From: Myxococcales bacterium | Lineage (GTDB): Bacteria; Myxococcota; UBA727; GCA-2721815 | NCBI GenBank assembly: GCA_002721815.1 | Contig: PBLQ01000021.1 | Coordinates: 65,460 to 129,459 of the forward strand | Direction: 5' to 3' | DNA length: 64,000 bases | Shown here: in pieces, positions 1 to 64,000 of the stretch | Layout: each line of letters starts with the position of its first letter | Numbering within the stretch: position 1 is the first letter of the stretch | Program-made: the position numbers and the translations under genes | The notes under the pieces: generated by a model | Databases searched by the model: none | What the model saw: the letters and a program-made list of their open reading frames with translations, nothing else | What the model was told of the DNA's origin: nothing

Positions 1-11
1 CGGTTACGGCG

Positions 12-1154
12 TTGGGCAAAATGTTGGACGATCGTGGTGTTTCTTTGGCGTTACGCATTCGTATCCCTCGCGTGCTCGAGCGTATTGGCACGCTTGAGGC
101 AGCCAATGCTTTACTCTTTTCTAACCCAGTGGATGATGCTGAATTGCAACAACGGATCGCTCTGCGTTTGTATCGCATGAGTAAGACATTACCAGATTTT
201 CAGGTGAGTAAGGAAAGAACCGACGAGGCCATCAGCCGTCGTCTAAAATCCTTTTCTTATTACCGTTACGCCTATCAAGCCTTAAACCGTGAGAGCCATC
301 CCGATTTTTCCTTGTTGCGTCGCGCCGTCACCTATCGAACGGTGGAGAACCTAAGAATTGTATTCGAGCTGCTTTCGTTGCACCGCGAACGCCAACGCAT
401 GATGGTGATATTCAGGCAGATCGTTGATGTGCGGGCACGCACCATGGGTCGGGTTCAAGATGCTTTGGAATTATTAGATGCAGCCTTGGTGGCGGATCCC
501 TTGCGCATGGAAATCTTTGAGGCACTCGAGGAGCCAGAGCACGAAACCAAACACCTTTCCCATTACGTCGACCGTTTGTGCGCGTCTAAAGATCCAGTGA
601 TTCGTGGTATTGCTCAGCAAACAGTGATTCAAGCAGGTCCCACTTCCGGTTTTTCATCGGAGGAATTTTTCAGCATGGAAGGCGACCCTCTGATAGAAGG
701 AAACGATATGCCAGAGAACATTATTGATCGTTTGTTTATTTTGGAAAATGTGGATCTGTTCGAGAACTTAGGTCCTGATGACCTCGCGGCCATTGCGCAG
801 ATTGCCGAAGAAAAAGAATATGAAGAAGGTGCGGTTATCTATACCCAGGGACAACCCGGAGACAATATGTTTGTCATCGTACAGGGCGAGGTGGTCCTAG
901 AGCGAGATGGGCAACCCATATTTAGGTTGGGAACAGGTGAGACCATTGGGCAAGTGTCTTTATTGGACCGAGGGACCCGCCCGGTGACCGCAAAAGTAGC
1001 CTCTGGAGGAGGCGCCCAGTTTTTGGTTTTGGAGCGAAAACCCTTTATGGATTTGGTCGCTGACAGACTCGGCATGATGAATGCCCTTTTTGATCTGTTG
1101 GGTCAGCGATTCAGGCTGCTTTTGGAGCGTGAGGCCAACGAGCGAAAACAATAA
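12..1154 (+). CDS. cyclic-nucleotide-binding domain protein (N-terminal helical/HEAT-like region + C-terminal cNMP-binding domain); probably 5'-partial, because the ORF starts with TTG at 12 and the frame stays open to position 1
   Basis: C-terminal region 'FENLGPDDL...GAVIYTQGQPGDNMFVIVQGEVVLE...GETIGQVSLL' matches the CAP/cNMP-binding beta-barrel pattern. No in-frame stop upstream within the window. Confidence 0.65.
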   Translation: MGKMLDDRGVSLALRIRIPRVLERIGTLEAANALLFSNPVDDAELQQRIALRLYRMSKTLPDFQVSKERTDEAISRRLKSFSYYRYAYQALNRESHPDFSLLRRAVTYRTVENLRIVFELLSLHRERQRMMVIFRQIVDVRARTMGRVQDALELLDAALVADPLRMEIFEALEEPEHETKHLSHYVDRLCASKDPVIRGIAQQTVIQAGPTSGFSSEEFFSMEGDPLIEGNDMPENIIDRLFILENVDLFENLGPDDLAAIAQIAEEKEYEEGAVIYTQGQPGDNMFVIVQGEVVLERDGQPIFRLGTGETIGQVSLLDRGTRPVTAKVASGGGAQFLVLERKPFMDLVADRLGMMNALFDLLGQRFRLLLEREANERKQ

Positions 1155-1229
1155 AAAATCCGAATAAAAAAAGCAGGTTACAGCGACTTAGGCTCTTAAA
1201 GAGAATGTGCTTGCATTCATTTTGCCAAT

Positions 1230-1916
1230 GTGGTGCCTTTAATAGAGCAGGTATTGAGGCTCAAGAGGTGCATTTTGGCAACTGCGCGCGAGACATTGGT
1301 AGAAGAGATTTTGGCACTGGTGGCGTCCAAGCCCGATAACATTGCCCAAGATATAGAAGACCTTCTCAAGCGCTACCGGGTCCAAACCAAACCAAGAACT
1401 GAAATCCCAGAAGGCATGACCGCTCGCGATGCGCTGGCGGATCGTCTGGTGGCCATGTGGCGACAAGGGGTACTTGGAGATGCCACACAGCTTGGTAACC
1501 TCATCGATACCTTTCGCATGCAGCACAAAAAGACGGGGGGGGGCTCCCAAAAATCTGCCCGTAAAAAGGTGCGGCCACGTGAAAGCATCATGTCTGAGCA
1601 GCTCAGTGCTGGTGAGTCGGCCCATGTGCCTGCCCCCAAACTCATCACTTCCGAGCAGACTCCGGAAGAAGGGGAGCGCTCCAGGGGGCCCATATCATCA
1701 CCCGTGGCAGGCGGCCCTCAAGTCAAAAAGAAGACCCGCAGCGAATGCCCCAAATGTCACAGCCAAGGCGTGGTATTGGCACGTTCCTACGCAGGGGACG
1801 ATTATTTTTCTTGTATCTATTGTGGTTGGCAAGGGTACAAACCGGTCGAAAAACCTGATTTCAGTGTACCGGTGGCCACCCAACTTTTGGGGCAAGAAGG
1901 CTCCGGAAACAAATAA
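1230..1916 (+). CDS. hypothetical protein with C-terminal CxxC...CxxC zinc-ribbon
   Basis: 228-aa ORF with helical N-terminus, disordered K/S/P-rich linker and C-terminal 'CPKCHSQG...CIYCGWQGY'. No family recognised. Confidence 0.45.
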   Translation: MVPLIEQVLRLKRCILATARETLVEEILALVASKPDNIAQDIEDLLKRYRVQTKPRTEIPEGMTARDALADRLVAMWRQGVLGDATQLGNLIDTFRMQHKKTGGGSQKSARKKVRPRESIMSEQLSAGESAHVPAPKLITSEQTPEEGERSRGPISSPVAGGPQVKKKTRSECPKCHSQGVVLARSYAGDDYFSCIYCGWQGYKPVEKPDFSVPVATQLLGQEGSGNK

Positions 1917-1929
1917 CGCCTAAAACAAT

Positions 1930-1975
1930 GCGACAATACGAATCAGGTTTTGATCGCATTGTCGCTTGTTGCTTT
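1930..1975. terminator. putative bidirectional hairpin between convergent genes
   Basis: 8-bp inverted repeat GCGACAAT/ATTGTCGC with about 20-nt loop, followed by a T-rich tract. Lies between the stop of the 1230..1916 ORF and the 3' end of the large lipoprotein gene. Confidence 0.3.
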
Positions 1976-2022
1976 GCCGAAATAGGGGACGTCTTCACCT
2001 GACGCCTGTTTGGCAGTTTGGA

Positions 2023-5000
2023 TTACTGTACTGCAATACTCAAATCGTAGTTGTTCTCACTTTGGCTGAAGCCAATAACGCGAACATAGTATGTCTGATA
2101 ACTTTCAGGCACCGTGTACGTGAGACTTTCATCATCATCCACCGAAATGGATTCGGCCACATTGCAAAGCCCGGTTTCGTCATCGATATAGCCGGGGCAT
2201 GCTGCCGCATCATCGGTGGTGAAAAGTGCTAAATCCACATCGTCTGCATAGAGATCGGTAAAGGTGTAAAGAACGTCGATGGCGATGGTGTCGTCTGCGC
2301 TCGGATTCAGCTTATACCAGTCTGCGTCTCCGCCACAGATTTGCATGTTATTCATCTGCACCGTCCATGGGGTTTCGGCACTGAGTGACACCGCTTTGGA
2401 GGACGTGTTGTTATTTGGGGTGTTGGTGGCGTCGCTAGAGCTGGTGAAGGAGTCGAACCGGTCGTTGACGCAGCCAGATGCGGAACGGTCAGCGAACTGG
2501 ATGTCCAAGCTGTACTGGGTATCCACATCGTTACTCCAGTTGAGCACGCGAACGGCGTAGGTCCCTTGGTCGTTCAAAAAGCCTGTGATGGTTTCACTGC
2601 CACCGACCACGGGATAGACGTAAAGCAGTTCATGGTCGCCGTAGAAGTTGGCATCGGTGACCTCGTGCACCGTGAGAATAATATCGCTGTCTGCCGTCTC
2701 AGTGGTGAAGTTAATGGTCACTTGCTTGGCCTCTGTTAATTCAAAAGTGTAGTAATCAAGCCATGAATCATCCACATCGGAGCAGATGGTCATATCACTA
2801 AAAGAGGCTTGGCCGCCCGCCACATCGCTGGCTTGAATGGAGGTGCCCTCTTCAAAGGAGTCGTTGGGCTCAGCTCCGTCGTCCACACAGCCAGTGCTGG
2901 TGATGGTGGAGGTCAAGGTGTAGGTCACCCGTGTTTCATTGGCGCCTGATACGCGGAGGTAATATGTACCGGCGGTGAGGGCAGTGTAGTTGAGGGTGTT
3001 GGTGGTGCCGTTGGCAGTACCACTTTGAATGACTGCGCTGGTGGCATCTACCAATGAAAGGCTCAGGTTGTCTGCGGAACCCTCAACGGTGACGGACAGC
3101 AAATCGTCCTGAGCTAAGTTGATGCTGTAGTAGTCATCATCACCGGTGCAGCGTACGCCTTCTACGGTGCTGTTGGACAATGGCTGTGCCGTTTCGGGGT
3201 TATCATTGGGTTCGTAATCGTCTTCTACACAATCGTTCAAAGAGGCGATTAAGGTGTAATTCACATAGTCTTCGTTGACCCCATTGGTGGTCAAGGTCAC
3301 GGTGTATGTCCCGGCCACGGCGCCCCATTCTGCGTGCTCATTGTCGGTGGTAGAGTCGGCTGCCGCCACCACTTGACCGTCTGCATTTTTAATTTCGATA
3401 TTGATGTCGGCTTGTTCATGACCGAAGGTCACATCCACTGAGACCGTGCCTTGTCCATCGACGGTTAACTCAAAAGTGTCAGTGTCATCGGTGCACACCA
3501 CGCCACCGTATGGGCTACCGTCTGCAGCAATGGCCACAGGCTCGGTGATATCGTCTTCAGAACAAGGGTCTGCTGATGGTTCTGGCGTTAATGTAACGGC
3601 GATGGTGTAAGACGCGTTGGTCTCACTGGAGCTGCCGCCAAAATCGTCCAGCACGGCAATGTGATAGGTGCCAGCCGCTAAGTCCGTTAAGTTGCTAATG
3701 GGTGCGGTGGAGCCAGCGGCCATGACCTGGTGGGTGACCGCATCGCCGGAAATGGTAATGACACTGACGGCGGCATCGTCCAACTCGTTGGCAGTGAAGG
3801 TGTAGTAGTCGATGTCTGGATCGGAGGGACCGAAGTCACACAGTGAGCCGGTAACGGCTGGCGCACCGGGGGTGATGGGCATGGCCAATAAAGCAGATCC
3901 GTTGGGCTCGGTGTCCACTTGGACACAGTTTTCTGCTTGGGTGCTGTCGGCCACCACTTTCAGTTGGTAAGTGGTGTCTTCATTTAGTTTACTGGTGACC
4001 AGCAAGTAATACATACCAGTGGCTTCCAAGTCACCCACAGTGATGGGGTTGCCTTTGACCACGTTTAAGAAGGTTTGGTCGCTGGGGCATGGAACGATCT
4101 CTTCCCCTGCAGTATTAATGGGACAGCCATTGGGGCCACGCAACTCCAGCTCCACTTGAGCGGTGGTGAGCAAGGCTTGTGCGTGAAGGTTGGTGCCGGC
4201 AGTCAGACTCAGGCGGTACCAGTCATCGTCTTCGCCACAGATGGAGCCTGCTCGATTTTGACCGTCTGGTGTGATCAACGTGCCGCCCGCGGAGGTATTG
4301 TTGGCCGTATCGTCCGCATCGATGGCCACACAGCTTTCTTCGCCATTGTCGATGATGGCGGTGAGTTGATAGGGCACGTCTGTGGTAAGGTTAACGCCGG
4401 CCACTTCGATGTAGTAGTCGCCGCTCAGAGAAGTTTGGGTCAGGGATAAACCGGTGTTGCTGTTACCACCGCTGGTCACCGGCGCGTGGTTGGCAGTATC
4501 GTCCAGCAATCTCAAGGTCAGCTGCCCGGCAGCCCGGTTAAAGGTGAGATGGATTTCCGCGGCGCCTTCAGCGCTGATTTTGAAGTAATCTGAGTTGCCA
4601 GGACAAATGGTGCCTGCGTGTGTGGTACCTGAGGCCAGTGCCGGTGTGGTACTGCTCATGGCATCGTTGTTGGGCTCAGTGGCGTCAGAATCGTTGCAGC
4701 CGGGAATGCACACAGAGGTTTGCAGGTTGCAGATGCCCGATGCACAGTGACTGTTTTCGTAGCACTCCACGCAGTTGCCATGGTTGTCACAGAACTGATC
4801 GCCACAGTCGGCATCTTCGCTACAGGCGGAGCCGGCCACACAAAAGCCCCCACTGCACACACCGGTTTCACAATGGCTGGTGGTCACACATTCAACGCAT
4901 TGCCCTTTGCTCAAATCACAAAAGCCGCCCGCGCAGTCATTGTCGCTGGCACAAGGGGCACTTTCCACGCAGGTGTTGGTGTTCGCGTTACAAACCAGCC

Positions 5001-5202
5001 CATCACCGCAATCGCTGTCGATCAGACAACTCACGCATTCGTTGGTACTGATGTTACAGCGGCCAGAAGTGCAGTCGGCATCCCCTTGGCATCCCGTTTC
5101 GGCAGGGTTTTCAGCGTCATCGCTCGGGCAGCCGGTGGTGAATGCCAGACCAAGAGCCAAAGTGCAGAAAAGGGCGGTGTGCGTGAACGGTTTCAAAAAC
5201 AT
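2023..5202 (-). CDS. large secreted lipoprotein: N-terminal Cys-rich repeats followed by about six pre-peptidase C-terminal (PPC)-like repeats
   Basis: Lipoprotein signal 'MFLKPFTHTALFCTLALGLAFTTGC'. Repeated Cx4-6C modules ('CTSGRCN..','CGDGLVCN..','CAGGFCD..'). Repeated blocks with 'EPNDS/EPND...DDDYYS..L..G.YYLRV' typical of PPC domains. AGGAG RBS upstream of ATG at 5202. Confidence 0.7.
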   Translation of the reverse strand: MFLKPFTHTALFCTLALGLAFTTGCPSDDAENPAETGCQGDADCTSGRCNISTNECVSCLIDSDCGDGLVCNANTNTCVESAPCASDNDCAGGFCDLSKGQCVECVTTSHCETGVCSGGFCVAGSACSEDADCGDQFCDNHGNCVECYENSHCASGICNLQTSVCIPGCNDSDATEPNNDAMSSTTPALASGTTHAGTICPGNSDYFKISAEGAAEIHLTFNRAAGQLTLRLLDDTANHAPVTSGGNSNTGLSLTQTSLSGDYYIEVAGVNLTTDVPYQLTAIIDNGEESCVAIDADDTANNTSAGGTLITPDGQNRAGSICGEDDDWYRLSLTAGTNLHAQALLTTAQVELELRGPNGCPINTAGEEIVPCPSDQTFLNVVKGNPITVGDLEATGMYYLLVTSKLNEDTTYQLKVVADSTQAENCVQVDTEPNGSALLAMPITPGAPAVTGSLCDFGPSDPDIDYYTFTANELDDAAVSVITISGDAVTHQVMAAGSTAPISNLTDLAAGTYHIAVLDDFGGSSSETNASYTIAVTLTPEPSADPCSEDDITEPVAIAADGSPYGGVVCTDDTDTFELTVDGQGTVSVDVTFGHEQADINIEIKNADGQVVAAADSTTDNEHAEWGAVAGTYTVTLTTNGVNEDYVNYTLIASLNDCVEDDYEPNDNPETAQPLSNSTVEGVRCTGDDDYYSINLAQDDLLSVTVEGSADNLSLSLVDATSAVIQSGTANGTTNTLNYTALTAGTYYLRVSGANETRVTYTLTSTITSTGCVDDGAEPNDSFEEGTSIQASDVAGGQASFSDMTICSDVDDSWLDYYTFELTEAKQVTINFTTETADSDIILTVHEVTDANFYGDHELLYVYPVVGGSETITGFLNDQGTYAVRVLNWSNDVDTQYSLDIQFADRSASGCVNDRFDSFTSSSDATNTPNNNTSSKAVSLSAETPWTVQMNNMQICGGDADWYKLNPSADDTIAIDVLYTFTDLYADDVDLALFTTDDAAACPGYIDDETGLCNVAESISVDDDESLTYTVPESYQTYYVRVIGFSQSENNYDLSIAVQ

Positions 5203-5295
5203 GAGTTTCTCCTAAATTCTATTCCAAAAACATAACCGGTATATAGGGAAATGTAGGATTCTTCCTTATATTACACGACATATAGAGTCCAGCCA

Positions 5296-6030
5296 TTAAA
5301 TTTGGCGGGTGCATGCGGTTATAAATGCCTCATACAGGGCTTTTTGGCAGGTGTCGGGCATGGCTTCCGGATGCCATTGAACCCCTAAGTAGAAGGAATA
5401 TAAAGGATCTTCGATGGCTTCCACCACCCCATCTGGGGCTGTTGCCGAGATGATAAGATCTCGTCCAGGGGCTTTGACTGCTTGGTGGTGGGTGCTGTTC
5501 ACTCCGATTTCACTTTCACCTGTAATTTTAGCTAGTTGAGAGTCAGGAAGGATGCTGACGCTGTGGCCTGGCAAATCTTTGGTTTGCGCCTGTTGGTGCT
5601 CCAAAACCGCCTCTTTTTGGGAGGGTAAATCTTGATACAGGGTTCCGCCCCGGCTCACATTCATGAGCTGCATGCCCCCGCAAATGCCGAGAATTGGGAT
5701 CTTTCGCGCTTCGGCCCTTTGGAGCAGGGCGCCCTCTGTGTTGGTTCTTTCCGGTACGATTTTGCCCAAGTTGGGATGCGGTGCTTCCCCAAAGAGACTG
5801 GGATCGATGTCGAAATCTCCACCGGAGAGGAGCAGGCCATCCACCGTGGCCACGGCCTGATCGAGGGTGGCTTCGTCATCGCTGTAGGGGAATAACCAAG
5901 GAATTCCACCGGCGTTCAAAACGGCTTGGGCATAGTTGTCGGTGAGGGTCACAGTTTTGACTGGGCCGCGCCGGGAAGGCAGGTCTTGGCAGTCGACAGA
6001 GACCAAGATTAGGGGCTTGGGTCGGTTCAT
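5296..6030 (-). CDS. class I glutamine amidotransferase / gamma-glutamyl-GABA hydrolase (peptidase C26, PuuD-like) family protein
   Basis: 'ILGICGGMQLMNV' nucleophile-elbow Cys and '..HHQAV..' His motif. Start moved to internal Met (MNRPKPLILV), which directly abuts the thiE stop codon. Confidence 0.7.
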   Translation of the reverse strand: MNRPKPLILVSVDCQDLPSRRGPVKTVTLTDNYAQAVLNAGGIPWLFPYSDDEATLDQAVATVDGLLLSGGDFDIDPSLFGEAPHPNLGKIVPERTNTEGALLQRAEARKIPILGICGGMQLMNVSRGGTLYQDLPSQKEAVLEHQQAQTKDLPGHSVSILPDSQLAKITGESEIGVNSTHHQAVKAPGRDLIISATAPDGVVEAIEDPLYSFYLGVQWHPEAMPDTCQKALYEAFITACTRQI

Positions 6031-6896
6031 TGGAGGCTCCCCGCCATTTGTTGACCCAACCAAAGGGCCAGGCCAAGACAAACGGCATTGCGTCGGGTGG
6101 ACCCCTTTTGTGCCAGAGCAGAGATGGTTGCGCCATAATCTGCCCCATTTTTACCCAAATCAAAGGCCCGTCCCATGGTGGTCAGCCCGCCAATGGCCAC
6201 CAAAGGTTTCGTGATCTCTTGTCGAACGAGGGCCAGTGTCTCCAGCCCCACCGGGGTGGCGTGTCCTTTTTTGGTGGGCGACGCGAAGATGGGGCCCAGG
6301 GCCACCAAAGAGACCGCATGATTGTCGTTGGCATCTCGCGCTTGTTGCTGGGCGTGGGTGGACAGCCCAACGTGGAGGTGGGGCCAACGGTCGTGGATGC
6401 GGCTGGGAGGTGCATCTTGTTGGCCCACATGAACCCCAAAGGCCCCGATTGCCGCCGCTATTTCGGCTTGGTCATTGATGATCAGCGGGACAGAAAACTT
6501 CGATAACAGCTCTTGGAGTTGGTTGGCGATGGTGATCATGTGTGAGTGGGAACATCCTTTGGCACGCATTTGCACAAGGGCCACACCGCCTTGGCACATG
6601 TCTTTGGCGAGCCCGGTGATGTGCCCAGATGTGGTGGCTGGGGTGACATCGATGATGCCGTACAAACCTTTGCGGGCAGGATGGGAGTCGCTTGGGGGCG
6701 TGAAAAATGATGTGAGCGTCTGTTGCAGCGCATGCGGTGTTTGCCATTGGCTTTGAGGGAGTAAATTGGAAGGAAAATGGGGCCTTTCTTCACGATTAAG
6801 GAAATGGTCATGAAGCCATGCGCCCAAATCAGTCGCGTCTGGGGCGGATAACCTCAATTTTTCGGCCAAAAACAGACTCAGGTTGGGTGCATCCAT
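6027..6896 (-). CDS. thiE: thiamine-phosphate synthase ThiE with about 80-aa N-terminal extension of unknown function
   Basis: 'GLYGIIDV...', 'GVHVGQQD', 'VGLSTH', 'IGGL' motifs of thiamine-phosphate pyrophosphorylase. The N-terminal 80 aa have no recognised motif. Confidence 0.75.
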   Translation of the reverse strand: MDAPNLSLFLAEKLRLSAPDATDLGAWLHDHFLNREERPHFPSNLLPQSQWQTPHALQQTLTSFFTPPSDSHPARKGLYGIIDVTPATTSGHITGLAKDMCQGGVALVQMRAKGCSHSHMITIANQLQELLSKFSVPLIINDQAEIAAAIGAFGVHVGQQDAPPSRIHDRWPHLHVGLSTHAQQQARDANDNHAVSLVALGPIFASPTKKGHATPVGLETLALVRQEITKPLVAIGGLTTMGRAFDLGKNGADYGATISALAQKGSTRRNAVCLGLALWLGQQMAGSLQ

Positions 6897-6952
6897 GCGT
6901 TTTTCCTTTTCGCAAAACTTTGTACCTCGCCCATTAAAAGTTAAAAGAGGGG

Positions 6953-8647
6953 GTGCCTATTCATTTTTTACCCAAACTTGGTTTTTTCGTTCTGCTTACA
7001 GGGGTTTTGAGTCTGTGGGGCTGTACCGCCAGTCAACAGAGCCAGCCCGCGCCCGTGGTGCCGACAAAACCGCTCACCCCCGAACAGGCATTGGTGGCTC
7101 AGGTCCCCATCCGCGGACCAGCAGATTTTGGGGTGGTATTTACCAGCGGGGTGCAGGGCAGTGTAAAACCCTGCGGATGTACCCAGAGGCCTTTGGGCGG
7201 TGTGTCTCGTTTGGCCACCGCGTTGAAGCATCTTCGCGCTCATTACGGGGACAACCTTTTGTTTTTGGATGCGGGGGACCTTCTTTTTGAAAAATCAAAG
7301 CCGAGGGCTGCGGTGGAGCAATGCCAAGACGAAGCCCGAATCGAATTACTGTTATCCACGTACAAAGATTTGGGTGTGGTTCAGACCGTACAGGGAAAAA
7401 GAGACACGGCAGCAGGGCTAGAGAAATACAAAAACTGGCTTGAAACCTTTCAAATCCACTATGCCGCAGACGCTATTGTGACCACACTGCAAAGGGTAGG
7501 CAAAAAAGAAATTGGGTTGTTGGCGTTACGCCCCGAAGGCGAATGGACCAGCCTGAAACCCAAAGTGGAACAAGCATTACACAACCTGTTACAGCAACAG
7601 ACTGATCACGTCGTTGTTTTGTCGCAACTTTCCTTGGAGAGCCTGAAGTCGATTTCATGGCCGAGCAAGGGTGTCGACGTCATTTTACAAGGGCATGACC
7701 CGGGTGAAGCACCGAAGCAGCCCGTGTCCCTTGGTGCGCAAGGGCCGTGGGTTTTGTTTAATGGGATTCAGGGTCAACACTTGGGCGTGGTGCATTTCTC
7801 TTGGCCGAACGGTGAAACCGATGAGCCACCTCAAGCGGACCTTAGTTTCTTTAACGTTGCAGCGGAGAAAAAAGTTTTGGCTATTCGCTTAGCGGGCATG
7901 GAGAAAAGACTGAAAGAAGCGACCAGCGATAAGCAGAAAATCTTCTTAAAAAAACGCATCAGTGACACTGCCTCGAAACTCCATGCTTTGGAGCATCAAA
8001 AAGCAGACCTGCCGCCCGAACCCGCCATGCGACTTTTTTCCTTTGCGCTTGTTCCAGAGATCACACCACACGAAGACGTAGAGATGGCGGTGGCCTCGTA
8101 CGAGCAGGCCATACCTGACTTGGTGGCCCAATGTGAGAAAGATGTGATCTGTGAGCCTGCAGAAGAAGGCGACGCCGTTTACGTCGGTGTACAAACGTGT
8201 GCAGCTTGTCATGATGCCGCCGTTAAACATTGGCGTCAAGCACTGCACCGTCGTTCCCCCATGGACGATACACCCGTGGGGCACTCACGGGCTTGGCTCA
8301 CTTTAGAAGAGATCAACAAAACCCGTGACCGGACCTGTGTGGGTTGTCACAGTGTGGGTTTCAATGAGCCGGGCGGGTATTGCAAAACCGATGAAGTGGG
8401 TTTTTTGGCGGATGTACAATGTGAGTCGTGCCATGGCGCTGGCAGTCTGCACAGTGTAACAGGCGATCCCAACTTTATCGATCGCGAGGTTCCAGAAAAT
8501 CATTGTCGGGGCTGTCATCATGTGCCGCACATTGAATCTTACGAATCCTTTAAATACGAAGAAAACCTCAAAATCATTTTGGGGCCAGGACACGGCGAGA
8601 AAAAGTGGCGACAGCTCATGGGCGATGCTGCTTTGACCCATGATTAA
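6953..8647 (+). CDS. tetraheme c-type cytochrome lipoprotein with degenerate 5'-nucleotidase/SoxB-like metallophosphatase N-domain
   Basis: Signal/lipobox 'LLTGVLSLWGC'. Four CxxCH motifs (CAACH, CVGCH, CESCH, CRGCH) in the C-terminal 170 aa. N-domain 'GGVSRLATALKHLRAHYGDNLLFLDAGDLLF' resembles the 5'-nucleotidase family, but the HTND/H metal-ligand positions are replaced ('VVFTSGVQG'). Confidence 0.65.
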   Translation: MPIHFLPKLGFFVLLTGVLSLWGCTASQQSQPAPVVPTKPLTPEQALVAQVPIRGPADFGVVFTSGVQGSVKPCGCTQRPLGGVSRLATALKHLRAHYGDNLLFLDAGDLLFEKSKPRAAVEQCQDEARIELLLSTYKDLGVVQTVQGKRDTAAGLEKYKNWLETFQIHYAADAIVTTLQRVGKKEIGLLALRPEGEWTSLKPKVEQALHNLLQQQTDHVVVLSQLSLESLKSISWPSKGVDVILQGHDPGEAPKQPVSLGAQGPWVLFNGIQGQHLGVVHFSWPNGETDEPPQADLSFFNVAAEKKVLAIRLAGMEKRLKEATSDKQKIFLKKRISDTASKLHALEHQKADLPPEPAMRLFSFALVPEITPHEDVEMAVASYEQAIPDLVAQCEKDVICEPAEEGDAVYVGVQTCAACHDAAVKHWRQALHRRSPMDDTPVGHSRAWLTLEEINKTRDRTCVGCHSVGFNEPGGYCKTDEVGFLADVQCESCHGAGSLHSVTGDPNFIDREVPENHCRGCHHVPHIESYESFKYEENLKIILGPGHGEKKWRQLMGDAALTHD

Positions 8648-9902
8648 AAGTTCGCAGAGAGGAACCCCTGCTTTGTTACAAGTTCACGAAGCTCAAGAAA
8701 AAATGGTGGCCTTGGTTGTGCCCACGAAAAGTGAGGTCCTTCATCTCACCCAAGCGGTAGGTCGCATCATCGCCGGCGCCCATGCGTCGAAACGGAACTG
8801 CCCGCCATGGGATAATTCGGCCATGGATGGCTTTGCGCTTCGCATGGATGATATTGCTTCCGCTACACCGGAATCGCCCATTCGACTCAAATTAGTGGGC
8901 GAGGTTGCTTGTGGCGATACGAGTGAGCCCTCGTTCGAATTGCCGCCCGCGTGCACCCTTCGAATTATGACGGGCGCGGTGGTGCCTCCGGGGGCGGATG
9001 CAGTGGTGATTAAGGAAAATACCCGTTTGGAGACCCAAGGCGAAGACACCTTTGTCATTTTCGAGGGACCGGCCAAGCGTCACGCGAACATACGGTTTGC
9101 CGGCGAAGATGTGGCGCAAGGCGCCGTGGTGGGCGACGATGGAAATTGCATCACACCCGCTCGATTGTCTTTGTTGGCCAGCGCTGGTTTTGCGCAGGTA
9201 GAGGTGTACCAAAAACCCAAAATTGCATTGATCGCCAGCGGCAGTGAATTGGCGCCACTGGGCGTCGAACCAGCGCCGCACCAAATCATCAACTCTAACA
9301 TTCATGCTGTGGCCGCCGCATTGGAATCTGCCGGTGCCTCTGTCCGTCTTTTAGGCATCGCCACCGATACTTTAGATGCCCACGTGGCGTTGATGTCATC
9401 AGCATTAGAAGACGAATGGGTGGTTACCATCGGCGGGGTGTCCATGGGGGAGAAAGACTGGGTTCGACCAGCGCTGACACAAATGAATGCGGAGCAGATC
9501 TTTTGGAAGGTCGCCATGCGCCCTGGTAAACCCTTGGTGTTTGCAAGGAAGGAACGCCAATTATTTGTGGGTCTCCCGGGAAACCCTGTCTCAGCTTTGG
9601 TGGGTACAGAGCTTTTTCTCAAGCCCATGATTCGTCGAGCGCAAAACAGACACAAATTATTTAAAACGCCCGTATGGGCTGAGCTGTCCAACGAAGCGCC
9701 CATTAAAAAACGTGCCGACTTTAAGACGTATTTTAGGGCGAAAGTGGATTTTGGATCTCAGCCCCCCAAAGCTTTGGCTTTAACGAAACAAAGTTCCGGT
9801 CAAATATCAGGTCTCGCAGCAGCCAATGCCTTATTGGTAGCGCCAGTGGGGCCAGAGAGCATTGCTCCGGGCGAGCCAGTTCAAGTTTTGCCCTTCTCTT
9901 GA
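8640..9902 (+). CDS. moeA: molybdopterin molybdenumtransferase MoeA
   Basis: 'PPWDNSAMDGFALR', 'GGVSMGEKDWV', 'GLPGNPVSA' MoeA/gephyrin motifs. ATG overlaps the cytochrome stop (ATGATTAA), indicating translational coupling. Confidence 0.85.
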   Translation: MIKSSQRGTPALLQVHEAQEKMVALVVPTKSEVLHLTQAVGRIIAGAHASKRNCPPWDNSAMDGFALRMDDIASATPESPIRLKLVGEVACGDTSEPSFELPPACTLRIMTGAVVPPGADAVVIKENTRLETQGEDTFVIFEGPAKRHANIRFAGEDVAQGAVVGDDGNCITPARLSLLASAGFAQVEVYQKPKIALIASGSELAPLGVEPAPHQIINSNIHAVAAALESAGASVRLLGIATDTLDAHVALMSSALEDEWVVTIGGVSMGEKDWVRPALTQMNAEQIFWKVAMRPGKPLVFARKERQLFVGLPGNPVSALVGTELFLKPMIRRAQNRHKLFKTPVWAELSNEAPIKKRADFKTYFRAKVDFGSQPPKALALTKQSSGQISGLAAANALLVAPVGPESIAPGEPVQVLPFS

Positions 9903-9909
9903 GTAGGCC

Positions 9910-11316
9910 TTAAATGAGCCAATAGACGAAACCACTACCTGCTAAAAGCGCAAACAAAAGAAGACTTGGAATCTGTAAAGACAGTGGTGTGGGTACTTTA
10001 ACGGGTACCGTCCTTTTGCGGTAAAAGAAAAAACTGGCCAAGCGCAACACCACCAAACTTTGTAATGGGCAACTCAACAAAATCGCCCAGCCGGTATAAA
10101 CCCATCCTTGTTCGAAGCTGAGTTGGGCCAAGCTGACACGTGCATCAAACCCGAGAGTCCCTGGAAAGCCCGACAGATTAGCAAGTCCCAGCAAAAAGAC
10201 GAAAGCCATGAATGGGTTGTTGAGCCCAATCCCTGAACAGCTTTCCCAGGTGAGCAATTCTTTGGAGCGTTGTGATAATGGCAGAAAGACAAAATAGACG
10301 AGCAAGCAACCCAAGCCCAGCGAGGCGAGAAGAGCCCAGCTAGGAATCAGTGGAGATTGTTCTTGTAACAGGGAACTCAGTTGTAACGAGGGCAGCAGCA
10401 ATGGCAAGTTGCCCACGATCAAAAAGGCCAAGATGCGATTTACGGTTCGTTGGTCCATGGCGGACAAAGCCGATAGGATAAAGGCGAAAAGGCAAAATCC
10501 AGCCAGAAACTGATCAGAGACCACCGACGAAGTGGACAGTTCGCCCGCGCGTGCCAATCGAAAACACAAGGTGGCCACCATGAAGGATTGCCCGATGAGT
10601 TGGACCATTGCTCCCACCGGGTGACCTCCGGTGAGTAAATCAACCCGGTTCATGTGAAAAGGTGTGATGCCCACCAATGTAAAAAGGGCGGTGGCAAACA
10701 ATAGAAGCGCCAGTAAAGCAGGGATGGCACCGGCCTGGGCGCTTTTAAACCACCAAGCCAATTCCACGGTGTGCATGGTGCTTAAGCCCACCACTACCGC
10801 CATGCTAAAAAACAAGAGCGCGAACCGTTGGTCGAAGAATGTTTTGAGCAGTGCTTCGGGCCCGTGTAATTTTTTTCCGCCCACCGTGAGGGGGAGCCCT
10901 AACGCCATTAATGCGATGCCGGTCGGTAAAATGAGCAGATAGTGATCCAAGGCCATACCACTCACCACCATCCCACCACAAAGTACCAACAAGGGATGCC
11001 CCCAACTGGCAAAATGGGATCGGCGTTCGTCTTGCGCCAGTAACAACCAATGCAATCCAATTTGGATTACATTCCACAAGAGGAGGCCCAAGAAGAAAAA
11101 GTCGTCTTCTCGCCAAATGGCATTGGCGCGTTCAGTAGGGTCATGGTTGTAGAGGACATAGCCAGTTTGGATGCCCAGCCATAAAGTGGCCAGGCATGCC
11201 AATGGAATGCCGCCTGTTTGGGGCTTGCGGGTGACCTTGGGCAACACCCATCCCAGCAAACCAAGTACGGCTGCGACCAGTATTGAAAGCGCCAATAAGG
11301 ATGGCACCAGAGTCAT
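9910..11316 (-). CDS. divergent NuoN-like antiporter-type membrane subunit
   Basis: Polytopic 468-aa protein. Last gene of a J-K-L-M-N-sized operon. 'LVGITPFHMNRVDLLTGGHPVGAMV' is alignable by eye to NuoN '[20 protein letters not shown]', but with W/P/D replaced. Confidence 0.5.
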   Translation of the reverse strand: MTLVPSLLALSILVAAVLGLLGWVLPKVTRKPQTGGIPLACLATLWLGIQTGYVLYNHDPTERANAIWREDDFFFLGLLLWNVIQIGLHWLLLAQDERRSHFASWGHPLLVLCGGMVVSGMALDHYLLILPTGIALMALGLPLTVGGKKLHGPEALLKTFFDQRFALLFFSMAVVVGLSTMHTVELAWWFKSAQAGAIPALLALLLFATALFTLVGITPFHMNRVDLLTGGHPVGAMVQLIGQSFMVATLCFRLARAGELSTSSVVSDQFLAGFCLFAFILSALSAMDQRTVNRILAFLIVGNLPLLLPSLQLSSLLQEQSPLIPSWALLASLGLGCLLVYFVFLPLSQRSKELLTWESCSGIGLNNPFMAFVFLLGLANLSGFPGTLGFDARVSLAQLSFEQGWVYTGWAILLSCPLQSLVVLRLASFFFYRKRTVPVKVPTPLSLQIPSLLLFALLAGSGFVYWLI

Positions 11317-11325
11317 CCAACCTCC

Positions 11326-12714
11326 CTAAGAAAAATGAAACAAAAAACCCGTCCAAAAAAGTGCGATCCCCAAGGTGCCACTCAGGTGCCACCGCCAAAC
11401 CACGGGCGGCGCGGCGCCTTCGGGCAAATGAACCCGTTCCACGGGGGCGGGCGTGTTCCAGCGACGCCATAATTGAAACAATGCGGTGTGAATGGAAAGC
11501 AGTCCAAAAATAAAAGCCATCAGCAATGCCACCAATTCGGTGAAGTGCCATTGATGGGCCACGTGTGTTTGAAAAAACGTATTTTCTGGCATTCCCAAAC
11601 TCCACAGTGGCAAGGCCATCAGCAGGACCGCAAACAAGAGCACGTGAATTTGTGCGAAACTGTGCATTTGTGGCCATCGTTTGAGTAGGCCCACCTGCGC
11701 ATGCTCAAAGGACGCCAAAATATCATTCTTTAAGTTGTGAAGTTCATCTACAAAAAGACCCAATGTGGCCAGGGCGGCCATGGCCCATGGCCAGGGGCCG
11801 TGAATGGAAAAAGGGAGTTTGATTTGCTCAAAGGCCAAAAGCGTAAAGGCGCTCAAAAGTAAAATAGCGTGGGTAAAGATCATCATGGGTCTGCGTTCTC
11901 CGATGGAGAGCAAACCGATCCAAAGAAAATGAACGACCAGTAAGATGGGCAAAAGGTGGGTGGCAGGTCCGAGCAATGAATCGCTCAGTGCCTGTTCTGG
12001 GGCGAAGTGAATGCCCAAGATAAATTGGGTCATGGTAAACAGCAAAGCCACTGATGGGCTGATGCTTCGTGCCACCCAACGGTGAAGAGAAAGAAAAGGA
12101 AAGATCCCCAGTCGCAACCATGATGCCAGGAACGTCCCCATGGCCAATGCCCAAGGATAGGGAATGAAATTAAAAAGGGATTCGGGCGCGAGCACAAAAC
12201 CCAATGCGATGGCATCAAAAACAATGAAAAGCGAAAAAACCCGTAATGCTGTTTGTGATCTTTGGCCAGTGCCCATTTGTGTCATTAACAGCCAAAAGAA
12301 AAAATGAGTGGAAAGCGCGAGGGACAATGAAAGCAGTGTGTGGGCCACGATGAAACTGCCCAAAACGAAGGCGCAGATCAAAAGAGTGGCAGTGATGAAA
12401 GGTTTGATTTTTTCAGGAGAATGAAAGGGGTGAATGGCGGTTGTGGTGAAGAGAAGTGTGAGTAAAGCAAAACACATACCTGCATTTTGCGCGTTGAACA
12501 CCAGCTGAATGTGGCGGGAGCCCAGGTGCAAATAGGCCGAAATTGGATTGCCTTCGAGAGCATGCTGCCACAGGGAACCATCCTCAGCGGGGAGCCAGCC
12601 CACCGCAAAACAAAGGCCTAAAGTGATGAGGGTATAAGGCCGCAAAAACGCATGATGCTTGGCGGGGACCAGAACCAAGCCAATAGCGGCCAAAAAAGGC
12701 AGCGCGATTGTCAT
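11326..12714 (-). CDS. divergent NuoM-like antiporter-type membrane subunit
   Basis: Polytopic protein. Start moved to 'MTIALPFLAAIG' to avoid a 139-bp overlap. 'FPFLSLHRWVARSISPS' is alignable by eye to NuoM 'VPLHGWLPDAHSQAP', with P/D replaced. Confidence 0.45.
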   Translation of the reverse strand: MTIALPFLAAIGLVLVPAKHHAFLRPYTLITLGLCFAVGWLPAEDGSLWQHALEGNPISAYLHLGSRHIQLVFNAQNAGMCFALLTLLFTTTAIHPFHSPEKIKPFITATLLICAFVLGSFIVAHTLLSLSLALSTHFFFWLLMTQMGTGQRSQTALRVFSLFIVFDAIALGFVLAPESLFNFIPYPWALAMGTFLASWLRLGIFPFLSLHRWVARSISPSVALLFTMTQFILGIHFAPEQALSDSLLGPATHLLPILLVVHFLWIGLLSIGERRPMMIFTHAILLLSAFTLLAFEQIKLPFSIHGPWPWAMAALATLGLFVDELHNLKNDILASFEHAQVGLLKRWPQMHSFAQIHVLLFAVLLMALPLWSLGMPENTFFQTHVAHQWHFTELVALLMAFIFGLLSIHTALFQLWRRWNTPAPVERVHLPEGAAPPVVWRWHLSGTLGIALFWTGFLFHFS

Positions 12715-12728
12715 ACACAACAATACGG

Positions 12729-14747
12729 TCAAAGTTTCTGACTCCACCAATAGAGGCTGACCCCTACGAACAAAAGAAAAACGCTGAGGACGCGGCGGCT
12801 TTCGCCATTGTGAAAGAGCCAAAAACAAAAACGAATCACTGAGCTGGGCGCCCGCCAAATGTGCCACATGAGGCCACCGGCTAATAAGGGTTGGATGATG
12901 CGTCGAGAAAGGAAGGTCAGGCGCAGGACATTTAATTCCACCGAGGTGTTGAGGTGCGTATCAACGGGTGAAGGTGCTTGCTCAGGCTCGAAGTACTTTC
13001 TTAAGGAACGTTGGCCACCCGTTTGGGTGGGTTTAGCTGTCTTGCCGAAAACCAAGTAAGCGAAGAGCCAACCTCCAAAGGCTGCCCCCCAGATCCAGCC
13101 GTAAAAGAACCATTGTGCTTGGGCGTCTACCAACACATCCAAAGCGGGTTGGTAAGACGTTAATAAAAAGAGTGCGGTTCTGATTTCAGGTTCTACCCAA
13201 GATAGAAAAGGAGCGTACGCCGCATCAAAAAAGTCAGTGAGTCGGTGAACCGGCAAGGATAAAATATTGGGTGCAATGGAGATGCCTAGAACGAAGATAG
13301 ACACCACGGACAAAAAGAGATTGTGGGACTTTGGCGCAGGGGCATTGGGCAGTTCATTCGATGCTTCTCCGCCGAAGACCTGAAAAACTGTTTTGAATGC
13401 ACCCGCGGTGAAAAGAAACGAGAAGAGCACCAATGCAATGCAAATAATGAAATGAAAATAGGGGCGAATGGCCCAGTCCGCCCACATGAAGGATGCATGA
13501 AAAAACCAAGACCCCAGCAAGGGGCACATGGAAAAAGTCATCAACATTCTAATTTGTTCTTGGCGTCTAAAAGACTTCCACAGTCCGCCCAGCTCGCCCA
13601 AAAGATCTTCACCTTTCATGGCTTCACGAACGCTGATGTGGGTGATGACAAAAAAGGGCGTCACTAAAAAGAACAATAAAATCTGCAAAAAGCCCGCGGT
13701 GCCGTCGTAAGGTATGTTGGCCAAAACAGTGAGTGAAAAAACAGCCATGAGGGCCCAATGATCGGCATCCGACCATGTGACAGCGGTGAACAACCGATAC
13801 GCATGAAACAGCGCACTGCCCGCAATGGCCACCAGAACCCAGGACAGGTTCCAAGAAATCAGAACATGGACGAGTTGGGTTTGGCGCAACACGATCAGTC
13901 CACCACCAAAGAGTACCCAGATGACGAAAACGCGGGTGATGGGCTCTTGGGCCTGCAGATGATTTTTGACTGCATTAGCCCCGAACCCCAAGCCTTGCCG
14001 GCTTAGAACACCGAGCAGGACAAATAAGGAACACCAAGAAAAAATGTGGTCGAGGTAATGACCTTGGAACAGGCCCATTTGCAACGGGATAACCTTTAAT
14101 TGAGCGGCTTGCGTCAACCAGATTTGAGGGTTGTGATTCCCAAAGGTGAAAAAGAGAAAAAGAACGGCCAGAAACATTGAAGCATCGCCGAGACGATGCT
14201 GTACAAAAAGCCAGGTACTGGTGAGACCCGACTGAGGCTCGGCATTTTTGAATGACCAGGTCGCCAACAATCCACCCAGCGACAATAAACACGTGGTTTG
14301 CATCGGGTTTGCGGTGAGAAACATGAGGTTCAAGATGGACCACAGACAGGTTTGTTTAATCAGAATCGAGGACGATGGTTGGGTTTGTGATATTTTTTGC
14401 CAGATGGTCAAAAGGATGACGGACCCCGACACAGCAAAAAGTGTCAGCGCTTCAAACGCAGTGAGTTCCATGGTGGCCCAAATGGGGCCAGGCTTCATCT
14501 GTAAAATTCCGCCTTCGGGGGCGCCCAAGGCAAGATCGTGGTATCCGCCCGCGTAGAAAATTCGTTGCAGCGCCCGCCAGGCAAAAAGGCAGTTTGTGCT
14601 CTGTGTGATCAGGAGAATGGTTAAAAGAAAATTTTCAGTTTGGCGACGGCTTAGTATCCAAAGCGCCACGATAGAGCCCATGGGAATGAGTGCTAAAGGC
14701 AGTAATTCAGGTGCGGGAATCATGGAGAGAAACGGCATCATGTTCAT
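12729..14747 (-). CDS. divergent NuoL-like antiporter-type membrane subunit
   Basis: 672-aa polytopic protein. 'KVIPLQMGLFQGHYLDHIFS' at about aa 220 is alignable by eye to NuoL 'LPLQTWLADAMAGPTPVS', with W/D replaced. Start ATG overlaps the K-like stop (ATGA). Confidence 0.45.
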   Translation of the reverse strand: MNMMPFLSMIPAPELLPLALIPMGSIVALWILSRRQTENFLLTILLITQSTNCLFAWRALQRIFYAGGYHDLALGAPEGGILQMKPGPIWATMELTAFEALTLFAVSGSVILLTIWQKISQTQPSSSILIKQTCLWSILNLMFLTANPMQTTCLLSLGGLLATWSFKNAEPQSGLTSTWLFVQHRLGDASMFLAVLFLFFTFGNHNPQIWLTQAAQLKVIPLQMGLFQGHYLDHIFSWCSLFVLLGVLSRQGLGFGANAVKNHLQAQEPITRVFVIWVLFGGGLIVLRQTQLVHVLISWNLSWVLVAIAGSALFHAYRLFTAVTWSDADHWALMAVFSLTVLANIPYDGTAGFLQILLFFLVTPFFVITHISVREAMKGEDLLGELGGLWKSFRRQEQIRMLMTFSMCPLLGSWFFHASFMWADWAIRPYFHFIICIALVLFSFLFTAGAFKTVFQVFGGEASNELPNAPAPKSHNLFLSVVSIFVLGISIAPNILSLPVHRLTDFFDAAYAPFLSWVEPEIRTALFLLTSYQPALDVLVDAQAQWFFYGWIWGAAFGGWLFAYLVFGKTAKPTQTGGQRSLRKYFEPEQAPSPVDTHLNTSVELNVLRLTFLSRRIIQPLLAGGLMWHIWRAPSSVIRFCFWLFHNGESRRVLSVFLLFVGVSLYWWSQKL

Positions 14748-15037
14748 TAGCCCCTTAGGTTGCGCCAGGCACCCAATTGGGTGGTTTTAAGTTTTTCAAA
14801 AAGAAACTGTGCGAGAATGAACATGACGAGTTGATGAATGAGCACCAAGGCCAGAAGCCCAAAAGCGATGGCATCACCCCAGGGATGTTGCCACTGCTGA
14901 TTGCCATGTAGGATCGCCAATGCCACCCCCAAAAGAGCCACATCGATGTTCAGCGATACCATGATCATTTGCCGTCGAAACAAAGCGCCAAGAACACCCA
15001 TGGTCATCAGCGCGATGGCGATCCAACCCAGGCTCAT
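14747..15037 (-). CDS. NuoK (chain 4L)-like small membrane subunit
   Basis: About 97 aa from internal Met 'MSLGWIAIALMTMGVLGALFRRQMIMVSLNIDVALLGVALAIL...'. This follows the NuoK pattern 'GLxGLxxRRNxL...E..IN..ALAFV' and the C-terminal 'L....NLRG', but both conserved TM Glu are absent. Confidence 0.5.
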   Translation of the reverse strand: MSLGWIAIALMTMGVLGALFRRQMIMVSLNIDVALLGVALAILHGNQQWQHPWGDAIAFGLLALVLIHQLVMFILAQFLFEKLKTTQLGAWRNLRG

Positions 15038-15510
15038 GACCGGCTCCTTTGGCGTATGATGAAAGGCAGAAGACCGGTCACGCTCACAAGAAAGATAGCG
15101 CCCAAATAGACGGCCCATAAAGAAAGCGAGGGATGGTTATTGGCAGCGGTACTTTTTTGAATATCGCTCAACAAGCTCGGCCACAAAGGGAGAATGGACA
15201 AAAGAAAATAGGCCGAAACCAACAGCAGCAAAATTCTTGAAATGCCCAGATGGGTATCCAGCGGTTGTGTGGGCTCTTTGTTAAAGCGTTGAACGCCTTT
15301 GATGTAAATCCATGGGGTGATGACTCCAAAACCCAAGATCAATATGAGGCACAAGATCCAAGGACTTTGTTGAGCGATCATCACGGAGGCCACCGATAGA
15401 AAGACCATCAAAAAACCGAAGACTGCCCGTTGTGGTTCTCTGACGAATAAAACCACACCGCCCCCGCCAATGGCGAAGCAAGTTTGAATGATGAGAAAGA
15501 AGGTTTCCAT
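15034..15510 (-). CDS. NuoJ (chain 6)-like membrane subunit
   Basis: Start moved to 'METFFLIIQTCFAIGGGGVV', a NuoJ-like N-terminus. Size about 158 aa. Stop abuts the K-like start. Confidence 0.5.
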   Translation of the reverse strand: METFFLIIQTCFAIGGGGVVLFVREPQRAVFGFLMVFLSVASVMIAQQSPWILCLILILGFGVITPWIYIKGVQRFNKEPTQPLDTHLGISRILLLLVSAYFLLSILPLWPSLLSDIQKSTAANNHPSLSLWAVYLGAIFLVSVTGLLPFIIRQRSRS

Positions 15511-15601
15511 GGCGGTCCGTTGTTTGGGCTTTAAAACTACCAAAACCACCTTGGGAGTCCAAAATATCGTGCTAAAGTGGCCCAATAAAGGAGCGATAAC
15601 G

Positions 15602-16678
15602 ATGCAAAGAACGTTTCAAAGTGGTGCCCTTAGAGCGATTGCATGCGGCCTGCTGTGCTTTTGGGTTTTGACACCCAAATCTTTGTTCGCCAACGATGTG
15701 GACCTATCTGTGAATTCACCCGTATCCCAAGGGACCCAACCGTCATTGGTGCTCAAGTTGAACAAGGCGGTGGATCGGTTAGAAGTGGTGTTACGTTCCA
15801 ATGGCCAATCGGTTCGTCAGGCCTACACTGGAGAGACCAAGGGAAAAACCATCGAAATCGAGATGCCCCAAAACCAAGTGGGCCTATGGCGATGGCAGGG
15901 AAAATTGAAGGTGACCTTCGCAGATGGGAGCGCCGGTCAGATGCCTTTGGCATTTTCTACTGAAGTGCGTCAGCCGCCCCAGTTGCGGTTGCACCGAAGC
16001 GGGCTCGATTTAATCAAGAAAGAACTGAAAGTTGTATTTGGTGCCGCCGCCCAAAAAGTTGAAATGGAAGTGGTGGGTGAAAACGGTGAGACTTTAGCTA
16101 AAAAAACGGTTCCTTTTAGAGGGGAAAAACGGGGGACGCCGCTTCACCTAAAATGGGAAACGAACTCTGAAGTGAAAGTGATGAAAATCGCGTTGGTGGC
16201 TCATGACGTCAACGGCTTTTTTTCTCCCACCTTGGCGTTGTACCCGTGGAGCTTGGCGATTCCTCATGAAGAGGTGGTGTTTGAAACGGCCTCCAATGCA
16301 ATCTTGGATGCTGAAGTTCCCAAACTCAAAGATGTCCTGCCGCGCATTCAGAAACGCATCCAACAGTACAGCAGTTTAATTCCGGTACGACTGTTTGTTT
16401 TGGGACATACCGATACGGTGGGGCCCGCGGATACCAACCGTGCATTGTCGCAAAAGCGAGCATCGGCCATTGCCAGGTGGTTTCAAAACCAGGGTATCAA
16501 GGTCCCCATTTTCATCCGTGGGTTTGGTGAAAGTGATTTGCGGGTGACCACAGGGGATAATGTCGACGAGGCAGCCAACCGAAGAGCGGATTATATTTTA
16601 TCGGTGAACCCGCCAAACCATCGGTCGTGGCAGGGCTGGGTTACGATTCAGGGTCAGAAGCCATCAGGCGATCAATAA
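15602..16678 (+). CDS. OmpA/MotB-family peptidoglycan-binding protein with N-terminal domain of unknown function
   Basis: Signal peptide 'MQRTFQSGALRAIACGLLCFWVLTPKSLFA'. C-terminal 'LFVLGHTDTVGPADTNRALSQKRASAIARWF...' OmpA-like domain. Confidence 0.7.
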   Translation: MQRTFQSGALRAIACGLLCFWVLTPKSLFANDVDLSVNSPVSQGTQPSLVLKLNKAVDRLEVVLRSNGQSVRQAYTGETKGKTIEIEMPQNQVGLWRWQGKLKVTFADGSAGQMPLAFSTEVRQPPQLRLHRSGLDLIKKELKVVFGAAAQKVEMEVVGENGETLAKKTVPFRGEKRGTPLHLKWETNSEVKVMKIALVAHDVNGFFSPTLALYPWSLAIPHEEVVFETASNAILDAEVPKLKDVLPRIQKRIQQYSSLIPVRLFVLGHTDTVGPADTNRALSQKRASAIARWFQNQGIKVPIFIRGFGESDLRVTTGDNVDEAANRRADYILSVNPPNHRSWQGWVTIQGQKPSGDQ

Positions 16679-17210
16679 TGATGGCGGCGGCCGAGCGCAC
16701 ACTCAAATGGTTGTAGTCGGATGCGGATTGGACAGGTGGCAAAAGGGCGTCTGCCCCTTCCAGAACCGAGGGGTGCAGCCCTTGCCCCGTCCCAAAAATA
16801 AGCATGACGTTTTGACCTGACTTGATCTTTTCTTTGGCATCGGAAAAAGACAGACAGGGGGTATGCTCATTTCTTGCGGAAGTGGTCCAAACCAAAGGAC
16901 GTTCTCCCAGTCGTTCTGTTTCTTGCGCAATGGCTTTTTCGATGCTCTCGGTGACATGCGTGATGGCCATGGCGGCTTCACGATCTTTATTTTTTTTAGA
17001 GCCTTTGCCAACGGTCCAATGTCCAATAATGGCGTTCGCCAATTCTTGTTGGGCGGTGATAGGCGTGACGATATAAAATGACCCCGCTTGATAGGTACGC
17101 GACGAACGGGCGATGTCATGCACATCTAAGTTGGTGATGGAGGTGGTATAGATGTTACCCTGGCGATCCAAGACGGGGTGGTGGACCAATGCAATACTCA
17201 CGTGATTCAT
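16641..17210 (-). CDS. conserved hypothetical protein occupying the usual rplS position downstream of trmD (possible alpha/beta-knot RNA methyltransferase-like fold)
   Basis: 189-aa ORF translationally coupled to trmD (ATGA overlap at 17207-17210). No confident family assignment from reading. Confidence 0.4.
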   Translation of the reverse strand: MNHVSIALVHHPVLDRQGNIYTTSITNLDVHDIARSSRTYQAGSFYIVTPITAQQELANAIIGHWTVGKGSKKNKDREAAMAITHVTESIEKAIAQETERLGERPLVWTTSARNEHTPCLSFSDAKEKIKSGQNVMLIFGTGQGLHPSVLEGADALLPPVQSASDYNHLSVRSAAAIIIDRLMASDPES

Positions 17211-17965
17211 GATTCACCTTTTCGAAGCGGGGCCAAGCATTCTCGAGCTTGGGTTTGTTGATCGTTGTCGCATAGATCGGGACGGAGTCGTTGGGTGCGG
17301 GCCTGGGCATCTTCTTGCCTGGCCTGTTCAATCTTTTGGTGATGGCCACTGAGTAAAACATCGGGTACCTGCCAGTGATCGTATTCGATGGGCCTGGTGT
17401 ATTGGTGATGCTCTAAAAGATTTTCCATATGGCTTTCGGTTTGGATGGAGTCTGCATTCCCCAGCACCCCTGGCCGCATCCGGGCGATGGCATCGGCCAT
17501 GACCAAGCCGGCCAGTTCGCCTCCGGTAATCACAAAGTCGCCCAAAGACCATGTTTCATCCACATAGTTCCAGACTCTGGCATCGACCCCTTCATAGCGA
17601 CCACAAATAAAAATGAGATGGTCTGTTTTGGCGAGGGATATCGCGGCATTTTGCTGGAAGGGTTGACCCGCGGGGTCCAACAAAATGACTTTTGACGAGG
17701 CATTTTCGGGGGTGTTGTTTTGGGCTGCCAAAATGGCGCGATGAAGGACGTCCACTTTCATCACTTGTCCGGCGCCCCCACCGCATGGGGTATCATCGAC
17801 CATTTGGTGTTTGTCCAAAGCGTGTTCTCGGATTTGAACGGTGTGAAGCACGAGGTGACCGTTTTGTTGGGCCCGCCCGAGGATTGAAACGGCCATCATT
17901 GTTTCAATGGCTTCGGGGAACAGCGTTACAAAGGTGATATGTAAAGGGGTGATGGGCGCGGTCAT
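17207..17965 (-). CDS. trmD: tRNA (guanine37-N1)-methyltransferase TrmD
   Basis: 'ITFVTLFPE', 'DDTPCGGGAGQVMKVD', 'ICGRYEGVDARV', 'SLGDFVITGGE' TrmD motifs. Start moved to 'MTAPITPLHI'. Confidence 0.85.
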   Translation of the reverse strand: MTAPITPLHITFVTLFPEAIETMMAVSILGRAQQNGHLVLHTVQIREHALDKHQMVDDTPCGGGAGQVMKVDVLHRAILAAQNNTPENASSKVILLDPAGQPFQQNAAISLAKTDHLIFICGRYEGVDARVWNYVDETWSLGDFVITGGELAGLVMADAIARMRPGVLGNADSIQTESHMENLLEHHQYTRPIEYDHWQVPDVLLSGHHQKIEQARQEDAQARTQRLRPDLCDNDQQTQARECLAPLRKGES

Positions 17966-17966
17966 T

Positions 17967-18539
17967 TTAAGAGCCCCCTTCTTCGGCAACATCGGGTTCT
18001 CCAGAAAAAAGTCCAATGGGCTCTTCGATCCAAACCTCTTTATCTGCTTCTGACAAACCTACGATGAGGCCAGCCACAAATGGCATTTCGATGACTTGAC
18101 CCGACAGTGTTTTTACCCGGGCCAAGGGTTGGGGGCTGTGAATGTCGATGTGAATAATCTCACCAAGAAGGCCACTTTTTTCGCTGTGAACTTGTGCGCC
18201 TAAAAAATCCACCAAATAGGTTTCATCAGGAGAGAGTTGTGGGAGATCGTCTCTTTGTATCCATACTTCTTGGCCGCGAAGGCGTTCTGCTTCGTTTCGG
18301 TCGGTGATCTCTTCGAAGAGGACCCGGCCATTACCGTGTTCGGATTTAATTTTGAGAGAGATTTTACCTTGATCTTTGGCGGTGCGTAATTCGATCATCA
18401 ACCCAGGTTTCAACGATTGGGAGTCGGGATTGTGTAATCGAATTCGAACGCCGCCACGAACCCCAAACGGTTTGGCCACCGTTCCAAGACACACCCAGTT
18501 TTCGGATTCACCGGAAGAACCGTTGGATGCGCGATGCAT
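17967..18539 (-). CDS. rimM: 16S rRNA processing protein RimM
   Basis: 'VCLGTVAKPFGVRGGVRIRLH' RimM N-terminal beta-barrel motif and PRC-like C-terminus. Confidence 0.8.
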   Translation of the reverse strand: MHRASNGSSGESENWVCLGTVAKPFGVRGGVRIRLHNPDSQSLKPGLMIELRTAKDQGKISLKIKSEHGNGRVLFEEITDRNEAERLRGQEVWIQRDDLPQLSPDETYLVDFLGAQVHSEKSGLLGEIIHIDIHSPQPLARVKTLSGQVIEMPFVAGLIVGLSEADKEVWIEEPIGLFSGEPDVAEEGGS

Positions 18540-18544
18540 GGCGC

Positions 18545-18844
18545 TTATTCCTGTGGTGCGGATTCGGGTGTTTCGGAGGCTCCTGTTGGTTCGGTGACCA
18601 CCGGGTCCATAATTTCAAGGTGAACCGCTTGCCCATTTTTACCGGCTACGGCTTGTAGCAAGGTACGCATGGCTTTGGCGGTTCGGCCTTTTTTACCGAT
18701 AACTTTGCCCAGATCATTTTTGTGGACCGATAGCTGATAGACAGTGCGTTCGTCTTCTTGGACGACGGACACCGCCACCGGCTCAGGGTGATCCACCATG
18801 GCACTGGCCAAAAAATGGACGAGATCTTTCAAAATTGAATCCAA
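18545..18844 (-). CDS. KH-domain RNA-binding protein (YlqC/UPF0109 family)
   Basis: 'GKVIGKKGRTAKAMRTLL' GXXG KH loop. Canonical position between rpsP and rimM. Confidence 0.75.
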   Translation of the reverse strand: MDSILKDLVHFLASAMVDHPEPVAVSVVQEDERTVYQLSVHKNDLGKVIGKKGRTAKAMRTLLQAVAGKNGQAVHLEIMDPVVTEPTGASETPESAPQE

Positions 18845-18859
18845 CCGAAAAGTGAGGGA

Positions 18860-19117
18860 TTAAGCGTCGCTGGCAGGCTGTGCTTTACGCACTTTTTTGA
18901 TCAGCGAGCGAACGGTATCGCTGGGCTGCGCGCCCACTTTGATCCAGTGATCAACACGCTCAAGCTTGAGGTTCACTTGGGTTTGTGTGGTGCGTGGATC
19001 GTAAGTGCCCACTTGCTCAATGTATCGACCATCCCGAGGGAAGCGTCGATCAGCCACAACAACACGATAAAAAGGACGTTTTTTTGCGCCACCGCGCGCG
19101 AGTCGAATAACTACCAT
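18860..19117 (-). CDS. rpsP: 30S ribosomal protein S16
   Basis: '[36 protein letters not shown]' S16 signature. Start moved to MVVIRL. Confidence 0.9.
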
Positions 19118-19555
19118 GGTTTTCTCCAAAAGTTCTGCTCAGTTCAAACGAAATGAGAAGTTTCAAAAAAGCATCAAGATGCTTTGTTTGCGATGCCGTC
19201 AACCCGACGGTACCCGCCTCCCTAGGAAGGCAAATGGGAAATGACCCCACGAACGGGGCCATCCAATGCCAATGAACTGGGTTTGTCAATCCAGCTCGGG
19301 CGCTTTGTGGGGGGTGGCAATGGTTGGAAAAGCGCGTAAATGTTTTCACACCGGTGGGTAGGTGAAGGTTCCAAACTGGGGCTTTTTCCTGTGGCCCGCT
19401 CGGATCAGCAGCGCGCACGGATGGTCTGTAAGACACTGTTTTTAAATAGTTAGGGAATAAAAAAAGCCAATTGGACGCGTTGCGGCATAAAGATTGCAGC
19501 CTTTAAGGTTTGGTTTTAATGGGGCCCGCGGGGTTTCTTACAATAAGGTGGTTGA

Positions 19556-20584
19556 ATGTCAGTAGATGCGAACTTAGAGCGCAGCGCCTTTTTATTGAAC
19601 GCAAACGCAAAGAACGTCACCGATCGAATTCTCGGAGAGATGGTGGGCGTGATTCCTGCTGGTGATTTGTTTTACGCCCGCTCTATGGAAGACTCAGAGG
19701 CCTTTTTGAGGACCATCGTTAAACGTGGCTACAAGGAGATTTTCACGGGTGGGGGAGACGGCACATTGGTCACCACCATGAACATGCTCCAAAAAATCAT
19801 GGACGAAGAAGATCTGGCCTACAAACCAGCCATGGGTGTTTTGAAGCTGGGAACGGGCAACGCCATGGCCACGGCTTTGGGAGCTGGTCAACCGCTCAAT
19901 GATGTGTCTCAAGTTTTAGAGACCGAAAATAAAGACTACAAACCCATGCATTTGGTGGAGTGTGACGATGGCACTTTGACCCCCTTTGCGGGTATGGGTT
20001 ATGACGGCGAAATCCTCAACGATTACTTCGACCTTAAAAGCAATGCGGAAGGTACCGCTCTGGACGTGCTCACCAAAACTGCTGCGGGTTATGTTTTGGC
20101 TGCTTTATCGCGCACGGTACCACGGCAATTCAACCGGCAGTTGCCGAATATCAAGGTGATCACCCGTGACTGGGCCTTGCAGTTGGTGGAAGATGAGTAC
20201 GGTCAGGTTCAAGAGATTCCAATCGCACCGGGTGCGGTGCTTTATCAGGGGCCGGCCCCAGTGTGTTCGGTGGGCGCGATTCCTTACTATGGGTACGGTT
20301 TCACCATGTTCCCGTTTGCTGATCGTAAGCCCGGTTTCGTTCAGTTGAGGGTCAGCGCGGTTCCGGTTTTGGAGCTGTTGACCAACCTTTATCCCTCGAT
20401 TTGGAAGGGTTCCTTCCGCCATGAAAAGCTCTATGACTGGCTGGTGAAGGACGTAGAGGTGATCGCCGAATCGCCGCTGCCTTATCAAGTGGGTGGAGAC
20501 GCTTGGGGCGAAAAGAGCCATTTGCGCTTCAAAGCAGCCGCCGAAGCTTGGCAAATGGTGGATTTTTCCGGTTTGGCGGCCTAG
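19556..20584 (+). CDS. lipid kinase / diacylglycerol-kinase catalytic-domain (DAGK_cat, YegS-like) protein
   Basis: 'IFTGGGDGTL' and 'GVLKLGTGNAMA' motifs of the DAGK/NAD-kinase fold. Confidence 0.65.
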   Translation: MSVDANLERSAFLLNANAKNVTDRILGEMVGVIPAGDLFYARSMEDSEAFLRTIVKRGYKEIFTGGGDGTLVTTMNMLQKIMDEEDLAYKPAMGVLKLGTGNAMATALGAGQPLNDVSQVLETENKDYKPMHLVECDDGTLTPFAGMGYDGEILNDYFDLKSNAEGTALDVLTKTAAGYVLAALSRTVPRQFNRQLPNIKVITRDWALQLVEDEYGQVQEIPIAPGAVLYQGPAPVCSVGAIPYYGYGFTMFPFADRKPGFVQLRVSAVPVLELLTNLYPSIWKGSFRHEKLYDWLVKDVEVIAESPLPYQVGGDAWGEKSHLRFKAAAEAWQMVDFSGLAA

Positions 20585-20662
20585 AAGACCCCAACAACCC
20601 CTTGTAAACCTGTTTGGGATCGATTAGATCTCCCCCTCAAACTGATTTTAAGGAGCAGTCCT

Positions 20663-20926
20663 ATGGCTCGCGTTACCGTTGAAGATTGTTTAGAGCAAAT
20701 TCCCAATCGCTTTGCATTGGTTCTGTTGGCTTCCAGCCGCACCCGTCAATTGATGAAGGGCAGCCGCTCCTTGGTGGACCACCAGCGCAACAAAGAGCCC
20801 GTCATGGCCTTGCGTGAAGTGGCTGATAAAAAAGTATATTTTGACCGCCCCGTGAACGACGTGTTGGACAAAACGGTCTCACAGCTGCAAGCTGACTTCG
20901 AAGCCTTGCACGCCAGCGAGTACTAA
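20663..20926 (+). CDS. rpoZ: DNA-directed RNA polymerase subunit omega
   Basis: 'MARVTVEDCLEQIPNRFALVLLASSRTRQL' RpoZ signature. Confidence 0.85.
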   Translation: MARVTVEDCLEQIPNRFALVLLASSRTRQLMKGSRSLVDHQRNKEPVMALREVADKKVYFDRPVNDVLDKTVSQLQADFEALHASEY

Positions 20927-21007
20927 ACGCCTGATTGACATCGCCGGCGAATGAAGAACCGACCGAAGGCCATTTACAGCCCACGGTCGGTTTGCCAATT
21001 GTAGCTC

Positions 21008-22930
21008 ATGAATCTCTTTGGAACACAAAAAGCAGACGTCATCGTGGTGGGTGGCGGTCATGCCGGATGCGAAGCGGCTTTAGCCAGCGCGCGTCTGGGC
21101 CTGTCTACTTTGCTGGTCACAGGCAATTTAGATCGCATTGCGGTGATGAGTTGTAACCCGGCCATTGGAGGGGTGGGCAAAGGTCATCTGGTCAAAGAGA
21201 TCGATGCACTCGGTGGAGAGATGGCCAAAGTGGCAGACGCCACCGGAATTCACTTTCGCACCCTGAACAGTTCTCGAGGACCTGCAGTGCGTGCCACCCG
21301 CTGTCAAAGCGACATGCATCGGTATCACCAGTTAATGTCGGATGTGGTCTATCGCCAACCCAACTTGCGTTTGCGCCAAGACGATGTGGTGGCACTGACC
21401 TGGGAAGACAGCACCATCACTGGCGTCATGACTGGCCAGGGTGAATGGCTGCAAGGCCAAAAAGTGATTTTAACCACCGGTACATTTTTGGGCGGCAAAC
21501 TGGTCATTGGACAAGACAAAAAGCCCGGAGGACGCGCGGGGGAGGCACCGAGCAAAGGCCTTTCCAGTTCATTACAAGAAATGGGTTTAACCTTAGAGCG
21601 ACTCAAAACAGGGACCTGTCCCCGACTCGATGCCCGAACCATTGCGATGGATTCGCTGGAAGAGCAAAAGCCTGAAGAGCCAGCCCCTCAATTTGCTTTT
21701 GAAAGTGTGACACCCAAGCTGCCACAAATCTCTTGTCGCATCACCCACACCAACTCCCAGACCCACGCCATCATCGCGCAAGCCGTGGCGGATGGCTTGG
21801 CACCTTTGTTCAATGGGACCATCGAGGGGGCTGGGCCAAGGTATTGCCCCAGCCTAGAAGACAAAGTCATTCGTTTTGCAAACAAAGAGAGCCACCAAAT
21901 CTTTTTAGAGCCTCATGGATTGGATTCTCACGAAATATACCCCATGGGCTTGTCCACCTCGCTGCCACCCAAAATTCAGTTGGACTTTTTGCGCACCATC
22001 AAGGGTCTTGAATCGGTAGAGGTCACCCGCTGGGGGTATGCAGTGGAATATGACTATGTAGACCCCACGCAGTTGTCATCAACACTTGAAACCAAGCGGA
22101 TGTCTGGTTTGTATTGTGCGGGCCAAATCAACGGAACCACAGGTTATGAAGAAGCCGCTGCACAGGGATTGTTGGCAGGGCTCAATGCGGCCAATGCGGT
22201 GTTGGGCCAAGCACCTTTGGTATTAGGCCGGCATGAAGCCTATCTCGGTGTGCTGGTGGATGATTTGGTCACCGTGGGCACCCAAGAACCCTATCGCATG
22301 TTCACCTCGCGCGCCGAACACCGGCTGGTCTTACGTGAAGACAATGTCTACCGACGTTTGAGTCCCGTGGGGCATCGCATGGGTTTGTTACCGGCCGATC
22401 GTTTTGAGGCCATGACGGATTTTGAGCAACAAGTGGATGCTGAGATGAAACGATTGGAGTCTACAGTTTGTACGCCCAATGCGCTCAGACAAGATATTTT
22501 GAGTTCGAAGAAGAGCCAACCACTCAAACCGGGCACCACGCTTTCTCAGTTGCTAAAGCGCCCTGAACTCAACGAGCACGATTTATTTGAGATTGAATCC
22601 GCCGACGACACGGTGGCCAATGCAGCCCAACCTTTGACCCCCCAAGCACAAAAGGTACGATACCGTGCTGCGGTTGAAGTGAAATACGCAGGCTATGTGG
22701 CTCGGGCACTGAAGATGATCGAAAAAGAAAAGAACCTCGAGGACGCCGTCTTGCCTCCATCCCTTTTTGAAAAGCAGCTGCCGGGAATGAGCAACGAGGT
22801 CTATGAGAAATTAGTGGCCATCCAGCCGCGAACTTTAGCCCAGGCCAGTCGCATTAGCGGAATGACCGCGGCCGCGCTTAGTTTGTTAGCGGTGGAGTTA
22901 CGTCGACAGCAAGAAGCTCAGGCCAGTTAG
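21008..22930 (+). CDS. mnmG: tRNA uridine 5-carboxymethylaminomethyl modification enzyme MnmG (GidA)
   Basis: '[22 protein letters not shown]' FAD motif, '[12 protein letters not shown]', '[16 protein letters not shown]'. Full length, about 640 aa. Confidence 0.9.
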
Positions 22931-22937
22931 TTCTTTC

Positions 22938-25628
22938 TTACCAATTCACTTCGTCATGACAGCTTTTGAAACGTTCGATAAGTTCGTCCACGTTTCGAGC
23001 GGTCCGCAATCTCGAAAGCACATCCGTTTCGGTCACCATGCGAGCCACGCTGGCTAGAATTTTTAAATGGGTGTTGCGATCTTCTAAAGTGCCAATCGTG
23101 GCTACGAAAACATCGACTTTTTCACCATCGCTGGCCCCATAATCGATGGGGGTAGCGGTGGTAAAGATGGCCACATAGCTTTGGTCCAAATGGGGGATAC
23201 TGGCGTGAGGAAGGGCCAGTCCTTGACCCAGCGCCGTGTTTTGGGTGCGTTCTCGTTGCCAAAGCGCGCTGTAGATGTCTTCGGTAGGCACGTTTTGGAG
23301 TAGTCGATGGAAATCTTCGGCAATGCGCTGAAACACGTGGTCTTTTTTCTCTGTACGAATATGGGCTTCGGCGCATTCCGCCACCAGGTAATCTGTGAGG
23401 TTAAAAGCCGGTCCAATGGACGAAATGCGCTCCGGTTCGAAACCTTGGTGCGTTCGGGCTTGGGGGGTGGAGAGGGTGAGGACTGAGCACTCCGCCTTTT
23501 CAATTAAGTTGGGGACGGCCACAGATTTGATTCGGTTGAGGATGCCGCGGTTATGGGCTGCACCCGCCACCAACAGATCGTAACCCCCGGTAAGGCCGGC
23601 AATGGCATCCGATGGTTTGTCACCCTCGATAACCAAGGAACTGCTTTTGCTGCGACACAAATCTTGAAGCTGTCGGAGATAACGTTCCTCTGCAGCGCGT
23701 TTGTGCTCACCGGAGTCTGGCCCCACCACTCGCACAAAAGTGAGTTCAGCGCGAAACAATTCTGCCAGATGGTCGGCGGTGGATGCCACCAGGGCATCGT
23801 GCGGCCCAGGCTTGGCGTAAACGAGAATCTTACGCACGTAACGAACCCCACTGTCTTTAAAGACGGCCAAGTTGCAAGGAAGATTATGCACCAACCAGCC
23901 CAATGGGTTTTGTAGGGCAACACCAAACTCAGATCGTCCACGCCAGGCCATGCAAATCCATTGAGTGGCATCTTGCTGGGCCAGGTTGTAAACAGCGTAG
24001 ACCTGATCGTGGGAAACCAATGGCGTGAAGTCAACGGGAAAATCTTTAACTTCGCCAGTTGCAGTGACGCGCCGTCTTAAGCTTTGAATGGTTTGGTCTT
24101 CTTCAAAGCCTGCATCAAGTGATGTCTGCTCTGGGACCTCTGTGATATGGACCACCTGGACGGGTTGGTGATTGGCCAGCGCACCGCCCATTTCAACCAG
24201 CATTTCGGGCGACCGTTCTTTGCCGAACAAGGGGACGGCCACCGGTGCGAACGCATCTAAATCGGTTTCTAGGGTGCGTGGTCCTGCGGCCATAGGGATT
24301 TGGGTGATCAAGTCCTGTCGGCGGCCCCTTTTCCCGATCACGCCAGTTCGAGTGCTAAACCGCCTTCCATACACGATATACAAAACCCCGCCAACCAGCC
24401 CGATGGCGATGGCGCCAAGTAAGCCCCAAAATCCCATGAGGGCCAATAGCAGGCCACCACTAAGCAAGCCGAAGATTTGTAAACCCGGATAGAGCGGGCT
24501 CTTGTAGGTCGGTTTGTACCATTGGATTGGCAATTCTCTCAGAACGATAACTGCAAGATTGACCATCATGAAAGCCATGATCATAAACGAGCTGGCCAGC
24601 TTGGCGATTTTTTCCACATTGAGAAACAGAATCGCGCAGCCCATGGCAAAAGTGGTGAGTATAATTGCCACCGTGGGTGTCTTGAAGCGTGCATCAACGC
24701 GACGGAAGACACTGGGCAGCAAATTGTCTCGAGACATGGCAAAAGGAAAGCGTGAAGCGGCGAGAACGCCAGCATTGGCCATGGACACCATGGTGACGAT
24801 CCCGATGAACGCGAACGCCATACCGAACCAATGGCCCTTGAGGACCACAGCAAGAGTGTAAATGGGATGTAAATCTTCTTGAAAAACAGAGGCGGGGATA
24901 AAGGAAGAGAGCACAAAAACAACCACGCCATAAATGCTCATGGCGCAAATTAATGAAAGTATGATCCCCAGAGGGATGTTACGGTTTGGGTTTTTTACTT
25001 CTTCTGCAATGGCGGCGATTTTTGTGACGCCCGCAAAAGAAACAAAAACGAAGCCAGCTGCAGCAAAGAAGCCTCCGAGTCCATGCTCAAAAAATGGTGC
25101 TGGAGATTTAATGCGCAACTCCCAATCCCAAAGACCCAACGTCATCAAGATCAGCAGGCCAAAAATACTGAAAATAACCACGAATGTTTGCGCTTGGCCC
25201 ACCTTCCGCACACCGACCAAGTTGAGAAATGTGATCAGAAGAAGAAGCAACAAGGCCATGGGCCGAATGTCCATATCGGCCATCACGCTGAGATAGGCCC
25301 CAAAGCCCATGAGTGCAAAAGCGCTTTTTAAAAGCAGGCTCATCCATAAACCCAGCCCGGCGATCGTGCCCGTGGCCGGGCCAAAGGTTCGCTCCAGGTA
25401 AACGTACGTTCCCCCCGATGTGGGCATGGCCGTGGCCAGTTCAGCTTTAGAGAGCGCGGCGGGAATGACAAAAATACCGGCCACCAGATAGGCCAAAAAT
25501 ACCGAGCTACCAGTTTTGGCAAAGGCAAGACCCGGAAGTACAAAAATACCCGAGCCCAGCATGGTACTGATGCTGATGGCTACCACCGTACCCAGGTCTA
25601 AGCGTCTTTCCAGTTGATGTGTGCCCAA
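22938..25628 (-). CDS. APC-family amino-acid permease fused to universal-stress-protein (USP) domains and a C-terminal PTS EIIA(Ntr)/EIIA-2 domain
   Basis: N-terminal about 450 aa are polytopic with 'GSGIFVLPG' APC motif. The middle region is USP-like alpha/beta. C-terminal 'ALGQGLALPHASIPHLDQSYVAIFTTATPIDYGASDGEKVDVFVATIG' matches the PTS_EIIA_2 phospho-His region. Confidence 0.65.
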   Translation of the reverse strand: MGTHQLERRLDLGTVVAISISTMLGSGIFVLPGLAFAKTGSSVFLAYLVAGIFVIPAALSKAELATAMPTSGGTYVYLERTFGPATGTIAGLGLWMSLLLKSAFALMGFGAYLSVMADMDIRPMALLLLLLITFLNLVGVRKVGQAQTFVVIFSIFGLLILMTLGLWDWELRIKSPAPFFEHGLGGFFAAAGFVFVSFAGVTKIAAIAEEVKNPNRNIPLGIILSLICAMSIYGVVVFVLSSFIPASVFQEDLHPIYTLAVVLKGHWFGMAFAFIGIVTMVSMANAGVLAASRFPFAMSRDNLLPSVFRRVDARFKTPTVAIILTTFAMGCAILFLNVEKIAKLASSFMIMAFMMVNLAVIVLRELPIQWYKPTYKSPLYPGLQIFGLLSGGLLLALMGFWGLLGAIAIGLVGGVLYIVYGRRFSTRTGVIGKRGRRQDLITQIPMAAGPRTLETDLDAFAPVAVPLFGKERSPEMLVEMGGALANHQPVQVVHITEVPEQTSLDAGFEEDQTIQSLRRRVTATGEVKDFPVDFTPLVSHDQVYAVYNLAQQDATQWICMAWRGRSEFGVALQNPLGWLVHNLPCNLAVFKDSGVRYVRKILVYAKPGPHDALVASTADHLAELFRAELTFVRVVGPDSGEHKRAAEERYLRQLQDLCRSKSSSLVIEGDKPSDAIAGLTGGYDLLVAGAAHNRGILNRIKSVAVPNLIEKAECSVLTLSTPQARTHQGFEPERISSIGPAFNLTDYLVAECAEAHIRTEKKDHVFQRIAEDFHRLLQNVPTEDIYSALWQRERTQNTALGQGLALPHASIPHLDQSYVAIFTTATPIDYGASDGEKVDVFVATIGTLEDRNTHLKILASVARMVTETDVLSRLRTARNVDELIERFKSCHDEVNW

Positions 25629-25812
25629 GCGTTACCCTTAAGGTCTAAATTTCAGTGGCTTATGTAGAAACTGAGTGATCAGTCATGTTTATACCTTAAG
25701 GGGGTAACATTTCTCCAATTCCAGATTCAAAAATCGGTGGATGGGCAAAATTACCGCCCCGTCCCGCTTTTATTTCCCTCTCAATGGGGCAAACTACGTG
25801 CTGGGAGTTGAA

Positions 25813-27195
25813 ATGGCACAAGTTTCCATGGATCTAAAAAGGACGGACACCATTTGCGCGCTGGCCACGCCCCTGGCCCCAGCGGCCTTGGCGGTGATCC
25901 GCGTTTCTGGTGCTAACGCACTATCCATTCGAGACCGGGTCTTTCGCAGTCACCGTGGGCAACAAAAAGATTTTATGGCCACTTTGGGGTTTGTGCTGGC
26001 GCCCCAGGGCGAAGAACCGGTGGATGAGGTGCTGTGTACCTTTTTTCCCCAGGGCAAAAGTTTTACTGGCGAACCTTCTTTTGAAATGTCGCTGCACGGC
26101 AATCCCAACTTGGCGCAGCGAACATTAGATGCTTTGGTGGCGGCCGGATGTCGTCTGGCGCGTCCCGGTGAATTTACCCTGCGGGCATTTTTGACGGGCA
26201 AGATTGATTTGTGTGCAGCAGAATCCGTACTGGACTTAATTGGTGCTGGTTCTGAAGTGGCCGCCCACGCGGCTTTGCGTGGTCTCAAAGGAGGCTTGAG
26301 TGAGCGACTGGCCCCCGTACGCCACAATTTAATTCACGTCTTGGCGCAGGTCGAGGCTCGCATGGACTTCCCTGAAGAAGATTTGGGCTCAGCGCAGGTG
26401 GACGATCTGAAACATCACTTTCAACAGATGAAAACAGATCTCGAAAACCTGATGGCTTCGGCTTCCATGGGGCAGCGTCTCATTCAAGGCGCAAGGGTGG
26501 TGTTGTTTGGTCCTCCGAATGTGGGGAAAAGCACCTTGCTCAATGCACTCACCGGCGAATCCCGAGCTTTGGTTTACGATCAACCAGGGACCACGCGTGA
26601 TGTGCTGGAGGCCAATTGGGTTTTGGATGGCATGCCCATTTTATTGGTAGACGTGGCCGGTATTCGACCTTCAGAGCAGGCAGACCCAGTGGAGCAAATG
26701 GGGATCGAAAAAGCCAAAGAAGAATTATTTAAGGCCGACCTCATACTTGGACTGGCAGAGAGTGTGTCCCCGACGTTCGGTTTTCTGAAGTCCCAGCTGG
26801 AAACATGGGGAGTTGACGAGGGGACACCACGAATTTGGTTGCGCACCAAAACGGATCTTGAATCTCCCAACCCATCCTCCAAAGAAGGCATCGGTATCTC
26901 AGCCCAACACGGAATGGGATTGGATGCCCTTCAAGAAGCCATGCGGGAGATCCTTTGTTTGGGTGACGCTCAGAGTGACGAAGTATTTCTGACGCGAAAC
27001 CGACAAAAAGAAGAGGTGCAAGCGTGCCTGCAAGCTTTGAACGAAGCAGAGCAAGCGTTGTCACAAGGGTGGGCCGACGAAGTTTTAACTTCAGAAATTA
27101 GACGTGCCGGGCAAGCGCTCGACCGTTTGCTGGGGGCCGATCTCAACGAAGATGTGTTGGATAAGATCTTTTCAGAGTTTTGTATCGGGAAGTAA
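25813..27195 (+). CDS. mnmE: tRNA modification GTPase MnmE (TrmE)
   Basis: 'TICALATP...AVIRVSG' N-domain, 'GPPNVGKSTLLNAL' G1 motif, C-terminal 'CIGK'. Start moved downstream to 'MAQVSMDLKRTDTI'. Confidence 0.85.
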   Translation: MAQVSMDLKRTDTICALATPLAPAALAVIRVSGANALSIRDRVFRSHRGQQKDFMATLGFVLAPQGEEPVDEVLCTFFPQGKSFTGEPSFEMSLHGNPNLAQRTLDALVAAGCRLARPGEFTLRAFLTGKIDLCAAESVLDLIGAGSEVAAHAALRGLKGGLSERLAPVRHNLIHVLAQVEARMDFPEEDLGSAQVDDLKHHFQQMKTDLENLMASASMGQRLIQGARVVLFGPPNVGKSTLLNALTGESRALVYDQPGTTRDVLEANWVLDGMPILLVDVAGIRPSEQADPVEQMGIEKAKEELFKADLILGLAESVSPTFGFLKSQLETWGVDEGTPRIWLRTKTDLESPNPSSKEGIGISAQHGMGLDALQEAMREILCLGDAQSDEVFLTRNRQKEEVQACLQALNEAEQALSQGWADEVLTSEIRRAGQALDRLLGADLNEDVLDKIFSEFCIGK

Positions 27196-27196
27196 T

Positions 27197-27550
27197 TTAG
27201 AGGCGTTTAAAAAACTCAACGGGCTTGATGAGGTTGTCATAGTCCTCGTTGGTTTTTTCTGCTTTGGGACTGGTGATGTCTGATTCATCCACGTTTTCCA
27301 GTTCGTCAATGCGAAAGACATGGTTGAGCGGAATCATGAGGTTTTTGATGTTGGCAAATTCGCTTCGCACCTCGTCTTCAGTGGGGACGATGAGGTTGCG
27401 GTTTCGTTGAAAAATGATCTGCGAAATGACGCACATGTTATAAAATTCGGGTGATGCGGAAACTTCTTTGGCGAACAAAGAATACACTTTACCCAAATGA
27501 AAAAAATGAACTTTGAAGACTTTCTTTTCTTTTGCCATGGTGTTTACCAA
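27197..27550 (-). CDS. hypothetical small protein, terminal gene of the Bat/MoxR operon
   Basis: 117-aa ORF whose start overlaps the BatB/C stop by 7 bp, which suggests coupling. No motif recognised. Confidence 0.45.
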   Translation of the reverse strand: MVNTMAKEKKVFKVHFFHLGKVYSLFAKEVSASPEFYNMCVISQIIFQRNRNLIVPTEDEVRSEFANIKNLMIPLNHVFRIDELENVDESDITSPKAEKTNEDYDNLIKPVEFFKRL

Positions 27551-29562
27551 TCCTTTTCTGGCGGTGATTTGGGGGCGGTGAGTCGCATTTGAAAGGGGGC
27601 CAGCGGTTTTTCTTGTTCCCGCATGGCGTCGAGGAGCCTTACGCCACTTTTAGGCTTTGCCTCTTCTTCTTTGGGTTGTTGGGGTTGAGGCGCTTTCTTG
27701 TCTTTATCTTTGTCGCCTTTGTTTTTCTCATCTTCAGGCTGTGGCTGCTCTTGTTTGTTTTTGTCTTCTTTTTGATCAGCGTCATCAGCGTTTGAACCTT
27801 CTTGCTGCTGTTTCTCATCTTGGTTCTGTTCCTGATTCTGTTCTTGGTTTTGTTCGTCCTTGTTGTCTTGGTTCTCACCCGGCTCTTGCTGCTGGTCTTG
27901 TTGTTGTTCCTGTTGTTGTTCTTGCTGCTCTTTCATTTGAAGGGCCCGCAACAAATTCTTTTTGGCTCTTTCGTTGTTGATTTGCGCTACCAATGCGTCC
28001 CGGTATGCCTCAATGGCCCCTTCCAGATCTTGTTGTAAAAGACGAGCATTCCCCAAGCCCAGGGCCGCTTCGGATCTGATTTGGGGAACATGAGAGAGCC
28101 CGTAGGCATTTTGAAACGCTTGTTCTGCGCCGGCGAGAATGGCGGTGGCGTCGGTCTCAGCTTCAGGGTCGGGTAGGGGCGTAGGGGCTGGCGCGTTCGG
28201 GTTTGCCCCTGCGGCCGGGTTTTGCGCTTGTTGTTGGCTTTGGACTTGGGCTGCGCCTTGGGCCAACAGGGTAAAGGCGCGGTTGTACGCCTTGATGGCC
28301 CTTTGCGGGCGGGTCTGACCCGGTGCATTTTCGAAATGGGTTAAAGCGCTTTCATAATCCTGAGACTTCAAAGCCTGGATGCCCGCTTCGATTTGGGGTT
28401 CAGGGCGAAGAAAAATGGACTCTTTTTCGGGAGCAGGCTGGGCGTTGGCTGAGGTGGAGAGCAACCCCAGGGCCACGAACAGGAGTAGTTGTTTGGCTTG
28501 AGCATGAGCCATCCGTCCTCCAGGAGACAAGGCGGTGGCCAAAAGCCAAAATAAGAGCGCCAACCCCAAAGGCCACATGAAGCGATCCACGTAGAAGGTT
28601 TGGACGCGCGCTTGGAGTTCTTGCTTCTCAAGATTGCCCACCAAGCTTTCTACGTAGGAAAGACCGAGGTCGGGTTCTGATAAGCCATCGATGTATTTGC
28701 CTTTGCTTTTTTCCGCCAAACTTCGAAGCATGGGGGCATTGAGGCGGGTCATCACCGTTTGACCGTTTTTATTTTTTAAGTAGCCGGCCATTTGGCCCGA
28801 CTCATTTTTGAGGGGAATGGGCTCTCCTAATTCAGAGCCCAGCCCAATGACCACCGAGGCGATATTGGCCTTCTTGAGGGTGGCTCCTAATTCGTCGGTG
28901 GCACCCTCGTGGTCTTCTCCATCTGTGATCAGGACCAGGATGCGACCACTTTTACGGTCTTCGTCTTGCACCATGGCTTGGGCTTCAAAAAGCCGTAGGC
29001 TGGTTTGAATGCCTTCCGACAGGGCCGTACCACCTTGGGGCATGAGTTCAGGCGACAGTGCCTGTAAGAATGTTTTAATGGCTTCCATATCGGTGGTGAG
29101 GGGGCACTGCACAAAGGCAGTCCCTGCAAAGGCCACAATGCCCACTCGATTTTCTCCGATCTGTTCTAAAAATGAGGCGATTTCAAACTGAGCGCGCGAC
29201 AAGCGATCGGGACGGACGTCTTGGGCACGCATGGATTTAGACACGTCGATGGCAAACACCACATCGAGCCCTTGTCTTGGGCGCATCTCGGTTTCTGAGC
29301 CGATCAGAGGCCCGGTGAGGGCCAAGACCACAAAGAACACCGATAGCATCGATAAAAGTCGCCGGAGAAAACGGCGTTGTGGTGAAAAGAAGACGAGCAT
29401 GGGTTTGAGCGTTTCAAATTGCCCCAAGACTGCTAACTTTTGCACAATGGTTTTTTCTTCGCGTCGTGCCAGTACAAAGAGCAGCAGCGGAAAAACCAAA
29501 AAGACAAAAGCCAGTGAAAAAGCAAAATTCAAAACGAACGTCCTATGGCAGTGACGACCCAC
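27544..29562 (-). CDS. BatB/BatC-like fusion: N-terminal TM + von Willebrand A domain + TPR repeats + long Q/E/K low-complexity tail
   Basis: 'VVFAIDVSKSMRAQD...ALSEGIQ...ILVLITDGEDH' matches the vWA MIDAS pattern. TPR-like helices follow. C-terminal 'QQEQQQEQQQDQQQEPGENQDNKDEQNQEQNQ...KDKDKDKK'. Confidence 0.65.
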   Translation of the reverse strand: MGRHCHRTFVLNFAFSLAFVFLVFPLLLFVLARREEKTIVQKLAVLGQFETLKPMLVFFSPQRRFLRRLLSMLSVFFVVLALTGPLIGSETEMRPRQGLDVVFAIDVSKSMRAQDVRPDRLSRAQFEIASFLEQIGENRVGIVAFAGTAFVQCPLTTDMEAIKTFLQALSPELMPQGGTALSEGIQTSLRLFEAQAMVQDEDRKSGRILVLITDGEDHEGATDELGATLKKANIASVVIGLGSELGEPIPLKNESGQMAGYLKNKNGQTVMTRLNAPMLRSLAEKSKGKYIDGLSEPDLGLSYVESLVGNLEKQELQARVQTFYVDRFMWPLGLALLFWLLATALSPGGRMAHAQAKQLLLFVALGLLSTSANAQPAPEKESIFLRPEPQIEAGIQALKSQDYESALTHFENAPGQTRPQRAIKAYNRAFTLLAQGAAQVQSQQQAQNPAAGANPNAPAPTPLPDPEAETDATAILAGAEQAFQNAYGLSHVPQIRSEAALGLGNARLLQQDLEGAIEAYRDALVAQINNERAKKNLLRALQMKEQQEQQQEQQQDQQQEPGENQDNKDEQNQEQNQEQNQDEKQQQEGSNADDADQKEDKNKQEQPQPEDEKNKGDKDKDKKAPQPQQPKEEEAKPKSGVRLLDAMREQEKPLAPFQMRLTAPKSPPEKDW
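27690..27960. repeat. coding low-complexity (CAG/GAA-rich) tract encoding the Q/E/K tail of the BatB/C-like protein
   Basis: Runs of cttgttg/ctgttc-type trinucleotide repeats on the plus strand, within the minus-strand ORF. Confidence 0.6.
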
Positions 29563-30598
29563 GGGTGGTCAGCAACGCTTGCCCGCCGAAGAGCAGCATT
29601 AAAGCGAAGAGTAAGAAAAGTGGATAAAGATCAATGCGCTTGCGTGAAGGTGCGGCGCCTTCCAATACGGATTGGTCCATGGCTGCGAGAATTTCTTGGA
29701 GTGAAGTTTCCAGTTCTCTGGGGGCCGTGGCGGAGAAAAAATTACCATCACTGGTCTTGGCCATGCGTTGCAGTAAGCTGGGGTTGGTGGGCCACTCCAC
29801 TTCTTGGTATCGTTCTCGTCCAAACATGTCTTTGCCTACGGGATAGGGGACTTTGCCACCTTTGCCCACCAGGATTGAAAATATTTGAATCTCAAACGCT
29901 TTGGCCAATTCCGCCGCTTTGAGTGGGTCAATGGACCCGGCATTGTTATCCCCATCGGTGATCAAGATAAGGGCCTTCCCTTTGGCTTTACTTTCACGAA
30001 GTCGATTGACCCCGGTGGCGGTGGCGTCTCCGATGGCGGTTCCATCTTCGATCACACCCGTACGAATGCCGTCTAAGATTTCGGCCAACATCTCTTTGTC
30101 ATGGGTGAGGGGGGATTGGGTGTAAGCTTGACCCGCAAAGACCACCAAACCAATGCGGTCGGAGCGTCGGGTGAGCAGGTGCTTTTTGATAATGGATTTG
30201 GCAACGTTCAGGCGATCTTTGGGTTTGAAGTCTGCCGCTTTCATAGAGCCACTAACGTCGAGAACCACCACCATATCGATGCCTTCGGTTTCACTGGGGG
30301 CAGGTGGTGCCAAAATGCGTGGACGGGCCAAAGTGATCACCAACAAAAGCCCTCCCATCCACCAAAAGGTGCGGCCCAAATGAAAGAAATAGAGATTGCG
30401 ACCCTTGGGCAGTCGCTTCATGAGGTCCATTCGTGGAAAACCCAAATGGGCACGACGGCTGAGGTCCGCAAATTGCCTGATCACCACCAGCAACCAAGGA
30501 ATGAGCAGCAACAGAAGCCACGGGTTGTCCAAGACCAAGTCATTGATCCCACCTTCTTGCAGCCCACTCAAGGCGTTGTTGAGACCTTCCCAATTCAT
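29543..30598 (-). CDS. BatA-like membrane von Willebrand A protein
   Basis: Two N-terminal TM helices. 'MVVVLDVSGSMKAAD...GTAIGDA...ALILITDGDNN' matches the vWA MIDAS pattern. Confidence 0.7.
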   Translation of the reverse strand: MNWEGLNNALSGLQEGGINDLVLDNPWLLLLLIPWLLVVIRQFADLSRRAHLGFPRMDLMKRLPKGRNLYFFHLGRTFWWMGGLLLVITLARPRILAPPAPSETEGIDMVVVLDVSGSMKAADFKPKDRLNVAKSIIKKHLLTRRSDRIGLVVFAGQAYTQSPLTHDKEMLAEILDGIRTGVIEDGTAIGDATATGVNRLRESKAKGKALILITDGDNNAGSIDPLKAAELAKAFEIQIFSILVGKGGKVPYPVGKDMFGRERYQEVEWPTNPSLLQRMAKTSDGNFFSATAPRELETSLQEILAAMDQSVLEGAAPSRKRIDLYPLFLLFALMLLFGGQALLTTRGSSLP

Positions 30599-31602
30599 GC
30601 GGCCTCCTCTACGGGTTCTTCTTTGGTGGCCAAGATCAAAGCTTTAACTTGATTGGCAAAACTGTGAGCGTTTTGTGGAGGGATTTCGGCTTTGGCAAAT
30701 TTCACCAAGTCGGTGGTTTCTAAAATGTCCTTCACCAACTGAACGTTTAAGCCTGCATCTGAAATCTTTAAGAGGTCCGCCACCAGTTCTCGGGTGGTGT
30801 GTTTTTCAGCAGGGAAGTCATACCGGCCCTCCAAATAGGATCGTAGAATGTCGTTCATGAGGACGGTGACGAACGTTTTGACTTCCCCTTTTTCTAAATG
30901 CCCTTCAGCCATCAGTCGTTCAAGCCTTTCCAAGGCGACGACATGTGGAGGGATGGCAGGGGTTGCGGGTTGTTGTTCGACCAAGGCTTTGGGCAGTTCG
31001 GGAAGTCGGCGACGCATCATGAACCACAAAAAGAGCAATAAGCATACCAGTGTGGTGGCGGCAAACGTTCCAAAGACATAAGGGCGTTCATCTGAAACCA
31101 TAAAAACAAAAGGACCGGCATGCCCTTCAAAACCTTTTTCTTGCTCTTCTTTAGAGGGTGGGGGGACGGGGCGCTGGGCCAGCGCCATGGGGTCAATGAT
31201 CAAGGGCTCGTCCAAGTTGGTGGGCACTTCAATGCGAGGGGTGTCAATGTCCTTGAGGTCTAAGGGCAGAAGCGGGATACGCCAAACTTCCTGGATAAAA
31301 GCGAGCCCAGCATCGGCTCCTAACGTTTTTCTTTGGTATTGAATGGGACCCACAGCACGGAGGTTGTCTTGCGTTGGGAGCTCTTTGGGGAAGTTGAGCT
31401 GAATATGCGGGAGGTGTTTGACCGTGATCACCAACAAAACGGGCTTGCCAAATTCTGCGGTGGCAGGTTCTTGGTGAAGCGTGAGTGTGAAGTCTCGACT
31501 GGGCCCAGTTCCATCGGTTAACACGCCGCCATCCAAGGCTTGCCCTGGATGCGCAGTGAGGGCGGTGAGCCAAAAGACGATGAAGAGGGACAGACGCATC
31601 AT
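30595..31602 (-). CDS. hypothetical single-pass membrane protein of the MoxR/Bat operon (DUF4381-like architecture)
   Basis: Signal peptide, a central TM 'FGTFAATTLVCLLLFLWFMM' and a helical cytoplasmic tail. Operon position matches the usual unknown membrane component. Confidence 0.45.
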   Translation of the reverse strand: MMRLSLFIVFWLTALTAHPGQALDGGVLTDGTGPSRDFTLTLHQEPATAEFGKPVLLVITVKHLPHIQLNFPKELPTQDNLRAVGPIQYQRKTLGADAGLAFIQEVWRIPLLPLDLKDIDTPRIEVPTNLDEPLIIDPMALAQRPVPPPSKEEQEKGFEGHAGPFVFMVSDERPYVFGTFAATTLVCLLLFLWFMMRRRLPELPKALVEQQPATPAIPPHVVALERLERLMAEGHLEKGEVKTFVTVLMNDILRSYLEGRYDFPAEKHTTRELVADLLKISDAGLNVQLVKDILETTDLVKFAKAEIPPQNAHSFANQVKALILATKEEPVEEAA

Positions 31603-32555
31603 GTGGTCATTCCTCCGCTGCCCCGAGATAATAAACGGACCATGGTTTTAGGCACATCTTCCCGTTGCAGGACGGTCGCATGATCCAAACCAAAGCGACG
31701 AAAGGTTTGTCGAATGTGCGCCCGCTCTCGTTGCACCATCAGGGCGAATTGGCGTTGGCCATCTGGCGCGCTGGTGTCTACAAAATGGGTTTGTCCGCTT
31801 TCTGGATCGAAGAGCCGAATGAGCCCCACGTTGGGAAATTCGTGTTCGCGGGGGTCGGCCAGTTCCACCATCATGACATCGTGCCTTTTACCCAAGGTGC
31901 GCAGTGGCTTTTCGTAGGAGGTCACGGGTTGCTCTGGGGTTTGGAAGTCGCTCAAAATGGCCACGATGGCCCGTTGTTTTGATAGCGCGGAAAGGGTTTT
32001 GGTGGCCAAGGCCAAATCTGTTTTTTGTCCTTTGGGTTCAACCGACAAAATATCGCGCAAAATGCGCATCACATGGCCGCGTCCCTTTTGTGGGCGTACC
32101 AAACGCTCCACGCGATCGGTGAAGAGCAGCAAGCCCACCTTGTCATTGTTGCGCAAGGCGGAAAAGGCGAGCATGGCCGCTGCTTCTGTGGCCATTTGTC
32201 GTTTCGAGGCAGCGCCGGAACCAAACGACATGGAGCCAGAGAGATCGACGGCCAAAATGAGGGTGAGTTCCCGTTCTTCAGCGAAGACTTTGACGTGCAG
32301 ATCACCGGTGCGTGCGGTGGTGTTCCAATCCACATGACGCGGATCGTCCCCTGGGACATAAGCCCGGCTTTCCTCAAAAGCCATTCCTCGGCCTTTGAAT
32401 TTCGTGTGGTAAGCGCCGGAGGCTTGGTTGTTCACCATTTTTCGGGTGGACAACTCCAACTGTCGTACCCGCTTGAGCAGGGCGCGCAGTTCTTCCTTGG
32501 CTTCCGATTCGCTTTCCACCAGCGCTTTGCTGCGAAATAAAAGTGGCGTTTTCAT
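31599..32555 (-). CDS. DUF58 family protein (MoxR-associated, vWA-like)
   Basis: 'DPRHVDWNTTARTGDLHVKVFAEERELTLILAVDLSGSMSFG' DUF58 hallmark. Confidence 0.75.
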   Translation of the reverse strand: MKTPLLFRSKALVESESEAKEELRALLKRVRQLELSTRKMVNNQASGAYHTKFKGRGMAFEESRAYVPGDDPRHVDWNTTARTGDLHVKVFAEERELTLILAVDLSGSMSFGSGAASKRQMATEAAAMLAFSALRNNDKVGLLLFTDRVERLVRPQKGRGHVMRILRDILSVEPKGQKTDLALATKTLSALSKQRAIVAILSDFQTPEQPVTSYEKPLRTLGKRHDVMMVELADPREHEFPNVGLIRLFDPESGQTHFVDTSAPDGQRQFALMVQRERAHIRQTFRRFGLDHATVLQREDVPKTMVRLLSRGSGGMTT

Positions 32556-32563
32556 AAATGGGT

Positions 32564-33580
32564 CTAAGGCACAGGGACCGCTTCAAAGAGGCGTTGAACC
32601 ACTTCATCGTGTTTCACTTCTTCGGCTTCGGCCTCAAAGGTGAGATGCACACGGTGACGCAAAACATCCAGACCGATGGCCTTGATATCGTCGGGGGTGA
32701 CATAGCCGCGATGTTGCAAAAATGCATGGGCTCTGGCGGCGGTGGCCAACGCCAAGGTGGCTCGAGGTGACGCCCCGTATTGGATGTAAGGTTCGATATC
32801 GGACAAACCCACCGTTTGGGGTTCACGGGACGCGAATACCAAATCCACAATGTATTTTTTAATCTTTTCGTCGATATAAATATTGCGAGTCACTTCGCTG
32901 GCGCGCTTGAGTTCCTCGGGGCCGATGATGTCCTGGGCCACCACCGGGTTGCCTTCGGTGAAACGCTCCATGATGGTTCTTTCCTCGGCGCGCGTGGGGT
33001 AGCCCACGTGTACCTTGAGCATGAAACGATCCATTTGGGCTTCGGGCAAAGGGTATGTGCCTTCTTGCTCCACCGGGTTTTGTGTGGCCATGACAAAGAA
33101 AGGCCAAGGCAGTTCAAACGTTTTACGCCCCAACGTCACTTTGCGTTCTTGCATGGCCTCTAAAAGTGCCGACTGCACCTTGGCGGGCGCGCGGTTAATT
33201 TCGTCGGCCAAGAGCAGGTTGGACATGATGGGGCCCACGCGTTCTTCAAACACGCGCTTTTCGGGATCCCAAATGGAGGTGCCCGTGAGATCAGAGGGGA
33301 GCAAATCGGGGGTGAATTGCACCCGTTTAAAATCCAAACGCAGGACTTGAGACAGGGTGGTCAGGGTCAGGGTTTTTGCCAAGCCCGGAACGCCTTCTAA
33401 AAGAACGTGGCCGCCTGCCAACAGGCCAATGAGCACCCGTTCCACCATGTGGCGTTGGCCAACGATGACTTTTTGAACTTCATTGATCACCGAATCCACG
33501 AAAGCACTTTCTTCACGTACTTTTTGGGTGAGGCCGGCGATATCTAAGGACGATTGCGAATTAGTGTGTTGTGCTTCCAT
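32564..33580 (-). CDS. MoxR-family AAA+ ATPase
   Basis: 'GHVLLEGVPGLAKT' Walker A, 'LLADEINRAPAKVQSALLEAMQE' sensor and Walker B. About 338 aa, typical of MoxR. Confidence 0.85.
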   Translation of the reverse strand: MEAQHTNSQSSLDIAGLTQKVREESAFVDSVINEVQKVIVGQRHMVERVLIGLLAGGHVLLEGVPGLAKTLTLTTLSQVLRLDFKRVQFTPDLLPSDLTGTSIWDPEKRVFEERVGPIMSNLLLADEINRAPAKVQSALLEAMQERKVTLGRKTFELPWPFFVMATQNPVEQEGTYPLPEAQMDRFMLKVHVGYPTRAEERTIMERFTEGNPVVAQDIIGPEELKRASEVTRNIYIDEKIKKYIVDLVFASREPQTVGLSDIEPYIQYGASPRATLALATAARAHAFLQHRGYVTPDDIKAIGLDVLRHRVHLTFEAEAEEVKHDEVVQRLFEAVPVP

Positions 33581-33727
33581 AAGACCTAGAAAAGAAACAG
33601 AAATTACAGAAATTGCAAGGGGGGAGTCGGGAATTGGCGGTGTTAAAAAAAGCCACCAGGCCCATTGAAAAATTCTGATATTTTGGCAATTTAGCCCTCT
33701 TAAGACCCAGACTCAAAGGAAATAAAG

Positions 33728-34456
33728 ATGGTGCTCGGACTGTTTGGCGGTAACAAGCCCACCCAAAAGAACATTGAAAAGCAGGTGGCAAAACTCAAAG
33801 AGCGTTTTGCCCAAAACGATTTTCGGCGCATGGCCATGGACAAATTGCTCGAATGGGGCACCCCGGAAGCTTACGATGGTTTGCTCAAACGGTTCACCAT
33901 GGTGGCGCAATCGCCCCACTGGGATGAGATTGAGAAGAAATGGCTGGTAGATACGCTGGTGCAAAACGGCGCGCCCGCCAAAGAAGCGTTGGTGCGTTTC
34001 ATCAACACCGAAAACCAAGTCACCTTTGCGTGCCGTGCCTTGGCTAAAACCTCCAGCCAAGAAGAATTGGTGCAGTACGTGGTCGATGCTCTGGGGCACC
34101 GATCGCCCGAAGAGCTGCGCTCTGAGCAGGGCAAAAAAGAGCTCATTCACGTGCTCGATGAAAACCCGGACCCGCGCGTGGGCGAAGCGGTTTTGCCTTT
34201 TCTGAATGACCATTCTGACGATGTGCAATGCGCAGCCATAGATGTGGTAAAAAACCAAAAGATCACCGACGGCTACGAGGCACTTCAGAATTTGTTGGTG
34301 GATGAACTGAGTTCGGCCCGGGTGCAACGCTACGCAGCGGCTGCCGTGGTTGAGTTGGAGTTGGACATCAACGAGGACAAGGACTTGGCGCCGGCGGTTT
34401 TAGAAGACTATGCTGTTAAAGACGGCCGACTGGCCTTGAACCGTCCCTCAGCCTAG
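33728..34456 (+). CDS. HEAT/PBS-lyase-like repeat protein
   Basis: Repeated about 30-aa helical hairpins with 'D...VR..A..AL' spacing. Divergent from the moxR operon. Confidence 0.5.
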   Translation: MVLGLFGGNKPTQKNIEKQVAKLKERFAQNDFRRMAMDKLLEWGTPEAYDGLLKRFTMVAQSPHWDEIEKKWLVDTLVQNGAPAKEALVRFINTENQVTFACRALAKTSSQEELVQYVVDALGHRSPEELRSEQGKKELIHVLDENPDPRVGEAVLPFLNDHSDDVQCAAIDVVKNQKITDGYEALQNLLVDELSSARVQRYAAAAVVELELDINEDKDLAPAVLEDYAVKDGRLALNRPSA

Positions 34457-35490
34457 TGCGCGCGTTTTCGTCGCCACAGCAAAAAGATCGCCAATAAGCC
34501 GGCCCACGAAATAAAAACGGGGCTGGACTTACACGAGGAGACCACACTCGGTGGGAGATCTTTACCGGTATCTTCCATCTGGGGGTTGAGCTGAACGTTT
34601 TCTTCGATGCTGTTATCTGCCTGATCGGTGGGTTCTTCAGGGGTGCTTTGGGAATCGCCTTCGGGGTCATCCTCGGGGGGATCTTCTGGGTCTACCACCG
34701 GGTCATCAACGGGGATGGCGCTCGAATCATCGTCGAGGGAGACGGCCGCATCTTGCGTTTCAGTTTCGTCGCATTCGGGATCTTCTTCACAAGGCACGTC
34801 TTCGAGGCATTCTCCTTCTGCCACAGCAAAGCCGATGTCCATGCCGTAGTAAAACCGCAAAATGTCCTCGTATCCCCACCCCGCATCGGACAAGCAGTCG
34901 CTGCCGTTTTGTGACATACAGCCCCGATTGGCGAGGTTGGCTTCATTGATCCAGCCAAGGCTGGTTTGCTCTACATCATCACCGTAAAATCCCCAGTTGT
35001 AGGTGACGTAATGTTCGGTGTTGAAATCTTCAGGGTCATCAGCGGTAGCCACACAATTGATTTGGTCAGAGGGGTGTGCACCGGCCACGTAAAAGGTGGA
35101 TACCTGTGTTTCTTGGTACACCAGATGGATGCCCGCGGTGTCGGCCACTGCATCATAATGAATTTGGGAGGGGTAGCGCCCACAAGAATAGACTTGGTCA
35201 CTTTGACCGTCTGCGATTTGTCCGTAGTTGATGATTTTATAGTAGAGGTAAGAACGAGCTGCCACGGCTTGGGCTTTGAGCGCTTCATAGGAGGCATTCC
35301 CGTTTTCACATTTGATCACATGGGGAAGGTAATCGAGTTCGATGTCCACACCTTCGGTGCCGATGACCGGCGCATCGCAAGGGGCCTCCAATGCAAACTG
35401 TGCTTTTTCGGGCGGTGTGAGCGTCATCCAAGCACTTGGATCACAAGCGCTGGTGCCCATCACCATCAGCATGAAAAAAACAGTCCGCAT
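34453..35490 (-). CDS. secreted SpoIID/LytB-domain protein with acidic linker and C-terminal Cys + TM + RRKR tail (MYXO-CTERM-like sorting signal)
   Basis: 'YEALKAQAVAARSYLYY' and 'ILRFYYG' match SpoIID/LytB signature blocks. C-terminal '...SSCKSSPVFISWAGLLAIFLLWRRKRAH'. Confidence 0.6.
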   Translation of the reverse strand: MRTVFFMLMVMGTSACDPSAWMTLTPPEKAQFALEAPCDAPVIGTEGVDIELDYLPHVIKCENGNASYEALKAQAVAARSYLYYKIINYGQIADGQSDQVYSCGRYPSQIHYDAVADTAGIHLVYQETQVSTFYVAGAHPSDQINCVATADDPEDFNTEHYVTYNWGFYGDDVEQTSLGWINEANLANRGCMSQNGSDCLSDAGWGYEDILRFYYGMDIGFAVAEGECLEDVPCEEDPECDETETQDAAVSLDDDSSAIPVDDPVVDPEDPPEDDPEGDSQSTPEEPTDQADNSIEENVQLNPQMEDTGKDLPPSVVSSCKSSPVFISWAGLLAIFLLWRRKRAH

Positions 35491-35689
35491 TTGAATACTC
35501 CTCGAAGGGTCTCACATGAGTTTAGCCTTGCGATATATTTGCCACAAAAAAAAAAGAACCAAAAGGGCCATTGGGCGGGTCACCCGGTGTTTTTTCGAGG
35601 AATAGCCCATGGCCTACAATTGTTAATTAATCGTTTAAATTCATTGAGATGCCCCATTCGATGGGTTAGGGCTGGAAGTTGGAGGCGAA

Positions 35690-37210
35690 ATGCGAGGGAT
35701 ACAAAACATTAAGCTCATTGGGGCGGCAATGGCCCTCTTCTTGAGCGTACCATCTGTGGCGCAAAACCAGCCCATTCGGGTGTTGCAGTCACAGGGAGAT
35801 CTCAGCGAGATCAGCCTCCATGAGGCGGTCAAAGAAGCGCTTTCAAAAAATGAAGATCTGGTGATCGCGGACGAAAACATCACCCAGCAAAACTACGCAG
35901 CGCTGGAGACTTGGTCCTATTTGCTGCCCACTTGGACCATTAGTGGCCAGAAACAATACAACTCCCCTGAGCAAACCGTCGAATTTCAGTCGGCCGAGCA
36001 GCTGGAAAACCAAGCCCTTCTGTACGATTCCATCGCGGAGATGATGGAGCAAAACGCCGCGATGATTCCTGATCCCTCAACTCAGGCGGATCTGCAAGAA
36101 CAAGCAGAAGGCTTGAGGGATGTTTCAACAGAGTTGCGGAGTACAGACGTTGAACCCACGGTCATCACGCCCGCAGAGGTCTTCAATGCGGATACCACCC
36201 TTCGCGTGCCGTTGTTCAACGGTCGTGCCTTTCCGGCGCTTCGCAATGCGTACAGCCGGCTCGACATTGCTCATTTATCCAAAGAGCAAATGCGCCAAGG
36301 CATCGCCCAAGCCACGGTCATGGCCTACTACATGGCGTGGCTCAGCCAAGAAAATTTGGAAAGTGCCCGTCGGCAACTCACGCGGTCCCAAGAACACGTG
36401 GCGGCCACTCAGCGTCGGGTGGACGCAGGCATCTTACCCATCAGTAATCTGCACCGTGCCAACTTAGAAGCCATCCAGGCCGATCAAGGCGTGAAAGAAG
36501 CTGTGAACCGTTTGGCGCAAAGTAAGGGCGCGCTGGGCTTCGTCATGGGGCGGGAAAACGATTTCAACTTGCAAGAGCCCCAGGTGGTGAGCGACGCAAT
36601 TATTGAAGAAGAAAAAACGCTGATCGAACGCGCCATGAAACAGAGACCTGATGTTAAAATTCAAAGGGTGTCTCTCATCATGAGCGAACGTTTGCGCCAC
36701 GATGCATGGTTGCGATTTTTACCCTCTTTCAATTTGGTGGCACAAACCCGTTACACCGACAACACAGCAGGGTTCATCAGCGAGCCCTACAACAGCACCG
36801 TGACGGTCCAAGGCTCTTTCACCCTCTTTGAGGGCGGGCAGCGCTTCATGTCACTTCAGAGTTCAGCCTCGCGGATTCGTCAGGAACGTACCAAGCTTGA
36901 AAAATTACAAAGGGACGTCCGCGCGCAGCTTCGTGCCATGATCAAAGATATCGAAACCAAAAAAGAGGTGTACGCCCAAGCGGTCGCGGCCAAAAAGATG
37001 GCGGAGAAGACCCGCAATAACGTGGTCCATACCCAGATGTCGGGTTTAGCCACCCAGCTAGAAGTTCTAGACGCCAACCATGCTCTCTTTTTGTCGGAGT
37101 TGCGGCAAACCCAAGCGCGGTTGCAGCTGGATTTGGCGTTTTGGGCTTTAAGAGACGCACAAGGCAACTTGGTGGGTGAGTTTTCTGATAACGCGGCCAA
37201 GGCGAAGTAG
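35690..37210 (+). CDS. TolC-family outer-membrane efflux protein
   Basis: Signal peptide. Two internally repeated halves with long coiled helices and the leucine/Ala-rich periodicity of the OEP family. Confidence 0.65.
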   Translation: MRGIQNIKLIGAAMALFLSVPSVAQNQPIRVLQSQGDLSEISLHEAVKEALSKNEDLVIADENITQQNYAALETWSYLLPTWTISGQKQYNSPEQTVEFQSAEQLENQALLYDSIAEMMEQNAAMIPDPSTQADLQEQAEGLRDVSTELRSTDVEPTVITPAEVFNADTTLRVPLFNGRAFPALRNAYSRLDIAHLSKEQMRQGIAQATVMAYYMAWLSQENLESARRQLTRSQEHVAATQRRVDAGILPISNLHRANLEAIQADQGVKEAVNRLAQSKGALGFVMGRENDFNLQEPQVVSDAIIEEEKTLIERAMKQRPDVKIQRVSLIMSERLRHDAWLRFLPSFNLVAQTRYTDNTAGFISEPYNSTVTVQGSFTLFEGGQRFMSLQSSASRIRQERTKLEKLQRDVRAQLRAMIKDIETKKEVYAQAVAAKKMAEKTRNNVVHTQMSGLATQLEVLDANHALFLSELRQTQARLQLDLAFWALRDAQGNLVGEFSDNAAKAK

Positions 37211-37218
37211 GAGCCTGT

Positions 37219-38136
37219 TTGAGTTTTCGGTTGATATTTTTAATGTGGATGTTGTGGTGCCCGAGCCCCGCAGCTTTCTCAGATGCAACTGATGATTCCG
37301 GTTCCCAACCCGAAACGGTCGTCCCGGTAGAGGGCCACGAGGCTTCAGCTTGCGACGAAACAAAGAACCCCTGTAGCCCATCCGAAAAATGTTTAACCCT
37401 TTTCCACCAATCTGGCAAAGGGCAACAGCGCGCGTGCTATGCACAGTGTAGCTCGCCAAAAACGGATTGTACTTTATCAACCGGAGAGCCAGGTGAGTGC
37501 ACCGCTTGGTCGGACCAAGGTCTGATTTGTGTGGGGCGCGCCAAACAGCACCAAGCCTGTGGCGATGCTCACAACACGCTCTGTGAAAAAGATCTCATGT
37601 GTCTGCAACAGGCAGAAGGGGCCAAAGGTATTTGCGGCCGGGTGTGTGACCCACAAGCATCAGCCACTTGTCAGCAGCCTGATTTGTTTGGAACCCCCTT
37701 TTGCGGCTGCCTCCATGGCGAGGTGTGCTCGGTCTCCCCCATGGTCATTCCCGTACCTGGAACGTCAGCCAAGGATGGCATCTGTACCCAGAACCAGATC
37801 GCTGGCGGTATCTGTGGGGCCTACGATGAAAACAGCGAGTTTCAACTTTGCCCAGACGGACAAGTGTGTGCCCACGCCAGCGAAACGGAAAGCCCCGTCT
37901 GTTGGAGTGAACTTTCCTTGATGGACGAACAGGGTCGCCAAATCACCGAACTCCGTTTGAAAGATGGCACCGCTTTTACCGTGGGCGAAAAGAAACGTCC
38001 TGAAACAGAGCTGATCGAAGACTTGGACAACCAATGTGGCTGCAGCAGTGCCACGCGTCCCTGTACCAACATCGCCAACATCTTGGGTTTTGTTTGGTTC
38101 GGGGGGTGCTGTATGCCTGAAATCTGTTCGCGTTAA
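37219..38136 (+). CDS. Cys-rich secreted protein (about 30 Cys), co-transcribed with the TolC-like gene
   Basis: Signal peptide 'MSFRLIFLMWMLWCPSPAAFS'. Start is 9 nt after the tolC-like stop. Confidence 0.45.
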   Translation: MSFRLIFLMWMLWCPSPAAFSDATDDSGSQPETVVPVEGHEASACDETKNPCSPSEKCLTLFHQSGKGQQRACYAQCSSPKTDCTLSTGEPGECTAWSDQGLICVGRAKQHQACGDAHNTLCEKDLMCLQQAEGAKGICGRVCDPQASATCQQPDLFGTPFCGCLHGEVCSVSPMVIPVPGTSAKDGICTQNQIAGGICGAYDENSEFQLCPDGQVCAHASETESPVCWSELSLMDEQGRQITELRLKDGTAFTVGEKKRPETELIEDLDNQCGCSSATRPCTNIANILGFVWFGGCCMPEICSR

Positions 38137-38138
38137 TC

Positions 38139-39605
38139 TTATTGAATTTCGCTGGCTGCCCTTACCAAATCCTGAAAAAAGGCCACGTACGCTTTGTAAT
38201 TTTTGATGGAGATGCGTTCATCGATCCCATGAATTCTTTGTCGGTCTCCCGCGGTCATCCAATAGGGCGTGAACCGGTAAATGTTTTTGGTGAGGTCCCG
38301 GTAGTGACGTGAATCGGTGGCCGCGATGAACAATGATGGGGCCACATAAATGTTAGGGTAATGTTGGTTGAGCGTTTTTTCGATGAGCTGGTAGCCTTTG
38401 GCTGAAGTGGGAGAAATGGCTGAGGGCTCTGAGTAAAGTGTGTTAGGGGCCACTTCGATGCGAATGTCATCGTCCTCAATGACTTTTCGGATATGATCTT
38501 TAACCGCTTGCACTGAGTCTTTGGGGTGGACGCGGAAATTAATCACTGCGCGAGCCTCGGTGGGCAACACATTGTCTTTGATGGAGCCGGAAATCATGGT
38601 GGGGGCCGTGGTGGTTCTCACCAATGCGTTTGTCGCGTCTTTACTGGCCAACTGCCCGGTAACAAGCCCATCAAAAAGCCACAGATTGCTAAAGAGAAAG
38701 CTCTGAGGAAAGGGCATGTGCGCACCGAGCGTTTCGAAGAGTTCTCTGACGGGACCATCTAAAGCGGGCTCGAGAGGGTTATCTTGAATTTTCACAATGG
38801 CAGCGGCGAGTTTGGTCACAGCGGTTTCATTGGGAGGCATGGAGGAGTGCCCCCCCATACCCGGTGCGATCAACTCTAAGCTCACATATCCTTTTTCGGC
38901 CACACCAATGAGAGCCACGGGCCGTTGCAAACCATCGATGATGCCGTCGGCAATGACCATGCCCTCATCGTGCACCCATTCGAACGCGACACCTCTTTCT
39001 TTGAGCCGCTTTGCAATTTTTTGGTTGCCGTCGCGACCGCCGGTTTCTTCATCCTGGCCAAAGGCAAAGTAAATTGTTCTTTGGGGTTGGTGTTTTTGTT
39101 CAAGCAAAATTTCGGCCGTTTCACACAAGGCCATGACCATGGATTTCACATCGATGGCACCCCGACCCCAGATGTGCGTTTGATCGATGTGGCCTGAAAA
39201 CGGTGGGTGGGTCCATTGTGCCAATTCGATGTCGGGGATGGGTACCACGTCTTGATGGGCCATGAATAACACCGGCTTAAGCTTCGGGTTGCTCCCTTCC
39301 CATTTGTAAAGCAAACCGTGTTGACCATGTTTCTCTTTGTGGAGACGTTCATGCATGAGCGGGTAGGTTTGTGCGAGGAATGTTTCGAACCGATCAAATT
39401 CGTCGTGGGGAAAGTCTTTGGGGTCTTGGGTCGAAATGGTGGGAATGGCCAGTGCGGCGGCCAATCGTTCGTGAATGGTGGCTGGACGTGGCGGCGGCGT
39501 GTTTGTTTCAGGTGCAACTGAGGCGGGTGGGGCATCGGGGGTTTGTGCCATGGCGAACGGGGCCAACAAACCGAGGGTGGCAAAGAGCGCAAAGAGCTTT
39601 TTCAT
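38139..39605 (-). CDS. M20-family metallopeptidase (secreted dipeptidase/carboxypeptidase-like)
   Basis: 'MAHQDVVP', 'GRGAIDVKS', 'GQDEETGG', 'GGH' metal-ligand blocks of peptidase M20. Signal peptide. Confidence 0.75.
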   Translation of the reverse strand: MKKLFALFATLGLLAPFAMAQTPDAPPASVAPETNTPPPRPATIHERLAAALAIPTISTQDPKDFPHDEFDRFETFLAQTYPLMHERLHKEKHGQHGLLYKWEGSNPKLKPVLFMAHQDVVPIPDIELAQWTHPPFSGHIDQTHIWGRGAIDVKSMVMALCETAEILLEQKHQPQRTIYFAFGQDEETGGRDGNQKIAKRLKERGVAFEWVHDEGMVIADGIIDGLQRPVALIGVAEKGYVSLELIAPGMGGHSSMPPNETAVTKLAAAIVKIQDNPLEPALDGPVRELFETLGAHMPFPQSFLFSNLWLFDGLVTGQLASKDATNALVRTTTAPTMISGSIKDNVLPTEARAVINFRVHPKDSVQAVKDHIRKVIEDDDIRIEVAPNTLYSEPSAISPTSAKGYQLIEKTLNQHYPNIYVAPSLFIAATDSRHYRDLTKNIYRFTPYWMTAGDRQRIHGIDERISIKNYKAYVAFFQDLVRAASEIQ

Positions 39606-39844
39606 TTTTGTTTCCCATGAAAGAAAAGGTCTGGATCAGGTGCAAAAGGGGGTTGGTAGTTGTCGGGGACTGTTTGAAGTGCATTTGCGTGAAGGTCTAC
39701 ATAGGTATCGGTGTGATAAAAATAAACCCAATAGGTGGCCTCAGGCAACGGGTGGTGGGGCTGAACGATGCGTCCGTAGCCCCATTGGGGGTGTTGGACC
39801 GATAAAACCAGTTGGTGAATTTCATACTCAGCCGATGCGGTCAC
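39602..39844 (-). CDS. small hypothetical protein coupled between GDPD and M20 peptidase genes
   Basis: 80-aa ORF with 4-bp overlaps at both ends (ATGA-type coupling). Confidence 0.45.
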   Translation of the reverse strand: MTASAEYEIHQLVLSVQHPQWGYGRIVQPHHPLPEATYWVYFYHTDTYVDLHANALQTVPDNYQPPFAPDPDLFFHGKQK

Positions 39845-40728
39845 AGAGACTCCCTTTCGAGAAATTCGAGTAAGCGTTGGGGATGGTCGGTGAAGATGCC
39901 ATCCACGCCCAGTTTCTCCACGACATAAAACTGCCAGGAACTGTTGAGCGTGTAAACGTGAATTTTGAGTCCTGCCTCATGCCAAGCACTGACGTTCCAC
40001 GGGGTACAAGAGAGGCTGTGCACGCCGACACCGTAGGCATCGACGGCTTGGGCATGGCTGATCAAACCTGCTCGGCCTAAGGAGGCCACTTTCATGGGCA
40101 CCACCAACAAAACACGGGGCACATCGGGAGCGATGACGCGAAATCGTTCAAGGCTCTCTGGTTCGAAAGATTGAACCAAGACACGCGGCGGACCGCTGGT
40201 TTTGGCCATTGGCAACCAGCCGTACTGCTTAAGCAAGGCCACCAATTCTATTTCAATATTGGGATGTGCGTGGGCCCGCTTGGTTTCAAGGTAAAGCCCC
40301 GGGCCTGTGTTCGGGTCGAGCTTTTCGAGAAGGTCTTCCAGTCGTAATATTCTTGCTTGGTCAAACCTCTTTTGAGCCTTATCTTTGTAGGTAATGTTAA
40401 ACCATTTACCCGAACTGAGTTGGGAGAGCTCAGCCCAGGTAAACGTTTCAATGGGCTGGTTTCGTCGATGTGGAAAGAACAGTTCAACATCGGTATCAGC
40501 CCCCAAAGATGCATCGTGAAAAATTACCAAGTGACCATCTTGGGTGCGTTGAACATCACCTTCTAAATAATCCACTGGTAACTTGAGCGCTTCTTCATAA
40601 GCGAAGACAGAGCTTTCTGGGGCAATCCCAGATGCGCCACGGTGGGCCGTCACCACCATGGGGTTGTTTTGGGTGCTACAAGCCATGGACAATGTAGCCA
40701 TGAGCATGAGGCCGCCAAGCTGCATCAT
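39841..40728 (-). CDS. glycerophosphodiester phosphodiesterase (GlpQ/UgpQ family)
   Basis: 'VTAHRGASGIAPESS', 'EGDVQRTQDGHLVIFHD' GDPD catalytic blocks. Signal peptide. Confidence 0.8.
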   Translation of the reverse strand: MMQLGGLMLMATLSMACSTQNNPMVVTAHRGASGIAPESSVFAYEEALKLPVDYLEGDVQRTQDGHLVIFHDASLGADTDVELFFPHRRNQPIETFTWAELSQLSSGKWFNITYKDKAQKRFDQARILRLEDLLEKLDPNTGPGLYLETKRAHAHPNIEIELVALLKQYGWLPMAKTSGPPRVLVQSFEPESLERFRVIAPDVPRVLLVVPMKVASLGRAGLISHAQAVDAYGVGVHSLSCTPWNVSAWHEAGLKIHVYTLNSSWQFYVVEKLGVDGIFTDHPQRLLEFLERESL

Positions 40729-42923
40729 GCGGGATGAAACCGTTCGCCCTTTTTCGCCATGTCCACCAGCATTTGCGCAGGTGTGTAACGGGCACCGAAC
40801 TCATCTTCTAAGGTTTTGAGTTGGCGGACCACCTCTGAAACCCCTTCGCTGTCCACATGTCGGAATGGCCCGCCACGCATGGGGGGAAATCCAAGACCAA
40901 ACACGGCGCCGATATCTCCTTCAACAGGGCTGAAGAGAATGCCTTCTTGCAAGCACAAGACCGCTTCATTGACGAAGCGGAGCGCCATGCGCTGTTGAAC
41001 CCGCGCCGGGTCATGATTGTGTTTGCCTTCAATGCGATACTGGTTCACCACCTTCATGGCTTCGGGATTGATGGGTTTGCGGTTCTTAACGCCAAAAGGT
41101 TTGCCTAAGGTACTTTTGATCTTTTCTAAAGGCATGCCTTTGTTTTGTTGGGCCCCGTAAAGGAAAAAACCTTTTTGGGATTTACGACCGTGGGCACCCG
41201 TTTCAACCAGGGCTTGCACGGCACGGGGATCAGCCGAGACCACGCGCTCACCAAATGCGGCACCCAAATCTTTGGATACATGGGCACCCACATCGAGACC
41301 CACTTCATCGAGCAAGGTCACCGGCCCAACCGGAAAACCATATTTCTTCATGATGGTGTCAAGGTCGTAAGGGTTGATGCCTTCGGCGAGTAGGATCGCT
41401 GATTCGTCCATGTATGGGGCGAGAATACGCGTGGTGTAAAAGCCAGGACCGTCTTTTACCACAATCACCGTTTTACCTTGTCGAATACCGTAATCGACTG
41501 CCGTTGCCGCAGCATTTTCACTGGTCTCATCGGTTTTAATCACCTCGAGCAAAGGCATTTTTTCAACGGGTGAAAAGTAGTGCATGCCCACCACATTCTC
41601 GGGCCGTTTGCTGCCTTTGGCAATATCGGCAATGGGTAAGGCGGATGTGTTGGTCGCAAAGATGCAGTCTTCATTGATGTGCTCTTCGAGTTCTTGGATG
41701 ACCCGGTGCTTCAATGCCAAATCTTCAAAAACAGCCTCCACCACCAGTTCGCAATTTTCAAAACCGGTGTAGTTCACTTGCCCGATGACTTGTGACATCA
41801 AACGGTCGCGCTCAAAGGCGCTGATGGCTTTGCGTTTGGTTTTCTTGTTGAGAACGCTGTAGATTTGTTTTTTACCTTTACCAAGGTTTTCTTGGCTGAT
41901 GTCTTTGAGCAGTACCCGAGTCCCTTTTTGGACACTCACCAACCCAATACCGGCGCCCATGAGTCCCGCACCCAGAATCCCTAAGGTTTTAACCGCATGG
42001 TCCGGCTTTCCGAATCGGTTCTTTTTGCAGGTTTGTTGTCCAAAGAACAAAGACATGAGCGAGCCACAAGCCGGGGTTTGGGACAGTTCGGCAAACTTTT
42101 CACTCTCCATGTTAAACCCAGCCCGAATGCCACGTTTGTAGCCGTGTTCCACCACGTCAAGAATGGCGAGCGGTGAAGGGTAAAGGCCTTGGGTTTGTTT
42201 GAGGACCATACTGCGTGCTTGGCGAAACAATAGCGCACGACCAGGCGGGGTGTCTTCCAGGGCCTTTTGTTGCGCGGTGGGCTCTCGTTTGCGGGTTTTT
42301 AATTGGCCGCTGACCAATTTTTGTGCGGCCTGAATGGCCACGTGTTTGAGGCCAATGGGGGAAACCACAGTGTCTACCAAACCCAATTTTTTTGCTTTGG
42401 CAGGGCGGATGTTGCGACCGGTAAGCATCATATCAAGTGCAGCTTGAATTCCGATCAGCCGTGGCAGCCTTTGGGTACCTCCTGCGCCCGGCAGTAAGCC
42501 GAGCATGACTTCGGGAAGCGCCAATACGGTTTTGGCGTGCTGGGTGGCGATGCGGTAATGGCAAGCCAGTGCCAGTTCAAGGCCACCGCCCATGCAGGCC
42601 CCATGGATGGCAGCGATGATGGGCTTTGGGCTGCTTTCGAGGCGGTCGAAAAAAGCTTGGCCGTTTTGGCTCAAGGTCTTGATGGCTTCTGCATTGGCCG
42701 CGTTGCTGAGTTCGTCGATATCGGCACCCGCAACAAAGCAGTCTTCTTTGCCAGAGATGATCACCACAGCTTCCACGGCATTGTCTTCCGCCTGCTTGAA
42801 TGCTTCTTCGAACTCTCCCGAAAGCGTGGAGGTGAGCTTGTTCACTTTTTCACCTTGGAGATCTAAGGTAACCACCAAAATATTTTCAATGACTTCACTG
42901 TGAATGTTTTTCATGTTTTGCAT
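40725..42923 (-). CDS. fadJ: fatty-acid oxidation complex alpha subunit (enoyl-CoA hydratase/3-hydroxyacyl-CoA dehydrogenase; FadJ/FadB-like)
   Basis: Crotonase fold block 'AAIHGACMGGGLELALACHYRIA' followed by NAD-binding 'LGILGAGLMGAGI' and HCDH C-domains. Start moved to 'MQNMKNIHSE', just downstream of the thiolase gene. Confidence 0.85.
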   Translation of the reverse strand: MQNMKNIHSEVIENILVVTLDLQGEKVNKLTSTLSGEFEEAFKQAEDNAVEAVVIISGKEDCFVAGADIDELSNAANAEAIKTLSQNGQAFFDRLESSPKPIIAAIHGACMGGGLELALACHYRIATQHAKTVLALPEVMLGLLPGAGGTQRLPRLIGIQAALDMMLTGRNIRPAKAKKLGLVDTVVSPIGLKHVAIQAAQKLVSGQLKTRKREPTAQQKALEDTPPGRALLFRQARSMVLKQTQGLYPSPLAILDVVEHGYKRGIRAGFNMESEKFAELSQTPACGSLMSLFFGQQTCKKNRFGKPDHAVKTLGILGAGLMGAGIGLVSVQKGTRVLLKDISQENLGKGKKQIYSVLNKKTKRKAISAFERDRLMSQVIGQVNYTGFENCELVVEAVFEDLALKHRVIQELEEHINEDCIFATNTSALPIADIAKGSKRPENVVGMHYFSPVEKMPLLEVIKTDETSENAAATAVDYGIRQGKTVIVVKDGPGFYTTRILAPYMDESAILLAEGINPYDLDTIMKKYGFPVGPVTLLDEVGLDVGAHVSKDLGAAFGERVVSADPRAVQALVETGAHGRKSQKGFFLYGAQQNKGMPLEKIKSTLGKPFGVKNRKPINPEAMKVVNQYRIEGKHNHDPARVQQRMALRFVNEAVLCLQEGILFSPVEGDIGAVFGLGFPPMRGGPFRHVDSEGVSEVVRQLKTLEDEFGARYTPAQMLVDMAKKGERFHPA

Positions 42924-42937
42924 TGTAAGGGTCTTTC

Positions 42938-44281
42938 TTAGGCTTCGGGGTGTTTGAGAAGGATGGCCGAACCTTGTCCGCCAGCCGCACAACCACTCAC
43001 CACGGCGTAGCGCCCGCCATTTTCTTGGAGTCGTCGAGCGGCGGTGTTGAGCAAGCGTCCGCCCGTTGCCCCGAAAGGATGGCCCAGTGACAGGGAGCCA
43101 CCCCAAACATTCAATTTATCCAAAGGAATTTCGCCAACGGGGGCATCCATGCCCAGTCGGTTCTCGGCGAAATCTTTGGAAGCCAAGCATTTCAGATTAA
43201 AAACCATTTGTGCAGCGAAGGCTTCATGGATTTCCCAAACGTCAATATCGTCCACCTTAAGATTGTTGCGTTGCAGCAGTTTTGGGATGGACATGGCGGG
43301 ACCCATGAGCAGTTCTTCGAGAGGGTCAGCCCCGGTGTAAACTTGATCCACCACAATGGCTTTGGGTTTCAGGCCCAAACTGATGGCTTTGTTTTCTGAG
43401 GCGAACAAGACTGCGGTGGCCCCGTCGGTTAAGAAAGAGGAATTACCCGCGGTAGAAACCCCGAATTGTCGATCGAAGGCCGGCCGCAACTTGGCCAACG
43501 TCTCTGGGGTGGTATCGCCACGAGGTCCGTTGTCTTCAATGACGCTTTTGAAGCTGGGCGGAACATGCACGGTCACCACTTCATCGGCGTACACACCTTC
43601 TTTCCAAGCGGCCACGGCCCGTTGGTGAGACATGGCTGCGTAAGCATCGGTTTCCTCCCGGGTGACCCCCCAGGCTTTCGCCGCACGCTCACAACTTTGA
43701 CCCATGGTGAGGCCGGTGGAGAATTCGGTGGCTGCGGGAATGTCGGGCAAAATGTCTTTGGGACCCAGAGCAGACAGAATCTTGAAATAATCGGCGGGCC
43801 CTTTGGCTTTTTGGGTTTTCACCAGGGCTTGACGCAGATTTTTGGAAAGCCGGATGGGCGGATCAGAGCAGGTATCGGTACCGCCCGCGATGGCCAATTC
43901 CACATTGCCTAACCGAATGGCATCGGTGGCATTGGTGGCGGCCACATTGGCTGAGATACAGGCCATGGTCACGGTGAAAGCCGGAATGTCTTGGGGGATG
44001 CCCGCACCCAAACTGATCTCTCGGGCCACATTGGGGGCTCGCGGGTCAAAAATGACCGTTCCCATGGTCAGCAAGCCGATTTCTTCAGCTGGAACGCCAG
44101 TTTTGGAGAGCAAGCCAGAAACGGCGTGCCGCCCCAAATCATGGGACATTAAAGAGGTATAGGCCCCGTTACTCCTCAAAAATGGGGTTCGAACCCCCTC
44201 CACCAATACGGGGGTGTTGAGCCGGTTATTCGTATTTTTTTTCGGACTCATGTCTTCCTCCTGGTGCATCCGGTGACGCAC
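42938..44281 (-). CDS. fadI: 3-ketoacyl-CoA thiolase (FadI/FadA-like)
   Basis: 'VRTPF', active-site Cys region 'MACISANVAAT', C-terminal 'GCAAGGQGSAILL'. True start may be the downstream Met (MSPKK). Confidence 0.85.
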   Translation of the reverse strand: MRHRMHQEEDMSPKKNTNNRLNTPVLVEGVRTPFLRSNGAYTSLMSHDLGRHAVSGLLSKTGVPAEEIGLLTMGTVIFDPRAPNVAREISLGAGIPQDIPAFTVTMACISANVAATNATDAIRLGNVELAIAGGTDTCSDPPIRLSKNLRQALVKTQKAKGPADYFKILSALGPKDILPDIPAATEFSTGLTMGQSCERAAKAWGVTREETDAYAAMSHQRAVAAWKEGVYADEVVTVHVPPSFKSVIEDNGPRGDTTPETLAKLRPAFDRQFGVSTAGNSSFLTDGATAVLFASENKAISLGLKPKAIVVDQVYTGADPLEELLMGPAMSIPKLLQRNNLKVDDIDVWEIHEAFAAQMVFNLKCLASKDFAENRLGMDAPVGEIPLDKLNVWGGSLSLGHPFGATGGRLLNTAARRLQENGGRYAVVSGCAAGGQGSAILLKHPEA

Positions 44282-44459
44282 TGCGCTATAACACTTTGGG
44301 ATCTCCCAATTTGCGGGGAAAGTGTCAAGATTACCAGGAATGTTTTGGTTTTTTTAATGCTTTTAACCCTTGGGAGCCCTCAAAAAACAGGCCTGAAAAT
44401 GGGCAGCTCCGTAGCGAGATGACGAAATTATGGATGAATGGCCCCATTTGAGGGCGTAA

Positions 44460-46298
44460 ATGACAGGACAACGAATGAGCAGCACGCAGCATTACAAAAG
44501 CAACCTTAGAGACATTCAGTTCAACTTGTTTGAGTTTCAGAAAGTGCAGGACTTCGCATTGGGCAAGGGCCCCTACGCGAACATGGATTTTGAGACCAGC
44601 AAAGACATTTTGACGAACTTTGAAGCCATGTGCCGGGAAGAATTTGCGAGCTCATTTGTAGAGTCTGATCGGGTGCCCATTCAACTGGACAAAGAAGGCA
44701 ATGTGACCCTGCCAGAAGGCCTGACCAAAACCATCGAACTTTTTTATGAGCAACAGTGGAACCTTTTGGAGTTGCCGGAGCATTTGGGTGGGTATGGCAT
44801 TCCGCGCTCGGTGTACTGGGCTTCTTTCGAACTCATCGTAGGCGCCAATCCCGCCGCCTGTTTTTACCTGCTGGGCAACTTCATCCCGGTGATTGTGGAT
44901 CGTTTGGGAACCGAGTCCCAGAAAAAACGTTTTGTGCAGCCCTCATTGGACAACCACTGGGGCGGAACCATGGTTCTCACGGAACCCGGAGCCGGCAGTG
45001 ATGTTGGGGCAGGACGCACCAAGGCCACCCACATTGAAGATGATGTGTATGAAATCGAAGGTGTGAAGCGTTTCATCACCAACGGCGACTTTAACGGCAC
45101 CGATAATATCCTACATCTCGTGTTGGCGCGGCCGGAAGGTGCAGGGCCAGGCACGAAAGGCCTGTCTTTGTTTGTGGTCCCCAAATTCTGGGTGAACGAA
45201 GACGGCTCCTTGGGCGATCGCAACGGCGCTTTCTGCACCAACATCGAAGACAAGATGGGCTTGAAAGGGTCGGCCACGTGCGAGATGACTTTTGGTGGGG
45301 ATATTCCTTGTCGAGGTGTTTTGTTGGGCGAAGTTCATGAAGGCATTCGTCAAATGTTCCATGTGATCGAATATGCACGCATGGGCGTCGGGGTGAAATC
45401 GGCCGCCACGCTCTCAACCGCATACCTCAACGCTTTGGAATATGCGAAAGACCGTGTGCAGGGGCCGGACCTCAAAAACATGCTCGACAAGTCCGCGCCG
45501 AAGGTGACCATCATCAACCACCCCGATGTGCGCCGCAACCTCATGCAGCAAAAAGCTTATAGTGAAGGTTTCCGCGCGCTCAATATTTGGACGGCAACCT
45601 TGAAAGACAAGGCGGCGCTTGCGGAAGCGGCCGGTGAAGAAAAACAGGCCAAAGACTTGGACAAGCAAAACGACTTGTTGTTGCCTTTGGTTAAAGGGTT
45701 CGCATCGGAAAAAGTGTTCACCTTGCTTTCTGACGCGCTGCAAGTTCTCGGTGGCTCCGGCTACTGCAAAGACTATCCGCACGAGCAATACATTCGTGAT
45801 CAAAAAATAGATACCTTGTATGAGGGCACCACCCACATGCAGGCGCTGGATCTCATCTTCAGAAAAATCATGCGCGACAATGGTGAGCAGCTGCGCAACA
45901 TCATGGGTGATATGGCCAACACCTTGGCCAGCGAAGAAGGGGGCGAGGCGTTGGCCGAAGAACGCATGGCGCTGGGCAAAGCCATGGCCGCCGTGCAGGG
46001 CATGCTAGAATCCATGTTGCCTAAGGCCATGGAGTCGGTTTACCACGTGGGGCTGCATGCCAACCGCATTCTCTTTTCGGTGGGCGATACCTTTTTGGGC
46101 TGGTTGCTCATTCGCCAAGCCGCGGTGGCCGCCGAAGCATTACCCAACGCGGTGGGCGATGACGTGGCCTTTTACCAAGGTAAAATCGCAGCGGCGAAGT
46201 TTTTCGCCCAAGAGCGTTTGCCCGAGGTGGTCTGTAATCAAAAGGTGATCGCGGGCAGCGTGCTCGATGTGATGGAGCTGGACGAAGCGGCTTTCTAA
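44460..46298 (+). CDS. long-chain acyl-CoA dehydrogenase (about 600 aa, with extra C-terminal domain), paralog 1
   Basis: 'GTMVLTEPGAGSDVGA', 'FITNGDF' ACAD motifs and a C-terminal helical extension. Near-colinear with the ORF at 50631..52454. Likely true start ATG is at 44475. Confidence 0.85.
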   Translation: MTGQRMSSTQHYKSNLRDIQFNLFEFQKVQDFALGKGPYANMDFETSKDILTNFEAMCREEFASSFVESDRVPIQLDKEGNVTLPEGLTKTIELFYEQQWNLLELPEHLGGYGIPRSVYWASFELIVGANPAACFYLLGNFIPVIVDRLGTESQKKRFVQPSLDNHWGGTMVLTEPGAGSDVGAGRTKATHIEDDVYEIEGVKRFITNGDFNGTDNILHLVLARPEGAGPGTKGLSLFVVPKFWVNEDGSLGDRNGAFCTNIEDKMGLKGSATCEMTFGGDIPCRGVLLGEVHEGIRQMFHVIEYARMGVGVKSAATLSTAYLNALEYAKDRVQGPDLKNMLDKSAPKVTIINHPDVRRNLMQQKAYSEGFRALNIWTATLKDKAALAEAAGEEKQAKDLDKQNDLLLPLVKGFASEKVFTLLSDALQVLGGSGYCKDYPHEQYIRDQKIDTLYEGTTHMQALDLIFRKIMRDNGEQLRNIMGDMANTLASEEGGEALAEERMALGKAMAAVQGMLESMLPKAMESVYHVGLHANRILFSVGDTFLGWLLIRQAAVAAEALPNAVGDDVAFYQGKIAAAKFFAQERLPEVVCNQKVIAGSVLDVMELDEAAF

Positions 46299-46317
46299 CG
46301 CCCCCCCCGGACTCACT

Positions 46318-46347
46318 TAAAAGCCGCCCTCGGGGCGGTTTTTTTTG
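46318..46347 (+). terminator. rho-independent terminator after ACAD paralog 1 (copy A of a repeated element)
   Basis: GCCGCCCTCGGGGCGG hairpin followed by T8. Lies 20 nt after the stop. Confidence 0.7.
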
Positions 46348-46442
46348 TCCAATGTCGATTTGGCGTTTCCACAGTCGCTGTGCTTGTGAACACCCTGCGA
46401 ATTTGTGTAGGCTTTTCGTAACTATAATTTTGGGGAGCGCAC

Positions 46443-47360
46443 ATGGGGCGATGTTTTTTTTGGGTGATGCTGTGTGGTTTTTGGCTGCCACTTCAGGCGC
46501 AGGCGCAGGCACAGGCGGTAGAAAAACCCCGATTGTTGTTTTTAGATTTAAACGCCATTTTAATGGATACCGATGAGGTCACCATTTTAACCAAATTGGT
46601 GGGGGCTGAGTTGGGCGGTTACTCTGAATACAGTGTGATCACTTCATCTGATTTGCGGCAAATGGCCGCCCTTGAAGCCGAAAAGCAAACCATGGGCTGT
46701 ACCGACAGTTCTTGTTTGGCCGAGTTGGCTGGTGCCATGGGGGCCCGGTACGTGGTGTTTGGCGATGTGGGCAAGTTGGGAGAGAAAATCATTCTCACCC
46801 TCAACCTTTTTGATTCCCAAGAAGCCAAATCCGTAGGCCGTGGCGTACTCAAGGCCAAAGACATGGGTGAGATCGCCGACAAGCTTTCCAACACGCTGCA
46901 CCAAATGCTGCGGCCCAACACGCCGTTGCCGGTTGATGAATCGCCCGTGATGCAAGCTGCGGTCACCACACCGAGCGAGCCAGCGCCCCCGGTGAAACAA
47001 GCTGCGCAAGAAACAACGCCCCCGGCGCCCGAGGAATCAGCGCCAGCAACGGTGGCGCCTGGCAATGCTTTTCCTTGGGTGCGTGTGCTCAGCGCCTCAG
47101 TGGTGGCTGCAGCGGGTGCCGGATTGGCTTTGGGGTGGGGCCTGCCTGCTTACCTCGAGGTGGCAGACAAACAAGGGGTGGTGGACGCGGTCAAAGCCGC
47201 CGGCGATGATGTGTCCCAAACCCAATACGAGGCCATGACCCAAGCGGAAGATGCTTATTTGGCGGGGCCGATGTACGGTCTGATCGGTGGCAGTGTTTTG
47301 GCTGCCGTGGGTGTGGGCTACGCCCTGTGGGTAACCGTGAACGTTTCAACGGAAGAGTAA
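46443..47360 (+). CDS. secreted/membrane-anchored hypothetical protein (signal peptide, about 120-aa globular domain, Pro-rich linker, two C-terminal TM helices)
   Basis: '[25 protein letters not shown]' signal. No family recognised. Confidence 0.5.
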
Positions 47361-47365
47361 AAACA

Positions 47366-49591
47366 ATGACGGCACGACTGATTTATACAACCATCTTGAG
47401 TTGGGCTTTATTGCTCGGTTGTCTGCGCGAGCGCGAAGAATGGACGCCGCCCGAGGATGTGGGTGGTCCCGGACAGCCTTGCTATTCCGACAACACCTGC
47501 AACGAAGGGCTGGATTGCGAAGAAGGGGTTTGTGTGGATCCGGCAGCGCTGGCACCGGCTGGGCCAGATGCTGGACCAAAGCCAGCCACTATTCAAGTAA
47601 GTACGGACTCGTTGAATTATGGTGTGGTTGACGTTGGCTCAATTTCGACGCTCCTTGTAGACATAACAAATACCGGCGATGAAGAACTGGAAGTTACGAA
47701 CTTTTCCATTATCCCGTCAGGCTATCTTTTTGCTGTAGAAGAAGATGCACCTTTGTGGGTGCTGCCGGGCCAAAGCGAAAGAATCCATGTCGCTTTTTGG
47801 CCCACCGCGGTGGACCAGTACATTGGCTCACTCAAAATCTACAGCAACGATGACAACCGAGGGGTTGCATTAATAAATCTTGATGGTGTGGCCGAAACCT
47901 TTTGTGGCAGTTGCAATTCACCGCCTGCATCCATTTGTCACCCCAGCGGCGATCTTTTACATTTTATTGAAGATGGCCCTTGTTCTGATGGAGAAGGCAG
48001 CTGCTCGTACACCGCGGTGATGGAAGAATGCGCAAATTTTTGTGAAATAGATGTGTGTCTCGGAGGAGCATCAAGTACCGACGGTGGTGCGCCAGAAACC
48101 GCTGAGCCTGTGGACGCCGGCCATACCGCTAGTCCCTCTCATGACGCCGGCCATTCCTCCAGTACCTGCATCGACCCAGACGATGACGGTATTTGTTCTG
48201 AAAATGACAACTGCCCCCTCATCCCCAACTCCGAACAAGCAGACAGCGATGGGGACGGTGTGGGAAACCTTTGCGATACCTGTCCAGAGGGAATGTCACC
48301 CGATGAAGAAGCGGCAGGGCCTTTCAGTGATTACGATTACGACAGCGATGGTTGCCAAGATCATATTGAAGATAACGACGATGATAACGATGGGGTTTCA
48401 AACAACGTCGATAATTGCCTAAGAGGCGAATTGAATTGGACCTCCGATTCACAGACCGATATCGATAGCGATGGGTGTCGTGACGACAGCCTTGAGGACC
48501 TTGATGATGATAATGATGGGGTGTCCGATGGGGTTTGGGTAAAAGTAGTCGCCAGCCGACAACATGTGTGTGGGATTTACAGTACCGGAGCCTTAAGATG
48601 CTGGGGGGAATACCCTTTTTCAGAAGGAGACAATTTTTCATCAACCGATGGCTCCGAAGATGGAGGCAACAAAGATTCGACAGTAGGTTGGCGTGATGTC
48701 ACAGTATCTGCTAACTATGGGACTTGCGGGGTCAGAAACGATAGTTCGCTCGCATGTTGGGATGGGCCTTCTATAAATGAAATATTTACGGCCTATTCTG
48801 GTGATGAGGAGAACCCCACTCAAGGATGGAAAACCATTAGTCTGGGGGGCTCGGATTATGAGGGAGTTTTTCTTTTTTGTGGTACCAAGGAAGATGGCAC
48901 CATAGCTTGTGGCGGAGATTATGAAGAACCTGCGAATACTCAGGTGCCGATAACCTCGACTACTTGGCAAATGGTAAGTGTTGCTATGTCATTCGCTTGT
49001 GGTTTACACGGCTCAGGTGAGTTGACTTGTTGGGGATGGAATAACATTACCGATCATGAAGAGGAAACACAACGAATAGGTGGAACCGAACAGCATGTTA
49101 GCGATCGTCGCTATAAATCCGTTTCTACCGGAATATACGCAAGCAATAGGCAGTATGTTTGTGCCGTTAGAAAGAATGGTGTTTTAGACTGCTGGGATTA
49201 CAGTAATGAAGCGCAATTGACAGAGGGCTTTCCAAGTTTTGCGCAAGGGAAATGGGAAAGTGTCAGTACGGGGCTGCATCATGCATGCGGTATTTTAGAC
49301 GATGGAACTATGGAGTGCTGGGGGAATTGTGACGGATCAGGTTATTGCGATGTGCTTGATAATAGCGATTGGATAGCAGTAAGTGTAAACAATAGATTTT
49401 CTTGTGGCATCAGAAGGAACGGCACTTTGGAATGTTGGGGAGAAGACTCTAACGGTCAGTTAAGCGTGCCCGAAATGAGCGGAGGCGACAACTGCCCCCT
49501 CATCCCCAACCCCGATCAAGCAGACAGCGATAACGATGGCATTGGCGATGCCTGTGATGGGGATTCATCGGTGGTTGACGGCGGTACCTAA
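47366..49591 (+). CDS. large lipoprotein with thrombospondin type-3 (Ca-binding) repeats and six RCC1-like beta-propeller repeats
   Basis: Lipobox 'LLLGC'. '[24 protein letters not shown]' TSP3 repeats. Repeated '..CG(I/V)...G.L.CWG' RCC1-like blades. Start moved to 'MTARLIY' to remove overlap. Confidence 0.7.
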
Positions 49592-49693
49592 ACCACAAAT
49601 TCAGACGCCGGCAATACCGCTGCCCCCTCCCATGACGCTGGCCAAATCAATTCTTCGCCATTGATTGATGGAGGTGTCACTGAAGTGCCTTAG
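49592..49693 (+). pseudogene. in-frame post-stop remnant of the TSP3/RCC1 gene duplicating an internal '[13 protein letters not shown]' segment
   Basis: The 34 in-frame codons after TAA(49589-49591) encode 'TTNSDAGNTAAPSHDAGQ...'. The nucleotides at 49601..49645 are about 80% identical to the internal segment at 48109..48153. Confidence 0.4.
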
Positions 49694-49745
49694 CGATACA
49701 ATGAATCATTCGCACCCTTACCGGCTACAAAGTTAAAACCCCCCC

Positions 49746-49773
49746 AAAAGCCGCCCCCGGGGCGGTTTTTTTG
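49746..49773 (+). terminator. rho-independent terminator (copy B of the repeated element)
   Basis: GCCGCCCCCGGGGCGG hairpin + T7. The flank 'CCCCCCC...AAAAGCCGCCC' is near-identical to copy A at 46300..46349. Confidence 0.7.
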
Positions 49774-49880
49774 TGCGCTCGAGTTGAGTCCTGCGAGGGG
49801 AAACCCTATATTTAAAAAAAGCACATGCATCGGACATGGGGATGTCCAACACTGAGGTGCGTGTGCCTAGGGGAGGAAAG

Positions 49881-50348
49881 ATGCTTCACAAATCAGCTGT
49901 TATGGCCAAAGACATCATGATTACCACGGTGCGTTCGGTGCGTGCCCGTGACTCCATTTTCGACGCCACACAGATGTTATGTAAAAACGGGTTTTCGGGG
50001 GCACCCGTTTTGGACGATGATGGACGTCTGCAGGGCATTCTGTCCGAAAAAGATTGTATTCATGCTTTTTTAAATGCCATCCATCACCGCTCACCGCCCG
50101 TCCTGGTTGAAGAGGTGATGACCACGCAAGTGATCACCGTAACCGAAGAAACCGGCATTTTAGATGTGGCCCATTTGTTCGTCGATAAAGGATTGCGAAG
50201 GGTGCCTGTTACCCGTGAGGGTTTGCTGGTGGGTCAAATCAGTCGCCGGGATTTGTTGCGTCAAATATTACAAATCTTTGAGGGCTCTAAAGATCATGAA
50301 GCCGCCATCTTATATTTGAGCGCGCTGGAACGAAGCGCCCCCGTATAG
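49881..50348 (+). CDS. CBS-domain pair protein
   Basis: Two CBS motifs ('..VRSVRARDSIFDATQMLCKNGFSGAPVLDDDGRLQGILSEKD', '..VITVTEETGILDVAHLFVDKGLRRVPV..'). Start moved to the ATG preceded by a GGGGAGGAAAG RBS. Confidence 0.7.
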   Translation: MLHKSAVMAKDIMITTVRSVRARDSIFDATQMLCKNGFSGAPVLDDDGRLQGILSEKDCIHAFLNAIHHRSPPVLVEEVMTTQVITVTEETGILDVAHLFVDKGLRRVPVTREGLLVGQISRRDLLRQILQIFEGSKDHEAAILYLSALERSAPV

Positions 50349-50582
50349 GTAAGATGGTGCCCCAAGATTCCTGGGCCGATGCGCTCATTTGGGCCTTTGG
50401 AGGCACGGCGCAGGAGCAAAAACCCGAATTGCTGAACCAGGAATCCCATCATTTGAGCTGTTTCGTTCGGTGCCCCAAAAATAAAAAACGTTTAAAAACA
50501 GTTAATTAAAGCGTTTTGGCCCCCAATTGACAGCATCCCCCATTTGACGGACGCCAAAGAATGATTTTAGTGGCTATATAAA

Positions 50583-50606
50583 ACCGAACGCTATTCGGTT
50601 TTTTTG
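50583..50606 (+). terminator. hairpin + T7 located 25 nt upstream of the ACAD paralog 2 start (possible terminator or attenuator)
   Basis: ACCGAACGCTATTCGGT followed by TTTTTTT. Confidence 0.35.
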
Positions 50607-50630
50607 ATCTGACAGGGAAAGGGGCGCCAC

Positions 50631-52454
50631 ATGAGCATGACTCACCATTATAAAAGTAACCTTCGAGATATTTACTTCAATTTATTCGAAATGAATGGGG
50701 TGCAAAATTACGCCTTGGGCAAAGGGCCTTATGCCAACATGGATGAAGACACCATGAAGGACATCCTCAAAACATTTGAAGGGGTGTGCCAAGATGATTT
50801 TGCCCGCTCCTTTGTGGAATCTGATCGTGTCCCACTGCAACTGACTGATGAGGGCGATGTGATTTTGCCCGAAGGTTTAAAGCAAACCATGAAATCCTTC
50901 TTTGACGGTGAGTGGCACCGTATGGAGTTGCCCGAGCACCTGGGTGGTTACGGCATTCCTCGGTCGGCTTATTGGGGCGCTTACGAGCTGATGGTGGGGG
51001 CCAATCCCGCCGCGACCTTTTACTTATTTGGTAACTTTGTGGCCATGGCCATTGATGGCATGGGGACCGAAACGCAAAAGCAGCGATTTGTGCAACCCAT
51101 TTTAGATCGCCACTGGGGCGGCACCATGGTTCTCACCGAGCCGAATGCAGGCAGCGATGTGGGCGCGGGCCGTTCCAAAGCACGACACATTGAAGGCGAC
51201 GTTTATGAGCTGGAAGGCGTCAAACGTTTTATTACCAACGGTGATTTTGACGGTGTGGAAAACATCGTCCACTTGGTGTTGGCACGGCCTGAAGGTGCAG
51301 GGGGCGGGACCAAGGGGTTATCCTTGTTTGTGGTGCCCAAATACTGGGTGAACGAAGACGGTTCTTTGGGTGAACGCAACGGCGTCTTCTGTACCAACAT
51401 CGAAAAGAAAATGGGCCTCAAGGGGTCTGCAACTTGCGAGATGACCCTGGGTGAAAACATGCCTTGCCGTGGCTTGTTACTCGGTGAAGTGCACAGCGGC
51501 ATTGCTCAAATGTTTAACGTGATCGAGTTTGCGCGCATGGCCATTGGGGTGAAATCAGCCTCCACTTTATCGACGGCTTATTTGAATTCTTTGGAATATG
51601 CCAAAGATCGTGTTCAAGGGCCGGACATGAAAAACGCCATGGACAAAAGTTCACCTCGAGTGAGCATTATCAACCATCCCAACGTGCGCCGAAATCTGTA
51701 TCAGCAAAAAGCATACGCAGAAGGATTGCGTGCGTTGAACCTTTACGTGGGATCTCTTCAAGACAAAGTGGCTTTGGCTGAAGCGGCTGGCGACCAAGAG
51801 CTGGCTGAAGACCTCGCCTTGCGCAATGACTTGTTGTTGCCCATCGTCAAAGGTTTTGGTTCTGAAAAGGTGTACCAGTTGTTGTCTGATTCGTTGCAGG
51901 TTTTGGGCGGCTCAGGCTACTGCATGGATTATCCTCACGAGCAATACATTCGAGATCAAAAAATCGATACGCTCTATGAAGGAACCACGCACATTCAATC
52001 TTTAGACCTCATCTTTAGAAAGATCGTTCGAGACAATGGCGCCTCCTTAAAGACGTTCTTAAAAGATGTGGAGTTAACGATTTCTTCCGAAGAGGGAGGC
52101 GAAGAACTAGCGGAAGCACGGGGGGCCTTGGCCAAGGCGTTGCATTCGTTGGGCAGCATGTTTGAGGGGCTGCTGCCCAAAATGATGGAGTCGGTTTACC
52201 ACGTGGGTCTCCACGGTAATCGGATTCTGATGGCATTGGGGGAAACTGTGGTGGCTTGGTTGTTAATTCGACAAGCGGCTGTTGCCGCAACAAAGCTGCC
52301 CGATGCGGTGGGCGCTGATGCCCACTTCTATAAAGGGAAAATCACGGCGGCACGTTTCTTTGCACGGGAGCGTTTGCCTGAAGTGACTTTGCACCAAAAG
52401 GTTGTGAGTAACAGCGTTTTGGATCTGATGGAGCTGCAAGAAGAAGATTTCTAG
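50631..52454 (+). CDS. long-chain acyl-CoA dehydrogenase, paralog 2
   Basis: Colinear with paralog 1 ('HYKSNLRDI.FNLFE', 'GTMVLTEPNAGSDVGA', 'FITNGDF'). Confidence 0.85.
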   Translation: MSMTHHYKSNLRDIYFNLFEMNGVQNYALGKGPYANMDEDTMKDILKTFEGVCQDDFARSFVESDRVPLQLTDEGDVILPEGLKQTMKSFFDGEWHRMELPEHLGGYGIPRSAYWGAYELMVGANPAATFYLFGNFVAMAIDGMGTETQKQRFVQPILDRHWGGTMVLTEPNAGSDVGAGRSKARHIEGDVYELEGVKRFITNGDFDGVENIVHLVLARPEGAGGGTKGLSLFVVPKYWVNEDGSLGERNGVFCTNIEKKMGLKGSATCEMTLGENMPCRGLLLGEVHSGIAQMFNVIEFARMAIGVKSASTLSTAYLNSLEYAKDRVQGPDMKNAMDKSSPRVSIINHPNVRRNLYQQKAYAEGLRALNLYVGSLQDKVALAEAAGDQELAEDLALRNDLLLPIVKGFGSEKVYQLLSDSLQVLGGSGYCMDYPHEQYIRDQKIDTLYEGTTHIQSLDLIFRKIVRDNGASLKTFLKDVELTISSEEGGEELAEARGALAKALHSLGSMFEGLLPKMMESVYHVGLHGNRILMALGETVVAWLLIRQAAVAATKLPDAVGADAHFYKGKITAARFFARERLPEVTLHQKVVSNSVLDLMELQEEDF

Positions 52455-52497
52455 CGTTTCTCATTCCCGGGGGGGAAGTGAAAATCAGACTTGGGGA

Positions 52498-52529
52498 TAT
52501 GCCCTCGCTGCAAGGCGGGGGCTTTTTTT
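52498..52529. terminator. bidirectional terminator between convergent ACAD-2 and flavoenzyme genes
   Basis: GCCCTCGC-TGCAA-GGCGGGGGC hairpin followed by T7. Confidence 0.55.
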
Positions 52530-53817
52530 ATGCCTGCCCCAGTTGGCTGGCCAATTCGCGGGCCTGAACAATGTTGTCTTCAATGGCGCAATAGGTCCAA
52601 TCCCCGTACCGGCCAATGCTGTGAATGCCTTGGGCTTCCAGCTGGGGTTTCAAGTTTTGCCATTGGGTGAGCGCCGCTTGATTGATGTGGACATAGGCGG
52701 GATTCATGATCACGGAATGCCAAGAAATGAGTTGTTGTTCCTTAACGATGCCAGCTTTACTCAAATCCGCTAAAACCCGCTCTTTCTCCGCTTCAACATC
52801 CAGTGCCTCGTCGTCTTTGGCACCAATTTCCACGTACAGGCTCATGCGATCGGTGCCAAAAATATTGTCATAAAACCCCACCCGATAAAATCGCAAATCT
52901 CTTTGGGGGAAATAAAGCCAGTTCACATTGTCAGGCCCTTTGGCATCAAACCCGAGATTGAACACCAAGACTTTGTTCCAGGAGAAAACAGTTTCATCAA
53001 AGGGCAAGCCACTCATGCGCAACAGGTGCACCAAGGGGACAGAGGAAACCAAATGCGTATATTGAACGGGCCCTTGCGAGGTGTGCGCTGTTTTTTGGGC
53101 CACGTCCAAACCATCGAGAGAGGTGTTGTATTGCAGCAAGTCTTCAGGCAGATCGTGCAGCAGTGCATTCACGTATTCGATGGCGCCACCTTCGGGGTAG
53201 GTGAAGGTGCTGTTGTAACTTTGGTTGTTGGCCTGCCGCATGTTGCGAATGATATCGTCGGTGTCGGCATGGGGAAAAAAGCGCCCCATGGCATTCACAT
53301 CGAGCTCACCCAAATCACAGGCGTAAAGCTTTTCATTGTACGGAATCAGGAACTTCTCGGAGATGCCTTTTCCCAAGCGCGCAAAAAGCATCTCTTTAAA
53401 GTTGGCCGGCGTGTCGTAAGGGTAGTCTTCGCCTTTAAAATACAGGTCGGCCAAACATTGGGTGAATTCTTCTTGGGGCAGCTGGTGGATGTTTTTTTGA
53501 AAAGGGAAATCGATCCAGCGATCGCCATAATAGATGGATGACTTTTTGGCGACCGTTTTTATATTTTGCCCGGGCATCCGTTGCCGCAGCCAGCTTTCGA
53601 TTTCAGGGTGTTTAAAATGGAAGAAGTGGCCTGAATAATCCCAGACAAACCCATCTTGTTTGATGGTTTTACAATAGCCACCGGGACCCTCATCGCGGTC
53701 AATAATGAGAATGCTGGGCATGGGTTTTTGTGCATCTTTGGCTTGTTGCCGGAGCGCATTGGCGGTGGCCAGTCCACTGATGCCAGCACCCACGATGAGA
53801 TAGTCCACTTGTTTCAT
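52528..53817 (-). CDS. FAD/NAD(P)-binding oxidoreductase (UDP-galactopyranose-mutase/amine-oxidase-like)
   Basis: 'DYLIVGAGISGLATA' dinucleotide-binding motif and 'GGYCKT...YSGHFFHFK' reminiscent of Glf 'GGN..T...YGAHIFHT'. Confidence 0.55.
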   Translation of the reverse strand: MKQVDYLIVGAGISGLATANALRQQAKDAQKPMPSILIIDRDEGPGGYCKTIKQDGFVWDYSGHFFHFKHPEIESWLRQRMPGQNIKTVAKKSSIYYGDRWIDFPFQKNIHQLPQEEFTQCLADLYFKGEDYPYDTPANFKEMLFARLGKGISEKFLIPYNEKLYACDLGELDVNAMGRFFPHADTDDIIRNMRQANNQSYNSTFTYPEGGAIEYVNALLHDLPEDLLQYNTSLDGLDVAQKTAHTSQGPVQYTHLVSSVPLVHLLRMSGLPFDETVFSWNKVLVFNLGFDAKGPDNVNWLYFPQRDLRFYRVGFYDNIFGTDRMSLYVEIGAKDDEALDVEAEKERVLADLSKAGIVKEQQLISWHSVIMNPAYVHINQAALTQWQNLKPQLEAQGIHSIGRYGDWTYCAIEDNIVQARELASQLGQA

Positions 53818-53839
53818 GATTTGAGGGCCTCTTGCTGCA

Positions 53840-55258
53840 TTACTTCTCTACTGTGGGCTGGGTGTGCACCCGAATCAAGTCAGGTTTGCGAAAATCATCT
53901 TTCTTTTTACCGGGTCGTTTTCTTTTTTTCTTGGCCGGCTTGTTTTTAGGCGGTGGCGGTGTTTCTGCCTTGACCGGTTGTGTTGGCGGTACAGGGGCCG
54001 TTTCAATGGGGGTGGGTGGGGGGGACGGCGGTGTGGGGGGAGGCGGCTTTTGGGTGACCGGTTCGGCAGGCCGGATGGGCAGGGGTTGGGGGGCCAAAGC
54101 ATAGGTGGCGATGCCCCAGGCCAGCAGTGCGCTGCAAGCGAACAGGATGACGGAAAAAAGAATCAGAGTGGGGCGGTCGTTATTGGACGTTCCTGGATGG
54201 GTAGGTCCTGTTCGATGAGAGACCGTGCGCTCATGGTCCATGCCAAAAGAAAAGCGGGTGGCTGGTGCGGTGGGGTCTTCAGAGTTGGAGTCGTGAAAAT
54301 TCCCGTTGGCTTGTGCCAAAATGGCCAGTTCGCCAGCCGCGGTGGGAGGAATGGTAAGGGCGTCTTCGCGCAGGGCCGTTTGGGTTTCCTCTGGAATGTC
54401 ATCAGGATTTTTGAGCGCCTGCGCCAATGCCGACTGAAAGGCGGCCATGTTTTTGTAGCGGTTGTCGGGGCTTTTGCAAAGGGCGCGCATGACGCATGCG
54501 TTGAGTGCCGGTGAAATGTCCGTATCGGAATTGACGGATGCCGGTGTTCGAGGCGGCACATGAACGTGTTGGTAACACAGGGTGGCTAAATCTTTGCCGC
54601 GGAAGGGAGGCTTTCCCGTGAGCATGGTGTATAAAACGATGCCCAGTGAATACAAATCGGAACGGCCGTCCACGTCGTAGCCTAAGAGTTGCTCTGGGGC
54701 CATGGTGCTGTACGTGCCCACAATGAGGCCGTCGCGGGTGAGGGTGTTTTCCGTTTCATCCAGAATCTTGGCCACGCCAAAATCCAATAACTTTACAAAA
54801 TCGGTGTCGTCCTTTTTCTGTGTCAAAATCACATTGGCCGGTTTTAAATCACGATGGATAATTCCTTGCTCGTGAGCAGCCCCCAAAGCACTGCACATAT
54901 GCGATGTAATGTGAACGGCGCGTTCAGCGGACAAAAATGGTTTGTCCCTGAGCGCTTGGGAAAGGACGACCCCTTCGATCAGCTCCATGACCAGGTACAG
55001 TTCGCCTTCTTTGGTTTTGCCAAAGTTGAGCACTTCCACCACATGTTCATTTTTGATGCGCCCGATGGAGCGGGCCTCCCGCAAAAATCGTTTTTCGGTG
55101 GCAGGGTCTGCCGTGAGATTGGGGTGTAAAATTTTGATGGCCACTTCTCGTTCGAGAATGGTGTGCACCCCTTTATAAACCACCCCCATGCCACCTTGGC
55201 CGATGACTTCTAAAAGGAGATAATCCCCCTGGATGGGATGTGGGAGCTGCTTTGCCAT
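53840..55258 (-). CDS. Hanks-type Ser/Thr protein kinase with C-terminal TM helix and Pro-rich, basic tail
   Basis: 'VIGQGGMGVVYKG', 'AIKIL', 'HRDLKPANVIL', 'DFGVAK', 'APE' kinase subdomains. 'LILFSVILFACSALLAWGIA' TM followed by 'PPPPTPPSPPPTP...KKKRKRPGKKK'. Confidence 0.8.
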   Translation of the reverse strand: MAKQLPHPIQGDYLLLEVIGQGGMGVVYKGVHTILEREVAIKILHPNLTADPATEKRFLREARSIGRIKNEHVVEVLNFGKTKEGELYLVMELIEGVVLSQALRDKPFLSAERAVHITSHMCSALGAAHEQGIIHRDLKPANVILTQKKDDTDFVKLLDFGVAKILDETENTLTRDGLIVGTYSTMAPEQLLGYDVDGRSDLYSLGIVLYTMLTGKPPFRGKDLATLCYQHVHVPPRTPASVNSDTDISPALNACVMRALCKSPDNRYKNMAAFQSALAQALKNPDDIPEETQTALREDALTIPPTAAGELAILAQANGNFHDSNSEDPTAPATRFSFGMDHERTVSHRTGPTHPGTSNNDRPTLILFSVILFACSALLAWGIATYALAPQPLPIRPAEPVTQKPPPPTPPSPPPTPIETAPVPPTQPVKAETPPPPKNKPAKKKRKRPGKKKDDFRKPDLIRVHTQPTVEK

Positions 55259-55550
55259 GTTTTCTCATAGAACCTTTTGGGGGCCTGTGTATAATCCAGG
55301 ATAACGCGGCGCGTCAATAAGGTTTTAGCCAGCAAAAAGACTCAAAATACTGGAGGGTTACATATTTTCGTAATTGCTGCTTTCAGTGGTTTGTATAAAA
55401 GACGACCGAATTGATGGGTTTTCACTTGGATCATCCTCTTAATAAGGAAATCGGCGGTAACGGGCCCAGCTAAAATTGCTTCGCCATTGTCCCGGTGGTA
55501 ATTCTGAGCGGTCTCTGGCCCGATGAATTGCTAGTGGCATAACCGCAGAG

Positions 55551-56252
55551 GTGTACATGCCTTCACAAACAGATGCTTCACAAATCCACCCCGTCTGGGA
55601 AGAGAAATACCAAGCAGGACATGCAGAACGGTACCCTTGGGATGTGGTGGTTAGCTTTGTATATAAAAACCGGCCCAAAAATAAGCGCCTCAGTGATATT
55701 TCTGTTTGTGAAGTGGGGTTCGGCAGCGGCTGTAACTTGTGGTTTGCCGCCCGTGAAGGCTTTCAAGTATCGGGCATTGAAGGGAGCCCTGCGGCCGTTC
55801 GATTCGCTCAAAATCGATTCGCCGAAGAAGGCTTAAGCGGTGATTTACGCCTGGGTAATTTTTGTAACTTACCTTTTGAGAGCCTTTCTTTTGATTTGGT
55901 GATCGATCGCGCCTCTTTGGCATGTGTAGGGAAAGCAACAAACAAAGTTGCGCTAAGAGAAATCCATCGTGTCCTTAAGCCTGGGGGGAGATTTTTGTAT
56001 AACCCTTACGGAGCGGCGCATACCAGTAATGCGATGAGTTCTGAAGGACCGGATGGCTCAAGAACTCAAATACAAGGAGGCAGTTTGGTTGGGGTTGGAG
56101 ATATATCCTTTTACACTCAAACCGAATTGGAAGATTCGTTTACAGGCTTGGATTGGACATTTTTATCCATGGAGAATCGTCGGTTAGTTCAACACATTGG
56201 AGATGCCGATGTTATACATGAGGATTGGGTTGTTGTTGTTGAGAAAAGATAA
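55551..56252 (+). CDS. class I SAM-dependent methyltransferase
   Basis: 'VCEVGFGSGCNLWFAAREGFQVSGIE' motif I and post-I. 'VLKPGGRFL' motif III. Confidence 0.6.
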   Translation: MYMPSQTDASQIHPVWEEKYQAGHAERYPWDVVVSFVYKNRPKNKRLSDISVCEVGFGSGCNLWFAAREGFQVSGIEGSPAAVRFAQNRFAEEGLSGDLRLGNFCNLPFESLSFDLVIDRASLACVGKATNKVALREIHRVLKPGGRFLYNPYGAAHTSNAMSSEGPDGSRTQIQGGSLVGVGDISFYTQTELEDSFTGLDWTFLSMENRRLVQHIGDADVIHEDWVVVVEKR

Positions 56253-56270
56253 CCGTAAGAAGGGGATGCA

Positions 56271-56972
56271 ATGATCGTTTCCATTTCACAACCAGCCTAT
56301 TTGCCTTGGTTGGGTTATTTTGACCGCTTGAGGCGCTCAGACGTGGCAGTGGTTCTTGACCATGTTCAGTTAGAGCGTCGTGGTTTTACGCATCGTAATA
56401 AAATTTTGAACCAAGGTAAGCCCATGTGGCTGAGCATTCCGCTTAACAAGAAAGGTAACTTTCAAACCACCATCAACGAGATAACGGTTAATAATGACGA
56501 GAAGTGGCAGCACAAACATTGGCAAACGATCTTACAATGCTACAAAAAAGCACCACATTTTATCGAATTGAAGAATGAACTGGCTTCATTTTACGAAAAA
56601 GATTGGGTGCTTCTTAACGAGCTTTTAAAATCCATGACGCCTTTTTGGATGGGGAAACTGGGGATAGATACTCCCATGGTGTTTAGTTCGGAGATAGAAT
56701 TACAGCATACGAAGAGTGATTTGATTTTGGAGTTATGTCGAAAACAAAAAGCGACCAAATATCTTTCCGGCCCTTTTGGTCGCGATTACTTAGAAACAAA
56801 AAGTTTTCAAGATGCAGGAATTGAAATCATTTATCACGATTATGAGCACCCTGTTTACCGGCAGCAATCAGATAATTTTGAACCATTTTTATCTATCCTA
56901 GACTTGATGGCTAATCACGGTGATGAATCCTTAAGCCTTCTAGCGGCCGGAAGCCCAGTAAAGAAAGCGTAA
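56271..56972 (+). CDS. WbqC-family protein (polysaccharide biosynthesis)
   Basis: 'MIVSISQPAYLPWLGYFDRL' is the characteristic WbqC-like N-terminus. Confidence 0.65.
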   Translation: MIVSISQPAYLPWLGYFDRLRRSDVAVVLDHVQLERRGFTHRNKILNQGKPMWLSIPLNKKGNFQTTINEITVNNDEKWQHKHWQTILQCYKKAPHFIELKNELASFYEKDWVLLNELLKSMTPFWMGKLGIDTPMVFSSEIELQHTKSDLILELCRKQKATKYLSGPFGRDYLETKSFQDAGIEIIYHDYEHPVYRQQSDNFEPFLSILDLMANHGDESLSLLAAGSPVKKA

Positions 56973-56982
56973 TGGATATACC

Positions 56983-57873
56983 TTGCAAAGTTTAAGAACC
57001 ATATCTGATATGACCCACCGCCTGGTATTGGGAACTGTTCAACTGGGGATGGACTATGGAGTTAGTAATCTAGGGGGGCAGCCCAGCCGACAAGCCGCTT
57101 TTGAATTGCTAACTGCTGCATGGGAAGCTGGAATTCGGTATTTTGATACGGCACCGGTCTACGGCTCAGAGTCCTTATTGGGGAATTTCATTATCGCTAA
57201 CGGCGTCAATAGCGAAATAAAGATGCTGACGAAAATCCCAGAAATTAAGAATATGAACTCTTGGGAGGAGCAGTTTAATAATTCACTAAGTCGGTCTTTA
57301 GATAATCTAAAATGTACAACTATTGATACCCTTTTTTTTCACCATGCTTCCGATGCAAATCTGTTGAAAGCACACCCAGAAACATTTCATCGCATGATGA
57401 AACAATGGCCTGTCTCAAGTTTTGGCATATCAGTATACGAGCCAGGGGATTGCTTAGCATTTCAAACGGCAAATCTTCCGGTTGCCATTCAGTTCCCTTA
57501 CAACACGGTGAATCGCGTTTTTGATGCACTGGATTGGTCATTGGGGCCAAGGTTTGCACGTTCGGTTTTTTTGCAGGGGCTTTTGGCTTCAGCAGGAGCC
57601 TTGCGAGAAAATGTACCCCAAGCTGTCGTGGAATTTCATCGTTCGTATCATTCCCTCTTGGCTCAGGCTAATATTGAGCCAAAATCTTTTGCGCTCTCAT
57701 TTGCTTTGAACGCCGTAAATACTGATAAAGTTCTAATTGGCGTTAACTCTGTCAAAGAGTTAGAAGAGCTACTCGCTTGTCCTTTAATGACATCTTCAGA
57801 GCAGGAAGAAGTGTCTTTTCAAGGTCTTGTGATAAATCCGAAAGAGCTTGACCCGCGCGTATGGCCTTCCTGA
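56983..57873 (+). CDS. aldo/keto reductase family oxidoreductase
   Basis: 'LGTVQLGMDYG', 'FDTAPVYG' AKR blocks. Confidence 0.65.
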   Translation: MQSLRTISDMTHRLVLGTVQLGMDYGVSNLGGQPSRQAAFELLTAAWEAGIRYFDTAPVYGSESLLGNFIIANGVNSEIKMLTKIPEIKNMNSWEEQFNNSLSRSLDNLKCTTIDTLFFHHASDANLLKAHPETFHRMMKQWPVSSFGISVYEPGDCLAFQTANLPVAIQFPYNTVNRVFDALDWSLGPRFARSVFLQGLLASAGALRENVPQAVVEFHRSYHSLLAQANIEPKSFALSFALNAVNTDKVLIGVNSVKELEELLACPLMTSSEQEEVSFQGLVINPKELDPRVWPS

Positions 57874-57905
57874 TTATTTTAGGCTTTTTGAAACGCTCAG
57901 CAGGG

Positions 57906-58763
57906 TTATTCGAAAGATTTATAAGGTGACTTTTGAAGAAGTTGAATAAATATATCAGCGCTTTGTTTCATGCCAAAATGAGCTAATATTTGCAGCGCAC
58001 AATCTATTTCTTCTTCCGTATTTTTAAATGTTCTTTTTTGGTAAAGCCCCTGGTTGATTTTAAATATCCATGGATGCGCCACAGCCACTTGATTAAGTGT
58101 TTTTAAAGAGACCGTTTTCTTGCAGAAAGCGAATAGTAAAGAAAACATTGCAATATCTGCTGGGTAGTCGATTGTTAGCCGGATGTTTTTTATCAGGCTG
58201 GGGGTTTGAAATTCGTGTACTCGCGCTCGGGGATGATTTTTGAAACAAAGGGTTACATGTTCTTGTTCTTCTTGGGTTAATGCTTCGGCATTTATGGATT
58301 TAAAGGCCTCTCCGGATATGATTTCAAAGTTCATTCCAATCGGAAGACCGGTGGATCTGGTGTAGTGGTTATTTTGATCTTGGTGAGCCCTAATTGTTTC
58401 ATCCAAAAGGGAGGTATCAATAATAGGGTTATCACCGGTCACTCGAATGACAATATCCAAATCGTGTAACTGAGATACTTTTTGATATCTTTCAAAAACA
58501 TTATTCTCATCGCCTCTAAAACAAGGGATTCCTGATTGTGTTGTGAATTCTTCGATCTTGTCGTCAATCGGGTTTGATGTTGTTGCAATAATGATATCGG
58601 TGATGCGCTCAGAGCGATTGAGCTGCGCACAAATACGACCCAATAGAGTAGGGCCATCTGGGCCTGGTATAGGCATCATAACCTTGTCAGGAAGTCGGGT
58701 GGAGCCCATTCTTGCCTGTACAACCGCTCCGATTTTTAATTTAGACAATGGTCCATCCACCAT
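57906..58763 (-). CDS. CMP-sugar synthetase-type cytidylyltransferase (acylneuraminate/pseudaminic-acid cytidylyltransferase family, PseF/SpsF-like)
   Basis: 'KIGAVVQARMGSTRLPDKVM' N-terminal nucleotide-binding block of CTP_transf_3. AT-rich gene. Confidence 0.65.
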   Translation of the reverse strand: MVDGPLSKLKIGAVVQARMGSTRLPDKVMMPIPGPDGPTLLGRICAQLNRSERITDIIIATTSNPIDDKIEEFTTQSGIPCFRGDENNVFERYQKVSQLHDLDIVIRVTGDNPIIDTSLLDETIRAHQDQNNHYTRSTGLPIGMNFEIISGEAFKSINAEALTQEEQEHVTLCFKNHPRARVHEFQTPSLIKNIRLTIDYPADIAMFSLLFAFCKKTVSLKTLNQVAVAHPWIFKINQGLYQKRTFKNTEEEIDCALQILAHFGMKQSADIFIQLLQKSPYKSFE

Positions 58764-59532
58764 CTATCACAAAATTTTGTCCCGTGATGTAGTTCGCTGC
58801 ATCTGAAGAAAGGAAAACAAAAATACCTCCAAGCTCAGCGGGGTGACCAATTCGATTTAGTGCCGTTTTTTTCTTTAGGGCTTCGGTAAAGGCAGTGTTT
58901 GCTTGGACGGCTTGTGATGGAAATGCTCCCGGCGTTACGACATTGACATTAATATTATGCTGACCCAAGTATGCCGCATAATATTTAGTTAGCTGGATAA
59001 CACCAGCCTTCGCCGCACCGTAGTGAGGAGGGTTTAATGACTCCGGTGCGTTATCGTACACCGAAAAGTCTGGCGCGACCATTCCGTACATAGACGAGAC
59101 ATTGATTATTTTACCATAACCTTGTTTTTTCATGATTGGAATGAGTGACTTAATGGTTCTAAATGTGGATGTTAGTGTCCCATCAAGCCCATGATTGAAA
59201 TCATCGTCACTCATGTTTTCGGGAGACTGCCCTTGAATAAAGAACGCATTGTTGATGAACGAATCAATGCGCCCTGTCTCGGCATGAATGCCATCAATGC
59301 TGTCTTTGATAGATTGATCGCTCGAAATGTCACAGTGTCGAAAAAAAAGTTTACTTTTATCTACTGAAGAAAACGCCTTGTTAAACTTATCCTCTGTACG
59401 CGCTAAGACATATACGGTTGCATCATGGCGCAACAAGCCGTTTACGATTTCATGGCCCAAATGGCCGTATCCGCCTGTTATCAGGACAACCTTGGAGCTT
59501 AGATTGATAAGTGGGGTTGTTTCCATTTGCAA
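58741..59532 (-). CDS. short-chain dehydrogenase/reductase (SDR)
   Basis: 'VVLITGGYGHLGHEIV' Rossmann motif and 'YGAAKAG' catalytic YxxxK. Confidence 0.7.
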   Translation of the reverse strand: MQMETTPLINLSSKVVLITGGYGHLGHEIVNGLLRHDATVYVLARTEDKFNKAFSSVDKSKLFFRHCDISSDQSIKDSIDGIHAETGRIDSFINNAFFIQGQSPENMSDDDFNHGLDGTLTSTFRTIKSLIPIMKKQGYGKIINVSSMYGMVAPDFSVYDNAPESLNPPHYGAAKAGVIQLTKYYAAYLGQHNINVNVVTPGAFPSQAVQANTAFTEALKKKTALNRIGHPAELGGIFVFLSSDAANYITGQNFVIDGGWTIV

Positions 59533-59625
59533 GCTCAGAGTGAGGTTTGAATAGGCATATAATTGTTAAGATAAATCACTATATTTTAAATGACTGAGTC
59601 ATGTTAAATGCATCGCAGAAAAAGT

Positions 59626-61248
59626 TTAGGCCGCCTCATCTTTTTTCTCTTCCTTCCAGAATCCTCTTGGAAAAGGATGTGTTTTTTTATTTTCAACCTG
59701 AAATTTAAACGCTTGGAAAAACGGATCTTCGAATGGACTCTTGTCGTTCAGTAGATGGGCTGCGTCGAACCAGACTGGTATTTCTTCGTGCGGTTCAAGG
59801 CTGCTGCATACAAAGGTTGGCATGAATTGGGATTCGATACGAGAGCTCATGTAGATAAGATGCCAGTATGCCAATGCGCGCTCTTGTTGTTCTGATGAGA
59901 ATTCGAAGTGGTTTTCGATGTTCTCCAATATTTCAGAATATTCTTTTTGGCTTTTTGCCTGCATGGTGAACCCTTTGCCCCCGTAAAAACCATTTGCGGC
60001 AGTGACGGTTGGAATGCCGAGGCAAGGGAATTCCAAACCAGCCGAGCCTGAGCACGTCACCGCAGCGCTGGCGATATCGTAAAAGGTGTGAATGTGATAG
60101 TCGTCAGGTGCTAATGCTAGGTTTGGCGCGTTTTTAGCGTATTCATGGAAGATACTTTGTGCTGACTGTGTGCATTGGTAGCTGGGCTGATTAGGGTGTG
60201 CTTTTAGAAGCCAGTTCACATTCGGATTTTTTGTTGCTGCTTCCAATGTGCCCAGTAGCCATTGCACGTAATCATCAAAAATGTTTTCGGTACAAAAGTG
60301 GGGTGAATCTGTGAAGCAATGAGAAAAGATAGGCACGATTGGCTTGTTCGGGTCTAGATTTAATTCTTGGCAAAGCTCTTCACGGTTCAAAACCCTACGA
60401 CTGTCATCATGTGCTTTATGGTTTAAGGCCCCGTTATACCCTAGCCGTACTTTTTGTTTCGCATCTTCTAGGATTTCAGGAGTGATGTGTCGGAGTGATT
60501 CTTCAAACTCTTCACAACTAAATTCATATTCAAAATTAGAACACCCCTTAATCGTGTCGTCTCTACGGACCGTAAAAGCCGGGTAGCTGCGCTGCTTTTT
60601 TCCGTAAACCGGTATGCCCTTTGTGATGGCCATTCGAGACATGATGCCAAAGCGGTTATATACCCGGTGTCCCACTGTGAGCGCGCCTATTTTATAGTTT
60701 TTAAATAAATTGTTAGATAGATTGTAGTAATAGATACTAGAAAGTACGGCCTCTATGAGTTTGGGCGTGACCTCTGTTATCGTTCCAGGGCTCTCACCAG
60801 AGATAAAGCTATCATATATTAAATCTCCAATCGCTAATCCGTTCAACTCGGTTGCCAAAACAAATTCACGTAACTCTTCGGGACTTTTTGCCTGATTAAA
60901 GGGGAGGGTATTGAAAATGGCAGGAGGTACACGATCGCTTTCATCCTCAAAAACAAACTCATCAAAACCGAAAGATTTGGCAATGTTAATCATCCAATCA
61001 TGTTTGCGGCTGGGAGCCAGCACCACAGCTTTGAAACCCTCAAGATATTGAAGGTATTTTGCTGTGATGGCATTGCCTATCATGTAGCCTGGGTGTCCCA
61101 CCAAGAAATCGACCAATACATACTCGTCTCGGCCTGATGGAATGTTGTCTTCAAATTTAGACCAATATTTTTGATTAATTTCCGCAAAAAGATTTCTACA
61201 ATTCACCAAACCTTCAACGAGCTGAGCGGGGTATCTTTTTTCTGTCAT
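59626..61248 (-). CDS. hypothetical protein, possibly a capsule-polysaccharide-biosynthesis (KpsC/KpsS-like) or Maf-like nonulosonic-acid transferase
   Basis: 540 aa with no TM. 'WLLKAHPNQP' resembles the K-x-HP block of Capsule_synth proteins. Lies within the glycan locus. Confidence 0.35.
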   Translation of the reverse strand: MTEKRYPAQLVEGLVNCRNLFAEINQKYWSKFEDNIPSGRDEYVLVDFLVGHPGYMIGNAITAKYLQYLEGFKAVVLAPSRKHDWMINIAKSFGFDEFVFEDESDRVPPAIFNTLPFNQAKSPEELREFVLATELNGLAIGDLIYDSFISGESPGTITEVTPKLIEAVLSSIYYYNLSNNLFKNYKIGALTVGHRVYNRFGIMSRMAITKGIPVYGKKQRSYPAFTVRRDDTIKGCSNFEYEFSCEEFEESLRHITPEILEDAKQKVRLGYNGALNHKAHDDSRRVLNREELCQELNLDPNKPIVPIFSHCFTDSPHFCTENIFDDYVQWLLGTLEAATKNPNVNWLLKAHPNQPSYQCTQSAQSIFHEYAKNAPNLALAPDDYHIHTFYDIASAAVTCSGSAGLEFPCLGIPTVTAANGFYGGKGFTMQAKSQKEYSEILENIENHFEFSSEQQERALAYWHLIYMSSRIESQFMPTFVCSSLEPHEEIPVWFDAAHLLNDKSPFEDPFFQAFKFQVENKKTHPFPRGFWKEEKKDEAA

Positions 61249-61508
61249 TGTATTTCCTTGCCAGTGTCTCGGCGTTTTCTGTTCAACGGCTACTGGTTCA
61301 ATCGGCCGATACGGAGAATTCTTTAGGCCGATTAAAGTAGATCTAAGTCTGCCCCGAAAAAATAAAAAACAAGGTAAAACAGGGGCTTACAGCGATGCGG
61401 GAGATCGTCGGGTTTGAAAGTGAAAGCAAGGTTTAAGTTTTTTTGTCGCTTTTTCGATTAGTGGTAGTGAAGACAATGACGTCCCTGAGTGAAGTAGAGG
61501 AATCCAAT

Positions 61509-62762
61509 ATGAAATATCGAATTAAGGAAGTTAGCGAGCGTTTAGCCTTACCAGTATCGACCATTCGTCATTGGCAAAGCCAATTTCCTAACGCCATCAA
61601 GCCTCTTCGAACGGTTGGAGGCCAACGCCGATACACAGACGCTGATCTACGCACTTTCAAGGAGATCAAAGTGTTGGTGTATGAAAAAAAGCTGACCATT
61701 TCAGAGGTTAGAAGTCAGCTTAACGAGCGACCAGGTAACGGTGCCGAAGTTGACTGGTCTGGAAAAACCATTTTGTTAACCGGTGGTACAGGCTCATTTG
61801 GTAAGCATTTCTGTAAGGTTCTTCTGGAAAAGCATAATCCGAAAGCGATTCGTGTATATAGCCGGGACGAGCTCAAACAGTTTGAAATGCGACAAGAATT
61901 CAACGATGATCCTCGCCTTCGTTTTTTTATTGGGGATGTACGAGATGGAAACCGACTCCGCCGCGCTATGGAAGGTGTTGACTTTGTTGTTCACGCAGCA
62001 GCTATGAAACAGGTTCCCGCATGCGAATACAACCCTTTAGAGGCTGTTAAAACAAACGTGCACGGTGCGGTGAATATTATTGATGCCGCTTTGGACACCA
62101 AAGTCTCCAAAGTTGTCGCATTGAGTACAGATAAAGCAGTAAACCCTGCGAACCTCTACGGGGCCACCAAGCTGTGCTCTGATAAGCTTATCACCCAAGC
62201 AAATGCTTATTCCGGCGATAAAGGGACTCGGTTTGCATGCGTCCGTTACGGAAATGTCATAGGGAGTCGAGGTAGTGTCATTCCTTTGTTTAAGAAACAA
62301 CGAAAGACAGGATCAATTACGATTACAGACGATCGGATGACTCGCTTCTGGATCTGTTTAGATGATGCGGTGAAGCTTGTTCTAAATGCTTTTCGCTACA
62401 TGGAGGGCGGCGAGATTTTTGTTCCTCGAATTCCTTCGATGAGAATAACCGATTTGGCAAAAGCAATCGCTCCCGAGTGTGAAGTGAAGCACATCGGCAT
62501 TCGACCCGGTGAAAAGTTGCATGAGGCTTTAACTGGTGAAGATGAGGGGCGTCACACTGTCGCCTATAAAGGGATGTATGTCATTATGCCAGCGAGTTCA
62601 TGGTGGGAAAGACGAAATTATATTGACGCAAAAAAACTGCCTCCTGATTTCGTATACACAAGTGATAACAATGAAGATTGGATGTCCGTTGAGGAACTAA
62701 GGGCGATCGCCTACCCTAACGGCATTGAAGAAAGTGCAGCTAACCTTAAGCTGGTGTCATAA
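61509..62762 (+). CDS. pseB: MerR-type HTH domain fused to UDP-GlcNAc 4,6-dehydratase (PseB/FlaA1/CapD-like)
   Basis: N-terminal 'MKYRIKEVSERLALPVSTIRHWQSQF...GGQRRYTDADLRTFKEIK' is a MerR HTH with its wing. It continues in frame into 'GKTILLTGGTGSFGKHF...FFIGDVRD...YGATKLCSDKL' of PseB. GAGGAA RBS before the ATG at 61509. The ORF is open from 61443. Confidence 0.7.
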   Translation: MKYRIKEVSERLALPVSTIRHWQSQFPNAIKPLRTVGGQRRYTDADLRTFKEIKVLVYEKKLTISEVRSQLNERPGNGAEVDWSGKTILLTGGTGSFGKHFCKVLLEKHNPKAIRVYSRDELKQFEMRQEFNDDPRLRFFIGDVRDGNRLRRAMEGVDFVVHAAAMKQVPACEYNPLEAVKTNVHGAVNIIDAALDTKVSKVVALSTDKAVNPANLYGATKLCSDKLITQANAYSGDKGTRFACVRYGNVIGSRGSVIPLFKKQRKTGSITITDDRMTRFWICLDDAVKLVLNAFRYMEGGEIFVPRIPSMRITDLAKAIAPECEVKHIGIRPGEKLHEALTGEDEGRHTVAYKGMYVIMPASSWWERRNYIDAKKLPPDFVYTSDNNEDWMSVEELRAIAYPNGIEESAANLKLVS

Positions 62763-62794
62763 AAAGACTCTTTATAGAGACCTGGAGGACAGGC

Positions 62795-63970
62795 ATGAGC
62801 ACCCATGATGAAAAAACATTCATTCCATATGGAAAACAAAGCATCAATCAAGAAGATATTGATGCTGTTGTCAGGGTACTTAAGTCGGGCTGGTTAACGA
62901 CCGGGCCTGAGGTTGCCTCTTTTGAAGGTGCGCTCAAAAAGGTGGCTCAAACGAAGCACGCCATGGCTTTGAGTAACGGTACCGCAGCACTTCATGCGGT
63001 TGCTCATGCATTACAACTCGGCCCTGGTGATGAAGTAATTGTTCCAACCATTACATTCACCGCCACCGCTAATGCTGCGGTCTATGTTGGCGCAACTCCA
63101 GTTTTTGCAGATGTGCGATCTGATGACATGCTTTTGGATCCTGAAGAGGTTAGAAAAAAGATAACCAAAAACACCAAGGCTATTTTTGCGGTGGATTTTG
63201 CCGGTCAGGCTTGCGATTACCATTCACTTCGAGGAATAGCCGATGAGTATGGTTTGGCTCTGGTATCTGACTCATGTCACGCCATTGGTGCGACCTATCA
63301 AGGAAAACCCATCGCTGATTGGGCAGACATGGCCATTTTTAGCTTCCATCCCGTTAAGCATATTTGTGCAGGGGAAGGTGGCGCGGTGGTGACCAACAAT
63401 GACTTGTGGGCGAAGCAGATACGTAGGTTTAGAAATCACGGTATCGATAAGGACGTCAGACAAAGGCAAGAACAGGGAACTTGGTACTACGAGCAAGTTG
63501 ATTTAGGTTATAACTATCGCTTGTCTGATATCCATTGTGCCTTGGGCCGAAGCCAGTTGGCCAAGTTGCCCAAATGGATTGAAGAGCGTCAAAGGGTGGC
63601 CAAAGCTTACGCTGGGTATTTTGCTGAGCAAACCGGTGTTCGTCCACTTGTTGCTCACAAAGATCGATCACATACCTACCATCTCATGATCGCCGTTTTT
63701 GATGATCAACAAAGTCGCGATAGCGCTTATGAGCTAATGCGCGCTCATCAAATCGGTGTCAATGTCCATTACACCCCAGTGCATCTTCAGCCTTTTTACC
63801 AAAACAACTATGGTACGGGTCCTGGAGACTGCCCCGTGGCAGAAAAACTTTATGATCGTATTTTGACTTTGCCCATGTACCCCGGCTTGACTCAAGAAGA
63901 TTTGGAACGGGTATTTGACTTGGTGTCGAACGTGGTTGTTCAACCGAATAACATTTCGAAGGCAGGATAA
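62795..63970 (+). CDS. pseC: DegT/DnrJ/EryC1/StrS-family sugar aminotransferase (PseC-like)
   Basis: 'IPYGKQSINQEDIDAV...GWLTTGPEV' N-terminus and 'SFHPVKHI' PLP-Lys block. Confidence 0.8.
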   Translation: MSTHDEKTFIPYGKQSINQEDIDAVVRVLKSGWLTTGPEVASFEGALKKVAQTKHAMALSNGTAALHAVAHALQLGPGDEVIVPTITFTATANAAVYVGATPVFADVRSDDMLLDPEEVRKKITKNTKAIFAVDFAGQACDYHSLRGIADEYGLALVSDSCHAIGATYQGKPIADWADMAIFSFHPVKHICAGEGGAVVTNNDLWAKQIRRFRNHGIDKDVRQRQEQGTWYYEQVDLGYNYRLSDIHCALGRSQLAKLPKWIEERQRVAKAYAGYFAEQTGVRPLVAHKDRSHTYHLMIAVFDDQQSRDSAYELMRAHQIGVNVHYTPVHLQPFYQNNYGTGPGDCPVAEKLYDRILTLPMYPGLTQEDLERVFDLVSNVVVQPNNISKAG

Positions 63971-64000
63971 AGATGTTCTTGAACGGGAAGCGAAGGTAAG

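Follow-up and report, generated by a model that had tools for sequence, protein, structure and literature searches.

The 5'-nucleotidases of the UshA/CD73/CpdB family combine an N-terminal domain of calcineurin fold, carrying dinuclear metal ligands and a catalytic Asn-His pair, with a long interdomain helix and a nucleotide-binding C-terminal domain. The periplasmic thiosulfohydrolase SoxB, a dimanganese hydrolase without hemes that works within a heme-rich redox pathway, shares this superfamily fold. Cytochrome c554 of Nitrosomonas europaea (1BVB/1FT5) is a free-standing electron carrier of 211 aa, transferring electrons from hydroxylamine oxidoreductase to the membrane. Elements of these proteins are united in the UshA-like (seleno)protein family NF041198 of NCBIfam ('UshA_like_PCGU'), whose members consist of a degenerate 5'-nucleotidase N-domain with a PCG[U/C] motif, a helical linker and a c554-like tetraheme C-domain. 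Zhang and Gladyshev described the same family in 2008 as the 'COG0737 UshA-like, CxU' selenoprotein and counted 76 Sec against 92 Cys homologs in GOS (PMC2398784); a 2026 review likewise includes it among the CxU selenoproteins (PMC13188914). Published selenoprotein tables name the family without treating its tetraheme domain, and our literature search for work joining multiheme or c554 proteins with nucleotidase, UshA or selenocysteine returned nothing relevant. With 123 clusters at 50% identity (E<=1e-30) in many phyla, this widespread family, recognised among marine selenoproteins as early as 2008, is still uncharacterised and represents an unsolved enzyme rather than a new arrangement.

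The window analysed here, a stretch of 64,000 nucleotides from a Myxococcales bacterium, contains an ORF with a GTG start and a TAA stop (8645-8647) (Table 1), whose product by its sequence is a cysteine-form, divergent member of this family. NF041198 matches its residues 54-529 in one stretch (model positions 19-515 of 519), and both the full-length architecture, a UshA-like N-domain plus a C-terminal multiheme region, and the PCG[U/C] motif following strand beta-1 are present. The score of 204.2 bits (E 3.1e-60) is below the equivalog cut-off of 275 bits, as are the scores of the clade mates P0007 (219 bits) and P0029 (168 bits); the cut-off is passed at 281-584 bits by the Sec-type loci L011, L029 and L041 and by the Cys-type L024 and P0052. 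Many core members have less degenerate ligand positions in motifs I and IV than the window protein. The latter falls into a divergent clade of marine Myxococcota that has cysteine forms only, and the Sec form was not observed among aligned relatives at 33-59% identity. The fusion had been presented in an earlier, sequence-only reading of this DNA as an arrangement not recognised from elsewhere; it is already catalogued under both family names given above, and its novelty is lowered further by the local character of the moeA link discussed below.

Table 1. Features of the locus, in window coordinates
Feature	Position	Strand	Basis
Tetraheme UshA-like putative lipoprotein gene, cysteine form, 564 aa	6953..8647	+	ORF and translation
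Predicted signal peptide with putative lipobox LSLWG-C24	6953..7024	+	direct reading of sequence
Metal-free 5'-nucleotidase-like (calcineurin-fold) N-domain, residues ~55-300	7115..7852	+	Foldseek, profile A4 against PDB, ligand positions
P73-C74-G75-C76 motif (ccc tgc gga tgt)	7169..7180	+	homolog alignment; codons read in window
Long helical hairpin plus helix, interdomain linker, residues ~298-395	7844..8137	+	DSSP on AF2 model
Cytochrome c554-like tetraheme domain, residues ~405-564	8165..8644	+	Pfam PF13435, PDB c554, conserved His columns
Heme-binding motif 1, C416-A-A-C-H420	8198..8212	+	translation and homolog alignment
Heme-binding motif 2, C462-V-G-C-H466	8336..8350	+	translation and homolog alignment
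Heme-binding motif 3, C490-E-S-C-H494	8420..8434	+	translation and homolog alignment
Heme-binding motif 4, C518-R-G-C-H522	8504..8518	+	translation and homolog alignment
moeA (molybdopterin molybdotransferase), longest ORF	8640..9902	+	Pfam MoeA_N, MoCF_biosynth, MoeA_C; NCBIfam; start-site comparison
Zinc-ribbon protein gene, ~210-228 aa (CPKCHS...CIYCG)	1230..1916	+	BLASTP, alignment A6, gene maps

The N-terminus of the protein reads M/V-PIHFLPK-LGFFVLLTGVLSL-WG-C24, a hydrophobic signal sequence that closes with LSLWGC; Trp at position -2 is atypical for a lipobox. Residues 6-21 form a helix in the AF2 model (pLDDT 92.5, pTM 0.88), and in an alignment of 26 homologs at least 90% of the sequences retain the cysteine of the Cys24 column. 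The product is thus putatively a lipid-anchored periplasmic protein. The four C-terminal CxxCH motifs of the product, which the sequence-only reading had assigned as a tetraheme cytochrome c lipoprotein, were confirmed by the ORF translation and are invariant across 67 homologs. In agreement with this assignment, Pfam Cytochrome_C554 (PF13435) matches residues 415-495 (2e-13, 51.5 bits against a gathering threshold of 20.8), and a comparison with PDB sequences aligns residues 2-96 of Nitrosomonas cytochrome c554 to the C-domain with three CxxCH motifs in register (E 3.4e-12). Whereas cytochrome c554 is free-standing, the domain is here the C-terminal module of an enzyme-like fusion. Homolog alignments identify the conserved H444, H500, H526 and H547 as candidate distal heme ligands; since these can serve all four hemes, C74 or C76 is probably not required as an axial ligand.

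Related c554 domains also occur in other proteins, with 23-25% of the query aligned at 32-33% identity. In P0086, P0094, P0103 and P0115 such a domain is located C-terminal to AhpC/TSA-Redoxin thiol-redox domains. These fusions, themselves uncharacterised, follow a like domain logic of an N-terminal thiol-redox domain plus a c554-type module, a parallel that favours a heme-to-thiol relay. In them the thiol domain is of the thioredoxin fold, whose peroxidase or disulfide-reductase chemistry is known, whereas the thiol/selenol centre of the window protein would instead be on a phosphoesterase fold.

The assignment of the N-domain to the 5'-nucleotidase fold was based on profile and structure comparisons, since Pfam alone was insufficient: scanned against the window N-domain by itself it gave no match, it retrieved Metallophos weakly in two of 20 homologs, and the C-terminal substrate-binding domain of 5'-nucleotidases (5_nucleotid_C, PF02872) had no match at E<=1 in the 564-aa protein. 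Among the domain families suggested by the sequence-only reading, Pfam therefore detected Cytochrome_C554 and neither Metallophos nor 5_nucleotid_C. The AF2 model keeps the calcineurin-like fold, and Foldseek matched it to CD73, the Thermus thermophilus 5'-nucleotidase, SoxB and UshA with E values from 8e-14 to 5e-11 (best CD73, 7.8e-14; SoxB, about 1e-11; UshA, 4e-11). Similarly, the N-domain profile found 5'-nucleotidase (5.4e-18), SoxB (6e-12) and UshA (1e-7) among PDB sequences. The motifs GGxxR, DxGD and a G-x-Y-L-G-like QGQxLG are common to the window protein and the 5'-nucleotidases, as is a long interdomain helix; the linker helices are formed by residues 298-322, 326-347 and 374-395. 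In the model, the helices and the c554 domain take the place of the nucleotide-binding C-domain. The special likeness to SoxB proposed earlier gave way to general 5'-nucleotidase similarity, with the SoxB model TIGR04486 scoring 29.6 bits against a cut-off of 550.

The loss of the phosphoesterase metal site, noticed from the block GGVSRLATALKHLRAHYGDNLLFLDAGDLLF (residues 82-112) and the replacement VVFTSGVQG (residues 61-69), is borne out by the alignments. The ligand positions are filled by G66, Q68, D109, K149, R150, Q225 and H248, so that, of the family's ligand motifs DxH, GD, GNH(E/D), H and GH, DxH has changed to G66/Q68, the Asn-His pair to K149-R150 and a His to Q225. D109 and H248 are the sole survivors of the seven ligand/catalytic positions, and H248 is not conserved in the family. 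The Asn-His of the GNHE motif is missing from every family member compared; its loss is thus family-wide. Near the former metal site, D106, D109 and D151 are largely kept in the homologs.

Examination of the same alignments revealed that the most conserved feature of the N-domain is the PCGC motif, invariant across 67 homologs. It is the key feature of the protein, and the earlier reading had overlooked it. In 17 of the 57 motif-bearing genome loci, from several phyla, an in-frame TGA occupies the C76 column and homology continues in frame beyond it, so that C76 aligns with selenocysteine; Sec-type homologs include Desulfurivibrio and Desulfobulbia forms; the TGT codon of the window makes its protein a Cys form without selenocysteine. 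Folded individually, most TGA loci have a hairpin-forming stretch containing ...GGGCGGTCTGYCC... about 15 nt downstream of the TGA. RNAalifold found no consensus hairpin in the 17 TGA-downstream segments, and a hand-drawn 7-bp stem had 68% paired cells with covariation no better than in shuffles, in a fixed alignment where register shifts and overlying LGG codons confound the comparison; the candidate SECIS elements are accordingly based on the folds of single sequences, on the constant place of the TGA in the alignment and on the status of the family in the literature. Sec and Cys alternate in a loop past strand beta-1 (residues 71-80), after what was motif I of the phosphoesterase active site and is now degenerate. 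Alignment with selenocysteine likely marks C76 as a redox-active residue. The description of the domain as catalytically degenerate is therefore too simple, as the invariant motif with its Sec-alternating second cysteine points to a new redox centre.

Downstream of the cytochrome gene, the moeA ORF scores above the Pfam cut-offs for MoeA_N (134 bits), MoCF_biosynth (90.2) and MoeA_C (43.9) and below that of the NCBIfam equivalog NF007960 (310.7 against 440). Translational coupling of the two genes had been proposed from the overlap ATGATTAA. The ATG at 8640 is indeed in frame and overlaps the cytochrome stop by 8 nt, but the coupling is uncertain, because three close relatives begin MoeA at 'MLQVHEAQ' or 'MIHVQEAQ', corresponding to TTG 8673 of the window, which has its own Shine-Dalgarno-like sequence GAGAGGA (8657-8663) 9 nt upstream. 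The true moeA start may thus be TTG 8673, 25 nt past the cytochrome stop and without overlap. The two genes are adjacent on the same strand in five of 11 close loci (the window, L081, L082, L084 and L090), and gene maps of the six other clade members have no moeA beside the cytochrome gene. No MoeA family was reported among 88 immediate neighbours of distant members, where the enrichment is limited to DUF1573/Ig-like (10) and DUF4159 (5) genes and no conserved redox partner was found. The association proposed earlier thus stands as adjacency within one subclade, peculiar to this clade when compared with the NF041198 family at large, and looks like a lineage-specific gene order in one operon rather than a family-wide functional link. 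A counterpoint is that in L090 the pairing is retained at 34% identity, tightly spaced with a 4-nt overlap. The nuo-like cluster mentioned by the sequence-only reading is indeed nearby; it is transcribed convergently and hence belongs to a separate operon.

Taken with the fold and the heme domain, the alternation suggests, with somewhat better than even chances, that the protein is a periplasmic oxidoreductase in which electrons move between four predicted hemes and the CxC centre. In its 5'-nucleotidase-type calcineurin fold the dinuclear metal site has disappeared and Cys-Gly-Cys (Cys-Gly-Sec in many relatives) has been acquired, and a cytochrome c554-like tetraheme domain stands in for the nucleotide-binding domain. 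The hemes would exchange electrons with periplasmic carriers on one side and with a dithiol-disulfide couple of C74 and C76 on the other, presumably toward the couple, which in Sec forms would be a selenenylsulfide. This couple could act on a small substrate held in the former phosphoester pocket, most plausibly by reducing a peroxide, a disulfide, a polysulfide or a compound of oxyanion type. The Sec/Cys alternation in the old active-site loop and the hemes in place of the nucleotide-binding domain make it a testable hypothesis that a phosphoesterase fold devoid of metal carries a heme-to-selenol/thiol relay. Counterpoints to the oxidoreductase proposal are the sub-cut-off NF041198 score, the lack of a family-wide operon partner that would indicate the substrate, and the possibility that CGC is a structural disulfide in an oxidising periplasm.

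This last point leads to an alternative explanation, that of a plain electron-transfer cytochrome with a structural C74-C76 disulfide, whose 5'-nucleotidase-like domain merely anchors or docks the heme domain. Disulfides are favoured in the periplasm, CD73 has cysteines within the stretch aligned to the window protein, and the motif loop is modelled at pLDDT 88, slightly under its flanks; costly selenocysteine recurring at the C76 column is, however, typical of catalytic redox residues, and PCGC outranks every other N-domain feature in conservation, so that we regard this explanation as rather improbable. A somewhat better, still unlikely candidate is a periplasmic protein for the reduction or detoxification of metal(loid)s, built on a scaffold that binds phosphate oxyanions, in which Cys-X-Cys/Sec would bind a soft metal (Cu(I), Hg) or a species of As, Se or Te and the hemes would reduce or oxidise the bound element. 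Such motifs are able to chelate soft metals, and among the Sec families listed with a CU or UxC motif several handle metals, including MerB-like proteins, HgcA and the SO_0444 transporter (PMC13188914). The ancestral 5'-nucleotidase pocket binds phosphate-type oxyanions, and the retained aspartates near the old metal site are consistent with this; on the other hand, no ars, mer, cop or ter gene adjoins the gene in any locus examined.

The ligand loss and the same-strand gene pairs could also be explained by a dead N-domain that serves as a scaffold or binding module for an electron-transferring tetraheme cytochrome working with MoeA, for example in maturation of, or electron supply to, a periplasmic molybdoenzyme. 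This seems quite doubtful, as the invariant motif and its Sec alternation speak for a catalytic centre, MoeA is cytoplasmic and the cytochrome exported, the pairing is absent from most of the loci described above, and no molybdoenzyme or other molybdenum cofactor gene (and likewise no sel or sox gene) was found among the other large window ORFs scanned. By far the least probable is that the protein has remained a phosphoesterase or SoxB-like thiosulfohydrolase to which a cytochrome is attached: the fold, the profile similarity to 5'-nucleotidase and SoxB and the weak TIGR04486 match agree with it, whereas the remaining two of seven ligand positions, the family-wide absence of Asn-His, the SoxB score and the negative Pfam result for both phosphoesterase domains have, at the sequence level, already largely refuted it. 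A more far-reaching variant of the oxidoreductase proposal would be a new enzyme class, in which a phosphoesterase scaffold was converted to a heme-driven periplasmic thiol/selenol reductase acting on a phosphate-like oxyanion or S/Se species and in which the MoeA link in marine Myxococcota is real. Co-transcription with moeA would then reflect, for example, molybdate/tungstate or sulfur/selenium handling for a molybdoenzyme; we give this combination an outside chance.

Another gene of the neighbourhood encodes a zinc-ribbon protein, 36% identical to the product of L083:4196-4828 (BLASTP, E 1e-46). Its ortholog is located directly upstream of the cytochrome gene in five related loci, overlapping the cytochrome start, and is separated from it by other genes in the window. 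Finally, isolates of Myxococcus and Myxococcaceae (L014, L015) have Cys-form members of the family, so that genetic tests may be feasible.

The N-terminal domain of the tetraheme window protein is a real 5'-nucleotidase fold that has become metal-free. An AlphaFold2 model built from a 67-sequence alignment (pLDDT 92.5, pTM 0.88) was compared with PDB structures using Foldseek, and the top matches, with 280-490 aligned columns, belonged exclusively to the 5'-nucleotidase family (CD73, 7.8e-14; T. thermophilus 5'-nucleotidase; E. coli c4898; SoxB, 1e-11; NadN; UshA, 4e-11). A profile restricted to the N-domain matched 5'-nucleotidase sequences (5.4e-18), CD73 (2e-14), SoxB (6e-12), and UshA (1e-7), and the Pfam scan detected neither Metallophos nor 5_nucleotid_C. 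Mapping of the classical motifs via the Foldseek and profile alignments placed G66 and Q68 at DxH, D109 at GD, G148-K149-R150-D151 at GNHE, Q225 at the motif IV His, and G247-H248 at GH. The full set of phosphoesterase ligands is absent from every one of the 124 family sequences compared, and none of them has the Asn-His of GNHE. The fold and the loss of its metal ligands, both proposed in the sequence-only reading from a block that we located at residues 82-112, are thus confirmed.

The same reading described a 564-aa product with four C-terminal CxxCH motifs and a downstream moeA gene, which agrees with the translation and with Pfam. The N-terminus, PIHFLPKLGFFVLLTGVLSLWG-C24, resembles a lipoprotein signal, and at least 90% of the 26 homologs aligned keep Cys at the C24 column; the protein is probably exported and lipid-anchored. 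The C-terminal region matches Pfam Cytochrome_C554 above threshold (2e-13) and the Nitrosomonas cytochrome c554 (3.4e-12). All four CxxCH motifs, which lie in the C-terminal 150 residues (C416, C462, C490, and C518), are invariant in 67 homologs, as are H444 and H500, and H547 and H526 are nearly so; judged by conservation, these four histidines are enough candidate distal ligands for four bis-His hemes.

Features of the window and of related loci (L numbers denote homologous genome loci)
Feature	Location	Strand	Remarks
Cytochrome gene	window 6953..8647	+	GTG start; 564 aa on translation
moeA	window 8640..9902	+	all three MoeA domains (Pfam)
Zinc-ribbon gene	window 1230-1916	+	36% identity, E 1e-46, to related-locus ortholog
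Zinc-ribbon ortholog	L083:4196-4831		
Zinc-ribbon ortholog	L085:5330-5986		
Zinc-ribbon ortholog	L087:4346-5014		
Zinc-ribbon ortholog	L088:4387-5004		
Zinc-ribbon ortholog	L089:4439-5011		
1059-aa ORF	window 2023-5202	-	PPC (pre-peptidase C-terminal) match, weak Por_Secre_tail; conserved in L082
Five 'nuoJKLMN-like' membrane-protein ORFs	window 9910-15585	-	extremely divergent

Examination of NCBIfam revealed one strong end-to-end match, NF041198 ('UshA_like_PCGU', UshA-like (seleno)protein), of which positions 19-515 of 519 align to residues 54-529 (E 3e-60). The motif after which this model is named reads P73-C74-G75-C76 in the window protein, and all 67 aligned homologs keep C74-G75-C76 unchanged. 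Among 80 homologous loci taken from representative genomes, 57 carry the motif, and in 17 of these the C76 column is an in-frame stop, TGA in every case, beyond which homology carries on in the unchanged frame. Alternation of selenocysteine (Sec) and Cys within one column classically marks a residue with a catalytic redox role. The description of the domain as degenerate overlooked this motif; as a phosphoesterase the domain is dead, but it very probably has some other activity. In the window, C76 is encoded by TGT, and the protein is therefore a Cys form.

A GC-rich stretch follows the TGA (...YTGGGCGGTCTGYCC...), and a short hairpin about 15 nt past it is predicted in most TGA-type sequences; covariation support is weak, the stem overlies conserved Leu-Gly-Gly codons, and its register differs among sequences. 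Selenoprotein status does not rely on these folds alone, since PMC2398784 catalogues the family as 'COG0737, UshA-like, CxU' and counts 76 homologs with Sec and 92 with Cys in Global Ocean Sampling data; reviews from 2022 and 2026 (PMC13188914 for the latter) include it too, together with NF041198.

The arrangement, previously thought unrecognised, is thus already present in NCBIfam and selenoproteome surveys, and the window protein adds a divergent Cys-form member to a known family. It scores 204 bits against NF041198 (curated cut-off, 275), and its clade mates P0007 and P0029 (219 and 168) and a Myxococcaceae homolog (237) are also below the cut-off; the Sec-type proteins of L011, L029, and L041 and the Cys-type L024 (Scalindua) and P0052 proteins lie above it (281-584). 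All relatives at 33-59% identity have Cys at the C76 column, and MBL91595.1, from a marine 'Myxococcales bacterium' MAG, is 98% identical. The family is large and phylogenetically broad, with 123 clusters at 50% identity having E<=1e-30 and 1512 having E<=1e-10, some of the latter matching the heme domain only; it spans Myxococcota, Desulfobulbia, Planctomycetota, Verrucomicrobiota, Armatimonadota, Acidobacteriota, and others. In the literature found, it appears only within selenoprotein-family tables, and the heme fusion is not discussed.

Translational coupling to moeA had also been claimed, of which the same-strand adjacency stands. The cytochrome gene is followed by moeA on one strand in five of eleven close-clade loci compared (the window, L081, L082, L084, and L090), including L090, where the proteins are just 34% identical to those of the window and the two reading frames share 4 nt; in the other six (L083 and L085 to L089) moeA is not found nearby. 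The families reported for the 88 genes directly flanking more distant members include no MoeA, and only DUF1573/Ig-like (10) and DUF4159 (5) proteins recur there. Because of this distribution, the pairing is a subclade feature within a deeply syntenic housekeeping region, not a family property. The other window ORFs scanned include no molybdoenzyme or molybdenum cofactor gene and have housekeeping or unrelated roles (mnmE/mnmG, fatty-acid oxidation, a VWA-domain protein, an outer-membrane efflux protein). With ATG 8640 as its start, moeA would share 8 nt with the end of the cytochrome gene, and no clear Shine-Dalgarno sequence precedes this codon; the other candidate, TTG 8673, lies 9 nt past GAGAGGA (8657-8663) and is homologous to the moeA ATG start in L081, L082, and L084, whose MoeA proteins begin with MLQVHEAQ or MIHVQEAQ at that position. 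The overlap in the window is, on this alignment of starts, uncertain. Whichever start holds, the cytochrome gene and moeA almost certainly share a transcript; the stretch between them has no terminator-like site, and such sites in the region do not exceed chance expectation.

The c554-type tetraheme domain replaces the nucleotide-binding C-domain, long helices connecting the two domains, and the CxC/CxU motif is located shortly after degenerate motif I, which in 5'-nucleotidases contributes to the active site. The hemes may exchange electrons with the CxC/CxU couple, which would work on a substrate within the old phosphoester cleft. C-G-C disulfides can be redox-active, as in Erv2-type shuttle disulfides and CGC peptides of PDI-like potential, and reported c554 heme potentials cover a range able to exchange electrons with such a couple. 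Besides this indirect support, a second indirect line comes from P0086, P0094, P0103, and P0115, uncharacterised fusion proteins recovered by the same search, in which a bona fide thiol-redox domain (AhpC/TSA-Redoxin, thioredoxin fold) precedes a related C-terminal c554-type multiheme region in the same domain order. The reductase direction is favoured, as Sec enzymes are mostly reductive, and peroxide, disulfide/polysulfide, or an oxyanion might be the substrate, direction and substrate both being guesses.

A dead scaffold tied to cofactor maturation, as initially envisaged, conflicts with the invariance of the motif, with Sec usage, and with the uneven occurrence of moeA beside the gene. Although D109 and H248 are in place, the loss of DxH, Asn-His, and the motif IV His essentially excludes that the protein still acts as a hydrolase or like SoxB. 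Sec usage also makes a purely structural C74-C76 disulfide unlikely. A CxC/U site that binds a metal(loid), with redox chemistry driven by the hemes, is a serious competitor of the proposed thiol-redox couple.

A conserved zinc-ribbon protein of about 190-228 aa (N-terminal 'MATARE', C-terminal CPKCHS...CIYCG), for which no family match was obtained, is encoded directly upstream of the cytochrome gene in five of the six close loci lacking moeA, and in four of them the two genes overlap at the cytochrome start. Three inserted genes (the 1059-aa ORF, a C26 peptidase, and a ThiE-like gene) part the two in the window. Several distant family loci (L034, L052, L057, L065, L071, and L072) have an ORF of 530-675 aa just upstream of the UshA-like gene on the same strand, overlapping its start by 4-11 nt. 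Among all 88 immediate neighbours of distant members, DUF1573/HYDIN-like Ig domains are the commonest families (10).

The 'nuoJKLMN-like' genes run convergently toward moeA and therefore lie outside the cytochrome-moeA unit. The 468-aa ORF matches NuoN with just 47 bits (cut-off 332), the 123-aa ORF matches NuoK weakly, and those of 513, 672, and 183 aa have zero Pfam or NCBIfam matches. The cluster is convergent to the cytochrome and moeA genes in L081 and L082 too; in L083 and L088 it faces the cytochrome gene directly, again in convergent orientation. Across it, AT skew of the + strand is strong. Finally, G+C falls from about 0.50-0.55 to 0.42-0.44 in the final 8 kb of the window (entry 56001-62000), DNA that may be foreign or atypical for some other reason.

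Follow-up and report, generated by a model that had tools for sequence, protein, structure and literature searches.

Between an OmpA-like gene and moeA, five tightly packed minus-strand ORFs are arranged in the order NuoJ-K-L-M-N, and nothing else is encoded there. The question raised by this operon is whether it is a part of complex I, an antiporter of the Mrp type, a decaying remnant or something else, and what it could do with its altered ion-translocation residues. Below, "the window" is the whole 64-kb stretch of DNA that was analysed.

Gene layout and neighbourhood

The ORF coordinates bear out five genes with the order and sizes of nuoJKLMN, as seen in the initial annotation, as well as the diverging OmpA-like gene and the converging moeA (Table 1). 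The 4-bp ATGA overlap described there for the junctions throughout is present only at J/K. The K/L junction is TAATG with a 1-bp overlap, the L/M junction is a TTGA overlap solely if the M-like gene uses its TTG start, and M and N are separated by 9 bp that contain a GGGAGG ribosome-binding site. An alternative start of the M-like gene, ATG at 12714, gives 462 aa. No match to the sigma-70 consensus is seen in the 91-bp region between the J-like and OmpA-like genes.

Table 1. Coordinates of the module, its neighbours and the Arg codons at relay positions
Feature	Position	Strand	Description
moeA	8640-9902	+	converges on the N-like gene, 7 bp from the N stop codon
N-like gene	9910-11316	-	468 aa; remote NuoN/ND2-type subunit
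N-like Arg393 codon	10138-10140	-	at NuoN TM12 Lys395; invariant in all family members
M-like gene	11326-12732	-	468 aa from TTG; remote NuoM/ND4/MrpD-type subunit
M-like Arg207 codon	12112-12114	-	at NuoM TM7 Lys234; invariant in all family members
L-like gene	12729-14747	-	672 aa; remote NuoL/ND5-type subunit
L-like Arg250 codon	13998-14000	-	at NuoL TM7 Lys229; invariant in 8/8 family members
K-like gene	14747-15037	-	96 aa; three hydrophobic segments; NuoK/ND4L homologue
J-like gene	15034-15510	-	158 aa; ORF with ATG start; 5 hydrophobic segments; probable remote NuoJ/ND6 homologue
J-like/OmpA-like divergent intergenic region	15511-15601	.	91 bp; presumed shared promoter region
OmpA-domain gene (O)	15602-16678	+	358 aa; diverges 91 bp upstream of J; PF00691

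Searches with phmmer using E. coli NuoB-NuoN and Pfam annotation of the neighbours reveal no NuoA-I-like ORF in the window, nor does a NuoA-I homologue turn up in the roughly 20 kb surrounding the module in seven lineages. NuoH, NuoA and the Q-module subunits NuoB/C/D/I are absent from the operon, the window and these flanks alike, in agreement with the earlier claim that no redox module is nearby.

Homology of the five products

Pfam recognises just one of the window's five proteins above threshold, the K-like product (PF00420, 27.8 bits, cutoff 26.1). This protein is aligned with E. coli NuoK by hhalign over 91 columns (75% probability) and has the NuoK-type C-terminus '...LRG'. The J-like product alone shows no Pfam match and no significant NuoJ signal. 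The statement that the J-like product follows NuoJ patterns is thus not borne out by J itself.

PF00361 (Proton_antipo_M) is matched by none of L, M and N from the window, even at E<=10. Formally this is an outcome that the initial annotation named as refuting its reading, but it is overridden by transitive and structural evidence. The profile does match two N orthologues (P0006 and P0007) and the L, M and N products of a distant clade. This second, high-GC clade carries the same five-gene module, and it was combined with the window clade to build both-clade profiles. The homology of L, M, N and J becomes visible only because of this clade and because the AlphaFold model of the M-like product matches NuoM and MrpD.

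The L-like product alone has no Pfam or PDB match, and exhaustive HMMER searching yields no more than 15 relatives. Among them, P0022-24 and P0028 pass the PF00361 gathering threshold. The L proteins of the two clades are linked by hhalign with 99.8% probability (E 2e-30, 658 columns), and the both-clade profile matches only Nqo12/NuoL/ND5/NdhF chains in the PDB (3e-25). The alignment to E. coli NuoL is collinear end to end. RxGD (with D188, the equivalent of NuoL D178) and GGLW are kept. The C-terminal 'HNGE..R' is conserved: 'HNGESRR' corresponds to 'ENGYLRW' of NuoL and is followed by a terminal hydrophobic helix. This C-terminus aligns with the end of the lateral helix (HL) and TM16 of NuoL; the AlphaFold2 model of L has a pLDDT of 34.

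The M-like product alone has neither a Pfam match nor a PDB sequence match. Its AlphaFold2 model (pTM 0.79, pLDDT 73) contains 14 helices with a beta-hairpin after TM2, and is poor at TM6-TM7, where residues 180-217 have pLDDT below 50. The best Foldseek matches of this model are MrpD, NuoM, NdhD and Nqo13 (E 1e-8 to 1e-5, TM-score 0.6-0.7). The both-clade profile of M matches only M-type chains (NdhD/NuoM/ND4) at 4e-13.

The N-like product is aligned with E. coli NuoN over its full length (hhalign, 427 columns) and matches TIGR01770 NuoN with E 1.6e-12, far below the trusted cutoff. Its both-clade profile matches NuoN/ND2, with E. coli NuoN at 9e-33, while the window-clade profile alone has a single PDB match, MbhH (6cfw_H, E 3.6e-4). 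As for J, PF00499 is matched by three of the eight family members (best E 1.3e-9), and the both-clade profile matches NuoJ/ND6 chains over the full length (2e-6). The J proteins of the window and distant clades are only weakly connected (hhalign E 0.05, with a collinear alignment), and this assignment therefore depends partly on the conserved gene order. It is established that K, L, M and N are very remote homologues of their cognate Nuo subunits, although L and M only transitively; for J, likewise by transitive evidence, the same is probable.

The module shares gene order and subunit sizes with the membrane arm of complex I (NuoJ-N; ND6, ND4L, ND5, ND4, ND2). Its products have the cognate subunits as best PDB matches, and the M-like model has the same 14-helix antiporter-like fold with the beta-hairpin. 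It differs in that NuoA, NuoH and Q/N-module genes are not nearby, that the relay Glu/Lys/His of NuoL/M/N and E72 of NuoK are replaced, and that four of its five proteins fall below Pfam thresholds. Mrp (CPA3, MrpA-G) is also redox-independent and stand-alone. It is a relative of the membrane arm in which MrpA is NuoL-like, MrpD is NuoM/N-like and MrpC is NuoK-like (PMC7419157, PMC9568556). In the structural search with the M-like model, MrpD ranks among the best matches. Unlike Mrp, which has two large subunits, the module has three, besides a separate NuoJ-like gene, and it lacks the proton-relay residues conserved in Mrp. Judging from the sequences, the module derives from complex I and not from Mrp: the best match of every gene is the corresponding Nuo subunit, and genes for MrpB, E, F and G are missing.

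The membrane modules of MBH/MBS and of further complex I-like enzymes, with MbhH as an example, are members of the same superfamily. They are, however, encoded alongside catalytic subunits of the hydrogenase or sulfane-reductase type and a NuoH-like anchor, all of which are absent here. The 'Nuo-Partial' or 'incomplete complex I' sets likewise hold a subset of nuo genes without the rest, and the 'incomplete C-I' category includes 2,171 species (PMC12361115). That survey uses HMMs for canonical subunits, which four of the five module proteins would escape. No description of a J-N-only module with degenerate relay residues is found in the literature searched, PMC12361115 included. We conclude that the module is a new, degenerate stand-alone version of the complex I membrane arm.

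Residues at the ion-translocation sites

The TM5 Glu, the TM7 Lys, the TM8 Lys/His and the TM12 Lys/Glu are almost universally conserved in complex I. The alignment of L, M, N and K confirms that these canonical positions are substituted in the module. At 12-25% identity, the register may be off by a few residues at TM5, TM8 and TM12 of M, TM12 of L and TM8 of N.

In the L-like product, E144 of TM5 is replaced by Ser156, and the central H334, H338 and K342 are replaced by Gln, Phe and Thr. K399 of TM12 is absent, within the register uncertainty. The equivalent of GKSAQLPLQTWLADAM in TM7 of E. coli NuoL is SRQGLGFGANAVKNHL, at about residues 249-264. The sequence PLQMGLFQGH (residues 221-230), which had been taken as the TM7 motif, aligns instead to the TM6-TM7 loop of NuoL; the true motif is nevertheless also substituted (K229 to R250). 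In the M-like product, the equivalent of E144 in TM5 is Leu, the acidic residue being lost in the window clade and Asp in three distant-clade members, K265 of TM8 corresponds to Pro, and E407 of TM12 is lost, all three at positions of uncertain register. In the N-like product, E133 of TM5 is replaced by Ala135, K217 of TM7 by Leu214 (Leu/Trp/Gly across the family), and K247 of TM8 by Ser/Gln, again with uncertain register. PFHMNRVDL of this protein was thought to have lost W, P and D altogether. W and P of PFHxWxPD are indeed replaced, but D226 is kept, as is H221, and E154 and K158 are also retained.

Three relay lysines, in TM7 of L and M and TM12 of N, correspond to Arg (Table 1). Replacement of Lys with Arg removes titratability. 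The TM8 and TM11 Lys/His are lost in the family, and hydrophobic or variable residues occupy the remaining relay positions. New acidic residues are invariant in the family: D329 in L, D173 and E279 in M, and D288 and E358 in N. In the K-like product, both membrane Glu were considered to be missing. This is true for E72 of TM3, replaced by His68, but the position of E. coli E36 in TM2 keeps Asp32; it is Glu in three distant-clade members, and acidic in seven of the eight sequences.

The two clades carry the same relay substitutions despite about 20% identity between them, which indicates that the degenerate state is old and maintained. Because nearly all proton-carrying residues are replaced though selection keeps the genes intact, the module is probably not a canonical proton pump and probably has another role. 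In principle, Arg might yet handle ions, and other polar residues might rebuild a pathway.

Distribution, selection and possible function

At least 11 independent marine contigs carry the five genes in intact, tightly packed form, and the exact N-like protein is seen on at least 11 contigs in Tara, JGI, NCBI and Logan data. The module is confined to a small set of uncultured Myxococcales-like bacteria, which comprise a marine and a high-GC clade. Each adequately covered lineage has all five ORFs intact, and frameshifts are confined to contigs with 1.4-1.8x coverage. The dN/dS ratios of J, K, L and M are 0.06-0.11 (L009 vs L011). The module proteins share 43-56% amino acid identity, compared with 68-78% for the neighbouring housekeeping genes, corresponding to about twice as fast evolution. 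Clade-specific invariant motifs and the invariant Arg persist across the clades. The module is thus a functional gene set under purifying selection.

The initial annotation offered decay as an alternative to a non-canonical or repurposed complex I/Mrp-type arm with altered residues and no redox module. All of it stands except decay. Pseudogenising remnants of a duplicated nuo operon could explain the extreme divergence and the loss of catalytic residues, but the intact ORFs, the low dN/dS and the motifs invariant across such diverged clades lead us to reject this highly improbable explanation. A split nuo operon is rather unlikely. These would be the only nuoJKLMN genes of the organism, their products docking onto NuoA-I/H encoded elsewhere, in a genuine but unusual NADH- or ferredoxin:quinone oxidoreductase that pumps weakly or not at all. 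The nearest known relative of each gene is a Nuo cognate rather than an Mrp subunit, NuoJ and NuoK, which contact NuoA and NuoH in complex I, are kept, and so is the acidic E-channel position in TM2 of most K-like proteins. Partial Nuo clusters are also common in genome surveys (PMC12361115). A working complex I is, however, expected to keep the TM5/TM7/TM8/TM12 residues that are lost or Arg here, no NuoA-I-like ORF is seen in the window or the flanks of seven lineages, and the accelerated evolution and the failure of four proteins at Pfam speak against this explanation too.

The module might instead be self-sufficient, exchanging Na+(K+) for H+ as a multi-subunit antiporter with substitute residues. 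Mrp provides the precedent of a stand-alone relative (PMC7419157, PMC9568556); the best Foldseek match of the M-like model is an MrpD model, the host is marine, and an active function is suggested by the strong purifying selection. Such an antiporter is nonetheless unlikely, with the MrpB, E, F and G homologues absent, the gene order nuo-like, the Lys/Glu required for proton transfer in both Mrp and complex I missing, and titratability abolished by Arg. An envelope-linked machine, in which an ion gradient or membrane state is, for example, coupled to a peptidoglycan-anchored periplasmic partner, is quite unlikely as well. The O protein has a signal peptide, a beta-rich N-terminal region of about 240 aa and an OmpA_C peptidoglycan-binding domain. 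In all seven module-bearing lineages its gene lies next to the module and is transcribed divergently, even in L020, where both outer flanks differ, and the module-linked O proteins belong to a single clade in the tree of the O family. However, a module-free subclade is nested among them, relatives of O are widespread, with 283 loci in metagenomes, no Nuo-like neighbour is present at 79 of the best 80 of these loci, that subclade included, and the neighbours of O away from the module are heterogeneous. The adjacency may simply be inherited, because synteny among the module-bearing lineages extends further, for instance to the trmD cluster.

With somewhat better than even confidence, we favour a stand-alone complex that descended from the distal membrane arm (P-module) of complex I and was repurposed as a 'pseudo-pump', because the fold and the inter-subunit architecture appear to be kept while the residue patterns would make a canonical redox- or antiport-coupled proton relay impossible. 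The subunits of this pseudo-pump would be ordered J/K-N-M-L, and the C-terminal lateral helix of the L-like subunit may clamp the assembly. With fixed Arg charges at TM7 of L and M and TM12 of N in place of titratable residues, L and M would be electrostatically locked structural elements. In the most likely role, that of a redox-independent complex, a plausible ion path would be left solely at the N/K/J end, lined by E154, K158, H221 and D226 of N and the TM2 Asp/Glu of K. Physiologically, the complex might serve in altered ion conduction, in sensing or as a scaffold, with the neighbouring OmpA-like envelope protein as a possible partner.

Locus organization and occurrence

The five minus-strand genes J, K, L, M, and N, likened to nuoJ-K-L-M-N, form a compact block (here, the module) between moeA and a divergent gene for an OmpA-domain protein, O. 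J and K overlap by 4 bp (ATGA), and K and L by 1 bp (TAATG). L and M overlap at TTGA, or are separated by a short gap if M starts at ATG. The M/N junction is a 9-bp spacer, preceded by GGGAGG. A scan for promoters and terminators gave no match resembling a sigma-70 site, and terminator-like sites were less frequent than after shuffling of the sequence.

Coordinates of the five genes and of the genes bordering them
Gene	Position	Strand	Remark
moeA	8640-9902	+	borders the block on the N side
N	9910-11316	-	468 aa
M	11326-12732	-	468 aa from TTG; 462 aa if ATG at 12714
L	12729-14747	-	672 aa
K	14747-15037	-	96 aa
J	15034-15510	-	158 aa
O	15602-16678	+	OmpA-domain gene; borders the block on the J side

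At least 11 independent contigs encode an identical N-like protein. Their sources are Tara Oceans, marine metagenomes of JGI, assemblies from SRA, and the NCBI MAG GCA_002298025.1, with the label "Myxococcales bacterium". The locus therefore belongs to a real, widespread marine organism and is not an assembly artefact. The initial annotation stated that no redox module is nearby, and this was correct. Searches by phmmer with E. coli NuoB-NuoN covered the 64-kb window and, for seven lineages, about 20 kb around the module, and no ORF resembling NuoB-I was present. Pfam scans and called-gene tables gave the same picture, and at the locus level the five-gene set stands alone.

Upstream of moeA, a gene for a 564-aa multihaem cytochrome c554-like protein (6953-8647, +) overlaps the moeA start by 8 bp. 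In the marine relatives close to the window (the window clade), the two genes are in synteny with the module, and they are also near it in a distant locus, L018.

Relationship to complex I subunits

Single sequences and window-clade profiles gave few matches. The Pfam check suggested by the initial annotation had a divided outcome: the K-like product exceeds the threshold (PF00420, 27.8 bits against a cutoff of 26.1), while J, L, M, and N of the window have no match. Against NCBIfam, the N-like protein shows a weak likeness to NuoN (TIGR01770, E 1.6e-12, 47 bits against a cutoff of 333), and the L-like and M-like proteins match nothing. Single-sequence phmmer against PDB sequences gave no match. 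Among profiles from the window clade only, those of L and M had no PDB match, and that of N matched MbhH alone. Comparisons of window-clade alignments with E. coli NuoL and NuoM by hmmsearch and hhalign were below significance, and global hhalign was unsuccessful for L and M. Because four of the five proteins escape Pfam, family members at present carry hypothetical-protein annotations, and complex I surveys do not see them.

In an index of 5.8 billion proteins, the L, N, and M families comprise 3, 4, and 7 clusters, respectively. Profile scans for GTDB representative genomes of the lineage, made with the M-like and N-like alignments, recovered none. By HMMER, 1.84 billion representatives were searched exhaustively with the window-clade L-like profile only, and just 15 proteins reached E<=1e-3. 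The search gave four full-length distant relatives (P0022-24 and P0028; 674-683 aa) encoded in DNA of 65-73% GC, every one above the PF00361 gathering threshold. Loci of this distant clade have the same layout: a divergent OmpA-domain gene, then J (PF00499), K (PF00420), L, M, and N (PF00361). The best E. coli cognates of their products are NuoJ (E 2.5e-5), NuoK (2e-12), NuoL (9e-8), NuoM (8e-9), and NuoN (1e-24).

The two clades are connected by hhalign for L (99.8% probability, E 2e-30, 658 columns), N (99.4%), and K (98.6%), with lower scores for M (E 0.004, 284 collinear columns) and J (E 0.05). Combined profiles of the two clades match only cognate chains in PDB: Nqo12/NuoL/ND5/NdhF for L (3e-25), NdhD/NuoM/Nqo13/ND4 for M (4e-13), NuoN/ND2 for N (9e-33), and NuoJ/ND6 for J (2e-6). 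Since M is the weakest sequence link, it was modelled with AlphaFold2. The model from seven sequences (pTM 0.79, pLDDT 73) has 14 long helices and a beta-hairpin after TM2. Foldseek matched it exclusively to antiporter-like subunits (MrpD, NuoM, NdhD, and Nqo13; E 1e-8 to 1e-5), with TM-scores of 0.6-0.7 and identities of 12-16%. The L-like model, from an alignment of three sequences, which is too shallow, reached pLDDT 34.

In the MAFFT alignment, eight L-like proteins and E. coli NuoL are collinear over the whole length. The L-like HRxGD is aligned with TRVGD of NuoL (D178), MGGLW with MGGLR, and F(K/R)xxxLVFxG with FRMIFIVFHG. The C-terminal HNG(D/E)xxR is aligned with ENGYLR, and by this alignment would close the lateral helix ahead of TM16. 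The cognate matches and the collinearity of L indicate that the module is derived from nuoJKLMN rather than from mrp.

Residues of the hydrophilic axis

Reference residues were first checked in E. coli, and their equivalents were read from family alignments including E. coli; those of N are from full-length hhalign.

Equivalents of E. coli reference residues in the module
Subunit	E. coli	Module
L	E144	Ser156; varies within family
L	R175 / D178	retained as R185 / D188
L	K229	Arg250, invariant (8/8)
L	H334 / H338 / K342	Gln / Phe / Thr
L	K399	absent
M	E144	Leu (window clade); Asp (three distant-clade members)
M	K234	Arg207, invariant
M	K265	Pro
M	E407	lost
N	E133	Ala135
N	E154 / K158	retained
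N	K217	Leu214; Trp or Gly in distant clade
N	H224 / D229	retained as H221 / D226
N	K247	Ser/Gln
N	K295	Asn
N	K395	Arg393, invariant
K	E36	Asp32; Glu in three distant members, Val in one
K	E72	His68

Canonical relay positions are replaced in these alignments, as the initial annotation proposed, but several of its details are changed. The L-like segment taken as the TM7 motif, residues 221-230, is actually in the TM6-TM7 loop. The N-like motif, described as altered, retains its His and Asp. K does not lack both acidic residues: the TM2 position remains acidic (Asp), and only the second Glu is lost, to His. A by-eye register of TM5 in M (FFFWLLM against FFFWEMM) was replaced by an intermediate-anchored MAFFT register; Leu is at the Glu position either way.

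New acidic residues are invariant across the family: D329 in L, D173 and E279 in M, and D288 and E358 in N. The same degenerate pattern is seen in two clades with a mutual identity of only ~20%, and the degenerate state is therefore ancient and maintained. The Lys-to-Arg changes in TM7 and TM12 are invariant between these clades.

Selection, neighbours and possible function

The module is intact and syntenic in every adequately covered lineage. Between L009 and L011, the closest pair of related loci, dN/dS is 0.11 for J, 0.06 for K, 0.11 for L, and 0.10 for M (dS 1.6-2.2). Amino-acid identity between the window and the related locus L007 is 43-56% for the module and 68-78% for MoeA, TrmD, and an RNA methyltransferase. 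The module thus diverges faster than its housekeeping neighbours, yet is clearly constrained. The initial annotation allowed for a decaying paralog set. With purifying selection at such dN/dS values, and ORFs intact where coverage is adequate, the pseudogene reading is rejected, and decay is very improbable. Two loci, L008 and L010, contain frameshifts and fragmented L- and M-like genes at 1.4-1.8x coverage, on contigs otherwise near-identical to L007 and L009. These frameshifts look more like sequencing errors than pseudogenes.

The gene for O is divergent beside the module in all seven lineages, including L020, whose two outer flanks both differ. A metagenome search with O found 283 relatives. 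Among the best 80 loci, J and K adjoin O in only one, a window-clade contig, and the other 79 contain no Nuo-like ORF; the neighbours of O at other loci are heterogeneous. In a neighbour-joining tree, module-linked O proteins form one clade with a nested subclade lacking the module. The adjacency is therefore compatible with inherited synteny. O was downgraded as an obligate partner, since its family is mostly found without the module. ORF clustering around O defined no further conserved neighbours, and high-GC DNA gave noisy clusters. Loci of the widespread O family (L023-L102, besides the window) come from soil, freshwater, and marine samples. O contains a conserved N-terminal region of ~240 aa and an IPHEEVVF motif, without a Pfam model.

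The module is a five-subunit membrane-arm gene set of complex I descent, under purifying selection, with its proton-relay positions replaced. In fold and homology it belongs to the complex I/Mrp family, but it lacks the functional residues. That it encodes a repurposed, non-canonical stand-alone complex is moderately probable. The products have cognates in complex I and no redox genes beside them; a split operon serving a real complex I is unlikely. Mrp is the known stand-alone relative of the complex I membrane arm, and a canonical-type Mrp-like antiporter, which the nuo-type descent and replaced relay positions do not favour, is quite unlikely. Just behind it is an envelope machine linked to O: a functional link is possible, and the adjacency holds in all seven lineages with the module, but most of the O family occurs elsewhere. 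Only generic "partial Nuo clusters" are reported (PMC12361115), and no account of a module limited to J-N, with its relay residues degenerate, was found in the literature.

Arg does not shuttle protons at physiological pH. Because of this, and because most other axis positions are hydrophobic, a canonical lateral proton relay is unlikely to operate in the repurposed complex. The invariant Arg and the newly invariant acidic residues suggest permanent ion pairs, which would make a locked scaffold. The N/K/J end retains most of the canonical polar residues and for this reason would be the most plausible remaining ion path. It can be speculated, more tentatively, that the module is a redox-independent stand-alone "pseudo-P-module", a functional class new to the complex I/Mrp superfamily. 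The relay chain of Lys and Glu would have been replaced by permanently charged Arg with new acidic partners. Selection would then maintain the module for a function other than pumping, for example to sense voltage or ions, to conduct ions passively or with altered specificity, or to act as a scaffold in the membrane or envelope. If so, the module would serve models of complex I coupling as a natural "dead-pump" control.

For the complex I mechanism, the main open question is how electrostatic events are passed along the hydrophilic axis of NuoN-M-L. The module is a natural, selectively maintained membrane arm in which nearly every residue of this axis is replaced. It indicates which features persist for reasons other than proton pumping, among them RxGD, the GGL motifs, the end of the lateral helix, the equivalents of NuoN E154/K158/H224/D229, and the acidic residue in TM2 of NuoK. 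Non-canonical function of antiporter-like proteins can also be tested in this system.

Elsewhere in the window, a 429-aa FAD amine-oxidase-like protein (52528-53817, -) is 57% identical to the product of L020:14849-16135, directly downstream of the L020 N-like gene. It is far more conserved than the module, from which it is 41 kb away in the window. A Ser/Thr kinase gene (53840-55258) adjoins it, and the L020 kinase gene is beside its OmpA-like gene. This correspondence is probably remnant regional synteny. Positions 56000-64000 have a GC content of 0.42-0.47, against about 0.52 elsewhere. They encode WbqC-like, cytidylyltransferase, SDR, PseB-like Polysacc_synt_2 (with an N-terminal MerR HTH), and DegT aminotransferase proteins. 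This is a sugar/nonulosonic-acid-type glycan biosynthesis cluster, and may be a horizontally acquired surface-glycan island. A BatA/Bat-type operon of MoxR AAA+ ATPase, DUF58, and VWA-domain genes (27544-33580, -) includes a 335-aa gene without a Pfam match. An aerobic, heterotrophic way of life is suggested by a fatty-acid beta-oxidation cluster (40725-46298 and 50631-52454), which encodes a FadB-like multifunctional enzyme along with a thiolase and two long acyl-CoA dehydrogenases.
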